A DNA stretch of 64,000 nt from an uncultured Gemmatimonadales bacterium (GTDB lineage Bacteria > Gemmatimonadota > Gemmatimonadetes > Gemmatimonadales > GWC2-71-9), in assembly GCA_963821385.1 (NCBI GenBank), contig CAWGDK010000005.1, positions 31,538 to 95,537 on the forward strand, given 5' to 3'. Position 1 is the first letter of the stretch, and each line of letters starts with the position of its first letter. This document shows positions 1-64,000 of this stretch, piece after piece. Both the position numbers and the translations under genes were made by a program. The notes beneath the pieces are model-generated. The model was not told where the DNA came from. It searched no databases and was given only the letters and a program-made list of their open reading frames with translations.

Positions 1-1
1 T

Positions 2-1003
2 GGCATGCTGCGGGAACTCCGCTGGCTGGCCGAGCGCGTGGACCACAATCGCCTGCTCGAGGTGGCACGGGAGTTGGTGGGTGAGGAAGCGGCGAGGCTG
101 CTTCCCGCCATGGTGGACGCAAAGCGACCATCGACCGGACAGCTGCGCGCCTTCGGTCGCCGTGCCCGTCCTCGCCTGCACGAGTATCGTCTGTTCGGAA
201 CGGCCGACGCCGTTCGCCAGATGGCGGCGCGGGAGTGGGGCGTGATCTGGTGGAAGGTCCGGAACTGGTATCTGCGTGCTTCCACAAGATCGACGCGCAC
301 GTTGCCGCACGGTGGCTTGAGCGTCGCGATCCTGGGCCCCGATGGGGCGGGTAAATCGACCCTGACCGAGGCCATTGCCGAATGGCTATCGCGGGAGGTG
401 GCCGTCGTCACGACCTACGGTGGCAGTGGCAAGGGCTCCGCAGCCTGGCCCCGGCGCCTGCTCCAAGGAATCGCTGCGGGGAGACGCCGCATAGGCGGGA
501 GCCACGGGGCGGGCCAGTCACAGCGATCCGCGCACGAAGAGACGTCGTCGCTCCGAACGTTGGGACGCCTCATCTGGGTGTGGTCCCTGGTGCGGGAACG
601 ACGACGGCGTGCGCGGGAGAGCCGTCGAGCCAGGGGCCTCGGCATGGTGGTTCTCTCCGATCGGTACCCACAGAGCCAGTTTCCCGGCATGAACGATGGG
701 CCGCGACTGAGCCGCTGGCTCGATGATCGTTCGTGGCTGCGCCGGTGGGCCGCACGACACGAGCAAGCCGGATTTCAGATGGTCGCGCTTCTCCCACCGG
801 ACCTCGTGCTCAAGCTGCAGGTGTCAGCGGAGGTGGCCTTACGGCGGAAGCCAGAGACCCCCGAGGCCCAGGTTCGCTCGGGCATCGACATGGTGAACAG
901 GCTCACCTTTCCGGCTACCACGACCGTGGTCGCACTGAGCGCTGAACAGCCCCTCGCATCGGTCCTGTTGCAAGCAAAACGCGCGGTTTGGGATCGACTC
1001 TAA
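2..1003 (+). CDS. P-loop (thymidylate-kinase-fold) domain protein, 5'-truncated by window edge; paralog of 4879..6441
   Basis: Frame is open from the window edge. Walker A GPDGAGKST and DRY-type motif SDRYPQSQF. Colinear with the C-terminal ~330 aa of ORF 4879..6441 (LRELRWLAERV/LREMRWLAARV, NDGPRLSRWLDD/NDGPRLGHWVDA). Confidence 0.6.
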   Translation, partial: GMLRELRWLAERVDHNRLLEVARELVGEEAARLLPAMVDAKRPSTGQLRAFGRRARPRLHEYRLFGTADAVRQMAAREWGVIWWKVRNWYLRASTRSTRTLPHGGLSVAILGPDGAGKSTLTEAIAEWLSREVAVVTTYGGSGKGSAAWPRRLLQGIAAGRRRIGGSHGAGQSQRSAHEETSSLRTLGRLIWVWSLVRERRRRARESRRARGLGMVVLSDRYPQSQFPGMNDGPRLSRWLDDRSWLRRWAARHEQAGFQMVALLPPDLVLKLQVSAEVALRRKPETPEAQVRSGIDMVNRLTFPATTTVVALSAEQPLASVLLQAKRAVWDRL

Positions 1004-1156
1004 CCAAATGGCAGATAAGCGGTTCCCCCTCATGACGGCGGGCAGGATGCTGGGCGAGAATCGTGTGGCGGCCCGGCACGAACTCTGCTTTGAATTCTCC
1101 TGGATCAGTCCAAGGTCAGTGCCGGCTGGAACGAGGGGAGAGGCAGTGACTCGGTA

Positions 1157-3130
1157 ATGTGCGGCATCACGGGATGCCTTCAGCCCGACGGGATGCGCGC
1201 CGATGAGGCGCGCTGCGCCGTCATGGCCATGGCGGAGACGCTGCGGCACCGCGGCCCCGACGACAGTGGGGTATGGGTGGACCCTGACGCCGGGCTGGCG
1301 CTGGGGTTCCGTCGTCTATCGATCATCGATCTCACACCGACCGGACGGCAGCCGATGGAGTCAGCCTCCGGCCGGTTCGTGATCGTCTTCAACGGGGAGA
1401 TCTACAACTTTCACGAACTGCGCCGCGAGTTGGTGCGCCGGGGTATCCGTTTTCGCGGCCGTTCGGACACCGAGGTGCTGTTGGCCGTGCTCGAAACCTG
1501 GGGAGTGCCCGACGCGCTCCCACGGCTCAATGGTATGTTCGCCTTCGCGTTGTGGGATCGCGCGCAGCGCACGCTCCACCTCGCGCGCGATCGCGCCGGC
1601 GAAAAGCCACTGTATTACGGCTGGATGGGACGCACGCTCCTGTTCGGGTCCGAGCTGAAGGCACTCCGGGCGCACCCGTCGTTTCGGGCGGACATCGATC
1701 GCCACGCGTTGACGCAATACTTCCAGCGTGGCTACATCCCCGACCCCGCCAGCATCTATCTCGGCATCCAGAAACTGCCGGCCGGAACGGTCCTGAGCAT
1801 CCGGGGAGACGGGACCGGGCCGAGCGCGGTGCCGACCGCCTATTGGTCGATGCGCGAGGCGGCGGAAGCCGGTGTAGCCGATCCATTTCGCGGCGATGCA
1901 AGCGAAGCGGTCGAATCGTTGAACGGGTTGCTGCAGGACGCGGTGCAAATGCGCATGGAGTCGGACGTCCCACTCGGCGCGTTTCTTTCAGGTGGGATTG
2001 ATTCGTCGACCATCGTCGCCCTCATGCAGGCACAGAGCGTCACGCCGGTTCGCACATTCAGCATTGGTTTTGACGACAAGCTCCGCAACGAGGCAGAGTA
2101 TGCGGCGGCGGTCGCCCGACACCTGAGGACTGACCACACCGAGCTCTATGTCACTCCGGCCGAAGCGCTCGCGGTCATCCCTCACCTGCCCACCCTGTAC
2201 GACGAGCCGTTTGCGGATACCTCGCAGATACCGACGTATCTGGTCTCGAAGCTCGCCCGCCAACATGTCACGGTCAGTCTGTCGGGTGACGCCGGCGACG
2301 AGTTGTTCGGCGGCTACCGCCGGCATCGGCTGGGGCCCGCGATCTGGCGCGGCATCCGGTGGATTCCCCTGTGGCTCCGGCTGGCCGCTGCGGCCGCCAT
2401 GACGCCCGGGGCGGTGATGCCTGGGACGGTCCGTTCGGTCGTCAACCGGGCGACGCGCCGGTGGACCGGGAAGCGCACGTTGGGCGAGCGACTCGAGCAA
2501 ACCGCCGCGATGCTTCCCGCTCCCTCACCAGAAGCTTTGTACTCGTACATGATGTCCCACTGGAAGCATCCGGCGGCGCTGGTGCGTGACGGGCGCGAAG
2601 CATCTTCGGTCTCCAACGGATTGCCCCATCCCCGGCTGAACGGCAGTGCCGAACACATCATGATGCTGCTGGATGGGTTGGCCTACTTGCCGGGCGATAT
2701 CCTGGTGAAGGTGGATCGTGCCGCCATGGGGGTGAGCCTCGAGACCCGGATCCCGCTCCTGGATCATCGCCTCATCGAGTTCGCCTGGCGTCTGCCGTTG
2801 GAGTACAAGTTCCGCGACGGCGCCAGCAAGTGGCTGTTGCGGCAGGTGTTGTATCGCTATGTGCCGCGTTCGCTCGTGGATCGGCCCAAGACGGGATTCC
2901 ATCTCCCGATCGCGAACTGGCTCCGCGGTCCGTTACGGGAATGGGCGGAGGCACTGCTCGACGAGCACCGGTTACGGCGCGAGGGAATGCTCGATCCGGC
3001 TCTGGTCCGCCGCGTTTGGGGCGAACACCTGGCGGGATCCCGTCGGGACTCGCAGCTGTGGACCGTCCTCATGTTCCAGTCCTGGCACGAATCCGCGTCT
3101 CAGGTCGAACCAGCCGTCGCAGTCGCGTAG
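1157..3130 (+). CDS. asnB: asparagine synthetase (glutamine-hydrolysing), polysaccharide-locus type
   Basis: N-terminal MCGI (catalytic Cys2 of class-II amidotransferases), FNGEIYN, PP-loop SGGIDSS; 657 aa. Confidence 0.9.
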   Translation: MCGITGCLQPDGMRADEARCAVMAMAETLRHRGPDDSGVWVDPDAGLALGFRRLSIIDLTPTGRQPMESASGRFVIVFNGEIYNFHELRRELVRRGIRFRGRSDTEVLLAVLETWGVPDALPRLNGMFAFALWDRAQRTLHLARDRAGEKPLYYGWMGRTLLFGSELKALRAHPSFRADIDRHALTQYFQRGYIPDPASIYLGIQKLPAGTVLSIRGDGTGPSAVPTAYWSMREAAEAGVADPFRGDASEAVESLNGLLQDAVQMRMESDVPLGAFLSGGIDSSTIVALMQAQSVTPVRTFSIGFDDKLRNEAEYAAAVARHLRTDHTELYVTPAEALAVIPHLPTLYDEPFADTSQIPTYLVSKLARQHVTVSLSGDAGDELFGGYRRHRLGPAIWRGIRWIPLWLRLAAAAAMTPGAVMPGTVRSVVNRATRRWTGKRTLGERLEQTAAMLPAPSPEALYSYMMSHWKHPAALVRDGREASSVSNGLPHPRLNGSAEHIMMLLDGLAYLPGDILVKVDRAAMGVSLETRIPLLDHRLIEFAWRLPLEYKFRDGASKWLLRQVLYRYVPRSLVDRPKTGFHLPIANWLRGPLREWAEALLDEHRLRREGMLDPALVRRVWGEHLAGSRRDSQLWTVLMFQSWHESASQVEPAVAVA

Positions 3131-3355
3131 GCACGGCTGTTGCAGAGTTGCCTCACATGCCCCAGGATTGCGGCACTGCATTCCAGTAAGCCAATGGTCA
3201 GCAGCCCCTTATGAGACCGGTGGCGACTCCCTAACCGGACCGGCGCCGCGCCAAGTCACGTCTCATGATGTAGCGGAAGCGTATATTTCGTTGCCCTTTG
3301 CGATCATGTTGCGGCATCGCAACAATCGCCGCCACAACGCGTTCTCGGGACGGGA

Positions 3356-4882
3356 ATGAAGCGTAGCCTGACGCATCAGACGGTCGCCGGGATGCTGTGG
3401 ATGATCTACGGCAAAATGGCCTTCGCGATCCTGCAGTTGCTGATCCTGGGCGTACTCGCCCGGCTGTTGACCCCGGCCGACTTCGGCGTCGTTAGCGCCG
3501 CGGCTGTGGTGATCGGGTTTTCCGCCATCGTCTCGCAGCTCGGGCTTGGACCGGCATTGGTCCAGCGTTCGGACCTCGAGCCGCGGCACATCGAGACGGC
3601 GTTCAGCGCTTCGGTTGTGCTGGGCCTGTTCCTGGGAGCTGTGATCTATTTCGGCGCTCCGTTCGCCGCCGAATTCCTCCGCATGCCGAACGTCACCCCG
3701 GTGTTGCGTGTCCTGGCATGGGTGTTCCCCTTGCAAGGAATGCAGACCGTGGCGTCCTCGCTGATGAGTCGCGAACTCCGGTTCCGGTGGCTCGCCAACC
3801 TCGATGTGATTACCTACGGCATCGGGTACGGCATTGTGGGCATCGCCGGCGCGCTGCTCGGGTGGGGCGTTTGGGCCCTGGTCGCCGCACAGATGTCCCA
3901 GACCTTCCTCAAAACGGCCGTGCTCCTCACGCAACATCCGCCGCGATTTCGTCAGTCCACCGACCTGCGAGCGTTCCGCGAGCTGATGTATTTCGGCGGT
4001 GGGTTCACCGCCGCGCGCATCGCCAACTACGTCGCCCTGAATGGCGACAACATGACGGTCGGACGATTCCTGGGTCCCACTGCGCTGGGGTACTACGGCC
4101 GGGCCTATTCCCTGATGTCGGCACCCGCCTACGGCTTCGGCACCGTACTCGATGCCGTGCTCTTCCCCGCCATGGCGAAGGTCCAAGACGATCCGCAACG
4201 CCTCTCCGCGGCCTTCCGCCGAGGCGTGGCGCTGATCGCCCTCCTGGTGCTGATGCCGAGCCTGGTGATCATCCTGCTCGCGCCGGAAGTGATTCACGTC
4301 GCGCTCGGCGCCCGGTGGACCGCCGTGGTCGCCCCGTTCCAGATTCTCGCCATTGGCATGCTGTTCCGCACCAGTTACAAGATGAGCGATTCGATTACCC
4401 GATCGACTGGCGCGGTGTACCGCCGTGCCTGGCGCCAGGCGCTCTACGCCGTACTCGTGGTGGGTGGCGCGTGGATCGGTCAGCACTGGGGCATCGCTGG
4501 TGTGGCCTGGGGGACGTTGGCGGCGCTGACGATCAACTTCCTCATGATGGCGCAACTCGGGCTGGACGTAGGCCACCTGTCCTGGGGGGCCTTCTGGCGC
4601 GCTCACGAACCGGCCGTCTATCTCACGCTCGGCTGCGCCCCGGTGATCTGGGGCTCGACGACGCTGATGCGTCATTGGGGTCTGCCGCCGGTGGCGATTG
4701 TGATCGCCGTTTCGCTGCTCGCGGCGGGCACCGGCCTGCTGCTCGTGCTTCGCTCGCCCGGGGTCTTCCTCGGACCGGACGGGCAGTGGGTGCTCGAGAC
4801 GATGCGGAGTTTCATCCGTAAGCTCCGTCCCGCTCGGGTGCCCGTCGCGGCCGCGCAAGGACCGGCGCCGGTCGTCGAATGA
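3356..4882 (+). CDS. polysaccharide flippase, MOP/Wzx family
   Basis: 508 aa, hydrophobic throughout with about 12-14 helix-length segments. Sits in a glycan locus. ATGA overlap with the next gene. Confidence 0.75.
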   Translation: MKRSLTHQTVAGMLWMIYGKMAFAILQLLILGVLARLLTPADFGVVSAAAVVIGFSAIVSQLGLGPALVQRSDLEPRHIETAFSASVVLGLFLGAVIYFGAPFAAEFLRMPNVTPVLRVLAWVFPLQGMQTVASSLMSRELRFRWLANLDVITYGIGYGIVGIAGALLGWGVWALVAAQMSQTFLKTAVLLTQHPPRFRQSTDLRAFRELMYFGGGFTAARIANYVALNGDNMTVGRFLGPTALGYYGRAYSLMSAPAYGFGTVLDAVLFPAMAKVQDDPQRLSAAFRRGVALIALLVLMPSLVIILLAPEVIHVALGARWTAVVAPFQILAIGMLFRTSYKMSDSITRSTGAVYRRAWRQALYAVLVVGGAWIGQHWGIAGVAWGTLAALTINFLMMAQLGLDVGHLSWGAFWRAHEPAVYLTLGCAPVIWGSTTLMRHWGLPPVAIVIAVSLLAAGTGLLLVLRSPGVFLGPDGQWVLETMRSFIRKLRPARVPVAAAQGPAPVVE

Positions 4883-6441
4883 CCGCACGACCCGCCGACG
4901 AGTCGACCGCCGCGCTGCCCCAGTCGCGCCCGGCGGGGGCGCCCGGCGGCCTGCCGCGGCTGCGGATCCTGGACGAGCTGTTTGCCCGCCTCGATACCGA
5001 AGCGATCCGATATTGCCATTGGAAGAGCAATGAGCATCTGGGGCCGGCCCTAACGGGTGTGACCGATGTCGACGCGCTGTTCGATCGGCGCGGCGCGCAA
5101 CGTCTCGCCCATCTCCTGACCAGCGACACCCACTTCAAACGGTTCGTGGTGAAGGCCGGGCGCGGCTATCCAGGCATCGAAGATTATGTGGGGTTTGATC
5201 CTGGGACCGGAAGGCTCACCCATCTGCACGTCCACTACCAGCTGACGCTGGGCGAGAAGTTCCTGAAGGGCCATCGCCTGCCATGGGAAGAGGTGATGCT
5301 GGCCACGCGAGTTCGCGATCCCGACTACAACGTCTGGGTGACCGATCCGCACCTCGAGCTCCTGATCCTGATTGCCCGGGCGGCGATCAAGTTGCGCTGG
5401 CGCGATCACGCACTCGCCCTGATGGGACACGAGTACGTCCGGGGAGGGATGCTGCGGGAAATGCGGTGGCTGGCGGCTCGCGTGCGCTCTGACCGCCTGA
5501 TCGAAGTCGCGACTCCGCTTGTCGGGTCGGCGGCGGCGCACGCCGCGGCCGCGATGATTTCCACGCGTGCCCCATCGATCCGGCAGCTGCGGTCATTTCA
5601 CCGCCTCGCCGATCCGCCGCTGAGCGCCTACCGCATGTACAGCGCGACCGGCGCCGCTCGTCGCATGCTGTTCCGGGAATGGACGTGGATTTGGTGGCGC
5701 GTTTCCCACTGGATCACGCGGGCCCCCACGCGGTCGACACGGACTCCGCCGCACGGCGGCGTGGCGATCGCCTTCGTCGGCCCCGACGGAGCCGGAAAAT
5801 CGACGCTCACCGAGGCGATCGCCAAGTGGCTCGCAAGCGACATGGCGGTCGTTTCCACTTATGGTGGCAGCGGCAAGGGGACGGCGTCGCAGCCGCGGCG
5901 CTGGTTGCAGCGATTCAGCGCCCTGACCCGGCCGGCCGCCACGATCCCGTCTCCAGCGGGGCCCCCGGCGCGACGTGAACCAACCGGCCTGCGGTTGCTG
6001 GGCCGGTTGCTGTGGGTGCTTTCCCTCGCCCGCGAGCGCCGGCGGTGGGCGCAGGGCGTCCGGCAGGCCCGGAGCCTCGGCATGATCGTGCTCTCCGACC
6101 GTCTGCCGCAAACCCAGTTCGCCGGTCTCAACGACGGACCCCGGCTCGGGCACTGGGTCGACGCGCCCTCCTGGTTGCGCCGAACCATTGCACGGCGGGA
6201 GCAACGGGCATTCCGGCTGGCTGAGCTTGTCCCGCCCGACCTCGTGATCCGGCTGCATGTCCCGGTGGACATCGCCGCGCGCCGCAAGCCCGACACCCCG
6301 CTCGACCAGCTCCAACGCAAAGTCGAGATCGTCGCCAACCTGAGGTTTCCCCCCACGACCCGTGTGGCCGAGATCAACGCCGCCCAACCGATCGAGCGCG
6401 TCCTAGCCGAGGTGAAGCAGGCGGTTTGGGAGTGCCTCTGA
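4879..6441 (+). CDS. two-domain protein: N-terminal nucleotidyltransferase-like region plus C-terminal thymidylate-kinase-fold P-loop domain
   Basis: N-terminal half has TGVTDVDALF (DxD-like) and a helical region. C-terminal half has GPDGAGKST and SDRLPQTQF. Full-length paralog of the truncated ORF at 2..1003. Confidence 0.6.
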   Translation: MTARPADESTAALPQSRPAGAPGGLPRLRILDELFARLDTEAIRYCHWKSNEHLGPALTGVTDVDALFDRRGAQRLAHLLTSDTHFKRFVVKAGRGYPGIEDYVGFDPGTGRLTHLHVHYQLTLGEKFLKGHRLPWEEVMLATRVRDPDYNVWVTDPHLELLILIARAAIKLRWRDHALALMGHEYVRGGMLREMRWLAARVRSDRLIEVATPLVGSAAAHAAAAMISTRAPSIRQLRSFHRLADPPLSAYRMYSATGAARRMLFREWTWIWWRVSHWITRAPTRSTRTPPHGGVAIAFVGPDGAGKSTLTEAIAKWLASDMAVVSTYGGSGKGTASQPRRWLQRFSALTRPAATIPSPAGPPARREPTGLRLLGRLLWVLSLARERRRWAQGVRQARSLGMIVLSDRLPQTQFAGLNDGPRLGHWVDAPSWLRRTIARREQRAFRLAELVPPDLVIRLHVPVDIAARRKPDTPLDQLQRKVEIVANLRFPPTTRVAEINAAQPIERVLAEVKQAVWECL

Positions 6442-7184
6442 TCGATGCACCACCGCGCCGAAGCCGGGAGTCGTTGCCGGGCCAGGGAGCTCCGATCCGT
6501 ACGCTGATCGCGGAGCTTGTCGGCCCGGCTGGTGTTGGAAAGACGGCGATGCTGCGCGCGTTGGGCCAGCATCACTCCGGCATCCGCGCGGGCGTGTCTA
6601 TCGATCGGGTTCGGTATCTGCCCACACTCACCCGCCATGTGATCGCCCTGGTTCCGACGGGGTTCGAAGTCCTGCGTGATGATGGGCGATCGTTGTGGCC
6701 CGTGATGCTCCACCTGCTTCGCCTGCGCACGCTGCCGAGGGTTCTGGCGCACGAGGCCGCGGTCGGTTCCGCCGCCGTCGTATTGGACGAAGGTCCCTTG
6801 TTCAGTCTCGGTCGTCTGAGCGTATTCCAACGCGCGCATGAAAGCCGCACTCGCCTGGGACGGGCCTGGCAGGAGCAGCTGGAGCGCTGGACCAGTCTGT
6901 TGGATGTGGTGGTCTGGCTCGACGCGCCCGACCCGATTCTGGCCCAGCGGATCCGGACGCGCTTCAAGCGGCATCGCGTCAAGGATGATCCAGACGCGGC
7001 GGTGTATGAGTTCCTCGGTCGCTACCGTCAGGCGTACGACGAAATCCGGGCCCGCGTCGAGTCTGCCGGACGGGCCCGCATGGTCGACGTGGATACCGCG
7101 GCGCTCTCCGTCGAGCAGGCGGTTCCCGTCGTCCTCGCGGCCCTGACCGCGAGCCCGGCCACGGGCTCCACTCCCGTCTCGTGA
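6426..7184 (+). CDS. P-loop NTPase / small-molecule-kinase-like protein
   Basis: Walker A GPAGVGKTAML, Walker-B-like VVLDEGP, kinase-lid-like WLDAPDPILAQRIRTR. The start is uncertain (TTG 6426 or GTG 6432) and overlaps the upstream stop. Confidence 0.5.
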   Translation: MGVPLIDAPPRRSRESLPGQGAPIRTLIAELVGPAGVGKTAMLRALGQHHSGIRAGVSIDRVRYLPTLTRHVIALVPTGFEVLRDDGRSLWPVMLHLLRLRTLPRVLAHEAAVGSAAVVLDEGPLFSLGRLSVFQRAHESRTRLGRAWQEQLERWTSLLDVVVWLDAPDPILAQRIRTRFKRHRVKDDPDAAVYEFLGRYRQAYDEIRARVESAGRARMVDVDTAALSVEQAVPVVLAALTASPATGSTPVS

Positions 7185-7197
7185 GGAAGGCGGATCC

Positions 7198-8493
7198 GTG
7201 CGACGCCGCATAAGACCTTCCGGATCAGCCGGGGCGATACCGATGGCCGCGGGGACCACGCCATACCCGCCGCAGCCGCAGACGGGCGGCCCCAGCCGTT
7301 TGCTACGTTGGGCCCTGTATGGATTCATCTTCTCGCTCCCGTTCGACGCGCCGGGACGACTCCCGCTCGAACTGACGACCCTCACCGGCGCGGGGTTCCT
7401 CGCCGTCACGTTGCTGCAGCCGCGCCTCTGCTACGGCCGGCGACCGGCGCCGCTGTGGTGGCTCCTGGGTTACTTGTATGCCTACTGGCTCGCTTACGTC
7501 CTGGGTGGCGCGCGGTTTACGACGGACGCCGTGCGCTCCTCGCTATTCTATGTCCAGGGTCTGATGATTTTCTGCGCCTGCTTCAACCTCATGCGGGACG
7601 AGCGGGTGGCGCGGCGAGTATTGATCACCCTGGCGTTGGGCGCGGGGATCCTGGCACTCATGACCGTATTCGGAATCGGCAAGATCGTGGATTCCGATAC
7701 TCAGCGCGCGACAGTCTTCGGACAGAACGCAAACCGGGCGGCGCGGGTGCTGTGCGCGGGCTTGCTGGCCGCGATCGGCCTCGTGTTCGGACGCCCGAGG
7801 GTGGCATTCCGACCAAGCTGGATGGTCTGGCCCGCCGCTGCGCTGATGGGGCTGGCCATGATCATGGGCGGCTCGCGCGGTGGTCTGGTCGCCCTGGCCG
7901 CCGGGCTCTTCATGTTCGCGTTTACGGGAAAGACATTCGGGATCCGGCTGCGCAACATCATCGTGGCGATGCTCACCATCGCGCTTGCCGCCTGGGGCGC
8001 GTTGCAATCCCCCTTGATGCAGCGACGAATCCAGCTGGCCGCCCAGGGGAACCTAGCCGGACGTCAGGAAATCTTTCCCGCGGCGCTGCAGCTGTTCAAG
8101 AACCGCCCGCTCATGGGCTGGGGCCCGTCCAATCAATACATGCTCGCCGTGCGTCTTGGCCTGCCGCCGCAGCTGCATCTCACACGCGATACGCACAACT
8201 TGTTTCTCGAAGTCCTCACCTCCACGGGGCTCGCCGGCTCGATCCCGTTCCTGACCGGACTCGGTCTCTGCTGCCTGGCCGCCTGGAGAGCGCGACGTGG
8301 TATCGAGGGCATCCTCCCCACGGCCCAAATGATGGCGCTCTTGGCCGGGAATCTCAGCGGCAACTACATCATGTTGAAGCTGCAGTGGGTGCTCCTCGCC
8401 TATGTGGTCGCGAGCTGGACCTATCTCACACCGCACAAACCCAGAGTGACGACCTCACCGCGTATCTGGGCGCGCAGGCAACGGTGGGGATAG
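7198..8493 (+). CDS. O-antigen ligase / Wzy-type polymerase-like membrane protein
   Basis: Multi-pass membrane protein with the Wzy_C-like central block GGSRGGLVALAAGLFMFAF and a periplasmic loop (HNLFLEVL). Alternative ATG start at 7243. Confidence 0.75.
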   Translation: MRRRIRPSGSAGAIPMAAGTTPYPPQPQTGGPSRLLRWALYGFIFSLPFDAPGRLPLELTTLTGAGFLAVTLLQPRLCYGRRPAPLWWLLGYLYAYWLAYVLGGARFTTDAVRSSLFYVQGLMIFCACFNLMRDERVARRVLITLALGAGILALMTVFGIGKIVDSDTQRATVFGQNANRAARVLCAGLLAAIGLVFGRPRVAFRPSWMVWPAAALMGLAMIMGGSRGGLVALAAGLFMFAFTGKTFGIRLRNIIVAMLTIALAAWGALQSPLMQRRIQLAAQGNLAGRQEIFPAALQLFKNRPLMGWGPSNQYMLAVRLGLPPQLHLTRDTHNLFLEVLTSTGLAGSIPFLTGLGLCCLAAWRARRGIEGILPTAQMMALLAGNLSGNYIMLKLQWVLLAYVVASWTYLTPHKPRVTTSPRIWARRQRWG

Positions 8494-8702
8494 CGTCGGC
8501 ATTGCTGTCGCTCCGTTGCCACACTGGATCGCCGCGACCGACCGCAATTCAATTCGTGATATACAACCGCTTGCCACATAATGACTTGTGCAACGTTGCC
8601 AAACGTGCGGCTAGCACAAGTGCTGCATAGGCCGTCGGTGACCATGCACGTTTCATTAGCCGCACCAACGCCAGGGCCGCGGCGCAAGGGAGATGCTACG
8701 CA

Positions 8703-9380
8703 GTGCTGATCACGTTTTCCGGGTTGGACGGCGCCGGCAAGTCGACGCTCATAGACTTCCTCCAGGGCGCGCTCGAACAGCAGCGACGCCGGGTCGTCGT
8801 GTTGCACCTGAACGACCAGGTGGGTGTCTACGCGTTGCTCCGGTCGTTGCGCGACCGCGTCCGCGGTCAGCACTCGGATCAGCTGGCCCCTGGTGCTCCC
8901 GATCCCAAGTCCCAAAAGCTGCAGCGCCCGCCGCCGCGGGGACTGCGCGGCGCTCTGGGACGGGCCCGCACCGCTCTGCTCTGGAACAAACCGCTGCGGC
9001 GCGGCCTGTACCTAATCGATCTGGCGATCTTCATCTGCTACCGCACCTATCTGGAGAGAGTCCGCGGTCGCGTCCTGATCATGGATCGCTATTTCTACGA
9101 CACCCTGGTCGACGTCGCCAATGGTCGCGATCGGCTCTGGACGCGGGTGCTCGAACGCCTGACGCCACGGCCGACGGTCCCGGTGTTTCTCGACATCACC
9201 CCCGAAGAGTCGTTTCGCCGCAAGCGCGAGTTTTCGATCGAGTATCTGCGGCTGCGGTCCGATGCCTATCGCCACGTGTTCGCACGGGTTCCCGGCGCCG
9301 TCTGCATCGTCAACGAAGATCTCGGGCGCACGCAGGCGATGTTGCTCGGCGCCGTCCGCGCTCGCGGGGGACTCTCGTGA
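8703..9380 (+). CDS. thymidylate-kinase-like P-loop kinase
   Basis: MLITFSGLDGAGKSTLI at the N-terminus and DRYFYD motif. SD-like AAGGGAGA lies upstream of GTG 8703. Confidence 0.65.
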   Translation: MLITFSGLDGAGKSTLIDFLQGALEQQRRRVVVLHLNDQVGVYALLRSLRDRVRGQHSDQLAPGAPDPKSQKLQRPPPRGLRGALGRARTALLWNKPLRRGLYLIDLAIFICYRTYLERVRGRVLIMDRYFYDTLVDVANGRDRLWTRVLERLTPRPTVPVFLDITPEESFRRKREFSIEYLRLRSDAYRHVFARVPGAVCIVNEDLGRTQAMLLGAVRARGGLS

Positions 9381-10657
9381 GCCCGGAGCGGGAGTCCGTC
9401 CTCGTATTGGACGGGCAGACCAACCAGGCGCTCGCGTGCGTGCGCTCGCTCGGCCGCGCCGGGTGTGATGCCCTCGTGGCCGCCACCCGCCACCGGCCCC
9501 TCGCCGCCTGGTCACGCTTCTGCGTGGCCCGCTTCAAGTTGGGTGGCGAAACGCCGGCCGCCTTTCAGGCGCTGCGCGCCTGGGCCGTCGCGCGCCACGT
9601 CACCATGGTCCTACCCCTGACTGAGCGCTCCTGCATTTTGTGCAATCTGGAGCGGGAGGCGTGGGAAGCCGCCGGCATCGTCGTCGGGTGCGCGCCGGAG
9701 CCCGTCCTGCGTCGCGCGTTCGACAAGGCGCACACAATCGACGCCGCCCGGGCGTGCGGTGTCGGTGTCCCGCCGACGCGCCTGCCGACGTCGTTGACGG
9801 AGGTCCACGCGGCAGCGCAGGAGCTCGGGTTCCCCTGCGTGATCAAGTCCCGTTTCAGCAACACCTGGAACGGTAGGCAATTCCTGGCCGATCCCGGCAC
9901 CAGCTATGTGCGCGACGCCAGTGAGCTGGAGCGGGCCATTGCCATCCACCGGCAGGCGGACCATTGGCCCGTCATGCAGGCATTCGTTCCCGGTCAGGGC
10001 AAAGGTGTGTTTGCCCTGTTCGATCACGGGCGCCCCATTGCCTGGTTCGCCCATGAACGGCTGCGCGACGTGCGCCCATCCGGCTCGGGGAGCTCGCTGC
10101 GATCTTCGGCGGCCCTCGACCCGCGCCTCCTGGGCCCGGCGGAACGGTTGCTCACCGACATGGAGTGGCACGGTCCGGCGATGGTGGAGTTCCGGGATGA
10201 CGGCGTGCACGCCCCGAACCTGATGGAAGTCAACGGACGCTTCTGGGGGTCCCTGCAACTCGCGGTCTCCGCCGGGGCGGATTTTCCGCAGTGGTGGCTC
10301 GCGATTGTGCGTGGGCGTCCAGTGGAGCGACGGGCCGGGTACGCGACCGGCGTGACCGTGCGATGGGTGTGGGGTGACGTGAAGCGGTTTCTGTACATTC
10401 TCCACGGCGCGCCCAGCGGGTATCCGGGTCGCTATCCCAGCATCGGCCAGGGGCTGCGTGAGTTGTTCGGCCGGCAACCGCCCGGGACGCGCTCCGAAGC
10501 CTGGGACCCCGACGATCGCTGGCCCGCGGTGGGAGAATGGGTCCAAGGCCTGGGGGAGCTCCTGGGCGGCAAGCGCCGGCGAGCGCCGACCCACGCGCAG
10601 CCGCAGGTAGACCCCGACCCCGTGGCGGCCGAGGCTATGTCGGACGCGAGCCGATGA
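9377..10657 (+). CDS. ATP-grasp domain carboxylate-amine ligase
   Basis: GTG 9377 overlaps the upstream stop (GTGA). PreATP-grasp/ATP-grasp pattern (ESVLVLDG..LACVRSLGRAG, FPCVIKSRF, GPAMVEFR, LMEVNGRFWGS). The longer ORF 8693..10657 is an out-of-frame extension over the kinase gene. Confidence 0.75.
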   Translation: MSPERESVLVLDGQTNQALACVRSLGRAGCDALVAATRHRPLAAWSRFCVARFKLGGETPAAFQALRAWAVARHVTMVLPLTERSCILCNLEREAWEAAGIVVGCAPEPVLRRAFDKAHTIDAARACGVGVPPTRLPTSLTEVHAAAQELGFPCVIKSRFSNTWNGRQFLADPGTSYVRDASELERAIAIHRQADHWPVMQAFVPGQGKGVFALFDHGRPIAWFAHERLRDVRPSGSGSSLRSSAALDPRLLGPAERLLTDMEWHGPAMVEFRDDGVHAPNLMEVNGRFWGSLQLAVSAGADFPQWWLAIVRGRPVERRAGYATGVTVRWVWGDVKRFLYILHGAPSGYPGRYPSIGQGLRELFGRQPPGTRSEAWDPDDRWPAVGEWVQGLGELLGGKRRRAPTHAQPQVDPDPVAAEAMSDASR

Positions 10658-11670
10658 CGGACGCTCCCATTCGCGTGCTGATGATCACGGCCGGTTGGCC
10701 GCAGCCGGGGCAACCGCAGACGACGCATTTCGTCAAACGCCAGGCGGAATTCCTGCGCAAGGCCGGTGTGCTGGTGGACGTGTTTCATTTCCGCGGCGCC
10801 AAGCGGCCCTGGAACTACGCCCGCGCGTGGCTCGACGTGCGACCGAAGATTCGCTCCGGCCAGCACGATGTGGTGCACGCCCAATTCGGCCAAAGCGGAA
10901 TCCTCGCGCTGCCCAAGCGCCTGCCGCTCGTCGTCACCCTGCGGGGCAGCGATATCCTCGGCATCGTCGGCTCGAATGGTCGCTACACGGCAGCGGGCAA
11001 GGTCTCACAATGGGTGACGCGACTGGCCGTTCGGCGCGCCGATGCCGTCGTGGTCGTCTCCGAGCACATGAAGGCCTACTTCGAGACCCGGGCTCCGGTC
11101 AGCGTGTTGCCGTCGGGCCTCGATTTCGATCTGTTCGGGACCATGCCGCGGGATGAAGCGCGCGCGCGGCTCGGGTGGCCTCTCGACAAGCGTCTGGTCC
11201 TCTTCGCCGGGAACCCCGACCAGCCGCGCAAACGATACGGGCTCGCGAAGGCCGCCGTCGACCTGGTCAACCGGACCCTCCCGGCCGAGCTCGTCGTCGC
11301 CTGGGGCGTGCCCCACACCGACGTGCCGCTCTACATGAATGCGTGCGACGCCTTCGTGTTCACCTCGATGCAGGAAGGCTCTCCCAACGTGGTGAAAGAA
11401 GCCCTGGCCTGTGACCTCCCCGTCGTGTCGGTCCCGATTGGCGACACGGCCGAACGGTTGCGTGGCATCGAAGGATGCGAGCTGGTGACCGACGAACGCC
11501 CGGAGGCGATCGCAGCCGCCCTCGAGCGCGTGCTGCGGCGCGGTCGGCGCGTGGCCGGGCGCGTCGCCGTGGCGCATCTGGCCGAGCAGGCCATCACGGC
11601 GCGACTGATCGATGTCTACCGCACCGTCATCGGTCGTCGAGGCTCCGTGGACGCGCTGGTGACGGCCTGA
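10654..11670 (+). CDS. glycosyltransferase family 4 (GT-B, group 1)
   Basis: ATGA overlap with the ATP-grasp stop. C-terminal E-x7-E-like block FVFTSMQEGSPNVVKEALACDLPVV. Confidence 0.8.
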   Translation: MTDAPIRVLMITAGWPQPGQPQTTHFVKRQAEFLRKAGVLVDVFHFRGAKRPWNYARAWLDVRPKIRSGQHDVVHAQFGQSGILALPKRLPLVVTLRGSDILGIVGSNGRYTAAGKVSQWVTRLAVRRADAVVVVSEHMKAYFETRAPVSVLPSGLDFDLFGTMPRDEARARLGWPLDKRLVLFAGNPDQPRKRYGLAKAAVDLVNRTLPAELVVAWGVPHTDVPLYMNACDAFVFTSMQEGSPNVVKEALACDLPVVSVPIGDTAERLRGIEGCELVTDERPEAIAAALERVLRRGRRVAGRVAVAHLAEQAITARLIDVYRTVIGRRGSVDALVTA

Positions 11671-12725
11671 TGCCCTCCCCTGCGACGCCCGCCCCTTTCG
11701 TTTCGATCGTCGTGCCGTGCCGCAACGAGGAGCATTACATCGCCGAATGTCTCGATTCGGTGCTCGCCTGCGATTACCCGCAGGACCGGCTCGAAGTCCT
11801 GGTGGTCGACGGTATGAGCGACGATGGCACGCGCCAGGTGCTCGCGGAGTACGCCACCAGGCACCCGCTGATCCGGATGGTCGACAATCCGCGCCGTATC
11901 ACTCCCGTCGCCCTGAACCTGGCGATTCAGGCCGCGCGGGGTGATGTGATCGTGCGCATGGACGCCCATGTCGTCTATCCCAAGAACTACGTGTCGCGCC
12001 TCGTCGCCGCCCTGGACGAATTCCAGGCCGACAACGTCGGCGCCGTGCTGCGTACCCTGCCGGCGAACCAACGGCCCATGGGACGCGCCATCGCGATCGG
12101 CATGTCGCACCCCTTCGGGGTGGGCACGTCCTACTTCCGGATCGGCACCGATCAGCCGCGGTGGGTGGACACGATCGCGTTCTTCTGCGTACGGCGGAAG
12201 ACGTTCGAGCGCGTCGGGCTGTTTGACGAAGAGCTGATCCGGCATCAGGACGGCGAGTTCAATGCGCGATTGATCGGCGCCGGCGGCCGCATCCTTTTGA
12301 TCCCGGATGTCGTCTCGTACTACTACGCTCGTTCCACGCTGCGACAGGTGGGCCGGATGTTCTATCAATACGGATACTTCAAGCCGCTGGTGGCCAAGAA
12401 GCTGGGCCGGTTCATGACGTTCCGGCAGCTCATTCCACCCGGGTTTGTCCTGGCTCTGGCCACAACCGCGATCGGAGCCCTGCTGTGGAAGCCCGCCCTG
12501 ATCCTGTTCGGTCTGGTCGCGGGGAGTTACGCGTTGGTGGTCGGCGGCTGCGCCATCCAGACGGCCTTCAAGGAAGGGCCCCGGACCGGCCTCGCGCTCG
12601 CCGCAGTCCTACCCGTGATTCACGTGAGTTACGGATCGGGATTCTGGCTGCGGGTGGTCGAGCTGCTGCTCCCCACGCGGCGCGGCGCGGCGGAGCGCGC
12701 CGCTGAGCTGCCGTTGTCACGCTAG
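11670..12725 (+). CDS. glycosyltransferase family 2 with C-terminal membrane helices
   Basis: FVSIVVPCRNEE, VVDGMSDDGT and VRMDAH (DxD-type) motifs. 1-nt overlap (TGATG) with the upstream stop. Confidence 0.85.
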   Translation: MPSPATPAPFVSIVVPCRNEEHYIAECLDSVLACDYPQDRLEVLVVDGMSDDGTRQVLAEYATRHPLIRMVDNPRRITPVALNLAIQAARGDVIVRMDAHVVYPKNYVSRLVAALDEFQADNVGAVLRTLPANQRPMGRAIAIGMSHPFGVGTSYFRIGTDQPRWVDTIAFFCVRRKTFERVGLFDEELIRHQDGEFNARLIGAGGRILLIPDVVSYYYARSTLRQVGRMFYQYGYFKPLVAKKLGRFMTFRQLIPPGFVLALATTAIGALLWKPALILFGLVAGSYALVVGGCAIQTAFKEGPRTGLALAAVLPVIHVSYGSGFWLRVVELLLPTRRGAAERAAELPLSR

Positions 12726-12731
12726 ACCGCC

Positions 12732-13526
12732 ATGCCCGCACCGCAGATCGCCGGGTTGATGTATCACGAAGTCACCGACGCGCCAGCCACCACGGGTTTT
12801 CAGCGACCCGGCGCGGTCGCGTATAAGCACTCCGTCGCGGCATTCGCGGAGCACCTGGCCCGCATCGCCGACGCACCGCACCGTCCCAGCCTCATTACCG
12901 ACGTGGATCTCCACGGCCCCGGGCGGCACGTCGTGTTGACCTTCGATGACGGGGGCAAGAGCGCGCTGGTGGCCGCGGAGCTGCTCGCCCGGCGGGGCTG
13001 GAAGGGCCATTTCTTCATCGTGACGAGCCTGATCGGCACCCCGACGTTCCTGGATGCGGCTGGCATTCGCGCCGTGCATGACGCAGGCCACCTGATCGGC
13101 AGCCATTCTCATACGCACCCGAACATCTTTCGCGACCAGTCGACGGCTCGCATGGTGGAGGAATGGCGCGTCAGTGCCGATATCCTGAGCCAGATCACCG
13201 GCGATCTGTGTGCGTCGGCATCCGTTCCCGGCGGAGACATATCGGCACGGGTGCTGGAGTCGGCGGACGCGGTGGGAATCCGCTATCTGTTCACATCAGA
13301 GCCGTGGCTGAGGCCACGCAGGATCGGCGACTGCGCGGTGCTGGGGCGTTACAGCGTCAAAGTGACTACGTCGGCGGCCCAAGTGAGCGCACTGGTGCGT
13401 TTCCGCGGCTGGGGGCGCGCCCTGGTGCGGCGACGCCTGAAGGTCTGGGCCACGCGGGCCCTGCCTCCTTTGTATCGACTCTATATCCGCGCCCGCACCA
13501 CTCCGGGGACCGAGCCGTCCGGCTGA
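12732..13526 (+). CDS. polysaccharide deacetylase (NodB homology domain)
   Basis: VLTFDDGGKS and GSHSHTHP metal-binding motifs. Confidence 0.8.
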   Translation: MPAPQIAGLMYHEVTDAPATTGFQRPGAVAYKHSVAAFAEHLARIADAPHRPSLITDVDLHGPGRHVVLTFDDGGKSALVAAELLARRGWKGHFFIVTSLIGTPTFLDAAGIRAVHDAGHLIGSHSHTHPNIFRDQSTARMVEEWRVSADILSQITGDLCASASVPGGDISARVLESADAVGIRYLFTSEPWLRPRRIGDCAVLGRYSVKVTTSAAQVSALVRFRGWGRALVRRRLKVWATRALPPLYRLYIRARTTPGTEPSG

Positions 13527-13554
13527 GCCTTGCTGCGCCGGGGACCGCTCGCGA

Positions 13555-16500
13555 TCAGTGGCAGTTCCCCGACCCGGAATTCGTGTACGAGGACCCCGCG
13601 ACCGGGACGAACTGCCAGGTATAGCTGGTGGCAGACAGGGTGAGCTTCAATACTCCATACGTGTGGCCCTCACGCACCTCGCTCAACGGGAAGATGTTGG
13701 TGAGGTCGCCACCGCTCTCCCCACCCATCCCCGCGATGATCGTGCGGATTCCGTTCGAAGGATCCGCGGTCCCGTCCGGCTTCATGGGGGCGATCACCTC
13801 ATACACGTGCCGGTGACCGTTGAGCACCAAGTCGGCCCCGGCAGCGTACAGGTCATCCCAGAACCGCCGCGCGCTCGTGGTCACCGCCCCGCCACTGCCC
13901 GTGCCGCCAATGGAGGAGTACAACGGGTGATGCCAGTAGGCGAGCGTGCACACGTTTTGGTGTGCGGCCAGGTCGGCGAGCAGCCAATTATCCTGCGCAG
14001 AGCCAGCGTCACTATTGATGTTGCTGTTCAGTACGATGATATGCCAGGAACCCAGATCGAAGCTGTAGTAGCCTTGTCCCGGGGTGCCCGCCGCCGCCCC
14101 GAAGTAGCCGAAGTACCCAGCGGCGTTGGCGGTGTTGTAGTCATGGTTCCCCGCTGACGGATGGGTGCGGGATTTGAAGGCACCCCACGTCGGGTTGTAG
14201 CAGTTGGTGTATTCGCTCGCCTTCCCGTTGGGATAGACGTTGTCGCCAAGGACGAAGACCGGCGGGGAGCCCGGCATCGCATTGATGACGGCCGCGGTGG
14301 CCGCGTCGTTGTTGCTGCCGCAGTCGGCGATATCGCCGGCCCCGACGAAGGTCACCGAGCTGCCGGCTGACGTTACAGTGACGGCCGCGGTCTGCGTCAG
14401 AGCGAGACCGCCGGCCGTGGCGGAGACCGTCTTGGTTCCGGTCGCGGTCGACGCCAGGGCGCCCGTCGCCACGCCGTTGCTGCCGGTAGGTCCCGACGGC
14501 TGCGTCAGTGTATTGCCGCTGCCCGTCGCCGCCAGCACCACGTTTGATCCGCTCACCGGATTCCCGAACGCATCCGTTACCGTCACCGTGATAGTGGAGG
14601 TCCCGCTGCCGGCGACAATCGAGGCCGGAGACGCGCTCACGGTGGAGACGCTGGCCGACACTGGACCGGCGGTCACGGCCACCACGGGTTTCTGGGTAAT
14701 CGTGATCCCGTTGGCGGTCGCCGTCACCGTTTTGTTCCCGGCGACAGTCGAGCTCAGACTCCCCGTGGCGACACCGCTGCCGTTCGCCGGAGCGGAGGGC
14801 TGCGTGACGGTATTGCCCGTCCCCGACACGGAGAGCGTGACCGTCGCTCCGACAACCGCGAAGCCACCCGCGTCCCGAGCGGTAACCGTGATGGTGGACG
14901 AGCCACTGCCGGCGGTGATCGACGCCGGTGCGGCCACGACCGTCGACTGCGCTGCGGACACGACTCCGGAGGTGACATTGAAGGCCGTCGATACCACGTC
15001 CGGCAGCCCACCCACCGAGGCCTTGAGCGTGTAGCCCGATCCCGTCTGGTTGATACTGAGGCTGGAGAATGTCGCCACGCCGTTCGAGGCCGATCCCGCA
15101 CCCCCGGTCAACGTTCCCCCACCGGCGTTGGTCCCGAACGTCAGCACGACTCCATTGCTGGCGCTGGTGACCCGGTTCCCGAACTGATCCCGGATCTCCA
15201 CCTGGACGGGCGGCGCCATGATCGTGCCGACCGTCATGCTGGTTGGCTGCACCAGGAAGCCCGTGCTGGTGGGATTTCCCGGGGTCACGGTCACCGTATC
15301 GGTCTGGGTGACTCCGGTCCCATCGATCGTGGCGGACAGGATCCGCACCCCGGTCAGAGTCGACGTGAGGGTTCCCGTCGCGGTGCCGTTGGACCCCGTG
15401 GGGCCGGCGGGCTGGGTGAGCGTGTTGGACGTTCCCGTCGCGTTCAGCACGACGTTGACGTTCGGAATCGGATTCCCTTGCTCGTCGCGCGCGGTCACCG
15501 TGATGGTCACCGGATTCGACCCCGCGCTCGCGACGACGCTGGTCGGGATGGCGACCACGGTCGACTGACTGACTGAGACCTCGCCGGGCTCCACCGTAAC
15601 GCCCGCGGTCTGCGTCACCGGGGTCCCACCCACGGCAGCCGATACGACCTTGGCCCCAGCCGCAGTCGAAGACATGGTTCCGGACGCCACGCCATTGGCG
15701 TCGGTCATAGCGACCGGCTGATTCAGCGTGTTGCCGCTGCCCGTCGCGGCGAGGACCACCGCCAAACCCGGGATCGCATTGTCGAACGTGTCCTTCGCCG
15801 TAACCGTGATCGCCGTCGTGACCCCACCGAAACTCGCGGCGATCGAACCGGGTGACGCGCTGACCAGTGACTTTGAGGCAGCAACGCCGGCTGGGGCCAC
15901 CGTCACCGTGGGTTGCTGAGCAACCAGCACACTGTTGATGGTGGCGCTCACCGTTTTGGCACCGCTGGCCGTCGAGCTAAGGCTCCCGGTCGCCACACCC
16001 CCCGCCCCGGTCAAGCCGGCCGGCTGGGTCAGAGTGTTTCCGGTGCCGCTCGCCGCGAGGGCCACGGTGGCCCCCGCCACCGGATTGTCGAACGCATCGC
16101 GGGCGGTCACCGTGATCGTGGCCGCGCTCGTCCCGCTGCTGGCCGTGATGCCCGCAGGGGCCACCACTGCGCTCGAGTGAGTCGCGGAGACCACCCCCGG
16201 AGTGATGGTGAACGGGTTCGACGTCCCACCGGTGATCCCGCCGGCCGTCGCGGTGAGCGTATAGCCGGCCGCGGCCTTGATCAGCACGAGGTCCGTGAAT
16301 GTGGCCTCACCGGCGACTGCGGCCTTGGTCATGGTGCCGGTCAAGGCGTCACTGCCCGGATTGGCGCCCAGCGCCACCGTCACATTGCCCGTGAAGGTGG
16401 TGAAGGTGTTGCCGAACGCGTCGCGCACGGCCGCTTTCACGGCCGGCGTGATCGTGGCACCCGCGACCGCCGTGGCGGGTTGGGACGTGAAGACCAGGAC

Positions 16501-17778
16501 ACCGTTCACGGCCGGCGTGACCGTGACGGCGGCCCCTTGCGTGAGACTGACGCCGCCGACCGATGCCCCGACGGTCTTGGATTCCGCAGCGGTCGAGCTT
16601 AGCGATCCCGTGGCCACCCCGACCGCGTTCGTCGGACCGACCGGTTGCGTCAGCGTGTTGCTGGAGCCGGTCGCCGTAAGGACCACACTGGCCCCCACCA
16701 CCGGATTGTCGAACGCGTCCCGCGCCGTCACGGTGATCGCCGTCGAGCTGGCACCAGTGCTGGCCATGATCGAAGTCGGCGCGGCTACGACGGTGGAGTG
16801 TCCTGGTGCCACCGGCCCCGCCAGGATCGTGATAGCGCTGGAGGTATCCGCCCCCAGGCCCGATCCGGAAGTGGTCAGGGTATAGGCCGTGCTCGCCTTG
16901 TCGAGACTCAAATCGGCAAAGTTGGCGGTGCCGCCGATCGCTGTGACCGTGGTGGTACCCGACAGGGTCCCGCCAGCCGGATTCGCGGCCAGCCCGATGG
17001 AAAGAGGACCGCTATACGTCGTCGCGAGGTTCCCCAAGACATCCCGCGTATTCACCACAATCGCCGGCGCGATCGCGACGCCGGCCCGCGCGGTGCCGGG
17101 GAGGGCCGTGAAGGCCACGCGGGCGGCAGGACCGGCGACAACATCGAACGACGCGCTCGCCGTTGAGGTGAGCGAGCCCGATGTCACGTACAACGTGTAG
17201 CCTGCCCCGCTCTTGTCGATGTGGAGATCAGCGAATGCCGCGACGCCATTCACGGCGGTCATGACGGTGGTCCCGCCGAGGGTCGTGCTCCCGGGATTCG
17301 TGGCGATCGCCGCGGTGATGACGCCCGAGAACGAGGTCGCGGTATAGCCGTGCGCGTCGCGCGCCGTCACCTCGACCCCGGGCGCGATGGACGATCCCGC
17401 GGTCACACTGCTCGGCTGCATGGTGAACACGAGGGCGGCCGCGGGACCCGCGATCACCGTGACGCCAACCGAACCAGTCTTGCCCTCGCTCGTCGCCGTG
17501 ATGGTCGCGGACCCGAGCGTCACCCCGCCCACCAGTCCCGCGGCACTCACGGTCACGACCGCGGAGTCCGTGGAGCTCCACGTAACGGTACGACCAGTCA
17601 GCACGGCGCCATTGGCGTCGCGCAACGTCACCTGCAGCTGGATCGCGGTCCCCACGGCGAACGGTGCCGGCACGGGGACTTCGACTGTCTCGACTGGCGT
17701 CGGCGGTCCCGACGAGTCGGTCGCACAGGCAGCCAGTACGGCGGCGAGAACCAACGTGCGACGCACGGATGCGGCCAA
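13555..17778 (-). CDS. giant surface lipoprotein: Big_2 module plus about 10 Ig-like repeats plus C-terminal metallophosphoesterase
   Basis: Signal/lipobox LVLAAVLAAC. Big_2-like TVTWSSTDSAVVTVSAAGLV..ITATSEGK. Two alternating ~95-aa repeat types. C-terminal motifs GAGDIADC, LGDNVYPNG, GNHDY, VLNSN, GHRHVYE. SD GAGG lies 5 nt upstream of TTG 17778. Confidence 0.85.
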   Translation of the reverse strand: MAASVRRTLVLAAVLAACATDSSGPPTPVETVEVPVPAPFAVGTAIQLQVTLRDANGAVLTGRTVTWSSTDSAVVTVSAAGLVGGVTLGSATITATSEGKTGSVGVTVIAGPAAALVFTMQPSSVTAGSSIAPGVEVTARDAHGYTATSFSGVITAAIATNPGSTTLGGTTVMTAVNGVAAFADLHIDKSGAGYTLYVTSGSLTSTASASFDVVAGPAARVAFTALPGTARAGVAIAPAIVVNTRDVLGNLATTYSGPLSIGLAANPAGGTLSGTTTVTAIGGTANFADLSLDKASTAYTLTTSGSGLGADTSSAITILAGPVAPGHSTVVAAPTSIMASTGASSTAITVTARDAFDNPVVGASVVLTATGSSNTLTQPVGPTNAVGVATGSLSSTAAESKTVGASVGGVSLTQGAAVTVTPAVNGVLVFTSQPATAVAGATITPAVKAAVRDAFGNTFTTFTGNVTVALGANPGSDALTGTMTKAAVAGEATFTDLVLIKAAAGYTLTATAGGITGGTSNPFTITPGVVSATHSSAVVAPAGITASSGTSAATITVTARDAFDNPVAGATVALAASGTGNTLTQPAGLTGAGGVATGSLSSTASGAKTVSATINSVLVAQQPTVTVAPAGVAASKSLVSASPGSIAASFGGVTTAITVTAKDTFDNAIPGLAVVLAATGSGNTLNQPVAMTDANGVASGTMSSTAAGAKVVSAAVGGTPVTQTAGVTVEPGEVSVSQSTVVAIPTSVVASAGSNPVTITVTARDEQGNPIPNVNVVLNATGTSNTLTQPAGPTGSNGTATGTLTSTLTGVRILSATIDGTGVTQTDTVTVTPGNPTSTGFLVQPTSMTVGTIMAPPVQVEIRDQFGNRVTSASNGVVLTFGTNAGGGTLTGGAGSASNGVATFSSLSINQTGSGYTLKASVGGLPDVVSTAFNVTSGVVSAAQSTVVAAPASITAGSGSSTITVTARDAGGFAVVGATVTLSVSGTGNTVTQPSAPANGSGVATGSLSSTVAGNKTVTATANGITITQKPVVAVTAGPVSASVSTVSASPASIVAGSGTSTITVTVTDAFGNPVSGSNVVLAATGSGNTLTQPSGPTGSNGVATGALASTATGTKTVSATAGGLALTQTAAVTVTSAGSSVTFVGAGDIADCGSNNDAATAAVINAMPGSPPVFVLGDNVYPNGKASEYTNCYNPTWGAFKSRTHPSAGNHDYNTANAAGYFGYFGAAAGTPGQGYYSFDLGSWHIIVLNSNINSDAGSAQDNWLLADLAAHQNVCTLAYWHHPLYSSIGGTGSGGAVTTSARRFWDDLYAAGADLVLNGHRHVYEVIAPMKPDGTADPSNGIRTIIAGMGGESGGDLTNIFPLSEVREGHTYGVLKLTLSATSYTWQFVPVAGSSYTNSGSGNCH

Positions 17779-17820
17779 TCAGACCTCAGGTCGCGATGTG
17801 TGGCGTGAATGCAACACAGC

Positions 17821-17835
17821 ACCCCAAAATGGGGT
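17821..17835 (-). terminator. possible weak hairpin terminator between the two giant genes
   Basis: Minus strand ACCCCA-UUU-UGGGGU followed by GCUGUGUUGCAUU. It lies 60 nt after the stop at 17895. Confidence 0.3.
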
Positions 17836-17894
17836 CGGCCCGAATTCTAGTGGCAAGATTCAGACCTGACAGGGGTTCGTCTGTGAAGGGCCCT

Positions 17895-20800
17895 TCAATG
17901 ACAGGAGCTGGTGCCGGAATCCGCGTACGTCCCCTGCCCCTGCGCGTGCAGGAACTCCCAGCGATAGGAGTTTGCGTACAGGGTCAGCCGGATTACACCC
18001 CGCGAGAAATTGCCGTTGTCGCTGGCCTCGACGTTGGGCGGGGAGTTGACGTAGTTGGCGTGGGTCTCCCCCCCACCGGTCCCCACGATGAACTCCCGGA
18101 TGCCGGAGGCGCTCGCATTGCCCAGGGAGTCTTGCTGGGCAAATCGCTCATACAAGTGATCGTGCCCGTTGATGACGACCTCGGCCCCACCGTTCTGCAA
18201 CGCCTGCCACAGGCGTCTGATTCGCGACGATCCGCCATTCGACGGCCCGGATGTGAACAAGGCGCGGTGCCAGATGGCCAGGACACACTGGTTGGCCCGT
18301 CCCACGAGATCGCTCTGCAACCACGTCAGCTGGCCGGATGCGGGGTTGGTGACCCCGGAATCGCTGTTGAGGACGACGACGTGCCACGTGCCCAGGTCAA
18401 AACTGTAATACCCGAATCCGTTGCCCAGTGGATCGGCGACCGCCGGGCCGAAGTAGGCCATGTAGGGTGCGGCTGTGCTGCTGCTGTCGTATTCGTGATT
18501 CCCGCTCACCGGACGGGTCCGCGCCTTGTGCCGCCCCCAGGTGGGATCATAGCAATTCGTGAAATTCGTGGCCGTCCCATTCGGATACGCGTTGTCGCCG
18601 GCGGCGAACACGACGCCCGGAAGGCTGTCGACCTGATTGGCGGTAGCGTCGTCTCGAATCGAGTTGCAGTCGGCGATATCGCCGGCACCGACCAGGGTCG
18701 GTACGACTACCGCGGCTCCCGTCTGGATGATGGCGGTCCCTCCCGCCGTCGCCGAAATCGTCTTGGCCTCGACCACGGAGGAATTGAACGCCGCGGCAAA
18801 CACCCCGCTCGCATTCGTGTTGCCCGACGCGGATGGGCTGAATCCATTCCCTGTCCCGCTCGCCGACAGCACGACGGGCGACCCGCTGACGAGATTGCCG
18901 AACTGGTCCTTGACGGTGACCGTCACGGTGGACGCGTGGATGGCGGGAACGCAGGAGAACGCGCACTGGCCGATGGTGTCGGTGGCGGCGACCAGGCTCG
19001 AGAGCGAGGCATCGACCCCATCGGCGGCGATGGCAAAAGCCGCGCTGGTGACGGGCGTCAATCCACTGGAGGTCGCGTGCAGGGTGTAGCCCGCAGCGGC
19101 TTTGTCGATACTGAGGTTCGAGAAGGTCGCCACCCCGCTCGCCGCGGAAACCGAGGTGGTCCCGGACAGATTGCCGCTTCCCGGGTTCGCCGCCAGGGCC
19201 ACGGTGACGGTGTTCGAGGCGGTCGTGACGCGGTTGCCACCGAGGTCGCGAATCTCCACTCGCACCGGCGGTGCGATCGCGCCCCCCGCAGTCGCGTCGG
19301 AAGGCGGCGTCAGGAATCCCAGCTGGGCGGTCGCACCGACGCTGATATTGAACGTGCTCGAGGTGGCATCGTCGAGTCCCGAGGCCGTCGCCGTCAGCCG
19401 ATACCCCGTGCCCGCGCTGTCGATCTGCAGGGAGCTGAACGTCGCCACGCCACCGGTGGCGGCGAGAGTAGTGGTGCCAGAGAGCGTTCCATTGTTCGGG
19501 TTCGTGCCGATCGCAACCGTCACACTATTGGTGGCTCCGCTCACGCGGTTTCCGCCGGCGTCCTGGATCTCGATCTTCACGGCCGGTGTCAGTATCGCGC
19601 CACCGGCAGCGTTCGGCGGTTGAACCAGGAAGCCAAGCTTCGCGGCCGCCCCGACGGTGATGCTGAACGTGGTCGACGCTGCGCCCGCCAGCCCGCTGGC
19701 GGTGACGTTCAACGTATAACCCACGCCCGCGCTGTCGATGCTCAGGGTACTGAACGCCGCCACGCCGCCGACGGCGGCCACCGTCTTGGTCCCGGAGAGC
19801 ACCCCGCTGTTCGGATTGTTCCCGAGCGAGACCGTCACACTGTTGGTCGCGCCCGGCACCAGATTCCCCCCCGCGTCCTGAATCTCCACGTGAACGGACG
19901 GGCTGATCGGGGCGCCGCCGGGCGTCGTGGACGGCTGGACGACAAACGAGAGTTTGACCGCAGTCCCGATGATGATGTCGAAGCCGCTCGACGTCGACCC
20001 CGTAAGCCCTGTGGCGGTCGCGCTCAGGGTGTAGGCGGCCCCGGCGTTGTCGATGCTCAAATCCGAGAATGTCGCCAATCCGCCTGCGGACGAGACGGGA
20101 GTCGTCCCGGACAACGTCCCGCTCCCCGGGTTGTTCGCAATCGCCAACGCGATACTGTGCGAACCGGTGGTGACGCGGTTCCCACCGGCATCCCGGACCT
20201 CCACCTGTACCGCCGGCGCGATCGTCGCCCCGCCCCCGGTGTTGGACGGTTGCGTGCGGAATCCAAGTCGTGCCGCCGGCCCGACGGCCACGCTGAATAC
20301 GGTTGATGTGTCTCCGGTCAGCCCTGTCGCTGCGGCGGTCAGCGTGTAGCCCGTCGCCGCGCTGTCGACCGACACGTCATTGAAGGTGGCCACACCGGAG
20401 GATGCGGCTCGGGAGGTCGTGCCGCTGAGGGTTCCGTTGTTCGGGTTGGCGCCGAACGCCAGCGTAATGTTGTTGGAGGCCGCCGTCACTCTGTTGCCGC
20501 CACCGTCTTGGACCTCGACTTGGACCGCCGGGGAGATCGTGGCGCCACCGTTGGCGCTCGAAGGCTGAACCAGGAATGCCAAGTGTGCCGCCGCGCCGAC
20601 GGCGATGGTGAAGGCCCCCGATGTCGCACTGCTCAATCCTGTGGCGGAGGCCGTCAGGGTGTAGCCCGTGCCGCTCTTGTCGATGCTCAGACCGGCGAAT
20701 GTCGCAATCCCGGACACCGCCGAATGGAGCGTCGTGCCCGACAGGGTGCCGCTCGCCGGGTTGGTTCCGATCGCCACCGTGACGGTCCCCGTGAAGCTCG

Positions 20801-22490
20801 TGTCCGTATTACCGAGACTGTCCCGCGCGGTGACTTGCACGGCCGGGGTGATCGGCGACGCGGCAGCGGTGTTGGACGGTGAGGTGGTGAACACCAGTTG
20901 CGTGGCCGCTCCCGGCGTCACGGCGAAGCTGATGCTCGTATCCGGGACGAGCCCGCTGCTTGTCGCGCGAAGTCGATAGCTGCCGCCGGACTGGTTGACG
21001 CTCAGGTCGTTGAACGTCGCGACCCCGGCCGAGGCGGCCCTGCTCTTGGTCCCCGACAACGTTGCGCCACCGGCGTTCAAGAGCGCGATGGTCACACTGT
21101 TGTTCGCGGTGGCGACGCGATTGCTGAAGGCGTCCAGCACCTCGACCTGGACGGCGGGGGCGATGGTGATTCCCGCGGTCGTGCCCGTGGGGTCCGTGAG
21201 GAATGACAACCGGCTCGCGACTCCCGGCGTGATGCTGAAGTCGTTCGAGACCGCCGTGGTGAGCCCGGTGGCCGCGGCCGCGAGCGAATAGCCCGTGCCG
21301 GCCTTGTCGATACTCAGGGACGAAAAGGCCGCCACGCCGGCCACCGCCGGCAGGGTCGTGGTACCGGAGAGCACCCCGCCGCTCGGGTTGTCGAGGATCG
21401 CAATGGTTACACTATTCGTCGCCGTCGTCTCCCGATTGCCGAAGGCGTCTTGGATCTCTATCTGCACGCCTGGCGTCACCATCGCGCCCGCGACGGTCGT
21501 CGACGGTTGGGCGGCAAACGCCAGCACCGCCGCCGCCCCGGGGGTGACGGTGATGGTGTCGGTTTGGGTGACCACGACGCCGGCGATGGTGGCGGATGCC
21601 ACTTTCGTCTCCGCCACGGTCGAGCTGACCGCACCCGTCGCTACGCCCGCGACGTTGGTGGTGCCCACCGGCTGTGTGATGGCATTGCCCGATCCCGTTA
21701 CCGAGAGAACAACGGACGCGCCGGCGACGGGATTCCCCTGGGAGTCCCGCGCGGTGACGGTAATCGTCGCCGCACTCGCCCCCGAGCTGGCGGTGATCGC
21801 CGTTGGCGCCGCCGTGAGGCTCGACTGCGTGGCGGAAATCCCCCCCGCGATGACGTTGAAGGCGCTCGACGTGGTGCCCGTGAGCCCGGTGGCGCCCGCC
21901 GTCAGCGTGTACCCTGTGCCGGCCTTGTCGAGACTGAGGTTGCCGAATGTGGCCACTCCAGCCACGGCGGCCTTGGTCGTCGTCCCTGAGAGCGTGCCGC
22001 CCGCCGGATTGGCGCCGATGGCGATCGTGATGGTGGCGGTAAACGAGGTCGCGGTGTTGCCGAACGCATCTTGGGCGTTCACCTGCACCGCTGGGGCGAT
22101 CGGCAACCCCGCGCCCGTGGTCGTCGGCTGAACCACGACCACGAGTCGCGTGGCCGTGCCGGCGTTCACCGTGATGATCGCCGTCCCGGTCTTCCCTTCG
22201 CTGGTGGCGGTGATCGTGACGACACCGGGACGCTTCCCGCTCACCAGGCCCGTCGCATCCACCGTGGCACTGGTTGTGTCGCTGCTGGACCAGGCAATGG
22301 CGCGTCCGGTGAGACTGGTGCCGTTCGCATCCTTCAGAACGGCCGTCAGCTGCAGGGTGGCGCCAGCCGCTAGCGGCGCGGTGAGCGGGCTCAGGGTGAC
22401 GGACGCCACCGGCGCCGCCGGCCCGATATCCGAGCCGCACGCGACGGCGAGTATCGCCACCCAGCACCGAAATCGGGTCGCCCGATTCAT
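17895..22490 (-). CDS. giant surface lipoprotein: Big_2 module plus about 11 Ig-like repeats plus C-terminal metallophosphoesterase (paralog of 13555..17778)
   Basis: Start taken at ATG 22490 (MNRATRFRCWVAILAVACGS lipobox, GGGAGG upstream); the longest ORF extends to 22553. C-terminal motifs GAGDIADC, AGDNAYPNG, GNHEY, VLNSD, GHDHLYE. Confidence 0.85.
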   Translation of the reverse strand: MNRATRFRCWVAILAVACGSDIGPAAPVASVTLSPLTAPLAAGATLQLTAVLKDANGTSLTGRAIAWSSSDTTSATVDATGLVSGKRPGVVTITATSEGKTGTAIITVNAGTATRLVVVVQPTTTGAGLPIAPAVQVNAQDAFGNTATSFTATITIAIGANPAGGTLSGTTTKAAVAGVATFGNLSLDKAGTGYTLTAGATGLTGTTSSAFNVIAGGISATQSSLTAAPTAITASSGASAATITVTARDSQGNPVAGASVVLSVTGSGNAITQPVGTTNVAGVATGAVSSTVAETKVASATIAGVVVTQTDTITVTPGAAAVLAFAAQPSTTVAGAMVTPGVQIEIQDAFGNRETTATNSVTIAILDNPSGGVLSGTTTLPAVAGVAAFSSLSIDKAGTGYSLAAAATGLTTAVSNDFSITPGVASRLSFLTDPTGTTAGITIAPAVQVEVLDAFSNRVATANNSVTIALLNAGGATLSGTKSRAASAGVATFNDLSVNQSGGSYRLRATSSGLVPDTSISFAVTPGAATQLVFTTSPSNTAAASPITPAVQVTARDSLGNTDTSFTGTVTVAIGTNPASGTLSGTTLHSAVSGIATFAGLSIDKSGTGYTLTASATGLSSATSGAFTIAVGAAAHLAFLVQPSSANGGATISPAVQVEVQDGGGNRVTAASNNITLAFGANPNNGTLSGTTSRAASSGVATFNDVSVDSAATGYTLTAAATGLTGDTSTVFSVAVGPAARLGFRTQPSNTGGGATIAPAVQVEVRDAGGNRVTTGSHSIALAIANNPGSGTLSGTTPVSSAGGLATFSDLSIDNAGAAYTLSATATGLTGSTSSGFDIIIGTAVKLSFVVQPSTTPGGAPISPSVHVEIQDAGGNLVPGATNSVTVSLGNNPNSGVLSGTKTVAAVGGVAAFSTLSIDSAGVGYTLNVTASGLAGAASTTFSITVGAAAKLGFLVQPPNAAGGAILTPAVKIEIQDAGGNRVSGATNSVTVAIGTNPNNGTLSGTTTLAATGGVATFSSLQIDSAGTGYRLTATASGLDDATSSTFNISVGATAQLGFLTPPSDATAGGAIAPPVRVEIRDLGGNRVTTASNTVTVALAANPGSGNLSGTTSVSAASGVATFSNLSIDKAAAGYTLHATSSGLTPVTSAAFAIAADGVDASLSSLVAATDTIGQCAFSCVPAIHASTVTVTVKDQFGNLVSGSPVVLSASGTGNGFSPSASGNTNASGVFAAAFNSSVVEAKTISATAGGTAIIQTGAAVVVPTLVGAGDIADCNSIRDDATANQVDSLPGVVFAAGDNAYPNGTATNFTNCYDPTWGRHKARTRPVSGNHEYDSSSTAAPYMAYFGPAVADPLGNGFGYYSFDLGTWHVVVLNSDSGVTNPASGQLTWLQSDLVGRANQCVLAIWHRALFTSGPSNGGSSRIRRLWQALQNGGAEVVINGHDHLYERFAQQDSLGNASASGIREFIVGTGGGETHANYVNSPPNVEASDNGNFSRGVIRLTLYANSYRWEFLHAQGQGTYADSGTSSCH

Positions 22491-22525
22491 GCTCCTCCCG
22501 TCTCTACCGTAGATTGATCGGCGCC

Positions 22526-23749
22526 ATGCCGACCCGTCCGCCGCTGCTGCCACGCTCGATCGCCCGGCTCGCCCTCGGGGCCGCGCTCGGATTCATTCTC
22601 CTGACCACGCTGGCACCCTTCCCCGGCGCACGCGCGCCGGACTTCGTCGGGTGTCTGATTTGCGGCACCCGAGGCTCGGCGGACGCGCTCGTCAATCTCC
22701 TCCTGTACATACCCCTTGGCGCCGCCCTGATGATAAACGGACGGGCGGGCGGACGGACGGTCGCCCTGGCCGGAATGTTGTCGGCGGGTATCGAATTCCT
22801 TCAGATCTTCATTCCGGGCCGTGATCCCAGCCTGGGAGACGTATTCTTCAATACCGGCGGCGCCGCGGTGGGCCAGGTCACCGTGCACTTCCTGGCGCGA
22901 TGGGCGACTCCGGACGCGCGCACCGCCGCACGCCTTTCGGTCGCCGCCGCCTTGACGGCGCTCGGTGTGTTCGGTCTGACGGGATGGCTGCTGCGGCCAG
23001 CGCTCCCCGTATCCGCGTTTCGCGCCTGGTACACGGCCGATCGACCAGATCTCGAGTTTTACCACGGCCGTGTGCTGAGCACGACCCTGGGGGCGGTTCC
23101 GTTCAGCACCGCCGACGTTCCGAACCCCGGTGAAGTGCGCCACCTGCTCCTCACCGGGGCCCCCTTGCATATCCTGGCAGTCGCCGGCCCGCGCGTCCGC
23201 GCGCTCGGCCCGTTGTTTGTGATCGAAAACCGATGGGGAGAAGAGATCTTTCTCCTCGGCCCTGATCGCGACGACCTCGTGCTGCGGTATCGCACGCGAG
23301 CCGCCGCGCTGCGACTCGATCAGCCGGACCTGCGGCTGCGTGACGCCTTTGCCGGAGTCGCTGCCGGCGACACCCTGCGAATCGAGGTGAGGCGGGAGCA
23401 CGGTGCGTATTGCCTCGCGGTCAACCGAGCAGGTGCGTGCGGACTCGGGTTCACGCTGGGCAGCGGCTGGGCCGTGCTGTTGTACCCGAGACACTTTCCG
23501 CCGTGGCTGCAGCAGCTGTTGAGCATCGGGTGGGTGGCCGGCATCGCCTTCCCGGTGGGATTCTGGGCGCGGCGGCGTTGGGAAAGCGGGCTCGCCTGGG
23601 TCGTGCTCGGGAGCGGGCTGGCTCTCGTCCCACTGTTCACAGCCCTGGTTCCGACGCCGGCCAACCAGTGGGTGGGCGCGGGCGCCGGGGCGCTGTCCGG
23701 AGTGGCGCTCGGGTTGCTGGTCGGTCGCCGGAATACGCAGACGCGCTAG
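22526..23749 (+). CDS. VanZ-like family membrane protein with extended C-terminal region
   Basis: N-terminal VanZ-like pattern (LLTTLAPFP..NLLLYIPLGAAL..IEFLQIFIPGRDPSLGDV) and terminal TM helices. ATG 22526, or TTG 22514. Confidence 0.6.
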   Translation: MPTRPPLLPRSIARLALGAALGFILLTTLAPFPGARAPDFVGCLICGTRGSADALVNLLLYIPLGAALMINGRAGGRTVALAGMLSAGIEFLQIFIPGRDPSLGDVFFNTGGAAVGQVTVHFLARWATPDARTAARLSVAAALTALGVFGLTGWLLRPALPVSAFRAWYTADRPDLEFYHGRVLSTTLGAVPFSTADVPNPGEVRHLLLTGAPLHILAVAGPRVRALGPLFVIENRWGEEIFLLGPDRDDLVLRYRTRAAALRLDQPDLRLRDAFAGVAAGDTLRIEVRREHGAYCLAVNRAGACGLGFTLGSGWAVLLYPRHFPPWLQQLLSIGWVAGIAFPVGFWARRRWESGLAWVVLGSGLALVPLFTALVPTPANQWVGAGAGALSGVALGLLVGRRNTQTR

Positions 23750-25188
23750 CGCGCCCGACTCGTCAGGAGAAACGTGTCGAACGCGGGGCCCGTTCGCGGC
23801 GGCGTCCGGGTCACCCGTCCCTGCGGGACGGGCGGAGCGATGCCGGTCAGCGGAACACGGATCGGTGTACCCCGGTACACCCCACTCACCACCGGGGGAT
23901 CAAACAACGCCTGCACGTTGCGTATCTCGTAGCGATCGCCGGCCCGCAAGACCGTGCCGACATCCACCGCCACAGCGGCGCGCCCCTCCCAGTTGTACAC
24001 GACGATGTGCGCGCGGCCGGCTTCGTATTTATTGGCGCGCACAAACACCCGTGTGAGCGCCGGTCGCTCCGATTCTACACGATCCCGGCCACCGAGGCCG
24101 CTGGCGTGTTGCCACCCATTCCAGTCGTACGCCCGGTCCTCGAATCGCCACGCTCGCGCAGTGGCATCCCGCCCCCAGTGGTTTCCCGACCACTGGTAGT
24201 GCTGGTCGAGCCTCGCCCCGCCTACCTTTACGACGTCGCGACTTCCGATAAACGTGTTTCCCTCAACGATCGCGTGCATCCAGGGCTCGACCATCTCGAG
24301 CCCGATCTTGCCTCCGGCGGCATAGTTGTCGCGCAACACCAGGTCGCGGTTGTTTTGGGGAGCGTACTTGCCAACCCGCAGATTGATCCCGTCCCGACCG
24401 GAGAAGTAGAGCATGTTGCCGATGCCGGCCATCCCCTCGGTGGGGACCGGCGCGTTGAAGATCAGGTTCTCTCGCGCGGCGGCCACGGTGGAAATCGTTC
24501 CGTTGTTGAAGGCCACGTTTCCTTCGACCCGGATATTGCGAATGGTCGGATTGTTGCGACTGGCGTAGACCTGAATGCCGCGGGCGAGGTTGTTGAAGAA
24601 CACATTGTCCGCGATCACCTTCGTGCCAGTTTCATTGTGCACGTACACGCCGTGATCGAGGTTTTCATGCGTCCCGTTGTTGTAAATGATGCACCCGTAC
24701 AACTCGGCATCGACCGCCGGAGTCCAGAAACTGACTCCCTGCGTCCCTGCGTCGTGAATGATCAGATTGATGAACCGGCCGTGAGCGGTGTTGGCTTGCA
24801 GCCCGTACGTCTCCGGGGTCGATTGCATGATCTCGAATCCCCAGAACGTCAGGTAGGAACCCTCCGCACGCAGGGTCCCGTCGATCGTGGCCCGTTCGCC
24901 CGGCCACTGCCGAAACACGATGGCCCGGCCCGGTAATCCCGCGAGCGCCGTCCGGAACGCGCCGCGATAGGTCCCGCCCCGCAGCCACACCGTATCACCG
25001 GGCTGCAAACGCCCCGCCGCGCCGGACAGGGCGGTCTCCAGCGTCCACGGATGTTCCGCCGAGCCCGTGCCGCCGGCGGACGCCGTCGGCGCGACGTAGT
25101 GGCCGCCATGCGCCGGGATGGCCGGGACGGTGCCCGCCGGTGAAGGCCGCGCAATCACCGCCGTGGCTGCCAGGACGGCAACCACCAT
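23746..25188 (-). CDS. secreted right-handed parallel beta-helix protein (pectate-lyase-fold), paralog 1
   Basis: Colinear with 25205..26722 (PGDTVWLRGGTYRGAF/AGDTVWIRGGTYPGSF, PGERATIDG, repeated NN/HD rungs). Start taken at ATG 25188 (MVVAVLAATAVIA signal), just after the upstream stop; the longest ORF reaches 25305. Confidence 0.7.
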   Translation of the reverse strand: MVVAVLAATAVIARPSPAGTVPAIPAHGGHYVAPTASAGGTGSAEHPWTLETALSGAAGRLQPGDTVWLRGGTYRGAFRTALAGLPGRAIVFRQWPGERATIDGTLRAEGSYLTFWGFEIMQSTPETYGLQANTAHGRFINLIIHDAGTQGVSFWTPAVDAELYGCIIYNNGTHENLDHGVYVHNETGTKVIADNVFFNNLARGIQVYASRNNPTIRNIRVEGNVAFNNGTISTVAAARENLIFNAPVPTEGMAGIGNMLYFSGRDGINLRVGKYAPQNNRDLVLRDNYAAGGKIGLEMVEPWMHAIVEGNTFIGSRDVVKVGGARLDQHYQWSGNHWGRDATARAWRFEDRAYDWNGWQHASGLGGRDRVESERPALTRVFVRANKYEAGRAHIVVYNWEGRAAVAVDVGTVLRAGDRYEIRNVQALFDPPVVSGVYRGTPIRVPLTGIAPPVPQGRVTRTPPRTGPAFDTFLLTSRAR

Positions 25189-25204
25189 CGGCCACGCCGG
25201 CGTG

Positions 25205-26722
25205 CTACGGAGCCGCACTCGTGAGCAGAAAGACATCGAAATCCGGACCGGTCGTGGGCGGCAGCCGCTGCATTGAGCGCCCGATCGTCGGCGGCGGGGC
25301 CACACCGTTCATGGGGATCGCGATGGTGCCACCCGCATAGGTCCCCGACACGACGGGGGCATCGTACACTCGCTGGACGTTGCGGACTTCGTAGTGATGC
25401 CCCGGGGTCACGATGCTCGAGACATCGACGTTCACCGGGTTGTCATGGCCGAAATTGTAGACCACGATGAAGGCTCGTCCCGCCTCGTACTGGTTGGGCC
25501 GCAGGAACACCCGCGTCGCCGTCGGTGCCCCGCTGACCACAGAGTCGGTCGCCCCCAGACCGGTGGCCGCTTTCCAGGCGGCGAACGAATAGCCGAGGCC
25601 ATCCTGCTCCCATGCGTTCGCGGATGAATCGCGGTGATAGGTGTTCCCCGACCAGGTATAGGTGTTGACCAGAGGCCCACCCGTATGCACCACGTCGGTC
25701 GAACCGATAAAGACGTTGTTCATCACCGTGGCCTGCGCCCACTGATACTGCATTTCGAGCCCGACCGTCCCGCCCACGGCGAAATTGTTCTCGATGTCGA
25801 TACCCTTGTTGAGCAGCGCACTGTCGGACACGTCGTAGTTGCCAAGCCGGAAATGGATACCGTCTTCGCCGGGCGAGAAGTACAGCAGGTTGTCTCTTGC
25901 CACCATGCCGGTAATCACGGTCTGCGCGCTCATCAAGAGATTCACCTCGCTGGAGCCCGTGGAGATGGTGCCATTGTTGAACGAGATGTTGCCTGCGACC
26001 TCGAAGTTTTGGATGGGACTTGTACCGCCTTCATACACCTGGATGCCGCGAGCGAAATTGTTGAAGAAAACGTTGTCCGTGATGTATTTGGTGCCGGCAG
26101 TCGAATTGTGTGCGTAGACACCGTGATCGAGGTTGTCGTGGAAGCCGTTGTTGTAGACGATGCTGCCGTACAGCTCGACGCCATTGCCGGAACCGGTCGC
26201 CATGCTCACACCCGAGGTCCCGGCGTCGTGCAGCACCAGATTGATAAACTTGCCGTTCAACGTGTTCGCCTCGAGCGTCCGGTCCACCACCTGGATCGGA
26301 TGGGACTGCATGATCTCGAACCCCACGAACCACAGGTTCGAGCCGGTCGCGGCCAGGGAGCCGTCGATGGTCGCTCGCTCTCCCGGATACTGACGGAACT
26401 GAATCGGCAGACCGGCTTGACCGTTGAGCGACGTGCGGAAACTCCCCGGGTACGTGCCGCCCCGAATCCAGACGGTATCGCCCGCCTGCAACTGGTGGAC
26501 GTGTCCACCCGCCAGGGCCGTGGCCAGGTCCCAGGGCGCGTCGGTGGCCCCCGAGCCGGACGTCAGCCCGTACGGCGGGGGATACACGTAGTAGCCCGCA
26601 TGCGTCCCAGGGGGAGGCGGAGGAGGCGGGGGCGGGGGCGGCGTCCCGCCGTCGGTCTTGCAGCCAGCCACCAACAGGGCGCCAACGCACAGCAAGAGCC
26701 CCATTGGGGCCCGATAGGGCAT
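25205..26722 (-). CDS. beta-helix lipoprotein with poly-proline linker, paralog 2
   Basis: MPYRAPMGLLLCVGALLVAGC lipobox, P12 linker, then a beta-helix core with repeated rungs (IVYNNGFHDNLDHGVY, FFNNFARGIQVY, ISFNNGT). The ORF track start GTG 26731 is also possible. Confidence 0.75.
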   Translation of the reverse strand: MPYRAPMGLLLCVGALLVAGCKTDGGTPPPPPPPPPPPGTHAGYYVYPPPYGLTSGSGATDAPWDLATALAGGHVHQLQAGDTVWIRGGTYPGSFRTSLNGQAGLPIQFRQYPGERATIDGSLAATGSNLWFVGFEIMQSHPIQVVDRTLEANTLNGKFINLVLHDAGTSGVSMATGSGNGVELYGSIVYNNGFHDNLDHGVYAHNSTAGTKYITDNVFFNNFARGIQVYEGGTSPIQNFEVAGNISFNNGTISTGSSEVNLLMSAQTVITGMVARDNLLYFSPGEDGIHFRLGNYDVSDSALLNKGIDIENNFAVGGTVGLEMQYQWAQATVMNNVFIGSTDVVHTGGPLVNTYTWSGNTYHRDSSANAWEQDGLGYSFAAWKAATGLGATDSVVSGAPTATRVFLRPNQYEAGRAFIVVYNFGHDNPVNVDVSSIVTPGHHYEVRNVQRVYDAPVVSGTYAGGTIAIPMNGVAPPPTIGRSMQRLPPTTGPDFDVFLLTSAAP

Positions 26723-26935
26723 CACGATCACAACCCCCGATTCGAAGGACTACAGGACTGGAAGTCGGGTCACCGGCTCGCGGGGGCGAGCGCCCCGGCC
26801 CAGGAGGCCGGGACAACCCATCCGTCGCGTGAAGCAAGAACTTAGCCGGGCCGCCCCCACCGGCCCCAGGTCCTGAGGCCTTCCCCAATCGGACCAAACT
26901 GTAGACCCGATGCAACAGGGAGTGAGCGCCCTCAG

Positions 26936-28454
26936 CTATCGCTCGTAGGCGCCCAGGTCGGCTCCCTGCCCCCGCGCGCGGCAGAGGCCGTCGATATCGA
27001 ACGGCGCCGCGTACGTCGCATCGGCCTGATCGATAGCGGGGCTTCCGGCCTTCAGATGCAGGTCGTTGGCGTAGGCCTGATGCGTGGTCGACGGGGTGGA
27101 GGCTGTCGGGTTGACCAGGAACGGATCGGCCACGACGTTGCCGACGATGGTGGCATTGGTGTTCCAGTGACTGGTCCCGTCGTTGCCGTTGTTCCAGAAC
27201 ATGTTGTGGATCTCGACATTGCTGCTGCCGCCACTGGATCCGCCGGTATTGATCCCCACCCCGTCGTTCACGTTGCCATTATTGACGACGATGTTGTTCG
27301 CGAACACCCAATCGTGCGTGCTTTCGGCGATGTCCATGCCGGACCGGCCGTTGCCGACGACCGTATTGTTGACGACGAGGATGTGATTCGCACTGAACCG
27401 CGCCGAGAGACCTTTGGCGCGATTGTGCTCCAGCACGTTGTTCGCCACGACCCCTCGGGTCCCGTCGTGATAGTAGATCCCGTGCGATGTGTTTTCCTGA
27501 CTGGGGTCGTTGAACCCGCCGTTGTCGTGGATGTAGTTGCCCAGAATCCAGATGTCGTCCCCCCCGGCCGCGATCCCGGCATGCCAGCCGCCGTGAAACA
27601 CTTCCGAGTTCGATACTTCGATATGGTGGCTGGCCCCCGGATCCATCTGGACCAGGTTTTCTCCCTGCCGGGAGGACGCCCCCCATGGACCACAGCTCGG
27701 GCCCTCGACCACGACACTCGATAGCCGGAAATACGATCCGGACAGTCGAATCTGCCCGTGCAACACGGCGCGTTCCCCGGCATACCCCTGTACCGTGATC
27801 GGCGCCGCGGGCGCTCCCGCCCGTTTGAATGTCGACGCCGTACAAAAGGCGCCGTACGTCCCAGCCCGCAGATACGCGATCTGCCCCGGTTGGAGCGCAT
27901 CGAAGGCCTTCTGCAGTGTCTTCCATGGCGCCTGAAGCGTACCCGGATTGGCATCCGACCCCGCGGTGGCGGAGACGTAAAACGCCGTCCCCGTGGACAA
28001 CGGCATCCGTGGGTAGATCGCACTCGGCCACGGATTGGGGCACCCGGTGGCGGGCGGCGGCGGCGGCGGCGGGGGGGGGCGGCGGGGGCGGCGGTGTCGA
28101 CCCCGTCACCTGCACCGCCGCGGACGCGGATTGATTCTCACAGGTCGCGGTGATTGTGACCGTGCCTCCGGCCATGCCATAGACCAGACCACTGGCATCG
28201 ACGGTGGCCACATTGGGATCGCTGCTGGCCCACGTCACGACGCGGTTCTCCAGCGGCGCGCCGCTCGAGTCCTGGGGGGTGGCGTGCAGCTGCACGCTTT
28301 CGCCCGCCGTCACGGTCGCATCGGCCGGTGTCACGGCGACCGTCGCGACCGGCGGACCCGCAGGCCCCGCCGTGCGATCGAGCACACAGGCAGGCATCAA
28401 CAGACACAAGGCAAGCAGGGTCACAACAACGGTGTGTTGGCGATGCTGAAGCAT
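26936..28454 (-). pseudogene. Big_2 - polyPro - beta-helix lipoprotein (paralog 3), reading frame broken by +1 nt in a C9 run
   Basis: ORF from 28454 gives signal LALCLLMPAC plus a Big_2 domain plus STPPPPPPPP, then nonsense. The beta-helix frame (ORF 26936..28006) is open upstream through PPPPPPPPPATGCPNPW to the same run (28071-28079). The span is 1519 nt = 3n+1. SD GGGAGG lies 7 nt upstream of ATG 28454. Confidence 0.7.
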
Positions 28455-28564
28455 AAACGACCTCCCGCGTCGGCGTGAGCGGCGGTGTGGTGGATGGCCG
28501 ACTTACGGCGGAAGGAAGGCGGACCACGCGGAGCGACCGGCCGCCTCGTCCGACCGAAGTCGAA

Positions 28565-28654
28565 TCGCTGGCGGCCCGGCTGGCCTGGCGGAGACATCCG
28601 CGGTAGCCCCGTGACTCTGCGTCACCGCCTTTCGACGGCTTTGCTCTGAGCAGC
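28565..28654 (-). promoter_or_regulatory. GEMM-I class cyclic-dinucleotide riboswitch aptamer (copy A)
   Basis: Minus strand reads CGCUG-CUCAGA-GCAAA-GCCGUC-GAAA-GGCGGU-GACGCAGAG-...hairpin...-AGCCGGGCCGCC-AGCG. It matches the GCAAA / GNRA hairpin / GACGCAAAGC / AGCCGGGCUGCC blocks of c-di-GMP-I. Covariation is seen against copies B and C. Confidence 0.75.
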
Positions 28655-28673
28655 GTCCTGCTGTGGCAGCTGC

Positions 28674-28712
28674 TCCCACGGCGCGATGCCGCTGCGGCAT
28701 CGCGCCCGTGGG
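28674..28712 (-). terminator. strong GC hairpin immediately after the Big_2-metallophosphoesterase stop
   Basis: CCCACGGGCGCGAUGCC-GCAGC-GGCAUCGCGCCGUGGG on the minus strand (about 16 bp with one bulge). It starts 16 nt after the stop at 28728. No U-tract. Confidence 0.45.
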
Positions 28713-28727
28713 GCAGATTCGTCGTGC

Positions 28728-30146
28728 CTAGTGGCACGTTCCGCTGCCGGTGTCCGTGAACGACTGGCCGGCAACGGGGACAAACTCCCAGGCATAGGTG
28801 CCCGGCCCGAGCGTGAACTTCAGGACCCCAAACGTGGTCCCGTTGAACACCTCACTGTTGGCCAAGGGCGTTCCCTGCCCGTAGTGGCTCTCCCCGCCCG
28901 TTCCGGCAATGAATTCGCGGATCCCGTTGACCGGGTCCGCGTCGCCGCTCGGCGTCTGGAGAGCGAACCGCTCGTAGTTATGCTCGTGACCAGCGAGAAC
29001 GATTTCGGCGTGGAAGTCGTACAGCGCCTGCCACAACGGTTGGGCCGAGCTCAGGCTGCCGTGGTGGCTGCCGCTCGAGAAGCGGGGTTTGTGCCAGTAC
29101 GCCAGCGTGCAGGTTTTGGACGACGCGGCGAGGTCTGCGCGCAGCCACGTCTCCTGCGCCGATCCAGCGCTCATCGACGTTTCGCTATTCAGCGAAACGA
29201 TGTGCCAGTCCCCTAGGTCGTAGCTGTAGTAGCCGCGCCCTGATGGTCCAGCGAGATCGCCGAAGTATCCGTAGTAGCCGGCCGCGCCACTGGTGTTGTA
29301 GTCGTGATTTCCCGGGGCCGGCCGCGTGCGCGTCTTGTGTCGTCCCCAGGTGGGATCGTAGCACTGGGAGAACTGCGAAGCGGTACCGCTGGAGTACACG
29401 TTGTCGCCCAGCGTGTAGACTGTTCCCGGAATGCCGTCGAGCAGCGCCGCGGTGGCCTCATCGTTGTCGTTGCCACAGTCGGAAATGTCTCCGGCGCCCG
29501 CGAAGACGATGCCGCCCGCCGTGCTCATCACAGTCACGCTCGCCGTGTCGGCCAGGGTGCCGCCGGCCTCGAGCGCGATGACGCGGTACGTTCCGGCAGC
29601 GGATCCGGCGGTGTAGAGACCCGTGGCCGTGATCGACCCGCCCGTCGCGTCATAGCTCACCACCGCTGCCACGGAATCACCGTTACTCATCCGGCCGTAC
29701 ACGGCGAACTGTTGCGTGCCGGCGATTGAGACTGTCACGGCTGCCGGCACGAGCACCACCTGCGCGAGAACGGCGGGTCCACTCACCGTGACCGTGACGT
29801 CCGCGGTATCGGCCAGCGTCCCACCCACCTGCGTAGCGATCACTTGATAGGTGCCGGCGACTCCGCCCGCGATGTAGCGGCCATCGGCGTCGATGGTCCC
29901 ACCAGTGGCGCTCCACGCGACGGTCACGGGCTGGGTATCGCCTTGCGCCGTGCGCGCGGCGGCCTCGAACTGCAACGATTGGCCGGCGGGGACATTCGTG
30001 GTTTCGGGTGTGATGACGATTTCCTCGACATCGGTAGGACCGCTGGGTGGTCTGGAGCGCTCGCAGGCGGTCGAGATGGCGATCAGGACGACGAGCGGGT
30101 GCGCGAGCCATGTGCGCCCTCGCGTCCCAGTGCGTAGATGGTGCAT
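28728..30146 (-). CDS. lipoprotein: three Big_2-like modules plus C-terminal metallophosphoesterase (short paralog of the giants)
   Basis: Lipobox LIAISTAC. C-terminal motifs GAGDISDC, LGDNVYSSG, GNHDY, SLNSE, GHEHNYE and a C-terminal SGTCH as in the giants. SD AAGGAGG lies 6 nt upstream of ATG 30146. Confidence 0.85.
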   Translation of the reverse strand: MHHLRTGTRGRTWLAHPLVVLIAISTACERSRPPSGPTDVEEIVITPETTNVPAGQSLQFEAAARTAQGDTQPVTVAWSATGGTIDADGRYIAGGVAGTYQVIATQVGGTLADTADVTVTVSGPAVLAQVVLVPAAVTVSIAGTQQFAVYGRMSNGDSVAAVVSYDATGGSITATGLYTAGSAAGTYRVIALEAGGTLADTASVTVMSTAGGIVFAGAGDISDCGNDNDEATAALLDGIPGTVYTLGDNVYSSGTASQFSQCYDPTWGRHKTRTRPAPGNHDYNTSGAAGYYGYFGDLAGPSGRGYYSYDLGDWHIVSLNSETSMSAGSAQETWLRADLAASSKTCTLAYWHKPRFSSGSHHGSLSSAQPLWQALYDFHAEIVLAGHEHNYERFALQTPSGDADPVNGIREFIAGTGGESHYGQGTPLANSEVFNGTTFGVLKFTLGPGTYAWEFVPVAGQSFTDTGSGTCH

Positions 30147-30165
30147 TGGGCACCTCCTTCACGGG

Positions 30166-30217
30166 ACAACAACGCACGGGCCGCCAACGTCGACCCGTGT
30201 CGAAGCGCTGGCGGCCC
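30166..30217 (-). terminator. putative riboswitch-B expression platform (terminator stem using the aptamer 3' strand)
   Basis: Minus strand GGGCCGCC..UCGAC-ACGG-GUCGA..GGCGGCCC followed by GUGCGUUGUUGU. Confidence 0.45.
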
Positions 30218-30297
30218 GGCCGACCTGGCAGGATGGCTCCCGCGGTAGTCCCGTGGCTCTGCGTCACCGCCTTTCGGCGGCTTTGCTCTGAGCAGCG
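30206..30297 (-). promoter_or_regulatory. GEMM-I class cyclic-dinucleotide riboswitch aptamer (copy B, proximal of tandem pair)
   Basis: Same block structure as copy A. The P2 hairpin is GCCGCC-GAAA-GGCGGU. The P3 helices differ from copy A by compensatory changes. Confidence 0.75.
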
Positions 30298-30339
30298 ATC
30301 GAAGCGATGCGAGGCTGAGTTTCGACTGGACGAGGGCTT

Positions 30340-30388
30340 ACAACGAAAGGGCCGCCCCCTTCGACCAAGGTCGAATCGCTGGCGGCCC
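30340..30388 (-). terminator. putative riboswitch-C expression platform (intrinsic terminator using the aptamer 3' strand)
   Basis: Minus strand GGGCCGCC-AGCGAUUCGACCUUGGUCGAAGGG-GGCGGCCC followed by UUUCGUUGU. Confidence 0.5.
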
Positions 30389-30469
30389 GGCGGGCATGGC
30401 GGAGGAGGATTCCGCGGTAGCCCCGTGACTCTGCGTCACCGTCTTTCGACGGCTATGCTCTGAGCAGCG
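30377..30469 (-). promoter_or_regulatory. GEMM-I class cyclic-dinucleotide riboswitch aptamer (copy C, distal of tandem pair)
   Basis: Same block structure. The P2 hairpin is GCCGUC-GAAA-GACGGU (U-A where copy A has U.G and copy B has C-G). Confidence 0.75.
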
Positions 30470-30595
30470 ACATCAGCATCGTGTGGCCCGCGTACACTCG
30501 GCGGCGAACGGAGGTTCCGCGAAATACAGAAGTCGTCGTGGTGCCGCAGAATGGGTGACATGAGTCACGCCAAGCCCGGTAGCATGCCGGACGCG

Positions 30596-31771
30596 CTATG
30601 GCTGAGACACGATCCGATAGAGGTCGCCGCCCAGCGTCGTGATGTACAACGCGCCACGCGCGTCCTCGCCGAAGGAGCTAAGTCCTCCGCTCACCGCTAA
30701 GGCCGGCCAATCAAGTGGATCGGTGGCCTGTCCGCCGCTGAAACGGAATGAGCGCACCCAGCCGCTGCAATAGTCCCCATACAGGTAACGTCCCAGCAGA
30801 TCCGGCACCGTGCTGTCGCGCGACACATATCCGCCCGTCACCGAGCACCCTTCTCCGTGGCTGTATTCCAGGACCGGGAGGGCGAGACCCGGCACGGGGC
30901 AGGACGAAGCCGCGTAGCAGTGCAATCCCTCCATCTCATTCCAACCGTAGTTCCCACCACTGGGCGCGCCGGCCGGCAGCACATCCACTTCCTCCCAGGC
31001 GTTCTGGCCCACATCACCCAGGTAGAAATCCCCCGTCTGTCGGTCGAACGAGAAGCGCCATGGGTTCCGCACGCCGTAGACCCAGATCTCCCCGCGCGCA
31101 CTCGTATCGCCGACAAACGGATTGTTGGACGGAATGGCGTATGGTACCCCGGCATCCACATCCAATCGCAGGATCTTGCCGAGTAGAGCCTTCCGATTCT
31201 GCCCGTTCCCATCCGGGTCCCCGCCTCCGCCACCATCGCCCAAGCCGGCGTACAGCTTGTCATCCGGTCCGAACAACAACAGCCCGCCGTTGTGATTGGA
31301 TTGGGATCGGTGGCCCACGGTGAGCACGGTGTCCCCGGAAGTGGAGTCGGCGATATCCGGGTTCGACGACACGAGATATCGTACGATCCGAAGGTCACCC
31401 GATGGAGTGGTGAAATAGACGTAGAACTGGCCGTTCCCGGCGTAGTCGGGATGAAACGCCAGGCTCAACAACCCGCGTTCGCCCCCCGCGGAAATGTGAC
31501 CGGAAATGTTCAAGAACGGCGTGACCAGCAGCGTATCGTGGTGCAAGACACGGATCCGACCACCCTGCTCCACCACAAACAGGCGCGCTGTGTCCCCCGG
31601 CGGCGTCGTGACGAAAATGGGCGAGCTGAGGCTGCCGGTGACCAAGTGGAGCGCCGGCGTTCCCGGTCCCGGGCCAGGGCCAGGCCCAGGGCCCGGACCA
31701 GGACCCGGGCCCGCGGCCGTCCGCTCGCACGCCAACAAGGCCAGCGCCCACGCCACCCACCGTGCCGTCAT
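30596..31771 (-). CDS. PQQ-dependent soluble sugar (glucose/sorbosone) dehydrogenase, lipoprotein with (PG)8 linker
   Basis: HNGGLLLFGPDDKLY, GDGGGGGDP, LGKILRLD and GVRNPWRFSFD beta-propeller motifs. Confidence 0.85.
   Translation of the reverse strand: MTARWVAWALALLACERTAAGPGPGPGPGPGPGPGPGTPALHLVTGSLSSPIFVTTPPGDTARLFVVEQGGRIRVLHHDTLLVTPFLNISGHISAGGERGLLSLAFHPDYAGNGQFYVYFTTPSGDLRIVRYLVSSNPDIADSTSGDTVLTVGHRSQSNHNGGLLLFGPDDKLYAGLGDGGGGGDPDGNGQNRKALLGKILRLDVDAGVPYAIPSNNPFVGDTSARGEIWVYGVRNPWRFSFDRQTGDFYLGDVGQNAWEEVDVLPAGAPSGGNYGWNEMEGLHCYAASSCPVPGLALPVLEYSHGEGCSVTGGYVSRDSTVPDLLGRYLYGDYCSGWVRSFRFSGGQATDPLDWPALAVSGGLSSFGEDARGALYITTLGGDLYRIVSQP
31662..31712 (-). repeat. imperfect GGNCCN hexanucleotide repeat encoding (Pro-Gly)8
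   Basis: Translates as GPGPGPGPGPGPGPGPG directly after the signal peptide of the dehydrogenase. Confidence 0.8.
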
Positions 31772-31780
31772 CGTGCCTCC

Positions 31781-33127
31781 CTAGCCCGACCCCAATACCA
31801 CATCGATTCCGTCCCGACGCAGCTTACCTATCATCCGAGCTTCGACCCGGGCGGTGACCTCCACCACACCGTCGCTGTGCGTCTCCCGCAGTACTTCCGC
31901 CTCACGGTGCAATTCGGCCAACAAGCGCCCGTCCGCGAGTGGGACGCGCACGCGGACAATCGGCCGCAGGGCCTGCGCCGAGGTCCGCAGGGCCGCCTGC
32001 AGGGCGACGACGCCCGGCGGGCGATCATCGTGCGCGGCACTGGTCAAGACGGCGTGGGGGAATCGCTCGCGCTCGCGAGCCAGGAACACCTCGGGCTCCG
32101 GCAAGAGGTCCGCCTTATTGAAAACATGAATCACGCGCTTCCGCCCGATCTCCTCCAACACCCGCTCCACCACGTCGACCTGCTCTTCCCAGGTCGGGTG
32201 CGCCGCATCGATCACGTGCAGCAGCAGATCGGCGTCCCGGACCTCTTCCAGCGTGGCACGAAACGAGGCCACGAGGTGATGGGGCAGTTTGCGGATGAAC
32301 CCGACCGTATCACTGAGGCGGAACCGGTATCCTTCGCCGACATCGATTTCCCGTGTCACCGTGTCGAGGGTGGCGAACAGCCGATCTTCGATCAACACGT
32401 CGGCGCCGGAGAGTGCCTGCAACAGGCTCGATTTGCCGGCGTTGGTGTACCCGACGAGCACCGCCTGGGGAAGATCGCGACGGCCCTGACGCTGGTTGGC
32501 CCGGTGCTCCGCCACACCCTCGAGCCGGCGTCGCAACACCGAGATCTTGCGGCGGATGACGCGGCGATCGGTCTCGAGCTGGGTTTCCCCGGGGCCGCGC
32601 AATCCGATCCCGCCGCGGATGCGCGACAGGTGGGTCCACATCCGGGTGAGTCGCGGGAGCAGGTACTCGAGCTGGGCCAGTTCCACCTGCATTTTCGCCT
32701 CGGCGCTGCGGGCTCGCGTGGCGAAAATGTCGAGGATGATCTCAGCGCGGTCCATGACGCGGACGCCGGTGGTCTTCTCGAGGTTGACGCCCTGCACCGG
32801 AGAGAGCGGCTCGTCGAACAGGATCAACGTCGCCGCCGCTTCCTGCAGCCGCTCCTGCAATTCGCCGGCCTTCCCCTGCCCGAGATAGAGATTGGGGGTG
32901 GGCGCGTCGATGCGCTGCACCAACCGGCCCACCACATCCGCCCCGGCGGTATCGGCGAGCCGGCCGAGCTCGTTCAGGTGCTCATCGACGCGGGTAGCAT
33001 CGTCGGACCCCTTGCGGGGAGCGCCGACCAGGAATGCCCGCTCCACCGGAAGCTGGATTTCGATCAGCCGGCGAATGGCTGAGCCTCCCGCCGGGTCGTC
33101 AGGGTCGCAAGGCTCGGAGCGGGACAT
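31781..33127 (-). CDS. hflX: GTPase HflX
   Basis: GETQLETDRR, G1 motif VGYTNAGKSSLL, DTVGF, NKAD. Confidence 0.9.
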   Translation of the reverse strand: MSRSEPCDPDDPAGGSAIRRLIEIQLPVERAFLVGAPRKGSDDATRVDEHLNELGRLADTAGADVVGRLVQRIDAPTPNLYLGQGKAGELQERLQEAAATLILFDEPLSPVQGVNLEKTTGVRVMDRAEIILDIFATRARSAEAKMQVELAQLEYLLPRLTRMWTHLSRIRGGIGLRGPGETQLETDRRVIRRKISVLRRRLEGVAEHRANQRQGRRDLPQAVLVGYTNAGKSSLLQALSGADVLIEDRLFATLDTVTREIDVGEGYRFRLSDTVGFIRKLPHHLVASFRATLEEVRDADLLLHVIDAAHPTWEEQVDVVERVLEEIGRKRVIHVFNKADLLPEPEVFLARERERFPHAVLTSAAHDDRPPGVVALQAALRTSAQALRPIVRVRVPLADGRLLAELHREAEVLRETHSDGVVEVTARVEARMIGKLRRDGIDVVLGSG

Positions 33128-33569
33128 CCCCGCTCGTGTGCACGTTCACCCGGCGATCACCGATCGGCGTGCCCAACGTGGCGACCCCCGTCAGGCCGTA
33201 GCCAATCGCCTGGCGGGTCAGGAGACTGCGCGCGCCGGCCCCGAGTCCGGCCCATTCGAATCGGACCGGCACAATCACCAGACTGTGCTGTTGCGCCGGG
33301 AGCTCCACAACGTTCTCCAGCAGCGCATCACCGAAGTGCACTTGCTCGAGATCGAGACCCAATTCCAATCGGATGGTCTGCAGCCGAAAGTCATTGGGGT
33401 TCAGGACATCGAGGGCGAGATCCAGCGTGCCGCCGGTCAGGTCGAGCCCGGTGATCCGGACCTCCTGCAATTGCAGCGTCGGCGCCTCAAAGCGCAGCAC
33501 GTTCTGCAGGGTCGCACACCCGCAGATCAACAGGGCGTAGCCGACGGGACGCGGGAGCCGGCGGCTCAC
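33099..33569 (-). CDS. LEA type-2 / WHy-domain lipoprotein
   Basis: Lipobox LLICGCA. LEA14-like beta-sandwich pattern (LDLALDVLNPNDFRL..). GTGA overlap with the rarA stop. Confidence 0.55.
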   Translation of the reverse strand: MSRRLPRPVGYALLICGCATLQNVLRFEAPTLQLQEVRITGLDLTGGTLDLALDVLNPNDFRLQTIRLELGLDLEQVHFGDALLENVVELPAQQHSLVIVPVRFEWAGLGAGARSLLTRQAIGYGLTGVATLGTPIGDRRVNVHTSGDVPLRALRP

Positions 33570-34894
33570 GCGGGCTCCACGCGGTCGGTCGCTTCACGCT
33601 TGAGACGCTGCCACCAGTCCATACGTTCTTTCACCGTCTTTTCGTACCCGAAGTCGGTGGGCATGTACCATTGCGCGCCGCGCAACGCCTCCGGCAAATA
33701 CTCCTGCGGCGTGTAGGCCTCCGTGTGGTCGTGCGCATATTGATACTCCGCGCCGTATCCCAGCTCCTTCATCAGTTTGGTGGGCGCATTGCGGATATGC
33801 AGCGGCACCCCCTCCGCCGGGTGCGTCGCGGCAGCGGCCATCGCCTCCCCAAACGCTCGATACAGCCGGTTCGATTTCGGCGCCGTGGCGAGATAGACGG
33901 TCGCCTCGGCCAGCGCGAGCTCCCCTTCGGGAGAACCCAGAAAGTGATACGCGTCCTTGGCCGCGAGCGTGACATTCAGCGCGCGAGGGTCGGCCAACCC
34001 GACATCCTCGCTCGCGATCCGGACTAACCGCCGCGCCAGGTACAGCGGGTCCTCACCGCCGGCCAGCATCCGCGCCAACCAGTACAGCGCCCCTTCGACG
34101 TCGCTGCCGCGGACGGCCTTATGCAGCGCCGAAATGAGGTTGTAGTGCTCTTCACCGCCCTTATCGTACTTGGCAAATCGCTTCTGCAGGGCGTCCGCGA
34201 TCACTGCGCTTGTGAGTCGGCCCTGCCCCTTCAGAAACTCGGCACCCGCCTCGAGGGCCTGCAGGGCACGGCGGGCATCCCCATCCGCTTCGCGCGCCAG
34301 CAATGCCAGTGCCTCGTCGTCGATGGTGAGCGACAACCGAGCCAGGCCCCGGTCGGCATCGGACAGGGCCCGGCGGACCAACGTCGCCACGTGCTCTACT
34401 GTGAGCGGTTCCAGCACGAAGACGCGGCAGCGCGACAGTAACGCGCCCGTGAGCTCGAAGCTCGGATTCTCCGTTGTCGCACCGATCAACGTGACGATGC
34501 CGTTCTCGACCCACGGCAGAAAGGCATCCTGCTGCGCGCGATTGAACCGGTGAATCTCGTCACAAAAGAGGATCGTCCCCTGCCCCTGATACTTGCGGCG
34601 CTCTTCGGCCTCGTGAATGATCTCGCGCACGCGCGCCACGCCCTCGGTGACCGCGGAAAACGGCTCGAAATGACGCTCCGTGTAGTTCGCGATGATGCGG
34701 GCGAGGGTCGTCTTCCCCGACCCGGGTGGGCCCCAGAAAATGCACGAGCCCACATCGCCGCGCCGGATGAGCTCGCCGAGCGCCTTCCCGGGCCCCAGCA
34801 GCTGCTCCTGCCCCAGAAACTGTTCCAGCGTGCGCGGACGCATGCGGGCCGCCAGCGGCTCGGCCGAGCCCTGGAACAACGTGGATTCGGTCAC
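33566..34894 (-). CDS. rarA: replication-associated recombination protein A (AAA+ ATPase)
   Basis: GPPGSGKTTLA, FCDEIHRFN and an MgsA C-terminal region. GTG 34894 overlaps the ZIP stop (GTGA). Confidence 0.9.
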   Translation of the reverse strand: MTESTLFQGSAEPLAARMRPRTLEQFLGQEQLLGPGKALGELIRRGDVGSCIFWGPPGSGKTTLARIIANYTERHFEPFSAVTEGVARVREIIHEAEERRKYQGQGTILFCDEIHRFNRAQQDAFLPWVENGIVTLIGATTENPSFELTGALLSRCRVFVLEPLTVEHVATLVRRALSDADRGLARLSLTIDDEALALLAREADGDARRALQALEAGAEFLKGQGRLTSAVIADALQKRFAKYDKGGEEHYNLISALHKAVRGSDVEGALYWLARMLAGGEDPLYLARRLVRIASEDVGLADPRALNVTLAAKDAYHFLGSPEGELALAEATVYLATAPKSNRLYRAFGEAMAAAATHPAEGVPLHIRNAPTKLMKELGYGAEYQYAHDHTEAYTPQEYLPEALRGAQWYMPTDFGYEKTVKERMDWWQRLKREATDRVEPA

Positions 34895-35610
34895 CAGATC
34901 CGCTCGAGCAGCAGTTTGGTCGCGTAGAACACCGCGGCGCCGGCAAAGAAGGCGGCCGGGAGCCCCCATCCCCGCTTCCCCTGGAATTCAGGTACCAGAT
35001 TGGACGCGGCGACATACAGGGTGACGCCTCCCGACAGCGCGAGGCCATGGGTGACCAGCACCCCGACGTAGTCCGTGAGGAGCACTCCAGCCACGGTCGC
35101 CGCGCCCAGCAGAGCCGCGGCGCGCAGGGCGACGACGGGAGAGCGGCCCCCCGCCAGCATCAGACTGGCGATGGTCACGCCTTCCGGAAGCTTGTGGAGC
35201 AGGATCGCGACGAACACCATCACGCCCAGCTGGGGGCCAATGAGGAACGCGCTCGCGATCGCCACGCCATCGAAGAAAGTGTGCAGCAACAATCCAATAA
35301 GCGCCGACGTGCCCGCGACGGCGCTGACGCTGTGCGTCTCTTCGCCGAAGTGAAAGTGGGGGGTCACGGTGTGCTGGGTGAGATGGACCGCCAGGTAGCC
35401 GGCCAGGATCATCGCGGGGGCCATGGGGCCGCTCCGCACCAGGGCCGCGGGGACGATCTCCGTGAGGCACACCGCCAGCATGAACCCCGCCCCGAACGCG
35501 ACGAAGTACCCGATCGCCCGGAGCCCGGCGGTGGCGTTCCGGGTGACGGCGACCGCGCCGATGACGTTCCCCGCCGCCGCCACGACGGCGTACACCAAGG
35601 CGCCGTTCAT
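34891..35610 (-). CDS. zupT: ZIP family divalent-metal transporter
   Basis: Eight hydrophobic segments and the HKLPEG motif. ATG 35610 overlaps the cca stop (ATGA). Confidence 0.8.
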   Translation of the reverse strand: MNGALVYAVVAAAGNVIGAVAVTRNATAGLRAIGYFVAFGAGFMLAVCLTEIVPAALVRSGPMAPAMILAGYLAVHLTQHTVTPHFHFGEETHSVSAVAGTSALIGLLLHTFFDGVAIASAFLIGPQLGVMVFVAILLHKLPEGVTIASLMLAGGRSPVVALRAAALLGAATVAGVLLTDYVGVLVTHGLALSGGVTLYVAASNLVPEFQGKRGWGLPAAFFAGAAVFYATKLLLERIW

Positions 35611-36797
35611 GCCGCCTTCACCCACTCCCGGACACGGGCGAGCAGGTGGTCGCGGGTGTTGCGACCCGGATCCTCCAGCACGTCGGCGAGGAGGCGCTGC
35701 AGCATCTCGCCCACATCCGGACCGGGTCGCACACCCGCCGCGATGAGGTCCTCGCCACGTACGGCGAGCTCCTTCAGCGACAACGGATCACCCGCGGCCC
35801 GAATCGCGGTCACCACCTTCGGCAGGCTCTGATGCGACTCGGTCGCCCCGAGCACCGCCAGGAGATCATCGGCGGCCGGCCCCGTCTCGGACAGCCAGCG
35901 CCGGACGTCGGCGATCCGCTTCGGATCCGGATAACGGTCGCGCCAATCGCGCAGCGCCCGGCCGCGTTCGATGTCCCGGTTGGCGCATTTGAGACGCGTG
36001 AGCAGCGACGCGGGATCGGAGGCGAGCACCGCGGTGACGAGCACGGGATCCCGCGGCAGCTTGTCGATCGTGCCCGAGTCCCCGTTGCCCGTGCGGAGCT
36101 CCGGCAGCCAGATGCGCGCCGCGCCCACGTCCCGCCACAGGGCCACCAGCTTCGATACGCGCCGCGCCGTCAGAATGCCCTTGAACCACTCATCCCGGAC
36201 GCGTTCCGCCGAGAGCTGCGACAGGCCCTGCACGTTGGCCTGCGCCGCCTCGCGCGTCGGCGGGTGAATACGGAACTCGAACCGGGCCGAGAATCGCAAC
36301 GCCCGGAGAATGCGGAGGTAATCCTCCTGAAAGCGCCAGTTGGGATCGCCCACGGCGCGGATCAGCTTCCGATCCAGATCTTCAATGCCGTGAAACGGGT
36401 CACGCCACTCGTGGCGGATGGGGTGATAGGCAATGGCGTTGATGGTAAAATCGCGGCGCGCCAGGTCATCGGTCAGCGAGACCCCGAATTCCACGCGCGC
36501 GTGACGCCCATCGGTTTGGACGTCCTTGCGAAACGTCGTCACCTCGTGCGGCTGGTTCTCCGCATCCAGCACCGCCACCGTGCCGTGCTCCACGCCGATC
36601 GGCACGGTGCGTCGAAACAGGCGCTGCACCGCTTCGGGTGGCGCCGCCGTCGTCAGATCAAAATCGTGGTGCGGCACTCCCAGCAACGTGTCCCGGATCG
36701 CGCCCCCGACGCACCACGTCTCGAACCCGGCCTCTTCCAGTTTGCGGGCGATGCTCAACACCTGCCGTGGAATCTGCAATCGGTCAGGCACGCTCAT
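35607..36797 (-). CDS. cca: tRNA nucleotidyltransferase / poly(A) polymerase family (CCA-adding enzyme)
   Basis: GGAIRDTLLG..DFDL nucleotidyltransferase motif. ATG 36797 overlaps the SDR stop (ATGA). Confidence 0.8.
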   Translation of the reverse strand: MSVPDRLQIPRQVLSIARKLEEAGFETWCVGGAIRDTLLGVPHHDFDLTTAAPPEAVQRLFRRTVPIGVEHGTVAVLDAENQPHEVTTFRKDVQTDGRHARVEFGVSLTDDLARRDFTINAIAYHPIRHEWRDPFHGIEDLDRKLIRAVGDPNWRFQEDYLRILRALRFSARFEFRIHPPTREAAQANVQGLSQLSAERVRDEWFKGILTARRVSKLVALWRDVGAARIWLPELRTGNGDSGTIDKLPRDPVLVTAVLASDPASLLTRLKCANRDIERGRALRDWRDRYPDPKRIADVRRWLSETGPAADDLLAVLGATESHQSLPKVVTAIRAAGDPLSLKELAVRGEDLIAAGVRPGPDVGEMLQRLLADVLEDPGRNTRDHLLARVREWVKAA

Positions 36798-37555
36798 CCG
36801 CACAACACCGAACCGCCATTCACATTCAGGACTTCTCCCGTGATGTGCCGCGCCAGATCGGAGCACAGGAACACGATGGGACCCGCCACGTCCGCCGCGG
36901 TCGCCACCCGGCCGAGGGGAATGCCGCGCTCGATCATGCGCCGGCCGTCGCCGCCATCGCGCGCGTACGGCTGTTGCGCCATCTCCGTGTCCACCCACCC
37001 CGGGGCGACGCAGTTCACCGTGATGCGCGGCGCCAGCTCCACCGCCAACGATTTGGTCAGGGCCATGATCGCGCCCTTGGTGGCCGCATAGTCGGCGTGA
37101 AATGCTTCGCCGCGTTGCCCGGCTGTGGACCCCACCAGCACCACCCGCCCGCCGTCCGGCAAATGGGGAATCGCGGCGCGGCAGACGAAGAACACGCTGT
37201 CGAGGTTGGCGCGCCGGGTATCTTCCCACTGCCGGTCGCGCATCTCCGCGAGCGCGGTGTCGTCGGGTGGCCAGATGCCGTGGTTCACCACCAGGAGATC
37301 GAGTCCCCCCAGCGCCTCCACGACGTCCAGAATGGCGCGCTTGGCGATCGCCGGATCACCCAGGTCGCCGCCGATGGGGACCGCGCGGCCCGGACCAGCG
37401 GCGATCGCCCGGACGGTGTCCTCCGCGTCCTCGCGGCGATTCCGATAGCCGACCGCGACATCCGCTCCGGCGCTGGCGAGAAGCCGCACCGTCGCCCGGC
37501 CGATGCCGCGGCCCCCACCCGTCACGAATGCCCGCCGGCCGGTCAGGTCGATCAC
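36794..37555 (-). CDS. short-chain dehydrogenase/reductase (FabG-like)
   Basis: TGGGRGIGRA cofactor motif and YAATKGA catalytic motif. GTG 37555 overlaps the gmhA stop (GTGA). Confidence 0.85.
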   Translation of the reverse strand: MIDLTGRRAFVTGGGRGIGRATVRLLASAGADVAVGYRNRREDAEDTVRAIAAGPGRAVPIGGDLGDPAIAKRAILDVVEALGGLDLLVVNHGIWPPDDTALAEMRDRQWEDTRRANLDSVFFVCRAAIPHLPDGGRVVLVGSTAGQRGEAFHADYAATKGAIMALTKSLAVELAPRITVNCVAPGWVDTEMAQQPYARDGGDGRRMIERGIPLGRVATAADVAGPIVFLCSDLARHITGEVLNVNGGSVLCG

Positions 37556-38124
37556 TCCGTGAGTCGCTCCTCGACCCAATCGCAGATCAGATGCTCCACG
37601 GCGAGGTGCAGTTCCTGGATGCGCGCGGTGTCCTCACTCGGCACCACGAGCGCGACGTCCGCCAGATCCTTCAATTGACCACCGGTGCGCCCCAAAAAGG
37701 CCACGACCTCCACCTGCCGGGCCCGCGCCGACTGCGCCGCGCGGATCACATTGGGACTCTCACCGCTGGTCGAGTGCAGCACCAGCACATCCCCCGGTCG
37801 GGCCAGAGCCTCCACCTGCCGGGCGAACACTTCGTCGAACCCCATGTCGTTGGCGGCCGCGGTCAAGAGCGAGGTATCGGTCGTCAGGGCAATCGCCCGC
37901 AATGCGGGACGCTGCGTTTGATAGCGCACCACGTATTCGGTCGCGATGTGCTGGGCGTCGGCGGCGCTGCCGCCGTTGCCGGCGAAGAACAACGTCCCCC
38001 CGCGACGGAGGGCGGCCTCGTAGCGGAGCGCGATCGCCCCGATCGTTTCCGCTTGCTCCGCAGCCACGCGATTGGCCAGCGCGACCAGCCGCCCGAGACC
38101 TTCCCGGACTTGGTCCGGGGTCAC
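37552..38124 (-). CDS. gmhA: SIS-domain phosphoheptose isomerase
   Basis: FAGNGGSAADAQHIATE and STSGESPNV motifs; 190 aa from GTG 38124 (GTGA overlap). Confidence 0.8.
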   Translation of the reverse strand: MTPDQVREGLGRLVALANRVAAEQAETIGAIALRYEAALRRGGTLFFAGNGGSAADAQHIATEYVVRYQTQRPALRAIALTTDTSLLTAAANDMGFDEVFARQVEALARPGDVLVLHSTSGESPNVIRAAQSARARQVEVVAFLGRTGGQLKDLADVALVVPSEDTARIQELHLAVEHLICDWVEERLTE

Positions 38125-38858
38125 GCGCGACCGCCCCGCACCGCGTGAACAAATGCCGCCAGCGTGTGTCCACCCTCCTGCTCGAGCGCCGTCCCGATCA
38201 CCACGAAATCCGCCCCGGCGCTGCGTGCGGCGGCGGCCGTTTCCGGATTCCTGATGCCCCCGCCCACAAACAGGGGCACGCCGGGATCTTCCAGACAGCT
38301 GCGGCATGCGGCGATCACCGCCGCCGGAACGGGACGGTCCGCGCCGCTGCCGGCGTCCAGGTAGATCGCCTGCATCCCGATTAGACGGGCGGCCCGTACG
38401 TGCGCGGCGACCAGCTCCGGCTTGTCAGCCGGGAGCGGCCGTGTCTGACTCACGGCCTCGACGCTCGTGACCCTGCCCCCGTCGATCAGGAGGTAACCCG
38501 TCGACAAGGTCGGGACCGGGTGCCGTTGCAGAAACGGCACCGCCCGCACGTGCTCTTCGATCAGGTATTGCGGGTTGCGTCCCGAAACGAGGGAGAGGAA
38601 GAGAATGAGGTCGACCTGATCCGTGAGCTGCATCGCCGACCCGGGAAACAACACGACGGGGAGTCCCGGAGCGCTGGCGCGGACGGCGGCGGCCACCAGA
38701 TGGGTCTCGCGGGTGCCGTCGAACGATCCGCCGATGAGCAGGCCGGCCGCTCCAGCGTCGCGGGCCTCGACGGCCAGTCGCGCGGCCGCCGCGGGCTCGC
38801 TGCGGCCCGGATCGACCAATACGAGCACTCCGGGCCGGGGCCCCAGCAGGTCCGTCAT
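38121..38858 (-). CDS. pcrB: (gerany)geranylglyceryl / heptaprenylglyceryl phosphate synthase family protein (PcrB/GGGPS)
   Basis: LIGGS, VLFPGS, SLVSGRNPQYLI, YLDAGSGA and GGGIR blocks in the family order. ATG 38858 overlaps the upstream stop (ATGA). Confidence 0.65.
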   Translation of the reverse strand: MTDLLGPRPGVLVLVDPGRSEPAAAARLAVEARDAGAAGLLIGGSFDGTRETHLVAAAVRASAPGLPVVLFPGSAMQLTDQVDLILFLSLVSGRNPQYLIEEHVRAVPFLQRHPVPTLSTGYLLIDGGRVTSVEAVSQTRPLPADKPELVAAHVRAARLIGMQAIYLDAGSGADRPVPAAVIAACRSCLEDPGVPLFVGGGIRNPETAAAARSAGADFVVIGTALEQEGGHTLAAFVHAVRGGRA

Positions 38859-39154
38859 GGAGTCTCTCCCGCCACGCGGCGGGCCAGGGCCGTCACACCC
38901 CGGGTGTCCGCTTCCGCCTGCGCCTCGAAGGCATACGTGACCAGCGCGTCCGCGGCCAGCAGGTCCAGCGCCAGCTCGCGGCCGCCTTCGGGCCGGCTCA
39001 ACACCCGGTCCAGGAGGGCCACCCCCGCATCGGCCAGGTGATCCGGCAGACTCCCCGGTGCGTCCTGGACCACGCCCAGCAAATGGCGGCGCAACGTCGG
39101 CGGCGGGGCCGGACGCCGCGCGTCCACCCAGGCCATGAGCTCGTCGCGCCTCAC
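38855..39154 (-). CDS. hypothetical 99-aa protein translationally coupled to alaS
   Basis: ORF bounded by ATGA overlaps on both sides. Composition looks coding, but I recognise no motif. Confidence 0.45.
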   Translation of the reverse strand: MRRDELMAWVDARRPAPPPTLRRHLLGVVQDAPGSLPDHLADAGVALLDRVLSRPEGGRELALDLLAADALVTYAFEAQAEADTRGVTALARRVAGETP

Positions 39155-41763
39155 CGCTGCAACAGTCCCCGGACGATTTCGCCGGCGCGTTCCCGAGCCA
39201 AGGAGAGTTTTTCCGGGTCGCCGGCACCGGCCGACGCGAAGTGCGACTTCCCGCCGCCCTTCCCGCCGGTCACCGCCGCAATGGCCCCGGCGATTTCACC
39301 GGCCTTGACGCCCGTCCCGACCAGATCCTCCGTCACCGCGACGTGAATGCCGGGACGCGCGCCGGTGGTGAACAAGACGCGGATGGCATGGCGATGGCGC
39401 TCGCGAAACGCGTCCATGGTGAGCGCGATCTGGTGGCGGTCTTCCAGGTCAGACACGTCGAGGTGGAGCTCGACCTCGCCGATCCGCTCCATGGTGCCCT
39501 GCGCACTCGAGCCCGGGGCGTTTCCACCCGCCCGCAGCAGCTCGGAGACGCGTTTCTCCAGTTTGCGATTCTCGTCCAGCAGCGACTCCAACCGATGCAC
39601 CAGATGCTCGGGCCTCGTCTTCAAGACGGCGGAGGCCTCGTCCAGCCGACGCTCCAGGTCACGCGCGAGCCGGTACGCGGTGGGCCCCGTGATCGCCTCG
39701 ATGCGGCGGACGCCTGCCTGCGAGCCCGTCTCATGGGTGAAGCGGAACAGCGCGATCTCGCCCGTCGTCCCCACGTGCGTGCCGCCACACAGCTCCAGCG
39801 AGACCCCCGCGACGTCCACCATGCGCACGACGTCGCCGTACTTCTCGGTAAAAAATGCCATCGCCCCGGCGGCGAGCGCTTCCTTGTACGGCAGCTCGCG
39901 CGTCGTCACCGACAGGTTGGCCCACACGTGCTCGTTCACCTCTTCTTCGATGGCGCGCAGTGTGGGCTCGTCCACCGGGCCATGGTGGGTGAAATCGAAG
40001 CGCAGGCGGTCCGGCGCCACCACCGATCCGCTTTGACGCACGTGCGGTCCCAGGATCTTGCGGAGCGCGGCGTGCACCAGGTGGGTCGCCGTATGGTTGC
40101 GCGCGATGTTGTGGCGGCGCGACTCGTTGACGCGCGCTTCAATCGGCGTGGGGTCGAACGGCTCCGGGAAATGGCCCACCACCGCGTTCTGGCCATCCGC
40201 TTTTGCGACGTCTTCCACGGTGAGCTCCCAACCGTCTCCCGTCACCACGCCGGTATCACTGACCTGCCCCCCGGATTCGGCGTAGAACGGATTCTCCTCG
40301 AGTACCAACTCGAGCACGTCCCCCGATTGTCGAAACGCCAACACGTCAGTCTCGGCCCGAGTGCGCTCGTAGCCGATCCATCGCTGCCGGCTTCCGGGCT
40401 TCACCGCCACCCAATCCCCGGCCCCGGCCGCCCGCCGGATGACGGGGCCGGAGGGTCGGGCCTTGCGCGAGCGCTCGCGCTGGGCGCCCAGCGCTTTTTC
40501 GAACCCTGCGGCGTCCACGGTTTGCCCGCGCTCGATCGCGATCAACTGGGTCAAGTCGAGCGGGAAGCCGTACGTGTCGTACAGCTTGAACGCTTCGTCT
40601 CCCGCGATCGCACGCGCGCCCTTCAGCTCTTCGAGCCGGCGCAACCCGCCCTCGATCGTCTCGAGGAACCGCTCCTCTTCGGCGCGCGTGACCTTGAGAA
40701 TGTGCGCGCGCTTGGCGTCGAGCTCAGGGTACGTGACGTGCATCAGGTCGATCACGCCTTCGGTGAGCGCCACGACGGTCGGCTCGCGGCGCCCCAGCAA
40801 CCAGGCGTGCCGGACGGCACGGCGCAGAATGCGGCGCAGCACGTAGCCGCGCCCATCGCTCGAGGGGTAGACGCCGTCGGCGAGCAGGAACGCGACGGCC
40901 CGTGCATGATCGGCGAGCACGCGATAGGGCGCCCCCGAGGGCCCCCGATCGTACGGGATGCCGATGACCTCCACCGCGCGCTCGAACAGTGGAACGAAGA
41001 GATCGATATCAAAATTGGATGGCACCCGCTGCATCACCGAGGCGATGCGCTCCAGCCCCGCTCCGGTATCCACCGAGGGCGCGGGCAGCGGCGTCCGGGA
41101 TCCATCGGGCTGCTGATCGAACTGCATGAACACGAGATTCCAGACTTCCAGCAGCGCACCGGCTTCGTTCAAGGCGACGAATTCCTCGAGCGTCGGCGGC
41201 CGGGTTCCCGCTCCACGCTCGCGGATGTCCACCGCGATTTCAGAGCACGGGCCGCAGGGCCCCGTCTCGCCCATTTGCCAGAAGTTGTCCGCGTCCCCCA
41301 GACCGTAGATACGGTCGTCCGGGATCCCGGTGACCTGGCGCCACAACACCCGCGCCTCGTCATCGGAGTGATGCACCGTGACGTAGACCCGATTGGGGTC
41401 GATCCCGAGCCACCGTTCGCCCGTGATCCACTCCCAGGCGTATTCGATCGCTTGCTGTTTGAAGTAGTCGCCGAAGCTGAAGTTGCCGAGCATCTCGAAA
41501 AACGTGTGGTGCCGCGCGGTATGGCCGACTTGTTCCAGATCGTTGTGCTTGCCGCCGGCCCGTACGCACTTCTGGCAGGTCACGGCGCGGGCGTAGTCGC
41601 GGCGTTCCAGACCCTGGAACACGCGCTTGAACTGCACCATGCCGGCATTCGTGAACAGCAGGGTGGGATCGTCCGCGGGCACCAGACTTGCGCTCGGCAC
41701 CTCCCGATGTTGCCGGGCCGTGAAGTACTCGAGGAACTTGCTGCGGATTGCGGCGGCCTTCAT
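39151..41763 (-). CDS. alaS: alanine--tRNA ligase
   Basis: 870 aa. FTNAGMVQFK, class-II core, editing-domain HxxxH (NHTATHL), C-terminal DHHA1-like region. Confidence 0.95.
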   Translation of the reverse strand: MKAAAIRSKFLEYFTARQHREVPSASLVPADDPTLLFTNAGMVQFKRVFQGLERRDYARAVTCQKCVRAGGKHNDLEQVGHTARHHTFFEMLGNFSFGDYFKQQAIEYAWEWITGERWLGIDPNRVYVTVHHSDDEARVLWRQVTGIPDDRIYGLGDADNFWQMGETGPCGPCSEIAVDIRERGAGTRPPTLEEFVALNEAGALLEVWNLVFMQFDQQPDGSRTPLPAPSVDTGAGLERIASVMQRVPSNFDIDLFVPLFERAVEVIGIPYDRGPSGAPYRVLADHARAVAFLLADGVYPSSDGRGYVLRRILRRAVRHAWLLGRREPTVVALTEGVIDLMHVTYPELDAKRAHILKVTRAEEERFLETIEGGLRRLEELKGARAIAGDEAFKLYDTYGFPLDLTQLIAIERGQTVDAAGFEKALGAQRERSRKARPSGPVIRRAAGAGDWVAVKPGSRQRWIGYERTRAETDVLAFRQSGDVLELVLEENPFYAESGGQVSDTGVVTGDGWELTVEDVAKADGQNAVVGHFPEPFDPTPIEARVNESRRHNIARNHTATHLVHAALRKILGPHVRQSGSVVAPDRLRFDFTHHGPVDEPTLRAIEEEVNEHVWANLSVTTRELPYKEALAAGAMAFFTEKYGDVVRMVDVAGVSLELCGGTHVGTTGEIALFRFTHETGSQAGVRRIEAITGPTAYRLARDLERRLDEASAVLKTRPEHLVHRLESLLDENRKLEKRVSELLRAGGNAPGSSAQGTMERIGEVELHLDVSDLEDRHQIALTMDAFRERHRHAIRVLFTTGARPGIHVAVTEDLVGTGVKAGEIAGAIAAVTGGKGGGKSHFASAGAGDPEKLSLARERAGEIVRGLLQR

Positions 41764-41806
41764 CTGGGCAATATAGCCCGCGTCAGGGGCAAGCCCAAGG
41801 AATGGG

Positions 41807-42451
41807 CTAAGTTACCTCGCCTGTGCGAACCACATCCTCAACCACGGTGCGCACCGCCGCCCCGTAATAGCCGCGTCGCGACAGGTAGGCTGTGAGCCGG
41901 CGCCGCTGGGTCGGCACCGGCAGGTCCCGCAGCTGCGCCGCCCGGCGTTGGGCAACGAGCCGCAGACTCGCCTCCGGGTCGATGCCTTCGTCCGCCAGTG
42001 TGGTGCGCACGGCGGCTTCCGCGGACCGTCGATCCAGACCATACCGCAACAGGTCCTGCACGAGACGGGCGGGGCCACGGCCGCGCGCCGCCCGCGTGGC
42101 CACATAGTGCTCAGCGAACCGGCCATCATCGATCAACCCTCGCGTCGCCAGGCGTTCCAGCGCCACGTCCACCGCCGCGGGCGGGTGCTGCTTCAGAATC
42201 AGGCGACGACGGAGATCGCGACAGGCATGCGGGCGGCGCGTCTGCGCCCGCAGCGCGGCCCGGTGCGCCGCTTCGACATCCGCCAGGTGTTGCAAGCGAT
42301 CGAGCGCCGCCACGTCGAGGGTCACGCCGGGCGCGAGATCCAGACCGTCCAGCGCCGCGGCCGGCAAGGACGCAAATCGCCCCCGGTCCACCTCCAGAAC
42401 CCGGTATCCCGGGCGGCGGGGATCGAGGGCGATGTCCGTGAGAACGGGCAC
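41807..42451 (-). CDS. recX: recombination regulator RecX
   Basis: Three-repeat helical RecX pattern directly downstream of recA. GTG 42451 follows the recA stop; the ATG 42481 alternative overlaps recA. Confidence 0.7.
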   Translation of the reverse strand: MPVLTDIALDPRRPGYRVLEVDRGRFASLPAAALDGLDLAPGVTLDVAALDRLQHLADVEAAHRAALRAQTRRPHACRDLRRRLILKQHPPAAVDVALERLATRGLIDDGRFAEHYVATRAARGRGPARLVQDLLRYGLDRRSAEAAVRTTLADEGIDPEASLRLVAQRRAAQLRDLPVPTQRRRLTAYLSRRGYYGAAVRTVVEDVVRTGEVT

Positions 42452-42452
42452 G

Positions 42453-43517
<1,065 letters not shown>

Positions 43518-43567
43518 GAGAATCCTCGACATGAGTTGCGGGCCTCGTCGCTTGAAGGAGACCCGAA

Positions 43568-43595
43568 TATATACCGAAGTTGTACTTAGCGCCAA
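43568..43595 (-). promoter_or_regulatory. candidate sigma-70-type promoter of recA
   Basis: Minus strand TTGGCG-16 nt-TATATA in a local low-GC island, about 50 nt upstream of the recA start. Confidence 0.3.
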
Positions 43596-43978
43596 CCAGG
43601 CCGAAACGCGTCTTCAAGATGCTGTAACTTATTGTTAAGTAATGCGATACAATCGAACCGATAGATGTCCGGGGGCCGGCCATGCCGGTCGATCCAGACC
43701 CGTGCCGCCTTCACGATCTCACGCCGCTTGGCGCCCGTGATGGCTTCCAGCGGGCTGCCGAAGCCCTCGCCGCGACGCGCCTTCACCTCCACGAAGCTCA
43801 CCAGGGCCCCGCGGCGGGCGACGATGTCGATCTCCGCCCGCCCCACTCGCCACCGATGGGCCAACACCGTCCAGCCGCGACTTATGAGGTAGCGCATCGC
43901 CTGTTGCTCGGCCGCGAGGCCCTGTCGCTGGCGCTCGTCCTTCCAATCGGCGGGATCGCTACGCAGGCCGCTGTGCAC
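43586..43978 (-). CDS. yraN: YraN family (UPF0102) endonuclease-like protein
   Basis: [29 protein letters not shown] pattern. Confidence 0.7.
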
Positions 43979-44061
43979 GAGGAGAACCTAACGGCTGCGC
44001 AGCACCGACCGTCACCAGAACCGCGCACTCCGTGTCGGAATAATGCGCGATCCGCGAACCG

Positions 44062-46296
44062 CTAGCCGCAGATCTCGTCCAGCTCCTCGAGCCCCACCAG
44101 CACATCGCGTGGCTTGCTGCCGTTGGCCGGCCCGAGAATCCCCGCCAGCTCGAGCTGGTCGATGATGCGCGCGGCGCGGCCGTACCCGATGCTCATGCGC
44201 CGCTGCAGCAGGGAGGTGGACCCGAGCTGATTCTGAATGCACACCTCCGCGGCCTGGCGGAACAGCGCATCACGCTCCCCGGGGTCTCCGCCGCCTTCTC
44301 CCCCACCTTCGCTGGTCTCCGCCGCCTGGATGGCCGCGACTTGACCCTCGATCGCGGTCTGCGTCTGTGCGGCCAGGGCCGCGGAGGCATGGGCCCGGTA
44401 CCACTCCATCAACCGCTCCGTTTCTTCGGTCGAGATGTAGGCCCCTTGTACGCGCATCGGCTCGCTCTTCCCCGGTGGGAGGAACAGCATGTCGCCGTTT
44501 CCCAACAAGGTCTCGGCGCCGTTCTGGTCGAGAATCGTGCGGCTATCCACCTTGGCCGATACGCGAAACGCGATGCGGCACGGAAAATTCGCCTTGATGA
44601 GCCCGGTAATCACATTCACGGATGGGCGCTGCGTTGCCAGGATGAGGTGAATGCCGATGGCCCTGGCTTTCTGCGCCAGGGACGCGAGCGGCGTCTCGAT
44701 CTCCCCCTGCACCGTCAGCATCAGGTCGGCCAGCTCGTCCACCACGACGACGATGTACGGCAGGATCCCGTCCTTGTACGCGCCCTCCTCGAACGGCTGC
44801 TCCTTGGTCACCCCGGCAAGGGTCGCCAGAGTCTCGCGCGGACCCTTGAGTGGTTTGCCGTCGGCCACCTTGCGATTGAAGTCGCTGATGTTCCGCGCCC
44901 CATTCGCATGCAGCAGCTTGTAGCGCCGATCCATTTCCCACACCGCCCACTTGAGGACCGTCGCCGCCTTGTGGTGGTTCGTGACCACCGGCAGGCCGAG
45001 GTGCGGCAAGTCCTTGTACATCGACAATTCGACCATCTTCGGGTCGACCATCAGCAATTTGAGCGTCTCCGGCGGATAGGCATAGATGAGACTGGTCACG
45101 ATGGCGTTGATGCAGACCGACTTCCCCGATCCGGTTGCTCCCGCGATCAAGAGATGCGGCATCTTGGCCAGGTCGTCGTACACCTCCTGCCCTTCGAGAT
45201 CGCGCCCCAGAACCACCGGCAGGATCCGCCCGTGGGCGCGGAAGCGCGCATTGTCGACCAATTCCCGGATGGTGACCATGCGCGCTCGAGGGTTCGGCAC
45301 TTCGATACCGACGCGGGCCTTGCCGGGAATCGGCGCGACGATGCGCAGACTGCGGGCTTTCATGGCCAGCGCCAGGTCATCGGCGAGCGACGCGATCCGT
45401 CCCACTTTTACGCCGGGCCCGGGCTCCAGCTCGTAGCGGGTGACGACGGGTCCAACGGTCCGATCAGCGATCGTTCCGCCAACTCGGAATGTTTCCAGCG
45501 TCGCGACGAGGCGGTGCCCCATCGCGTCGATCTCTTCGGTGCCCGGATCGAGCTCCTCCGAGCTGGGCGCGGACAGGAGCTCCGGCGGGGGAATGAGCAC
45601 GCCCTCCGGCACGGGCATCGCCGCCGGCGGGCGGGAGACGGGCTTGACCTTCCGGCCTCGGGCCGCCTTTTCTCGGGCTTCGTCGTCGCGCGGGGAAATG
45701 ACGGTGATCGGGGTCGCGGGAAGCGAATCCTCGTCGAACGGGACCGCTCGCTTCACCTCACGCGCCGGCTTGCGAGAGTGCCGCCCGTCCTCAGAAACCG
45801 GACCTTCCTCCCCCGCCCGCAGCATCGCCAACGGATGCCACCCGATCGTGAGGATCCCGAGCGCCGAGACGGCAAACACGCCAATCAGGATCCCGCCGGC
45901 GGTGCCGATCGCTCCGGTCACGGCGCTGGCAATCCAACCCGGCACGATACCCACCAAGCGCTGCGCGGTGCTCCAGCGCACGTAGTCGGCCGGGAACGCC
46001 AGATCCACTCGTCCGGCGACTCCGACCGCGTAGGGAACGAGCAAGATGAGTCCGGCGACGAGGACGGCCACGCGGGGCGTCGACAGGGATCCGAGCCGAC
46101 CGAACGCGGCCAGGGCCCAGCCGATTCCCATCACCGGGAGCAGCACGGCGCCCAGACCGAGGCCGTGCCAACACAGGGCGCCGAGCCGGTTGCCGACGCC
46201 CCCGGTCACATGCCACGGCAGCAAGGTGAGTCCGAGGAACAGCCCGACGACGAGGGCGCCGACGCCGATCAGCTCGGCCCGCACCCTCGGGTTCAT
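44062..46296 (-). CDS. ftsK: DNA translocase FtsK
   Basis: N-terminal TM helices, GATGSGKSV, VVVVDELADLM, C-terminal gamma winged-helix (LLQRRMSIGYGRAARIID). Confidence 0.9.
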   Translation of the reverse strand: MNPRVRAELIGVGALVVGLFLGLTLLPWHVTGGVGNRLGALCWHGLGLGAVLLPVMGIGWALAAFGRLGSLSTPRVAVLVAGLILLVPYAVGVAGRVDLAFPADYVRWSTAQRLVGIVPGWIASAVTGAIGTAGGILIGVFAVSALGILTIGWHPLAMLRAGEEGPVSEDGRHSRKPAREVKRAVPFDEDSLPATPITVISPRDDEAREKAARGRKVKPVSRPPAAMPVPEGVLIPPPELLSAPSSEELDPGTEEIDAMGHRLVATLETFRVGGTIADRTVGPVVTRYELEPGPGVKVGRIASLADDLALAMKARSLRIVAPIPGKARVGIEVPNPRARMVTIRELVDNARFRAHGRILPVVLGRDLEGQEVYDDLAKMPHLLIAGATGSGKSVCINAIVTSLIYAYPPETLKLLMVDPKMVELSMYKDLPHLGLPVVTNHHKAATVLKWAVWEMDRRYKLLHANGARNISDFNRKVADGKPLKGPRETLATLAGVTKEQPFEEGAYKDGILPYIVVVVDELADLMLTVQGEIETPLASLAQKARAIGIHLILATQRPSVNVITGLIKANFPCRIAFRVSAKVDSRTILDQNGAETLLGNGDMLFLPPGKSEPMRVQGAYISTEETERLMEWYRAHASAALAAQTQTAIEGQVAAIQAAETSEGGGEGGGDPGERDALFRQAAEVCIQNQLGSTSLLQRRMSIGYGRAARIIDQLELAGILGPANGSKPRDVLVGLEELDEICG

Positions 46297-47012
46297 GTGA
46301 TGCGACGCTCGCTGTACGTCGGCACGTTGGCGAACCGGTCGACCTGGGCGCTGAATCGGACGTCATCTCCCAGCCCCAGCGCCTGCAGGGTGCGTCCCGC
46401 TTCGCAGGTCGTCAGCGCGTCCAGCCAATCCTTGTAGCGCTGTGTGAGCGACACGGCTACGCCGGCGCCGTCGTTCAGCGTGACGCGCCGCAAGCGCTTC
46501 TTCACGTCCTTCACGAGGCGACCGGCGACATACGCGTCCTCGAGCGCGAACTGCTTCTCGTGCCCGGCGCAGATGATGGCCAGATCGCTGCGCTCGACCA
46601 ACACCCCGCGCGCGCGCTCGGCCAGGGCGCCAAAATTGATCGCGGCGCCGACCAGCACGACATCGGCGCCCTGGGCGGCCACCAGGGCCGGTGTGCCGTT
46701 GGTGGTCGACAGGTACACCGTCTTGCCCCCGACCTGGTCCGGCGTCATGTCGAGCGGTGAGTTCCCCAAGGTGAAGCCCGGAATGGGCAGGTATTTCCGC
46801 TCGCCGGCCAGGACGAATCCGTCTTTTTCCAGGTTGGCGGTCATCTTGACCGCTTCGTCAGATGAAGCGGCCGGCACCACCGAGCGTGCCCCGCTCGCCA
46901 GGGCCGCCACGATCGACGTCGTGGCCCGCAGCACGTCGATAACGACGACCCCCCGGCCGGCGAGATCTCCCGCGGTGAGGCCGAGTGGAGTGAAGTAGAC
47001 GTCGAGCTTCAT
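46293..47012 (-). CDS. comB: 2-phosphosulfolactate phosphatase family protein
   Basis: [22 protein letters not shown]-terminal signature; 239 aa. Confidence 0.65.
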
Positions 47013-48367
47013 GGTGAATCTTTGAGGAGCTGCGGCTCTCGCTCGAGGAACTTGGTGTCGACTTTGCCGGCGACGAAGTCGGGGTGGCGCATGACCCGAC
47101 TCAGGAAGGGGATCGTCGTCGTCACGCCTTCAATGATAAACGAGTCGAGGGCCTGGCGCATGCGGGCGATCGCTTCCTCACGGTCGTTGCCTTGTACGAT
47201 CACTTTCGCGAGCAGCGAGTCGTAGTAGGGGGGAACGGTATAGCCGTCGTAGATGTGGGTGTCGACCCGCACCCCGGGACCACCGGGCGGGTGGTAGGCC
47301 GTGATCAAGCCCGGCGAGGGCTGAAAATTGCGCGCCGGGTCCTCGGCGTTCACCCGGCATTCTATGGCGTGCCCCCGCAGCCGATTCCCGTGCAACGTCA
47401 TTGACAACGGCTCGCCGGCGGCGACCCGGATCTGCTCTTTCACCAAGTCGAAATTGGTGCACATCTCGGTGACCGGATGCTCCACCTGGATGCGGGTATT
47501 CATCTCCATGAAATAGAACGAGCCGTCCTCGTCGAGCAGGAACTCGATGGTGCCGGCGCCGACGTAGTCGATCGCCGTGGCCAGGCGCACCGCGGACGCG
47601 CCGATCCGCTCGCGCAGCTCCTGATCCAGCGCCGGACTGGGTGCTTCCTCGATCAGTTTCTGGTGGCGTCGCTGAATCGAGCAGTCGCGCTCGCACAGAT
47701 GCATCACCTGCTTGTGCTGGTCGCCCATGACCTGGATTTCGATGTGCCGCGGGCGGGCGAGGTACTTCTCGATATAGACCTGGTCGGACCCGAAGGCGGC
47801 CAGCGCCTCCTGGCGGGCGAGGCTGTACGCCTGGGCGAACGCGTCGGCGTCCACCGCGACCCGCATCCCTTTTCCCCCGCCGCCGGCGGCGGCCTTGATG
47901 ATCACCGGAAAACCGATGTCGCCGGCGGTGGCGATCCCCTCTTCAAGACTTTCGACCGGTCCGGGCGAGCCCGGCACAGTCGGCACCTTCAGCTCCTGGG
48001 CCAGCTTGCGGGCCGCGGCCTTGTCCCCCATCTGTCGGATTTGCTGCGCGGTTGGTCCGATGAACGCAATCCCGGAGGTGCTCACGATCTCCGCGAACTC
48101 CGCGTTCTCGGCGAGGAACCCGTAGCCGGGGTGGATGGCGTCGGCGCCGGTGATTTCCGCGGCCGCGATGATGCGGGGAATGTTGAGGTAACTGTCGCGA
48201 CTCGGGGGCCGGCCGATGCAGACGTCGTCGTCGGCGAAGCGGACGTGCAGGCATTCGCGGTCCGCTTCCGAATAGACCGCGACGGTGGCGATGCCCAGCT
48301 CCTTACAGGCGCGAATCACCCGCAGGGCGATCTCCCCGCGGTTGGCGATCAGCACCTTCCGGAACAT
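47009..48367 (-). CDS. accC: acetyl-CoA carboxylase, biotin carboxylase subunit
   Basis: [24 protein letters not shown]-grasp core, [13 protein letters not shown] 48367 shares 1 nt with the pilT stop. Confidence 0.95.
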
Positions 48368-49533
48368 CAGCTCGTGAGGCTGATCGACTCGACGCCGGCC
48401 GACGCGCCGGGATTGCCGAGCTTGCTCCCCGACGCGTCCACGCCCGAGACCTTGAGGGCGAATTCGCTGGGGTTGGTCGCGTAGAAGATCGCACTCTCGT
48501 AGCTGATCATGCCCTGCTGGTACCAATGGAACAGGGACTGGTCGAAGCTCTGCATGCCGTACTGGATCGAGCCCTCGGCGATCAGATCCGGAATGTCGAG
48601 CTGCCGGGAGAGGTCGCGAATATTGTCCGCCACGGCCGCGGTGTTGATCAGGACCTCCGCGGCCGGCACGCGACCCTTGGCGTCCTTGCGTGGGACGAGC
48701 CGCAGCGACACCACCGCCTGGAGCGCGGTCGACAGCAGGTGACGCACCTCGTCGTGCTGGTGCGGCGGGAAGAACGAGATGACGCGGTTGATGGTCTGCG
48801 TCGCATCCGTCGTATGCAGCGTCGAAAACACGAGGTGTCCGGTGTCCGCGGCCTTGAGCGACGTATCGAGCGTCTCCATGTCGCGGATTTCGCCGATCAG
48901 AATCACGTCGGGATCCTGACGCAACACGTGCCGCAGGGCGGACCCGAAGGACAACGTGTCGTTGCCCACTTCCCGCTGCGAAATATTGGCCAGGTTGTCG
49001 CGATGCAGGAACTCGATCGGATCTTCGATCGTGATGATGTTGACCCGCCGGCTCGCGTTGACGTGGTTGATCATCGCCGCGAGACAGGTGGACTTGCCCG
49101 ACCCCGTGACGCCGGTCACCAGGACGAGCCCGCGCGGGCGCAGGGCGATTTCCTCGAGCACGGGCGGCAGGTTCAACTCCCGAATCGTCTTCACTTCGTA
49201 CGGAATGGCCCGGAACGCGAACGCGACCGTGCCGCGCTGCTGATACACGTTGGTCCGGAACCGGCCGACGCCGGGAACACCGATGGCGAAATCCGCCTCC
49301 TTGTGCTCCGCGAACTCCTTCACCTGACGCGGCGTCATGATTTGCTCGGCGAGCGATTTCAGCTCTTCCGGCTTCAGCGGCTGGGTTTCGAGCGCGACCA
49401 GATCGCCGTTGACGCGAATCGTGGCGGGGCGACCGACTTTGAGCAGCAAGTCGGACCCGTTGCGCTGAACCATCTGGGTAATGGCCGCCTTGAAGTTGAA
49501 CGGCGGCGGGTTGCCCTGCGGTGCGTCAGGCAT
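48367..49533 (-). CDS. pilT: type IV pilus retraction ATPase PilT
   Basis: [34 protein letters not shown] and [10 protein letters not shown] motifs. ATG 49533 overlaps the accB end by 8 nt. Confidence 0.85.
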
Positions 49534-49999
49534 GAGGATCCACCCGGAAAAGGACCTGGCCGAACTCCACGGGCTGGGCGTTCTCCACACACACTTCGCG
49601 AATGACGCCCTGCACCTCGGACTCGATTTCGTTCATGATCTTCATTGCTTCGATGATGCAGACGACCTGCCCCGACGCGATCCGGTTGCCGACCTTGGCA
49701 TACGCCTCGGCGCCCGGTTCGGGGGACTTATAGAACGTTCCCACCATGGGCGACTTGATGTCGACCAGGGGGGAGGGTGGCGCCGCCAATGGCGCCGAGG
49801 CTCCAGCCGCCGGGGCATGCGCGGCTGGCGCTGCTCCGGCCGCGATCACCACGGATTGCCCCGCCGGGGTGGCGTGACCCGTTTTGGACACCCGAACCGA
49901 GGACCACATCCCGAACGGCCCGCGGCGGACTTCGATGGCCCCGAGCTCCGGTGCTTCCTGCAGGATTTTGACCAGCTGCCCGATAATGTCCAGGTTCAT
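49526..49999 (-). CDS. accB: acetyl-CoA carboxylase biotin carboxyl carrier protein
   Basis: Ala/Pro linker and biotinyl-lysine motif EAMKIMNEIE. Confidence 0.9.
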   Translation of the reverse strand: MNLDIIGQLVKILQEAPELGAIEVRRGPFGMWSSVRVSKTGHATPAGQSVVIAAGAAPAAHAPAAGASAPLAAPPSPLVDIKSPMVGTFYKSPEPGAEAYAKVGNRIASGQVVCIIEAMKIMNEIESEVQGVIREVCVENAQPVEFGQVLFRVDPHA

Positions 50000-50039
50000 G
50001 TCGTCTGGGTTCGTGACACGGAGTCCAAATAGACCACCG

Positions 50040-51134
50040 TCAGGTCAATTCCACCAGATCGGTGGCGCCGTCGGACAGCAACACCGGCCCGTCGGCGGCC
50101 AGGTGCACGTCGTCCTCGATGCGGACCCCACCCTGTCCAGCGAGATAAATGCCGGGCTCGACCGTGACAACCGAATCGACGGGCAGGGGCTCGGTGTTGA
50201 CGCGGGCGAGGCGCGGCGCTTCGTGCACCTCCAACCCCAACCCATGCCCGAGCGAATGGCCAAACGCGTCGCCGAACCCCCGGGCGGCGATCACATCCCG
50301 AGCCAGCGCATCCGCCTCCCGCCCGCTCATCCCGGCACGGATCCGTTCGCGCGCCAAGCGCTGCGCCGCCTGCACGATCTCATACAGCACGCGTTGACGC
50401 TCCGTGGCCCGCGCGCCGACCACGACCGTACGGGTAATATCGGCACAGTACCCGTCCACCTGAGCGCCAAAGTCTAGCAGCAGCCATTCCCCGCGCGCCA
50501 CCGGCCTCGGACTCGTCCGCGCGTGAGGCCAGGCGGTCCGTTCTCCCGACGCCACGATCGTCGGGAACGGATGCGCTTCGCTGCCGAGCCGCCGGAGCTG
50601 CCCTTCGAGCTGCCCCGCGATCTCGCGCTCGGTCTGTCCCACGCGGACGGCACACAGCGTGGCGCGCAGGGCCTCCGTCGCGAGCGTCGCGGCCGCGCGA
50701 ATAGCGGCGACCTCGCCCGACGACTTGCGCAGCCGCAGACGCTCCACGAGCTCCGGGGCCGGCAGCCATTGCCAGGACGTGGCGGTCGCGGTGAGGCGCT
50801 GCGCATCCTTGGCCCACATGGCGTGGGCTTCGTACGCGATCGACTCCAGCGGGCCGAACGACCCCAACTCCTTGAACAGCCGCTCCCAGGCGCTGGTCTG
50901 TTCGACGACGACGCGCGCCGCCCCATCTACCTCGGCGTGCGCCTGCTCCTCGTAGCGGAAATCCGTGACCAGGAGCATGCCGCGTTGCGTCGCGATGCCC
51001 AGCGCCGCCGACCCGGAAAACCCGGTGAGGTACCGGATATTCGGCAGCGACGTGATGAGCAGCGCATCAAAACCTTCGGCCGCCAGCAGTTCGGCGAGCG
51101 CCGCCTGGCGCTCCGACCGGGGATCAGAAGCCAC
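50040..51134 (-). CDS. pepP: Xaa-Pro aminopeptidase (M24B)
   Basis: Creatinase-like N-domain, HSLGHGLGLEVHE, VVTVEPGIY. Confidence 0.85.
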   Translation of the reverse strand: MASDPRSERQAALAELLAAEGFDALLITSLPNIRYLTGFSGSAALGIATQRGMLLVTDFRYEEQAHAEVDGAARVVVEQTSAWERLFKELGSFGPLESIAYEAHAMWAKDAQRLTATATSWQWLPAPELVERLRLRKSSGEVAAIRAAATLATEALRATLCAVRVGQTEREIAGQLEGQLRRLGSEAHPFPTIVASGERTAWPHARTSPRPVARGEWLLLDFGAQVDGYCADITRTVVVGARATERQRVLYEIVQAAQRLARERIRAGMSGREADALARDVIAARGFGDAFGHSLGHGLGLEVHEAPRLARVNTEPLPVDSVVTVEPGIYLAGQGGVRIEDDVHLAADGPVLLSDGATDLVELT

Positions 51135-51570
51135 GGCGCGCGAGGAGCCGGCGAACCAGGCCGTCCAGACCCAGGCGATAACTGTCGGCGCCGAATCCGG
51201 CTACGATTCCGATCGCCAGATCCGCGAGGAGCGAACGGCGACGCTCCGGCTCCCGGGCGAAGATATTGGACAAGTGGACTTCGACGAACGGAACCCCGAC
51301 CGCGAGGACCGCATCCCGCACCGCCAAGCTGGTGTGGGTAAACGCGGCCGCGTTGATGAGGGCGCCGTCGACGCTGCCCCGCAGCCCCTGGATCGCCTCG
51401 ACCAGGTCTCCCTCGTGGTTGGTCTGCGTCCACAGACACTCGACCCCGAGCGCGACCGCTTGAGCACGGACCGCCGCCTCGATCTCTTCGAGCGTCTCGC
51501 GACCGTAGACTTCTGGCTCCCGCGCGCCCAGTAAGTTGAGATTGGGGCCGTTCAAAACGGCGATGCGCAC
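51124..51570 (-). CDS. aroQ: type II 3-dehydroquinate dehydratase
   Basis: VLNGPNLNLLGAREPEVYG, QTNHEG and NAAAFTHTS motifs. GTG 51570 shares 1 nt with the upstream stop; the longest ORF reaches 51594. Confidence 0.9.
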   Translation of the reverse strand: MRIAVLNGPNLNLLGAREPEVYGRETLEEIEAAVRAQAVALGVECLWTQTNHEGDLVEAIQGLRGSVDGALINAAAFTHTSLAVRDAVLAVGVPFVEVHLSNIFAREPERRRSLLADLAIGIVAGFGADSYRLGLDGLVRRLLARRGF

Positions 51571-53258
51571 TAGGCCTTGAGGCTTTTGAGCCAAGCCTGG
51601 AACTGATCCAGGTCCTCTTCCTGCTCAGGAGAGCGGGAGCGCCCCGAGGGCCGGGGAGGCCGTGAATTGGCGGCGGGCCCTTTGCCGGTTCCCGGTGCCG
51701 GGGTCGCGGACGTACCGAAAAAATCATCGAACGAAAACCCGCCGCTGGCAGGCGGCAACTTGCTCGGTTTTTCAGGAATCGGCTCGGACAAAGCCGGAAT
51801 CGACCCGCGCCCCCCCTCGTCGCCGAATACCGAATCGAGTGAGATGGCATCGTTCGCCGGTCTCGTCGGCGTCCCGGGAGCGGGGGGATCCAGCTGCCCG
51901 TCACCGGATGGCGGCGTGACCAGCTCAGCCACCGGCGGCTGGGGCGCCGGGGACGGCGGCGGAGGCTCCGCCATCCTGAGGGGCGGGGGCGCTGGCGCGC
52001 CGGGGCGCGCGCGCAAGATGCCCTTGAGGAAGGCGGCCGCGGACTGCCCGCTGCCCGAATGCCTGGGCGTTCTGGTTCCCAGCTCCGCGACCTTCTCCTG
52101 CAGTCGCTCATCCCCGGGGCGTTGTGCCGCGAGGGCCTCATACACTCGCAGCGCATCTTCGCGATGGCCCTGATGCAGGTACAGCTCCGCCATCGTTTCG
52201 GTCAGCACCGGCTCCGCTTGCGAGAGGGCCGCGGCATCGGCCGCCCCGTCGTCATCCGGCAGGTGCAGGGGTGGCGTTGGCTGCGTGCTGGCGACCACCG
52301 GCGACTCGTACGCGGGAGGTGCCTCAACGTCTTCCGGCATGATGAGCGGCAGATCCTGCGCGGGTTCCAGCGGAGTCTGCTCGGAAGGCAATTCGGTGTC
52401 CACCTTGAACAGTCCGCTGCCCTCGTACTGCGTGCGCGCCAGCCCCTCGACCTGCACTTCAGCCTCCGGCTCTACCACGACCGGCTCGTCGAACACAATC
52501 CCCTCGGGCGTGGCCGCCTCAGCCGCGACGGCCTTGAAATCCACACTCCCATCGTAGCTCTGAAGCTCCTCCGTCGTATCGGCGGCGGTCGCCGGGGGTT
52601 CGGACGTTCGCTCCAGCTCGAAATCGGGTTTCTCGAGGGCGGCCGTCGGTGCATCGGCGATTCCGGCGTTGAACGGGCCTTCCATGTATTCGATCGAGAG
52701 CCGCGGTGGCCGGGCTCCCGGCGCGGCGGCGTCCGCAGCCCCGAGCTCCAACTCTTCGTGCTCGACCTGCAGCGGTGCTTCCGCCGCCGCAGGCTCCAAC
52801 ACGATGGTATCCGGTGGCTGCACCGCGGGGGTGGGTTTGGTCGGCGTGGCGGCCGCCTTGGCGCGCATGCGCGACAATCCTTCGGCCGCCTCACCGTTCA
52901 TCGGATCGGCCAGCAGCAGGCGATTGAGCCACTCCACCCCGTGGTCGAAGCGTTCGTTGCGCTCGGCGATTTCCGCGAGGACCTTCAGCGCGAGAATATT
53001 CTCGGGATCGAGATCGAGCACGCGGCGAAATACTTCTTCGGCGGCGACGTCGTCCTTCTTGTCGACCAGGCAGCGCCCGTGTACGATGTGACCGCTGACG
53101 TAGTCAGGGTGGAGCTGCAAACCGGCCTGACACAGTTCGATCGCGTTATCTATAAGCCCTGCTTTGCGATACGCGTCCGCCAAGGGGGCGAAGTTCCGTC
53201 CCTTGGGGTTTTCGCGGTAGCGCGCTTCGAGCTTCTCGATTTCGCTGGTGTAGGCCAC
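51570..53258 (-). CDS. TPR-repeat protein with long Pro/Ala-rich middle region
   Basis: N- and C-terminal TPR-like helices (YRKAGLIDNAIELCQAGLQLHPDY; ELYLHQGHREDALRVYEALAAQRP). Confidence 0.7.
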   Translation of the reverse strand: MAYTSEIEKLEARYRENPKGRNFAPLADAYRKAGLIDNAIELCQAGLQLHPDYVSGHIVHGRCLVDKKDDVAAEEVFRRVLDLDPENILALKVLAEIAERNERFDHGVEWLNRLLLADPMNGEAAEGLSRMRAKAAATPTKPTPAVQPPDTIVLEPAAAEAPLQVEHEELELGAADAAAPGARPPRLSIEYMEGPFNAGIADAPTAALEKPDFELERTSEPPATAADTTEELQSYDGSVDFKAVAAEAATPEGIVFDEPVVVEPEAEVQVEGLARTQYEGSGLFKVDTELPSEQTPLEPAQDLPLIMPEDVEAPPAYESPVVASTQPTPPLHLPDDDGAADAAALSQAEPVLTETMAELYLHQGHREDALRVYEALAAQRPGDERLQEKVAELGTRTPRHSGSGQSAAAFLKGILRARPGAPAPPPLRMAEPPPPSPAPQPPVAELVTPPSGDGQLDPPAPGTPTRPANDAISLDSVFGDEGGRGSIPALSEPIPEKPSKLPPASGGFSFDDFFGTSATPAPGTGKGPAANSRPPRPSGRSRSPEQEEDLDQFQAWLKSLKA

Positions 53259-53405
53259 AGCCTAAGTCTTTGTGGGAATTGGTCTAACTTAGTAATCAGC
53301 CGGGCAAGCGTCAATCTGACCGCGCCCCGTGAACTTGAGTTTGTTCGTTGTCGGGCTTAGACTTATCCCCCCTCGCCCATCTTTAAGCACGGAGTTTCCT
53401 GAGCA

Positions 53406-55241
53406 ATGATGCGCACGATGCGGGAGAACACCAAGTGGGTGTTCTACATCCTCGCTTTCAGCTTCATTGGTTGGCTCGTCTTCGACGTCGCCATGGGAGT
53501 GACCGGTAGCGGCTCGGGACAGAGCGACGTCGTATTACGAATCGACGGTGAGAAGATCCACCTGCAGCAGTATCAGGCGGCGTTGCAAGGGGCGGTGGAG
53601 CAGGCGCGGCAACGATCCGGTGGAACGTTGAGCCGCGAGGACGAAAAGCAGGTCGAAGACCAGTTGGTGGAGCAGCTCACCCGCGAAGTGCTGATGCAGC
53701 ACGAGACGCGCCGCCTCGGCATCACGGTGACCGACCAGGAAATCCGCGAGGCGGCACAGTCTTCGCCTCCTTCCGAGGTCTATTCGGTCCCCGAATTCCA
53801 GACCAACGGTCAGTTCGATCCCAACAAATGGCGGCGCTTCCTCCAGAGCGGGTCCAGCAAGGACTTCCTCGTCCAGCTCGAATCCCGATATCGCCAGCAG
53901 ATCCCGCAGGTGAAGCTGCTGCAATACATCACCGCTGACCTGTACGTGTCCGACGCCAAGTTGTGGCGGTCCTATCGAGATCAGCACGACTCCGCCTCGA
54001 TTGCCCTGGTGGCGATTGGACCGGAGCAGATCCCGGATTCCGCCGCCCAGCCGACCGATGAGGAAGTCGCCCGCTACTACCGGGCCCACCAGCAGGATTT
54101 CAAGCGACCGGCAGCCGCGTGGCTCAGCTTCGTCGCCGTTCCGCGCCGACCCAATGCATCGGATTCGGCCGCCGCGCTGGCGCGGGCGACCGCGCTGCGC
54201 GTCGAAGCGGCCGCCACGCAGGCCAAGTTCGAGGACGTGGCGCGGCGGGAGTCCGGCGATACCGGGTCGGGGCGGCAGGGTGGAGACCTCGGGTGGATCA
54301 AACGCAATCAACCCGGCTTCGACACCTTGTTTCTGGCCGGGATGCGGCGCCTCGGCGTCGGCCAGGTTTCGCCGCCGGTGCGATCGAGCTTTGGGTATCA
54401 CATCATCCGCGTCGACGCGGCGAGCGGCGATTCGGTGCACGCGCGGCACATCCTCGTGCCCATCGAGTTGGCCGGGGCGCACCGCGATTCCGTCGAAGCG
54501 CGAGCCGACAGTCTCGACCGCTTTGCCGCTGAACGGGATAGCGGGTGGCTGCTCGACAGTGCGGCGCAGCGGCTCGGCTTGCCGCTGGGTCACGCTCCGA
54601 AGCTGGTTGATGGCGACCGCATGGTGCTCGGTGAATACGTGATCCCCGACGTCAGCGTGTGGGCGTTCGAGCGGGCGCCGGGCCAGACGAGCCCGGTCAT
54701 CGAAGGCGAGGTCGCCTACTACGTCTTCCGAGTCGATTCGGCCACCCCGGAAGGGGTTGCCCCACTCGCCGTGGTGCGCGACCAAGTCGTGTATCAAGCC
54801 CGGCTGGAGAAGAAGGGTGCCCAGTGGCACGCCCGGGCTGAACAACTCGCCGAGCAGATCAAGTCGGCGCCGACGCTCGAAGCGGGAGCCGCCGCACAGG
54901 GATTCCGGGTCGATCGGCTCGCCCCGTTCAGCCGGCTGCGCCCCCCTCCAATGTTGCAGCTGGAGCCGAAAGTGATCGGCGCGGCTTTCGGATTGCGATC
55001 AGGTCAGCGCAGTGGGGTCATCACCGGGGAGCACCGGGCCTACATCATCGAGTCGCTGGGACGGACCTCCGCCGATTCCGCCGCCTGGGTCGCCCAACGG
55101 GATGCCCAGCGGGAGAGCCTGTTGCAGGCGGCCCGTCAGGCACGGGTCGACCAGTACATCACGGCCCTTCGCAAACAGGCCAACGTCGTCGATCGGCGCA
55201 AAGAGATCTTCCGGAGCCAAAGCCCAGCCGCCGGCAGCTAG
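53406..55241 (+). CDS. ppiD: periplasmic chaperone / peptidyl-prolyl isomerase PpiD-like
   Basis: N-terminal TM anchor, SurA-N-like region, parvulin block GGDLGWI..FGYHIIRV. Confidence 0.75.
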   Translation: MMRTMRENTKWVFYILAFSFIGWLVFDVAMGVTGSGSGQSDVVLRIDGEKIHLQQYQAALQGAVEQARQRSGGTLSREDEKQVEDQLVEQLTREVLMQHETRRLGITVTDQEIREAAQSSPPSEVYSVPEFQTNGQFDPNKWRRFLQSGSSKDFLVQLESRYRQQIPQVKLLQYITADLYVSDAKLWRSYRDQHDSASIALVAIGPEQIPDSAAQPTDEEVARYYRAHQQDFKRPAAAWLSFVAVPRRPNASDSAAALARATALRVEAAATQAKFEDVARRESGDTGSGRQGGDLGWIKRNQPGFDTLFLAGMRRLGVGQVSPPVRSSFGYHIIRVDAASGDSVHARHILVPIELAGAHRDSVEARADSLDRFAAERDSGWLLDSAAQRLGLPLGHAPKLVDGDRMVLGEYVIPDVSVWAFERAPGQTSPVIEGEVAYYVFRVDSATPEGVAPLAVVRDQVVYQARLEKKGAQWHARAEQLAEQIKSAPTLEAGAAAQGFRVDRLAPFSRLRPPPMLQLEPKVIGAAFGLRSGQRSGVITGEHRAYIIESLGRTSADSAAWVAQRDAQRESLLQAARQARVDQYITALRKQANVVDRRKEIFRSQSPAAGS

Positions 55242-55261
55242 CCGGCGGGGGAGGCGGGGGG

Positions 55262-55483
55262 CTACTCGAGCAGGCGCTTCGGCGCGGGCGGGGATTCCGA
55301 GGAGCGCGGCGGGGCCGGGTCATCGGGACGCCCCATGGCGTCCTGCGCTTCGTTCAGGGAACGACGGAAATCCCGTAACCCTCGCCCAATGCTGCGCCCG
55401 GCCTCCGGCAACCCCTTCCCACCGAACACGAGCAGGGCGATCACCAGAAGAATCACGATTTCGCCTGCGCTCAGGTTACCCAC
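55262..55483 (-). CDS. tatA: twin-arginine translocase subunit TatA/E (copy 2)
   Basis: GNLSAGEIVILLVIALLVFGGKGLPEAGRSIGRGLRDFRRS. GTG 55483 follows the upstream tatA stop. Confidence 0.8.
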   Translation of the reverse strand: MGNLSAGEIVILLVIALLVFGGKGLPEAGRSIGRGLRDFRRSLNEAQDAMGRPDDPAPPRSSESPPAPKRLLE

Positions 55484-55496
55484 ACCCCCACCCTGC

Positions 55497-55730
55497 CTAC
55501 TGGTTGAGGCGTTTGGGTTCTCCGCCACTCGGGGGCACCGTCGAAGACGTGCCGGTAGGGGGCGGGGTGAGTGGCGGTTGCGGTTGCTCGCCGCTCACCT
55601 CTTTCAAGCTGTTCTTGAACTCCCGAATGCCCTTCCCCAGCGATGAGCCGATCTCGGGAATCCGTTTCGCACCGAATACCAGCAGCGCGATGACGAGCAG
55701 AATCAGGATGTGCGGCAGTGACAATTCCAT
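55497..55730 (-). CDS. tatA: twin-arginine translocase subunit TatA/E (copy 1)
   Basis: MELSLPHILILLVIALLVFGAKRIPEIGSSLGKGIREFKNS. Confidence 0.85.
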   Translation of the reverse strand: MELSLPHILILLVIALLVFGAKRIPEIGSSLGKGIREFKNSLKEVSGEQPQPPLTPPPTGTSSTVPPSGGEPKRLNQ

Positions 55731-55741
55731 ATGATGCTCCT

Positions 55742-56014
55742 CTAGAAGAGCGACCGGGCCACGAAATAGGCGATCGCCACACCCAGTACCGAGAGCAGCG
55801 AGACCTCGAGGCCGATCGGCCCCAATGTGATCGACACGACGAGCAGGTCCAGATGCAGCGGGCCGATCGTCGGCGTGACCGCCGTGGTAAAGAACTCCTT
55901 GGCGGCGCCGGGGGGCAAGAACCGTCGCAGCAGCGCGTGCAGGAAACCACCCAGCACGAACCCTGCTGCGAGCACTCCCAGGTAAAATAACGGACGCCGC
56001 GGACCGCGCGCCAC
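55742..56014 (-). CDS. small two-helix membrane protein (DUF4321-like)
   Basis: 90-aa ORF with two hydrophobic helices, coupled between ispB and tatA. Confidence 0.45.
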   Translation of the reverse strand: MARGPRRPLFYLGVLAAGFVLGGFLHALLRRFLPPGAAKEFFTTAVTPTIGPLHLDLLVVSITLGPIGLEVSLLSVLGVAIAYFVARSLF

Positions 56015-56017
56015 GCG

Positions 56018-57011
56018 TCAGCTCCGGCGCTCGATCGCGTAGGCGATACAGTCCCGCAGGGCTTCCCGCGCCGGCGTGGGCGGCAGCACCGCAAGCTCCG
56101 CCTCGGCCTGTTGGGCCAAATCCAAGGCCCGGCGCCGGGCATACTCCAGCCCCCCGGCGGTCTCCGTCAGGTGGATCACCTCCGCCACCTGGGCGTCGGT
56201 CGGGTCCGCCGTGTCCATCAACTGTTTCACGACCTGTCGTTCCCCGTTCGAAAGCCGGGGTATGGCCGCGATCAGCGGGAGGGTGACTTTGTGCTCCTTC
56301 AGATCGAGGCCTGACGGTTTCCCCGTCACGGCCTCGGATTGTGTGTAGTCGAGCAGATCGTCGGTGATCTGAAACGCCATCCCGAGCAGCATCCCGAAGC
56401 GGCTGAGCGCTTCGCGCTCCGGCGTCGGCGCCTGGAGCGCGGCGACTTCGCACGCTCCCGAGAGGAGGGAAGCGGTCTTGGCCCGGATAAGCAGGTCGTA
56501 CTGCACTTCGCCGTACGCGAGCTTGTCGTGGGCTTCGAGCTGGCGCATCTCCCCGATCGACATCTCGTTCGTGACTCGCGCGAACACCCGGAGCGGCTCC
56601 AGGTCACCCCCGCGCACCAGCTCGATGATCGCGCGGGAATAGAGATAGTCCCCCATGATCACGGCGACCTGATGGGAGAACAGCGCGTTGAGCGTCGGCA
56701 TGCCGCGGCGCAGCGCGGAGTGATCCACCGAATCGTCGTGCACCAGGGTCGCGAGGTGAATCAACTCCACGACCGCCGCCAGCGTCACGATCGGCGTGTC
56801 CCCCGCCCCCCCCTGCTGCGCGGTGGCTGAGCAACAGCAGCGTGGGCCGGAACAGCTTGCCCTTCATGCGGAGCAGGTGGTCGTTGGCGTCGGCGATGAT
56901 GGGAAAGTCGGCGGCGATGATGCGGCGCAGCTCGAGTGCCACCCGCTCGAGGTCGTCCGCGACCAGGCGCTGCAGGTCGGGCAAGGTCACGCGGAGCACC
57001 TGTTCGCTCAC
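56018..57011 (-). pseudogene. ispB: polyprenyl (octaprenyl-type) diphosphate synthase, frame broken by +1 nt in a G8/G5 run
   Basis: From GTG 57011 the N-terminal 70 aa (..HLLRMKGKLFRPTLLLLS) read in one frame. TLAAVVELIHLATLVHDDSVD (first DDxxD) and FQITDDLLD (second DDxxD) read in the next frame. The junction is at 56800-56813. The span is 994 nt = 3n+1. Confidence 0.8.
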
Positions 57012-57012
57012 G

Positions 57013-59335
57013 TCAGCGCGCCTTGGCCAGCGCCTTGACCCGCGCGCCCACGTCCATGAAGCGGATGTCCACGGCGAATACGCGACCGTACAGATCGCGG
57101 GCGTCGGCAGCCTTGCCTTGCTCCTCCAATGAACGCCCCAACCAGTACAGGATGCCCAACCGTTCCTGATCGCCCGTGGACGGCAGATCCAGCGCCCGCC
57201 GGAGAATCGACTCGGCGACGCCGAACGCTCCCTTGTCGTGGAAGCACACACCCAGGGCCTCCGAGGTCCGGAGCTTCCCGTCCGGCGCCCGCAGGGCCTT
57301 CTGGAATTCGGCGATCGCTTCGTCGAGCAATCCCATTTCCTTGAACGCCACGCCCAGATCATAGTGCGATTGGAAATCGGTTTCTTCGATGTTCTCGTCG
57401 ATTCCCTGGCGGAAACGCGCGAGCATCTCGCGGAAATCCTGTTCCTCGTCCCCGGTGGGCTCCTCGTCCTCCACCTTCATCCGGGTGTCCCGCGGCTCGT
57501 CCTCCTCCATGATCATCGCGCCGAGATCGACAAAGTCCCCGACATCCACGGTCTCGTCGCGGACGCGCATCTTGGCGTCCTTGGCGGCTGTCTTGCCTTC
57601 CTTCTTCGGCGGCGCGGGCGGCGGCGCCAGCATAGCCAGGGCCGCGCGGGCGCGATCGTTCTTCGGGTCGTGCTCGACCACGCGCTCGTACACGGCGCGC
57701 GCCTTGTCCCCCAAGTCTCGCGCGCAGCAGCGTGTCGGCCAGCTCGAGGTACGCGTCGATCAGACTGCCTTTGTCCCCGGACTTGAAGGCGAACTCGACC
57801 TGTTTTTGCCGGTGCCGTACGCTATTCGGGTCGAGGCGCAGGATCTCATCCACCAGCCCCTGCGCGTGCTGGAGATTGTCCGCGCCTTCGAACCCGGCGG
57901 TGGCGATATCCAGCTCCTCGATGCCGCGCTCCCGCTCACCGGCCTCGATCAACGCTTCACCCAGCGCCTGGTGCGCTTCGGCATCGTCGGGGTCGTCCGC
58001 GACGCGTGATTCCAGCTCCTCGATCGTCGGGGCGGCCGGCGTTTCCTCCGCGAGTCCTTCGAAGACCAGCGCGGGTATTTCCTCTTCCTTCACGACGTCG
58101 AGACCCAGATCGATCCCCGCGGTCGCGCCTTCGTCGATCGTGAGGGGCTCGTCGTCCACGTCATGGTGACGCGCCGTGGTGGAGGTCTCGACGACGTCCG
58201 TATCGAAATCCGGTTCCAGCTCCAGTGGTGGGATTTCGACGACGGTTTTCCGCTTGGCGGGCGGGGTCACCGGAGGCGCGGGAGGCGGCGGCGGTGCCGC
58301 GGCGACTTCTTCCTCGACGACGTCCTCGACGACGTCCTCGACGACGTCCTCGACGACGTCGTCCATCAGGTTCACGTCCGCGATCGGCTCGACTTCGTCC
58401 GGTTCATCCAGCTCCGGGATCATCGTCGGCTCGAGCCCGGCGAGCGGCGAGGCATCCGGGGGAATCTCTTCGTCGCGGATGGAACGGATGTTGGATACGG
58501 TCTTGCGAACCTGCTGAAAGTCTTCGCCCGTCACCTCGAGACCGTCCAGCGCCTCGGCGCCCTGCGTGAGATGCAGGTCCTCGGCGAGGCTCGTGGGTTC
58601 GATTGCTCCGGCGGCGGGCGGCGGGGGTTCGACCTTCGCCGCCGGTGGCATCACGGGCGGGGCCTTGGCGACCGGCGGCGCCACCGGACGGCCGGGCACC
58701 GGCTTCGCTTTGGCCGGCTCGTCCAGATCGAGAAACACGAGACTCGACGTCTTCCGCTTCGTTTTCGGTGGCACGGCGGGGGTCGCCACCGTCGTGCGCG
58801 CCCCCGGCGTGGACAGGCGCGCCTGCAGCTCCGGTCCACCGTACGCGCGCAGATGCTCTTCGAGCATCTGGCGCAACTGCTCTCCTTCCGAGGAGATGTC
58901 GGCGAATTCCTTCAGGGCGTTGAACGCCTGTTGGATGGCTCCCGCCTTCTGCATCCGCTCGGCATATTCGATGAAGTTCTGCTTCGCTTCGCCGGCGAAC
59001 CCCTTCGCGGCGTACAGCTTGGCGAGTTTCAGGTAGGTGGTGGGACGCCCGGGTGCGTTGCGCAGCACCTTGTTGCACATCGCGATCGCATTGTTGTGGA
59101 ACCCCAACTCGGCGTAGCGGTCGACCGCGCGGTCGTAGTAGTCCGCGGCCTGCCCCGGGTCCTTCACCTTGAGAAAGAGATCTCCGATGCGGTTGAAGAT
59201 TCCCAAATCGGGATTGGGATCGCTTTCATCTTCCTGCGCCCGCAGGACCTCGAGCCAGGCGTCAATGGCGACTCGGGAATCGCCCTTGGCTTCCAGGGTG
59301 CGCGCCCGCTCTTTGAGCTTCTCAAGCTTCGACAT
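57013..59335 (-). pseudogene. large TPR-repeat protein with acidic/Pro-rich centre, frame broken by +1 nt in a G5 run
   Basis: ORF 57359..59335 is coherent up to ..IDAYLELADTLLRA, then Arg-rich nonsense. ORF 57013..57714 continues GDKARAVYERVVEHDPKNDRA... The junction is at 57708-57712. The span is 2323 nt = 3n+1. Confidence 0.7.
58311..58358 (-). repeat. perfect 12-nt tandem repeat x4 (tcctcgacgacg) encoding (DVVE)n
   Basis: Direct reading of the sequence. It translates as DDVVEDVVEDVVEDVVEEE inside the TPR protein. Confidence 0.95.
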
Positions 59336-60581
59336 GGAGACCTAAAGATACCGGACCCGCCGGACGCGGACAAGCGAAACCCCCTGTCCAGACGTCGGTT
59401 ACGAGATTCGCGCCCACCCAATACGCCGCTTCCCGCCAGTCGGCGACCGCACAGGCGACCAGATCGGCGGCAAACCCTGGTGCAATTTGTCCATGGTCAT
59501 GGGCCATCCCGAGCGCGGCCGCGGCGTTCACCGTCACCGCAAGCACCGCTTCGCTATGGCGCAAACCCAGCTGACTGACCGCGAGACTCATGACCAGCGG
59601 CAGTCCCACGGTAGGCGAGCTGCCGGGGTTGAAGTCGCTCGCGAGCGCGACCGCGGCGCCCGCCTCGATGAGCTGGCGGGCCGGGGCCTGTCGTCGGGTA
59701 CCCAAAAAGCTCATCGTCGCGGGAAGCAACACGGCCACCGTGGGACTCGCAGCGAGGGCACGGATACCGGCGTCGGATACCCCGGCCAGGTGGTCGGCGG
59801 AAAGCGCGCCCAGCTCAGCGGCGAGCTGGGCGCCGCCGGATCCTTCGAGCTCGTCGGCGTGCAACTTGAGCGCGAGCCCATGCGCGCGGGCCGCGGCCAG
59901 CACCGCGCGCGATTCCGCCACCGAGAACACCCCAGGTTCGCAAAACACATCGCAGGCCTTTGCCAGGCCTTCCCGGGCGATCACCGGGAGCATCTCCTCG
60001 ATGACCAGGCGCAGGTACGCCTCGCGCCGCGAACGGTATTCGGGCGGCACTTCGTGCGCGCCCAGGAACGAGGGAACGAGGGACAGTCGTTCGGTGTGGG
60101 CCAGTCGTTGCATCACCCGGAGCTGCTTCACCTCGGTTTCGAGATCGAGCCCGTAACCGGATTTGACTTCGATCGTGGTGCTGCCATGCGCCCGCAGTGT
60201 GATCAGTCGGGTCCGAGCCAGCTGCTCCAGCTCGGACTCCGAGCGCGCGCGGACGTCTCGCACCGACTGGAGAATCCCGCCCCCCGCAGCCGCGATGGTC
60301 TGATAGGTCTCCCCCAACGCGCGGCGTTGGTGATCATCGATCCGCGGCGCACCGAAGATCGCATGCGTGTGACAGTCGATGAAACCGGGAAACAGCACGC
60401 CCGGCACCTCGACGGCTGGAAGGGCGGCATAACTCCGGGGCGCCTCGACGCGGGCACCCACCCAGGCGATGCGGTCGCCCTCGATGGCAACCGCGGCGTC
60501 GGTCAGCACCTCCAACTCCGCCAGCTCTCTGCCGCGACGCGCCCGCGCTGGTCCGCGGCACGTCACCAGTTGTCGCGCCAA
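59322..60581 (-). CDS. hutI: imidazolonepropionase
   Basis: Amidohydrolase fold, GFIDCHTH, KLHADE. Confidence 0.9.
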   Translation of the reverse strand: MARQLVTCRGPARARRGRELAELEVLTDAAVAIEGDRIAWVGARVEAPRSYAALPAVEVPGVLFPGFIDCHTHAIFGAPRIDDHQRRALGETYQTIAAAGGGILQSVRDVRARSESELEQLARTRLITLRAHGSTTIEVKSGYGLDLETEVKQLRVMQRLAHTERLSLVPSFLGAHEVPPEYRSRREAYLRLVIEEMLPVIAREGLAKACDVFCEPGVFSVAESRAVLAAARAHGLALKLHADELEGSGGAQLAAELGALSADHLAGVSDAGIRALAASPTVAVLLPATMSFLGTRRQAPARQLIEAGAAVALASDFNPGSSPTVGLPLVMSLAVSQLGLRHSEAVLAVTVNAAAALGMAHDHGQIAPGFAADLVACAVADWREAAYWVGANLVTDVWTGGFACPRPAGPVSLGLHVEA

Positions 60582-60595
60582 CAGGATCTGCGCGG

Positions 60596-62260
60596 TCAGT
60601 CGTTTGCCTCGAGCATCGGCAGGCGGAGCCCCTCGCGCCGCGCCGTCGCGATCGCCTCGGGATAGCCGGCGTCTGCATGACGGGCAACACCGATCCCCGG
60701 ATCATTGGTCAGCACCCGGGCGAGACGACGGCCGGCCTCCGGTGTGCCGTCGGCGACGATGACTTGTCCGGCGTGCAGGGAGTTTCCGATCCCAACCCCG
60801 CCGCCGTGGTGGAAGGACACCCAGGACGCCCCCGACGCCGTGTTGAGCAGCGCGTTGAGAATCGCCCAATCGGCGATGGCGTCGGATCCATCGCGCATGC
60901 CCTCCGTTTCCCGGAAGGGCGATGCGACGCTGCCGGTATCGAGATGATCGCGGCCGATCACGATCGGCGCCGTGAGCTCCCCGCGCGCGACCAGGTCGTT
61001 CAAGGCGACCCCGAAGCGCGCCCGTTCGCCCTGCCCCAGCCAGCAGATGCGGGCTGGCAGACCCTGAAACACCACGCGCTCCCGTGCCAACCGAATCCAG
61101 CGGGACAGATGCTCATCTTCGGGAAATAGGTCCAGCACGAGACGATCAGTCCGCTCCAGATCCTTGGGGTCACCCGAGAGCGCGACCCAGCGGAACGGGC
61201 CTTTCCCCTCGCAGAAGAGCGGTCGGATGTATTCCGGCACGAACCCCGGGATTTCGAACGCCTCTTTCACGCCCGCATCGGCGGCGACGGTGCGGATGTT
61301 GTTCCCGTAGTCGAACGTGATCGCACCCGCCCGTTGCAGCGCCAGCATAGCGCGCACATGCGTGGCGATGCTCTCCTCAGCGCGCCGGGTATAGGCGCCT
61401 GGGTCGGTGCCGCGCAGGGCCGTCGCGTCCGCGAGGGACAATCCGGAGGGGACGTAGCCATTCAACGTATCGTGGGCCGAGGTCTGATCGGTGACGACAT
61501 CCGGGACGACACCGCGGCGCACTAATTCCGGCAGGACCTCGGCACAATTCCCGATGACGCCCACCGAGAGCGCGGTGCCCGTCCGGCGGGCGGCATCGCA
61601 CCAGCGCAGCGCTTCACCCAGGTCGGCGGTCGCCTGATCCAAATAGCGAGTCGCCACCCGGCGTTCCACCCGCTCGCGGTCGACGTCCACGACCAGGCAG
61701 ACGCCATCCTGCATGGTTGCCGCCAGTGGCTGGGCACCGCCCATTCCACCCAACCCGCCCGTCACGACCAGCCGCCCACGCAGCGATCCACCAAAATGAC
61801 GCCGCGCCACGGCGCCAAACGTTTCGTAGGTGCCCTGGAGGATGCCTTGCGTCCCGATATAGATCCACGAACCCGCCGTCATCTGCCCGTACATGATCAA
61901 GCCGCGCCGTTCCAGGTCCCGGAACACGTCCCACGTCGCCCAGCGTCCGACCAGATTCGCGTTGGCAATCAGCACACGGGGCGCATCGGCATGCGTCGTG
62001 AACACACCCACCGGCTTGCCGGACTGCACCAGCAGCGTCTCGTCGTTCCCCAAGTTGCGCAGCGCGCGCACGATGGCGTCGTACGCATCCCAGTTTCGCG
62101 CGGCGCGTCCCGTGCCACCGTAGACCACGAGATCCTGGGGACGTTCCGCCACCTCCGGATCGAGGTTGTTCATCAGCATCCGCAGGGCGGCTTCCTGGAT
62201 CCAGCCACGACACGAGCGCTCCGTACCGCGAGGAGCCCGGACGACGCGGGGACCGCTCAC
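60596..62260 (-). CDS. hutU: urocanate hydratase
   Basis: 554 aa. [16 protein letters not shown] site and typical urocanase blocks ([23 protein letters not shown]). Confidence 0.95.
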
Positions 62261-63744
62261 GGCTTGACCTCAGGCGCGAACTCCCCGGCCTGGATCCCCA
62301 GGGCGACCCGCTCGATCTCCTCCCCCATCGGCCGGTCGGCGACGAGCGGTGCCGCGAATCGCCGCACCGCCTCATAGATGCGCGCCACGCCACGACCCGG
62401 CCGCAGTGGTTTGAGAAACTCCAGGCCCTGCGCCCCTGCCAGTAACTCGATCGCCACGACCCGCGCGGCGTCGTCGTGGATGCGCCGGGCCTTCCATGCC
62501 GCCGTCATCCCCATGGGAACAACATCTTCCTGATTCCCCTCGGTGGGGATGGACTGCACGCTGGCTGGATTGGCCAAGACGCGCGCGTCGGCGACCAGCG
62601 CCGCCGCCGCGATTTGGGCGGTCATGAATCCCGAGTCGAGGCCGGGATCGCGCGCCAGGAACGCCGGCAACCCTGACGACAGGTCCGGATTCACGACCCG
62701 CTCCAGGCGACGCTCTGCGAGCCCCGCCAACGTGACGAGCGCGATCCCCAGGACATCGAGGGCGAACGCGATCGGTTGACCGTGGAAGTTGCCCCCGGAG
62801 AGCACCTCGGCCCCAAACACGAGCGGGTTGTCCGTCGCCGCATTCAGCTCGGTAACCACGAGTCGCTCCGCAAACGCGATCCCCTCCCCCACCGCCCCCA
62901 GGATCTGGGGCGTACAGCGCAAGGAATAGGCGTCCTGCACGCGCGGGTCATCGTGCCGGTGCGATTCGCGGATTTCCGAATCGTCCAGCAAGTCCCGCAA
63001 CAACGCTGCGGATCGCTGTTGAAACGGGTGCGGGCGGGCCGCGTGAATCCGCGCGTCGAAGGGGACCGGTGTGCCACGCACCGCTTCCAGGCTCATCGCC
63101 GCGGCCGCATGCGCGGTTCGCCAGAGCGTCCACGCATCATGGACCAGGAGCGCCGCCAGCCCGGTCTGTGCCTGCGTGCCATTGACGAACGCGATGCCTT
63201 CCTTCGCTTCCAATGTCACGGGCGTCAGCCCGGCGGCGCGCAATCGGGCGCCATCGGCGCCCTCCCCGATCAGCGCCAACGCCAGATGCGACAGGGGCGC
63301 CAGATCGCCCGAGGCCCCGACGCTCCCCTGGGACGGGACGACGGGATGGAGATTCGCATTCAGCATCGCGACCAGCGTCTCGGCGAGGACCGGCCGGACC
63401 CCACTGGTCTCCATGAGCAGCACGTTGGCGCGCAGCAGCATCATCGCCCGGACGGCCTCGACCGGCAGCGGCTCGCCGACGCCGGACGCATGGCTACGGA
63501 TGAGGTTCAGCTGCAGGTCCCGCAGGCGATCCGGAGGGATGCGGACGTGCGCCAGTTTTCCAAACCCGGTGTTCACGCCATAAATGGTCTCCCCCCGCGC
63601 CAACGCCGCTTCGATGGCGGCGCGCGACTGCGCAACGCGCGCCCGTGCCGCCGGCGCGATGGCGATGGGGGCGTTCTGTCGGGAAGCCGTGACCACGTCC
63701 GCGACCGTGAGGGACCGGCCGTCCAGGGTGATGGTGGAGGGCAT
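62257..63744 (-). CDS. hutH: histidine ammonia-lyase
   Basis: MIO-forming [16 protein letters not shown] motif; 495 aa. Confidence 0.95.
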
Positions 63745-63767
63745 GCTGAGGCAGGAAGCTACGCGAC

Positions 63768-63797
63768 GAGCCCGGCGCGTGCCAACGCGCCGGGCTC
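63768..63797 (-). terminator. perfect 12-bp GC hairpin downstream of the truncated gene at the window end
   Basis: GAGCCCGGCGCG-UUGGCA-CGCGCCGGGCUC on the minus strand, 24 nt after the stop at 63821. No U-tract. Confidence 0.4.
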
Positions 63798-63820
63798 GCG
63801 GGACCTACAGGAGGCGTCGA

Positions 63821-64000
63821 CTACCGGGCGCCGGCGACCTCGATGCCGGTCTCGACCGATGTTGGAAGATTGCCGCGCACCACCAGCTCTGGATTCCCCT
63901 GGTCGGTTTGCAGGCTCCAATCGAAGATCAAGTAGTTCCGACCCACGTGCGTGACACGCAATGCCGCATACCGCAACGTGCTTCCTTCGACGATCTGGAA
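63821..64000 (-). CDS. 3' end (59 codons) of an unidentified gene continuing beyond the window
   Basis: Open minus-strand frame from the window edge to TAG at 63823..63821 (..FQIVEGSTLRYAALRVTHVGRNYLIFDWSLQTDQGNPELVVRGNL..). Confidence 0.4.
   Translation of the reverse strand, partial: FQIVEGSTLRYAALRVTHVGRNYLIFDWSLQTDQGNPELVVRGNLPTSVETGIEVAGAR

Follow-up and report, generated by a model that had tools for sequence, protein, structure and literature searches.

A predicted tandem GEMM-I riboswitch upstream of a phosphatase gene in an uncultured soil Gemmatimonadales bacterium

The analysed window, a 64,000-nt stretch of DNA from an uncultured soil Gemmatimonadales bacterium with a G+C content of 67%, contains a minus-strand cluster of genes for putatively secreted enzymes, which is headed by a phosphatase gene and preceded by a 449-nt leader harboring two riboswitch aptamers (Table 1). 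The product of the first gene had been described in an earlier sequence-only reading as a metallophosphoesterase with Big_2-like domains on a lipoprotein, which agrees with the profile searches: the protein matches Pfam PF00149 (E = 4.2e-09) and the purple acid phosphatase 6gja in the PDB (E = 1.8e-09), its Big_2 match reaches 20.8 bits, slightly under the cut-off of 22.8, and an NCBIfam search of the protein returned no match. Homologues of the phosphatase are numerous (n = 7922), and the named ones belong to Gemmatimonadales or Gemmatimonadaceae. The Shine-Dalgarno sequence and the start codon lie where the sequence-only reading had placed them, and the start (ATGCAC) is the same in relatives.

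Downstream of the phosphatase gene, a third aptamer (A) precedes a gene for a putative beta-helix enzyme, and this position of A is conserved in three related loci (L002, L051 and L053). Three-frame translation indicated that the beta-helix gene is split by a frame change within its C-rich polyproline tract; its ortholog in L053, a syntenic metagenome locus, is one open reading frame of 498 aa. Two additional secreted beta-helix paralogs complete the cluster, and the next gene past them is convergent. Secreted enzymes of this family, carried on Ig-like stalks, probably have the extracellular matrix or extracellular phosphate esters as their targets.

Table 1. Features of the riboswitch-associated locus, in the order of transcription (positions are those of the window)
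Feature	Position	Strand	Properties
CRP/FNR-like palindrome GTGA-N6-TCAC	30555..30568	-	Upstream of the promoter-like motif; candidate transcription-factor site
Promoter-like bipartite motif GGAAC-N18-GTACG	30491..30518	-	Identified by conservation; ends 22 nt before aptamer C
Aptamer C (distal)	30469..30378 (Rfam); 30377..30469 with P1	-	RF01051 51.9 bits, E 3e-07; model R1 105.6 bits
Platform of C	30340..30388	-	Hairpin 30388..30349, tail UUUCGUUGU 30348..30340; fold -27.1 kcal/mol
Spacer, terminator C to aptamer B	30298..30339	-	42 nt; no GGAAC-N18-GTACG and no sigma-70 match
Aptamer B (proximal)	30297..30207 (Rfam); 30206..30297 with P1	-	RF01051 55.0 bits, E 5.1e-08; model R1 100.5 bits
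Platform of B	30166..30219	-	Hairpin 30219..30177, tail UGCGUUGUUGU 30176..30166; fold -38.8 kcal/mol
Shine-Dalgarno sequence and start codon	30144..30159	-	AAGGAGG 30159..30153, ATG 30146..30144; read from the sequence
Phosphatase gene	28728..30146	-	472 aa, probable lipoprotein; Ig-like (Big_2-like) N-terminal domains and calcineurin-like metallophosphoesterase
GC-rich hairpin directly after the phosphatase stop codon	28675..28712	-	-33.7 kcal/mol, without U tail
Aptamer A	28655..28567 (Rfam), also given as 28655..28566	-	RF01051 56.9 bits, E 1.8e-08; model R1 110 bits
Platform hairpin of A	28579..28537 (A with platform 28537..28655)	-	Without U tail
Gene after aptamer A	26936..28454	-	Big_2 (Pfam, E 6.7e-15), polyproline linker and right-handed beta-helix enzyme (Pfam Beta_helix)
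Two secreted beta-helix paralogs, end of cluster	25205..26731 and 23746..25305 (23746..26731)	-	Pfam Beta_helix

A scan of the whole window with Rfam 15 at curated gathering thresholds identified three matches, and no more, to the c-di-GMP-I (GEMM-I) family RF01051, all on the minus strand and each spanning model positions 1-87 of 87. Their scores of 52-57 bits, compared with a gathering score of 35, bear out the class that the sequence-only reading had assigned to these elements pending a covariance-model search, and since the E-values are already corrected for both strands and 4227 families, chance matches are excluded. A lineage-specific covariance model that includes P1 (model R1) scored the same elements at 100.5 bits or above and placed the two leader aptamers, C and B, 79 nt apart, so that their earlier description as two complete aptamers in series on the minus strand, separated by that distance, stands. 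Neither a fourth nor a degenerate copy was detected in the window with model R1 (next best score 13.6 bits, E = 0.7), and motif searches of the window for the shared 5' end (GCTGCTCAGAGCA) and 3' end (GCCGGGCCGCCAGCG) returned only A, B and C. The three units align across the aptamer plus the beginning of the platform.

In an alignment of 48 distinct units from this lineage, the aptamer structure comprises 26 pairs with 99% of cells paired, a proportion that falls to 22-59% once the partners are slid as a control. Compensatory changes were found at five pairs, and the covariation score of 0.170 was reached by none of 500 shuffles (mean 0.121). The GAAA tetraloop on P2 is invariant, as are the columns equivalent to A47 and C92, which in A, B and C alike are contained in GACGCA-G and in the GCC preceding the 3' strand of P1, respectively. 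According to published work, A47 is the intercalating nucleotide and C92 is Watson-Crick paired to one guanine of the ligand. The window aptamers thus resemble Vc2 of Vibrio cholerae in their three-helix junction, the GAAA tetraloop of P2, the GACGCA core with A47, C92 and the junction-closing P1, and belong to the GEMM-I class by their score over the full model, by P1, P2 and P3 with a GNRA loop, and by the presence of A47 and C92. They differ from Vc2 in that each is followed by its own predicted terminator hairpin and in carrying A in place of G20, and from the consensus in the tetraloop-receptor region, which reads CUAC...CAGG or CAUG.

The A at position 20 bears directly on the ligand. 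When the numbering of the 5' half of Vc2 is transferred to the Rfam alignment, G20 falls on model position 11, with G21-C46, C22-G45 and A47 located as expected, and this position, which precedes the G-C pair of GCAAA, is an A in all three window aptamers. The same column is invariant in the 48-unit alignment, and the A also occurs in every aptamer that was found via protein homology, a sample without bias towards A, which consists of the leaders of one paralogous family and not of whole genomes. According to published work, one guanine of c-di-GMP is recognised by G20, A takes its place in GEMM-Ib riboswitches that bind cGAMP, and the Vc2 G20A mutant as well as some natural A variants bind both c-di-GMP and cGAMP. 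The nucleotide at position 20 has also been described as directly touching the G/A base of the ligand, and A is often seen there in c-AMP-GMP-responsive variants of c-di-GMP-I (Sherlock et al. 2022, PMC9481103). As A20 is the signature of the GEMM-Ib subclass, c-di-GMP cannot be taken for granted as the ligand; with C92 and A47 retained, the ligand is expected to be a cyclic dinucleotide that contains one G or more, and judging from the aptamer sequences it may be c-di-GMP, 3',3'-cGAMP or both.

The foremost alternative keeps the architecture described here and assigns to it the ligand 3',3'-cGAMP, or cGAMP together with c-di-GMP, so that the aptamers would be of the GEMM-Ib type and part of a cGAMP regulon in Gemmatimonadales. 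This is a possibility to be taken seriously, although we consider it unlikely. It draws on the uniform presence of A20 in the window and in the unbiased sample, on the published A20 precedents including the bispecific G20A mutant and natural variants, on the retention of C92 and A47, by which one guanine would still be read, and on the fact that Geobacter sulfurreducens, too, carries tandem GEMM-Ib riboswitches. However, A20 by itself does not confer selectivity, as the G20A mutant of Vc2 still binds c-di-GMP, and the unbiased sample covers a single family of paralogous leaders. A search of the 64-kb window for GGDEF, EAL and HD-GYP motifs yielded no credible gene, only chance matches to short motifs, and neither a GGDEF gene nor a candidate cGAMP synthase could be identified in the window or across 502 kb of related loci. 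In addition, no link between Gemmatimonadetes and Hypr GGDEF enzymes or cGAMP was found in the literature searched. That cGAMP is a physiological ligand of these aptamers is doubtful in our view, and the A20 signature makes them reasonable candidates for cGAMP-responsive riboswitches beyond Geobacter.

With still more reserve, we hypothesize that the A20 aptamers of this lineage could answer to 3',3'-cGAMP, alone or with c-di-GMP, and thereby define a riboswitch regulon of secreted enzymes. If so, cGAMP riboswitch signalling, which is mainly known from Geobacter, would extend to a soil phylum that is unrelated and has been little studied, and the quick gain and loss of single, double and triple modules would tune the sharpness of the response gene by gene. 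The proposed regulon would comprise enzymes on Ig-like stalks, namely the phosphatase, the beta-helix enzymes and large proteins with Big_2 repeats.

The number of modules at homologous genes varies considerably. A lone GEMM-I aptamer precedes the homologous gene in seven loci from species-representative genomes (L001, L002, L003, L005, L009, L013 and L031) and in the syntenic metagenome loci L053 and L077-L079, of which L053 encodes a phosphatase with 75% protein identity and shares the gene order RarA, LEA_2, HflX, GSDH, phosphatase and beta-helix protein. A single aptamer is therefore the commonest state at the phosphatase gene, and the tandem state is not conserved there. Locus L076 contains two phosphatase paralogs, the second of which is preceded by an intact doublet with the aptamers 75 nt apart and the first by an aptamer with an internal deletion. 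Decay is likewise evident in L010, where the distal aptamer is intact and the proximal unit keeps both ends and the terminator with the core lost (36.8 bits), and in L053, where a decayed second unit (23.3 bits) follows the A-type aptamer. In the closest relative (95% protein identity), the short-read contigs break inside aptamer B.

Furthermore, metagenome contigs were scanned for an exact pattern of two units 120-150 nt apart, a pattern that itself imposes A20, which yielded 19 soil metagenome loci in which Rfam recognized intact doublets with gaps of 66-81 nt; in one of them (L063) the second copy is cut by the end of the contig, and two (L057 and L058) contain triplets within about 420 nt. 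The genes following these tandems code for lipoproteins (935-1253 aa) that combine many Big_2 repeats with enzyme domains at the C-terminus. The catalytic domain of one such protein (L068) is 43% identical to the window beta-helix protein encoded at 25205..26731, and Pfam returned no match for the C-terminal domains of two metagenome proteins under tandem control. Three aptamers within 1.9 kb had been regarded in the sequence-only reading as an unusually high density, a view that, within this lineage, does not hold against these triplets, against a locus with three aptamers in 4.6 kb (L007) or against the 347 doublets and 12 triplets of the published survey of tandem c-di-GMP-I riboswitches, the highest count among riboswitch classes (Sherlock et al. 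2022, PMC9481103).

Aptamers B and C share 86% identity, C matches the lone aptamer of the syntenic locus L053 at 95% identity, and the platform of B is closest to the gene-proximal platforms of single-aptamer loci. The pair therefore represents an old duplication or a reshuffling of modules, not an assembly artefact. Considering the prevalence of single leaders and the decayed copies in L010, L053 and L076, selection could be relaxed on either the B or the C copy. An improbable extension of this idea is that one module alone works, the pair being a recent duplication in decay and the other copy being inert or a constitutive attenuator. Such an outcome would fit the predominance of single aptamers at the phosphatase gene and the decayed units found next to the distal aptamer of L010, in the A-type leader of L053 and in the first leader of L076. 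In contrast to those decayed units, however, B and C score like functional-looking single aptamers, and both keep all conserved core nucleotides, the GAAA tetraloop, P1 and the complementary terminator arm. Moreover, their 86% identity indicates a duplication that is not very recent with the structure intact in both copies, and intact doublets recur in L076 and in the 19 metagenome loci.

Each of the three aptamers precedes a hairpin in which the aptamer's 3' strand, GGGCCGCC(AGCG), serves as the 5' arm; this strand spans the P3 base, the position equivalent to C92 and the 3' half of P1. After C and B the hairpin leads into a U-enriched tail. The individual hairpin platforms that the sequence-only reading had noted for B and C were thus recovered. 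Hairpin B is more stable than expected (z = -3.8, with none of 200 shuffles as stable) and is also listed by a terminator scan, and the stability of hairpin C taken by itself is not significant relative to shuffles (z = -1.24). In the tail of C, 6 of 10 nt are U (P = 0.002, calculated from composition), and in that of B 6 of 11 nt (P = 0.004), on a strand with a T content of 16% on which just 0.19% of 10-nt windows contain at least 6 T; the sequence following hairpin A, with 2 U in 10 nt, is not enriched. The ends of the two U-enriched tails coincide with the premature 3' ends that had been suggested near 30340 and 30166.

According to the folding models, aptamer and hairpin are mutually exclusive in each module, and without ligand the terminator state is favored over a state with P1 enforced by 8.3 kcal/mol in C, 12.5 kcal/mol in B and 12.2 kcal/mol in A. 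In constrained folding, terminator B was obtained even with aptamer C fixed in its folded form, and the modules are therefore thermodynamically independent. The hairpins of C and B use the same GGGCCGCCAGCG from the aptamer 3' end, which would allow cross-talk by pairing of the free 3' arm of C with B; this candidate was discarded, as terminator B forms anyway. The Shine-Dalgarno sequence is unpaired in four of the four modelled combinations of bound and unbound aptamers, and together with the exclusive folds of aptamer and hairpin this points to transcriptional control with an ON logic, in which ligand binding would block termination. Translational control through the P3 loop of C, a CU-rich sequence (AAUCCUCCUCC) with complementarity to the Shine-Dalgarno sequence, was considered and rejected, as this complementarity is at chance level: summed over 12 leaders it amounts to 42, compared with a mean of 41.5 for shuffled loops, and 503 of 1000 shuffles reach 42.

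The termination reading is weakened by the short and interrupted U tails of C and B, and to our knowledge no study has dealt with intrinsic termination in Gemmatimonadota. It is quite improbable, if conceivable, that the hairpins act without intrinsic termination, for example through occlusion of the translation start, exposure of a Rho site or an effect on RNA stability. The weak U tails in the window and the missing tail after aptamer A would be in line with this, as would the hairpin following the phosphatase stop codon, which also has no U tail and indicates that the organism may use hairpins of this kind. Against masking of translation initiation stand the unpaired Shine-Dalgarno sequence in every modelled state, the chance-level complementarity of the P3 loop and the distance of 190 nt between the distal module and the Shine-Dalgarno sequence, across which the module can hardly govern translation. 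Furthermore, among 57 related units, nearly all have an aptamer-overlapping hairpin, and in many of them textbook tracts of U5-U8 (e.g., GCCGCCAGCGCAACAACGCUGGCGGCCCUUUUUUU) immediately follow that same hairpin. The shared design and the U tracts in relatives provide the strongest argument that the weaker-looking hairpins of the window are terminators too.

A promoter-like bipartite motif, GGAAC-N18-GTACG, is located upstream of aptamer C (Table 1). It resembles promoters of ECF sigma factors, which we take to carry GGAAC at -35. In an alignment of the sequences upstream of the first aptamer from 10 loci, GGAAC and GxGTA are invariant, and in 12 other loci the motif is situated before the sole or distal aptamer, without any occurrence between tandem aptamers. 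A second match in the window, at 61888, lies inside the urocanate hydratase gene hutU and was dismissed as a chance occurrence. No sigma-70-type promoter was found in a scan of positions 26000..31500. From the presence of the motif upstream of C alone and its absence from the spacer, we infer one transcript through C and then B. An additional promoter in the spacer that would serve B separately, leaving C to attenuate upstream read-through or release a short RNA, is very improbable. The promoters of the phylum are uncharacterised and the 42 nt could in principle hide an unrecognised start, but terminator makes up most of the 79 nt separating C from B, neither the bipartite motif nor a sigma-70 match is present there, the motif lies only before the first aptamer in the 12 other loci, and the gaps of the 19 other tandem loci are mostly occupied by the terminator.

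Taken together, both modules of the phosphatase leader are probably functional ON switches that act in series by transcription attenuation. In the proposed mechanism, transcription would start from one promoter just upstream of C and proceed through C and then B as independent modules. Without ligand, the hairpin of the respective module would form and transcription would stop near 30340 in C or near 30166 in B, and with ligand bound the aptamer would keep its 3' strand and the polymerase would read through. Full-length mRNA would thus require ligand at both modules, which is predicted to reduce leakage and steepen the dose response (pseudo-cooperative ON/ON). The leader contains two complete aptamers of one class, each with its own platform, which is the arrangement (at least two such units) that defines a tandem with multiple expression platforms, and it fits the class "multiple expression platforms, pseudo-cooperative" of the published survey (Sherlock et al. 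2022, PMC9481103). By analogy with characterised tandems of this architecture, the response may be sharper and more digital than that of a single aptamer.

The Bacillus precedent for tandem and triple arrangements, on which the sequence-only reading had drawn, is Bc3-5 of Bacillus thuringiensis, an experimentally characterised triple-tandem c-di-GMP-I riboswitch (Zhou et al. 2016, PMC4759541). The Bc3-5 aptamers are described there as ON switches in which added copies render control more stringent and more digital. As in the window, several complete and very similar GEMM-I aptamers with individual terminators are present in one 5' UTR, the terminator is built from the nucleotide at C92 together with P1's 3' strand and a portion of P3, resulting in an ON switch, and a secreted or surface protein is controlled (PMC4759541). 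In contrast to the Bc3-5 triplet with G at position 20, the window element is a doublet with A; its host belongs to the Gemmatimonadales, with 67% G+C and weak U tails, it is known here from sequence alone, and its product is a phosphatase on an Ig-like stalk and not an adhesin.

Tandem GEMM-Ib (cGAMP) riboswitches are also found in Geobacter sulfurreducens, for example upstream of omcAHG, and transcripts of this organism have their ends at consecutive riboswitches (Hallberg et al. 2019, PMC6456294). The two systems share the tandem arrangement of riboswitches with the GEMM-I fold and the control of extracellular proteins, but differ in phylum and regulon content, and in Geobacter, unlike in the window, selectivity for cGAMP and the producing enzyme, GacA, have been demonstrated (PMC6456294). 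Gemmatimonadota are not discussed in the survey of tandem c-di-GMP-I riboswitches (PMC9481103) and go unmentioned in a later phylogenetic survey, in which the enriched phyla are Thermodesulfobacteriota and Deinococcota, and no description of GEMM-I riboswitches in Gemmatimonadetes was found in the literature searched.

The tandem architecture as such is already well known, and the window adds another example, one that is well supported for a tandem cyclic-dinucleotide riboswitch in Gemmatimonadales and that connects the signal with a group of secreted enzymes borne by Ig-like stalks. What it contributes beyond this is the A20 signature, a record of modules gained, lost or decayed at homologous genes, and a conserved promoter architecture. 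The series of single, double, triple and decayed states at homologous genes could serve the study of riboswitch copy-number evolution.

Upstream of the promoter-like motif, the leader region contains a CRP/FNR-like palindrome, GTGA-N6-TCAC, as a candidate transcription-factor site. Among ten small neighbouring open reading frames searched with Pfam, neither an ECF sigma factor nor a CRP-like protein was identified. The palindrome occurs 82 times in the 566 kb examined, both strands counted, and is present upstream of GGAAC in eight related phosphatase leaders, where its centre lies 33, 43 or 52-55 nt from GGAAC, a spacing suggestive of a helix-face-dependent protein site.

Three related loci retain remnants of c-di-GMP-I aptamers (Table). 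The decayed units of L010, L053 (a metagenome locus syntenic with the window) and L076 keep the 5' CGCTG and 3' CCGGGC(C/T)G..AGCG ends with the core gone, which shows that homologous genes gain and lose tandem modules; the L010 unit, though dead, retains an intact terminator. L076 also carries a second phosphatase paralog directly after the first, preceded by an intact aptamer doublet with its own GGAAC-N17-GTAAC motif. Since the GCATA-type aptamer is proximal in this doublet, whereas it is distal in the window's pair, the order of units suggests that the two pairs were duplicated independently or that units were exchanged. Five Logan short-read contigs (L051, L052, L054, L074 and L075) each begin or end within an aptamer copy. 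Near-identical aptamer repeats appear to interrupt short-read assemblies, and tandem arrangements in metagenomes will consequently be undercounted.

Table. Positions of features in the window and at related loci
Feature	Locus	Position	Strand	Remarks
Gene after aptamer A	window	26936..28454	-	two ORFs: Big_2 plus polyproline; beta-helix
Platform hairpin of aptamer A	window	28537..28579	-	overlaps aptamer, as other platforms do
GC-rich hairpin	window	28675..28712	-	17 bp, nearly perfect; -33.7 kcal/mol
GGAAC-N18-GTACG bipartite motif	window	30491..30518	-	conserved; upstream of first aptamer
GTGA-N6-TCAC palindrome, CRP/FNR-like	window	30555..30568	-	kept in eight phosphatase leaders
Decayed aptamer unit	L010	3860-3939		ends kept, core lost
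Decayed aptamer unit	L053	5752-5813		ends kept, core lost
Decayed aptamer unit	L076	about 1340-1400		ends kept, core lost
Intact aptamer doublet	L076	2989-3078 and 3154-3242		before second phosphatase paralog

Aptamer A, located between the phosphatase and Big_2/beta-helix genes, is not universal, as L077-L079, relatives with 72% protein identity, have no aptamer in the 38 nt separating the phosphatase gene from an 835-aa Big_2 plus beta-helix gene. Judging from this arrangement, a single riboswitch-controlled operon can comprise both genes. No U-rich tail follows the hairpin that serves as the platform of aptamer A, where 10 nt contain 2 U, and the A-type platforms of L002, L003 and L007 are likewise unlike the B and C type; aptamer A may be read out differently. 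The GC-rich hairpin lying before it, immediately 3' of the phosphatase stop codon, is also without a U tail. In the gene that follows aptamer A, a one-base frame change within a C-rich polyproline tract (near 28050..28100) separates the two ORFs, which could represent a homopolymer assembly error, a pseudogene or a slippage-prone tract; the L053 ortholog (5845..7341) is an unbroken 498-aa ORF.

The GGAAC-N18-GTACG motif, which we take to resemble an ECF-sigma promoter, is shared with L001, L002, L004, L005, L007, L009 (with GTACT replacing GTACG), L010, L013, L031, L058, L059, L064 and L067. In L004, it also precedes a phosphatase paralog without an aptamer. In the eight leaders, the GGAAC motif and the centre of the GTGA-N6-TCAC palindrome, a candidate activator site, are separated by 33, 43 or 52-55 nt, spacings that differ by approximately one helical turn per step.

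What the first reader, a model, noticed from the sequence alone, without database searches (positions are those of the whole stretch)
30166..30388. Expression platforms: the aptamer 3' strand competes with a downstream terminator stem (predicted ON switches)
After each aptamer comes a conserved mini-hairpin (UCGAC-N4-GUCGA, with a different loop in each copy). This is followed by GGCGGCCC(G), the exact complement of the aptamer 3' junction strand (C)GGGCCGCC.
- In copies C and B the resulting long GC stem is followed by a U-rich tract: UUUCGUUGU (+30340-30348) and GUGCGUUGUUGU (+30166-30177).
- The strand needed for P1 and ligand binding is therefore also half of a terminator. This is the standard mutually exclusive design, implying that ligand binding causes read-through (gene ON).
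- Copy A has the complementary GGCGGCCGG but no U-tract. It instead has CCUUCCUUCC (+28509-28518), which is complementary to the SD GGGAGG, hinting at translational control.
Basis: partly seen in the sequence, partly recalled or inferred. Interest (0 to 1): 0.6.

Follow-up and report, generated by a model that had tools for sequence, protein, structure and literature searches.

The report
Terminator-type ON riboswitch expression platforms
Two of three cyclic-dinucleotide riboswitches in this Gemmatimonadota genome end in a transcription terminator that borrows one strand from the sensor, the textbook "ligand turns the gene on" design, so the finding is correct but ordinary.

Summary
Three Rfam c-di-GMP-I (GEMM-I) aptamers lie on the minus strand: A at 28567-28655, B at 30207-30297 and C at 30378-30469. 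Each is followed by a UCGAC-N4-GUCGR mini-hairpin and then by the complement of the aptamer's 3' strand. In B and C a U-rich tract follows.

I collected 131 non-identical leaders of the same aptamer subclass from 58 of 401 Gemmatimonadota genomes.
- 118 carry GGCGG or GGUGG downstream of the aptamer.
- The flanking bases pair with the aptamer strand and covary with it (G-C to A-U, and G-C to C-G).
- A U-rich tail follows in 92% of leaders with a stem of at least 7 pairs, against 6.7% of random 10-mers.

So B and C are, with good confidence, transcription-termination ON switches. This is the design shown experimentally for the Geobacter pilM cGAMP riboswitch, here placed in tandem. The mini-hairpin is simply the apical part of the terminator.

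Two caveats remain.
- Copy B can also form a 9-bp hairpin (-16 kcal/mol) at the same spot without the aptamer strand. This could blunt its switching.
- Copy A has the complement, with one bulged G, but no U-tract. An anti-SD/SD pairing is predicted, but relatives do not support it.

All three aptamers carry A at the G20 ligand contact, so the ligand may be cGAMP or c-di-GMP. This is a new member of a known kind, of low to moderate interest.

The parts
30378..30469 (-). Aptamer C (upstream member of the tandem pair). GEMM-I fold with A at the G20-equivalent position. P1 is CGCUG (30465-30469) with CAGCG (30377-30381).
   Evidence: Rfam RF01051, 51.9 bits against gathering score 35. P1 is conserved in 127/131 relatives, with U-A covariation at pair 5.
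30381..30388 (-). C: aptamer 3' strand GGGCCGCC (P2 3' strand plus the GCC junction). It doubles as the 5' arm of terminator C.
   Evidence: MFE folds; coordinates.
30360..30375 (-). C: mini-hairpin UUCGAC-CUUG-GUCGAA, the apical stem of terminator C (-5.3 kcal/mol alone).
   Evidence: A CGAY...RUCG apical hairpin occurs in 65/118 relatives with 54 different loops.
30349..30356 (-). C: terminator 3' arm GGCGGCCC, the exact complement of 30381-30388. The whole terminator is -25.7 kcal/mol.
30340..30348 (-). C: U-rich tract UUUCGUUGU directly after the stem.
   Evidence: (terminator scan).
30207..30297 (-). Aptamer B (downstream member of the tandem pair), A at the G20 position. P1 is CGCUG (30293-30297) with CAGCG (30206-30210).
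   Evidence: Rfam RF01051, 55.0 bits.
30206..30219 (-). B: aptamer 3' strand CCGGGCCGCCAGCG (P2 3' strand, GCC junction and the whole P1 3' strand). It is the 5' arm of the long terminator.
   Evidence: MFE folds; coordinates.
30190..30203 (-). B: mini-hairpin UCGAC-ACGG-GUCGA (-4.7 kcal/mol). It stacks on top of the long terminator stem.
30177..30189 (-). B: terminator 3' arm CGUUGGCGGCCCG. The long terminator, including the mini-hairpin, is -37.2 kcal/mol.
30166..30177 (-). B: U-rich but interrupted tail GUGCGUUGUUGU (6 U of 12).
30175..30199 (-). B: alternative short hairpin CACGGGUCG-ACGUUGG-CGGCCCGUG (9 bp, -16.1 kcal/mol). It uses the same 3' arm but no aptamer strand, and it is mutually exclusive with the mini-hairpin.
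   Evidence: Terminator scan; still formed when the aptamer is enforced; energy; recurs in about 25-30 relatives.
30144..30160 (-). B: SD GAAGGAGG (30153-30160) and the ATG (30144-30146) of the 472-aa Big_2/metallophosphoesterase lipoprotein gene (ORF 28728-30146).
28567..28655 (-). Aptamer A, with A at the G20 position. P1 is CGCUG (28651-28655) with CAGCG (28566-28570).
   Evidence: Rfam RF01051, 56.9 bits.
28537..28579 (-). A: terminator-like hairpin without a U-tract. CCGGGCCGCC (28570-28579) pairs with GGCGGCCGG (28537-28545) with one bulged G. The mini-hairpin UCGAC-UUCG-GUCGG (28550-28563) sits on top. Energy is -25.8 kcal/mol. The tail is UCGCUCCGCG.
28508..28519 (-). A: CCUUCCUUCC (28510-28519). 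In the MFE its 3' part, CCUUCCGC (28508-28515), pairs with the SD region.
28452..28468 (-). A: SD region GCGGGAGG (28461-28468) and the ATG (28452-28454) of the Big_2 (then frameshifted beta-helix) lipoprotein gene.

Best explanation
Copies C and B are two complete riboswitches in series in one leader. Each is a GEMM-I-type cyclic-dinucleotide aptamer followed by its own intrinsic terminator.

The 5' arm of each terminator is the 3' strand of the aptamer. It comprises the P2 3' strand and the GCC junction that holds the ligand-pairing C. In B it also includes the whole P1 3' strand.

Proposed mechanism (inferred, not measured):
- Without ligand, the downstream arm (CGUU)GGCGGCCC(G) zips onto the aptamer strand, starting at the base of the pre-formed mini-hairpin. 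This builds a long GC stem next to a U-rich tract, and RNA polymerase terminates.
- With ligand bound, P1, P2 and the junction are locked, the 5' arm is unavailable, and the polymerase reads through (gene ON).
- The mini-hairpin is the apical stem of the terminator. It shortens the loop and nucleates the invading helix.
- Both terminators must be passed to reach the Big_2/metallophosphoesterase gene. The tandem arrangement should therefore give a steeper dose-response than a single switch.
- Only about 16-20 nt separate the end of the aptamer from the invading arm, so the decision is expected to be kinetic (co-transcriptional).

Copy A keeps the complement in degraded form (one bulge) and has lost, or never had, the U-tract. 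If it regulates at all, it most likely does so through an anti-SD (CCUUCCGC) / SD (GCGGGAGG) relay. This is weakly supported.

The ligand is a cyclic dinucleotide. All three aptamers have A at the G20 contact, so it is 3',3'-cGAMP, or c-di-GMP through bispecific binding.
For: Shown by tools:
- Three RF01051 hits, with A at model position 11.
- The MFE of the B and C leaders is the aptamer-strand/complement stem with the mini-hairpin on top. Forcing the aptamer costs 7.8 kcal/mol for C and 21.1 kcal/mol for B.
- The subclass pattern occurs in 58/401 Gemmatimonadota genomes (about 110 matches), with none in the reversed-pattern control.
- Of 131 unique leaders, 118 have GGCGG/GGUGG within 95 nt.
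- Anchoring only on that pentamer, the flanking pairs form in 115/118, 111/118 and 102/118 leaders.
- There are compensatory changes: A-U 14 against G-C 81 at pair -2/+2 (Fisher 6.5e-7), and C-G 8 at pair -3/+3 (Fisher 5e-7).
- The count of structure pairs gives 27 double-changed cells against 9.2 +/- 2.6 in shuffles (0/500). Cells paired are 79.6%, against 21-55% when partners are slid.
- A U-rich tail (at least 4 U in 10) follows 111/121 stems of at least 7 pairs; genome background is 6.7%.
- The median terminator energy is -30.8 kcal/mol.

From the literature:
- The pilM cGAMP riboswitch is a transcriptional ON switch. Its aptamer and terminator are mutually exclusive, and its terminator sequesters the ligand-pairing C (PMC9262584).
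- Tandem c-di-GMP-I riboswitches are common: 347 doublets and 12 triplets. They are expected to give more digital control (PMC9481103).
- A at the G20 position gives cGAMP or bispecific binding (PMC6140456).
Against:
- B's U-tract is interrupted (GUGCGUUGUUGU), and several B-type relatives have poorer ones still.
- In B, a 9-bp, -16.1 kcal/mol hairpin forms with the same 3' arm even when the aptamer is enforced. Termination might therefore be partly ligand-independent.
- RNAfold does not recover the native aptamer fold on its own, so the energy differences are only indicative.
- For A, the SD is still partly paired in the aptamer-enforced fold. Unpaired probability is 0.01 in the full-length ensemble against 0.29 with the aptamer sequestered.
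- A's three nearest relatives show no consistent effect (0.09 to 0.37, 0.30 to 0.33, 0.28 to 0.28).
- A cGAMP synthase could not be established. One GGDEF has Ser at the Hypr position. But that position is variable among its orthologs, and they co-occur with the riboswitch in only 7 of 58 genomes.
Confidence: 0.75

Rival explanations
1. Copy B is not a clean ON switch. The short hairpin CACGGGUCG/CGGCCCGUG (30175-30199) forms whether or not ligand is bound. B would then act as a constitutive or only weakly ligand-modulated attenuator, and real control would rest on copy C. Alternatively, the short hairpin is a deliberate third state.
For: - The terminator scan finds exactly this hairpin.
- It is still predicted when the aptamer is enforced.
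- Its energy is -16.1 kcal/mol, against -4.7 for the competing mini-hairpin.
- The same alternative recurs in about 25-30 of 118 relatives.
- The loop bases complementary to the arm are associated with the arm sequence: 19/30 against 2/22, p = 1.3e-4, not corrected for phylogeny.
Against: - The long terminator is much more stable (-37.2 kcal/mol), and it is the form that covaries across the family.
- In many relatives the short hairpin ends 2-3 nt before the U-tract, where it should terminate poorly (examples such as L144, L197).
- Selection keeps an intact aptamer in B at 55 bits, which would be pointless if B never switched.
- Copy C has no such alternative (-5.0 kcal/mol).
Confidence: 0.15
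2. The GC hairpins do not act as intrinsic terminators in this high-GC organism. Instead they control translation, Rho access or mRNA stability. Ligand would still favour the aptamer over the hairpin, so the switch is still ON, but at another step.
For: - B's tail and those of several same-genus relatives are poor U-tracts, for example UGUCAUUCCUC.
- In some relatives this tail pairs with the SD (L029 fold).
- B's SD begins 6 nt after the tail.
- The hairpin after the phosphoesterase stop codon has no U-tract.
- Copy A has a hairpin without a U-tract, plus an anti-SD.
Against: - Across the family the tail is U-rich in 92% of cases against 6.7% background. At least 5 U in 10 occurs in 80% against 1.5%. 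That implies selection for a U-tract, the hallmark of intrinsic termination.
- Copy C's terminator lies 42 nt upstream of a second aptamer, not of an SD, so it cannot act on translation.
- SD accessibility in B does not change between the two states in silico: 0.31 against 0.30.
Confidence: 0.08
3. The complementarity is a chance by-product of GC-rich, low-complexity leader sequence or of recent duplication of the three copies, with no regulatory role.
For: - The three window copies are paralogs sharing long identical stretches.
- Mononucleotide shuffles of GC-rich downstream sequence already give runs of about 6 pairs.
Against: - The observed median run is 10 pairs, against 6.3 in shuffles.
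- The pairing is kept in 118 leaders from 28 genera, with compensatory changes and slid-register controls far lower.
- There is a U-rich tail at a fixed position.
Confidence: 0.01

Closest known systems
Geobacter metallireducens pilM 3',3'-cGAMP riboswitch (GEMM-Ib), a transcriptional ON switch
   Same: - GEMM-I fold with A at the G20-equivalent contact.
- Aptamer and intrinsic terminator are mutually exclusive.
- The terminator pairs with the aptamer's 3' strand, including the C that Watson-Crick pairs with the ligand.
- There is only a short window between aptamer completion and terminator invasion (PMC9262584).
   Different: - Different phylum: Gemmatimonadota rather than Desulfuromonadota/Geobacter.
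- Conserved apical mini-hairpin inside the terminator.
- Copy B has an extra aptamer-independent hairpin.
- Ligand specificity is untested here.
- The downstream genes are Big_2/metallophosphoesterase and beta-helix lipoproteins, not pili or cytochromes.
c-di-GMP-I riboswitch family (Rfam RF01051; Vc2, Cd1)
   Same: All three copies score above the family's gathering threshold over the full model, with the GAAA tetraloop hairpin, the GACGCA junction and the P2 hairpin.
   Different: - A instead of G at the Vc2-G20 contact, and GACGCAGAG instead of GACGCAAAG.
- Cd1 is an OFF switch whose terminator coexists with the aptamer, whereas here the two exclude each other.
- G20-type relatives in the same order mostly place the SD within 0-20 nt of the aptamer, with no terminator.
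Tandem same-class riboswitches, each with its own expression platform (tandem c-di-GMP-I doublets and triplets; the Bacillus thuringiensis triplet)
   Same: Two complete aptamer-plus-terminator units in series ahead of one gene. This arrangement is common for this class (347 doublets) and is expected to sharpen the response (PMC9481103).
   Different: Nothing essential. Within the genus the tandem is seen only here and, with a decayed second aptamer, in one other genome (L046).
Adenine (pbuE/ydhL) riboswitch, the archetypal terminator-disruption ON switch
   Same: Same logic: the terminator's 5' arm overlaps the aptamer's 3' half, and ligand binding prevents the terminator from forming (own knowledge).
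   Different: Unrelated aptamer fold and ligand.

Membership tests
c-di-GMP-I / GEMM-I riboswitch aptamer (RF01051) | Covariance-model score above the curated gathering score over the full model | tested here: met
   56.9, 55.0 and 51.9 bits against 35, model positions 1-87 of 87.
c-di-GMP-I / GEMM-I riboswitch aptamer (RF01051) | G at the Vc2-G20 ligand contact (canonical c-di-GMP selectivity) | tested here: not met
   Model position 11 is A in all three copies. The genome's fourth copy, on contig 8, has G.
c-di-GMP-I / GEMM-I riboswitch aptamer (RF01051) | Binds c-di-GMP with high affinity | not testable with these tools
   Needs in-line probing or ITC.
GEMM-Ib (3',3'-cGAMP riboswitch) | A at the G20-equivalent position within a GEMM-I fold | tested here: met
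   The role of this position is described in PMC6140456 and PMC9481103.
GEMM-Ib (3',3'-cGAMP riboswitch) | Selective binding of cGAMP over c-di-GMP | not testable with these tools
   Natural A20 variants can be bispecific.
GEMM-Ib (3',3'-cGAMP riboswitch) | A cGAMP synthase (Hypr GGDEF with Ser/Thr at the Asp position plus GGDEF, or a DncV-like enzyme) in the same genome | tested here: inconclusive
   - One of 7 GGDEF domains (contig 2, 48194-49336) has N-x8-S and GGDEF.
- The position is variable in its orthologs.
- Those orthologs co-occur with the riboswitch in only 7 of 58 genomes.
- SMODS/CD-NTase hits exist on contig 5, about 555-556 kb; their product is unknown.
- The genome is 79% complete.
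Intrinsic-terminator ON expression platform (pilM / pbuE type) | GC-rich hairpin immediately followed by a U-rich tract | tested here: met
   - C: 8 bp plus apical hairpin, then UUUCGUUGU.
- B: 13-15 bp plus apical hairpin, then an interrupted tail.
- Family-wide: 111/121 against 6.7% background.
- Copy A does not meet this; it has no U-tract.
Intrinsic-terminator ON expression platform (pilM / pbuE type) | The terminator's 5' arm is part of the ligand-stabilised aptamer, so the two structures are mutually exclusive | tested here: met
   The arm covers the P2 3' strand, the GCC junction and (in B) the P1 3' strand.
Intrinsic-terminator ON expression platform (pilM / pbuE type) | The terminator helix is supported by covariation | tested here: met
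   27 double-changed cells against 9.2 +/- 2.6 in shuffles, 0/500; Fisher p about 5e-7 at two pairs. These tests are not phylogeny-corrected.
Intrinsic-terminator ON expression platform (pilM / pbuE type) | Ligand-dependent read-through | not testable with these tools
   Needs a transcription assay.

The most novel reading that the evidence does not exclude
The A20-type switches mark a cGAMP-like (or second cyclic-dinucleotide) signalling regulon in Gemmatimonadota. No such signalling turned up for this phylum in my literature searches. In this reading the regulon is separate from the G20-type c-di-GMP switches of the same genomes.

A sub-lineage that includes copy B would use a three-state platform. 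A decoy of the aptamer strand (CGGGUCG, mimicking CGGGCCG) competes for the terminator's 3' arm.

The A20-to-G20 heterotypic tandems seen in relatives would then be natural two-input gates for two dinucleotides.
Probability: 0.2. Interest if true: 0.6.

Novelty: new member of a known kind. Interest (0 to 1): 0.3.

Why it matters
The finding gives a sound functional annotation. The Big_2/metallophosphoesterase lipoprotein gene is predicted to be switched on, in a steep tandem-gated way, by a cyclic dinucleotide in an uncultured soil Gemmatimonadales bacterium.

The family-level data come from 131 leaders in 58 of 401 genomes. They show that this subclass almost always uses the terminator-disruption ON design. 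That makes it a clean natural set for studying how expression platforms coevolve with an aptamer strand.

The mechanism itself is textbook. What could be of wider interest is the ligand (cGAMP or c-di-GMP in a new phylum) and the odd extra hairpin in copy B. Both need bench work.

Tried and rejected

2. Cognate cGAMP synthase.
- A regex scan and a PF00990 search found 7 GGDEF domains.
- One has Ser at the Hypr position with GGDEF.
- The position is variable in 30 orthologs (S, T, Q, L, A, E).
- The orthologs co-occur with the riboswitch subclass in only 7 of 58 positive genomes.
- I rejected this as evidence for cGAMP.

3. Translational relay for copy A.
- The predicted SD accessibility changes in the right direction in A (0.01 to 0.29).
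- It does not change consistently in the three closest relatives, which also lack the GGCGGCC complement.
- I kept this only as a weak hypothesis.

4. Extended P1 in B. An upstream UCGA could pair with the UCGA of the mini-hairpin arm and so explain the short hairpin. The upstream sequence is not conserved in B-type relatives (AGAU instead), so I dropped the idea.

5. Contrast with G20-type leaders using a U-rich-window count. This was uninformative, because their start codons lie within 0-40 nt and the windows fall in coding sequence. Only the qualitative difference is used: the SD is adjacent to the aptamer.

6. Sigma-70-type promoter scan around the leaders: none found. The promoter type of this phylum is not covered by the scan.

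7. The primary GEMM-Ib papers (PMC4418906, PMC4418907) are not held. Published Geobacter sequences could not be retrieved from the papers that are held, so there is no direct alignment to Gs1761 or pilM.

Full report
**What is there**

The window carries three matches to Rfam RF01051 (c-di-GMP-I / GEMM-I aptamer) on the minus strand. They are A at 28567-28655 (56.9 bits), B at 30207-30297 (55.0 bits) and C at 30378-30469 (51.9 bits), against a gathering score of 35.
- C and B lie in tandem, 42 nt apart from C's tail to B's P1. They precede ORF 30146..28728, a 472-aa lipoprotein with Big_2 repeats and a calcineurin-like metallophosphoesterase domain.
- A precedes ORF 28454.., a Big_2 lipoprotein that runs out of frame into a beta-helix ORF.
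- The genome is a 79%-complete MAG. Its relatives are titled Gemmatimonadota / Gemmatimonadales.
- All three aptamers have A at model position 11, the equivalent of Vc2 G20. A fourth copy on another contig has G there.

**Checking the observation**

Reading the minus strand gives the following.
- C: GGGCCGCC (30381-30388), then AGCGA, then UUCGAC-CUUG-GUCGAA (30360-30375), then GGG, then GGCGGCCC (30349-30356), then UUUCGUUGU (30340-30348).
- B: CCGGGCCGCCAGCG (30206-30219), then CU, then UCGAC-ACGG-GUCGA (30190-30203), then CGUUGGCGGCCCG (30177-30189), then UGCGUUGUUGU.
- A: CCGGGCCGCC (28570-28579), then UCGAC-UUCG-GUCGG (28550-28563), then GGCGGCCGG (28537-28545), then UCGCUCCGCG.

CCUUCCUUCC is at 28510-28519, one base off. 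A's complement needs one bulged G.

Unconstrained RNAfold gives the aptamer-strand/complement stem, with the mini-hairpin on top, as the MFE and centroid for B and C. Hairpin energies are -25.7 (C), -37.2 (B) and -25.8 (A) kcal/mol. Enforcing the Rfam aptamer structure plus a 5-bp P1 (CGCUG/CAGCG) costs 7.8 (C), 21.1 (B) and 5.2 (A) kcal/mol relative to the MFE.

**Is it more than chance? Comparative evidence**

GEMM-I hits occur in 38 of 61 close relatives. They fall into two classes.
- A G20 class (..GACAAAGGCAAACC..GACGCAAAG..CCGAA). Its SD and start codon mostly follow within 0-20 nt.
- An A20 class (CGCUGCUCAG-A-GCAAAG..GACGCAGAG..GCCGGGCCGCCAGCG). The three window copies belong to this class.

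A pattern specific to the A20 class matched in 58 of 401 Gemmatimonadota genomes (28 of 147 genera), with about 110 matches. The reversed-pattern control gave none. After fetching the flanks I had 131 non-identical leaders.
- 118 of them have GGCGG or GGUGG within 95 nt downstream.
- Anchoring only on that pentamer leaves the flanking columns unselected. The three pairs outside it then form in 115/118, 111/118 and 102/118 leaders.
- When the aptamer strand reads GAG instead of GGG, the partner is U in 14 of 18 cases, against 16 of 97 otherwise (Fisher 6.5e-7).
- When it reads CGG, the partner is G in 8 of 10 cases (Fisher 5e-7).
- On a condensed alignment, the count of structure pairs found 79.6% of cells paired, against 21-55% with partners slid by 1-3 columns.
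- It found 27 doubly changed cells against 9.2 +/- 2.6 in column shuffles (0 of 500 as high). The covariation score was 0.139 against 0.110 (0 of 500). These tests do not correct for phylogeny.
- The 10 nt after the stem hold at least 4 U in 111 of 121 leaders with a stem of 7 or more pairs, and at least 5 U in 97. The matching rates for random 10-mers of this 67%-GC genome are 6.7% and 1.5%.
- The median terminator energy is -30.8 kcal/mol.
- P1 (CGCUG/CAGCG) is kept in about 127 of 131 leaders, with C-G to U-A changes at its fifth pair.

The same aptamer positions also pair inside P2. One strand therefore coevolves with two partners, which is the signature of mutually exclusive structures.

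**The mini-hairpin**

A CGAY..RUCG hairpin lies between the two terminator arms in 65 of 118 leaders, with 54 different loops. Other leaders have a different apical hairpin (for example ACUCGAG..CUCGAGU, or GAUCCCG..CGGGUC) or none.

It always sits at the top of the terminator. In B it is separated from the lower stem by a 2-nt bulge. I read it as the apical stem of the terminator. It forms first, shortens the loop, and lets the 3' arm start zipping at its base, into P1 and then the junction and P2. This step is inference.

**Mechanism and the known parallel**

The terminator's 5' arm contains the P2 3' strand, the GCC junction (by alignment, the C that pairs with the ligand's G) and, in B, the full P1 3' strand. 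Ligand binding should therefore withhold it: an ON switch.

This is the design worked out for the G. metallireducens pilM cGAMP riboswitch. There, aptamer and terminator are mutually exclusive. Binding is lost once the terminator pairs with the ligand-contacting C75. The binding-competent window is about 25 nt (PMC9262584). Here the window is 16 nt (B) to 20 nt (C), so kinetic control is expected (inference).

Tandem c-di-GMP-I switches with separate platforms are the most common tandem type, at 347 doublets and 12 triplets. They are expected to give sharper responses (PMC9481103).

**Complication in copy B**

The terminator scan and the aptamer-enforced fold both return a different hairpin: CACGGGUCG-ACGUUGG-CGGCCCGUG (30175-30199).
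- It has 9 bp and -16.1 kcal/mol.
- It uses the same 3' arm and tail.
- Its 5' arm comes from the loop and 3' arm of the mini-hairpin (-4.7 kcal/mol), not from the aptamer.

So B could terminate to some degree regardless of ligand.

The feature recurs. About 25-30 of 118 leaders keep such a hairpin of -11 to -13 kcal/mol. The three loop bases before GUCG are complementary to the arm in 19/30 leaders when the arm continues CCG, against 2/22 otherwise (p = 1.3e-4, uncorrected). In several relatives it ends 2-3 nt short of the U-tract, where it should terminate poorly. C has no such alternative (-5.0 kcal/mol). I cannot decide between a relic, a basal attenuator and a designed third state.

**Copy A**

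A has no U-tract.
- In the MFE, CCUUCCGC (28508-28515) pairs with GCGGGAGG (28461-28468).
- With the aptamer enforced, the anti-SD moves onto GGACGAGGCGG. But the SD is then partly paired elsewhere.
- Mean unpaired probability of the SD is 0.01 in the full-length ensemble against 0.29 with the aptamer sequestered.
- Its nearest relatives (L033, L035-3848, L036-3519) lack GGCGGCC. They show changes of 0.09 to 0.37, 0.30 to 0.33 and 0.28 to 0.28.

The translational reading is possible but weak.

**Ligand**

A at the G20 position is the hallmark of cGAMP-sensing or bispecific GEMM-Ib RNAs (PMC6140456; PMC9481103). I looked for a synthase.
- One of 7 GGDEF domains has the Hypr-like Ser with GGDEF (signature from PMC6456294).
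- The residue is variable among orthologs, and the orthologs do not track the riboswitch (7 of 58 genomes).
- SMODS/CD-NTase hits exist elsewhere on the contig.

The ligand remains open.

**Verdict**

The ON-switch interpretation is supported for C and for the class, and probably holds for B. A is unresolved. This is a new member of a well-known kind.

Noticed in passing
Loci L124, L126, L146, L166, L170, L176, L189, L191, L193, L214, L216, L232, L238, L241 (other Gemmatimonadota genomes): Heterotypic tandems. An A20-class riboswitch with its own terminator is followed about 60-90 nt later by a G20-class GEMM-I aptamer (GCGACAAAGGCAAAC..). If the two classes read different dinucleotides, this could be a natural two-input gate.
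   Followed up: no
G063:C3:4762-5153 and G063:C36:1993-2384 (L127, L155, L156); doublets in G143:C21 and G098:C2: Homotypic triplets and doublets of A20-class switches spaced about 157 nt apart, most units followed by a GGCGG arm and a U-rich tail.
   Followed up: partly
Downstream of most A20-class leaders in relatives (listing): The regulated genes very often begin M-[PT]-F-x-[FH]-K-L-[SA]-x-R-L-A. This is a conserved N-terminus of an uncharacterised protein family. The two window genes do not share it.
   Followed up: no
window 30175-30199 (-): CGGGUCG, in the loop and 3' arm of B's mini-hairpin, mimics the aptamer strand CGGGCCG. It can take the terminator's 3' arm in a -16 kcal/mol hairpin.
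   Followed up: partly
window 30160-30167 (-) and the P2 5' strand of aptamer B (-): GUCCCGUG, just before B's SD, is complementary to the P2 5' strand CACGGGAC, which is freed when the terminator forms. The full-length MFE pairs them. The significance is unknown.
   Followed up: no
window 27279-28454 (-) and 26936-28006 (-): The gene after aptamer A goes out of frame after about 130 residues, at a poly-Pro run, into Arg-rich nonsense. The beta-helix domain continues in another frame. This is either a frameshift or an assembly error at a homopolymer.
   Followed up: partly
window ~28674-28712 (-): A roughly 16-bp GC hairpin follows the phosphoesterase stop codon with no U-tract, 19 nt before aptamer A. 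A may therefore sit on the same transcript as C and B.
   Followed up: no
G000:C8:124549-124626 (L001): The genome's fourth GEMM-I copy is G20 type (GGCACACC..). It has no terminator and a distant SD, a different platform from the three A20 copies.
   Followed up: partly
G000:C5:555084-556525 (outside the window): Two or three adjacent SMODS/CD-NTase-like matches, possibly a CBASS-type locus.
   Followed up: no
G000:C2:48194-49336 (outside the window): A membrane-anchored GGDEF protein with Ser at the position that is Asp in canonical cyclases and Ser in Hypr (cGAMP-making) GGDEFs. The position is variable among orthologs.
   Followed up: yes
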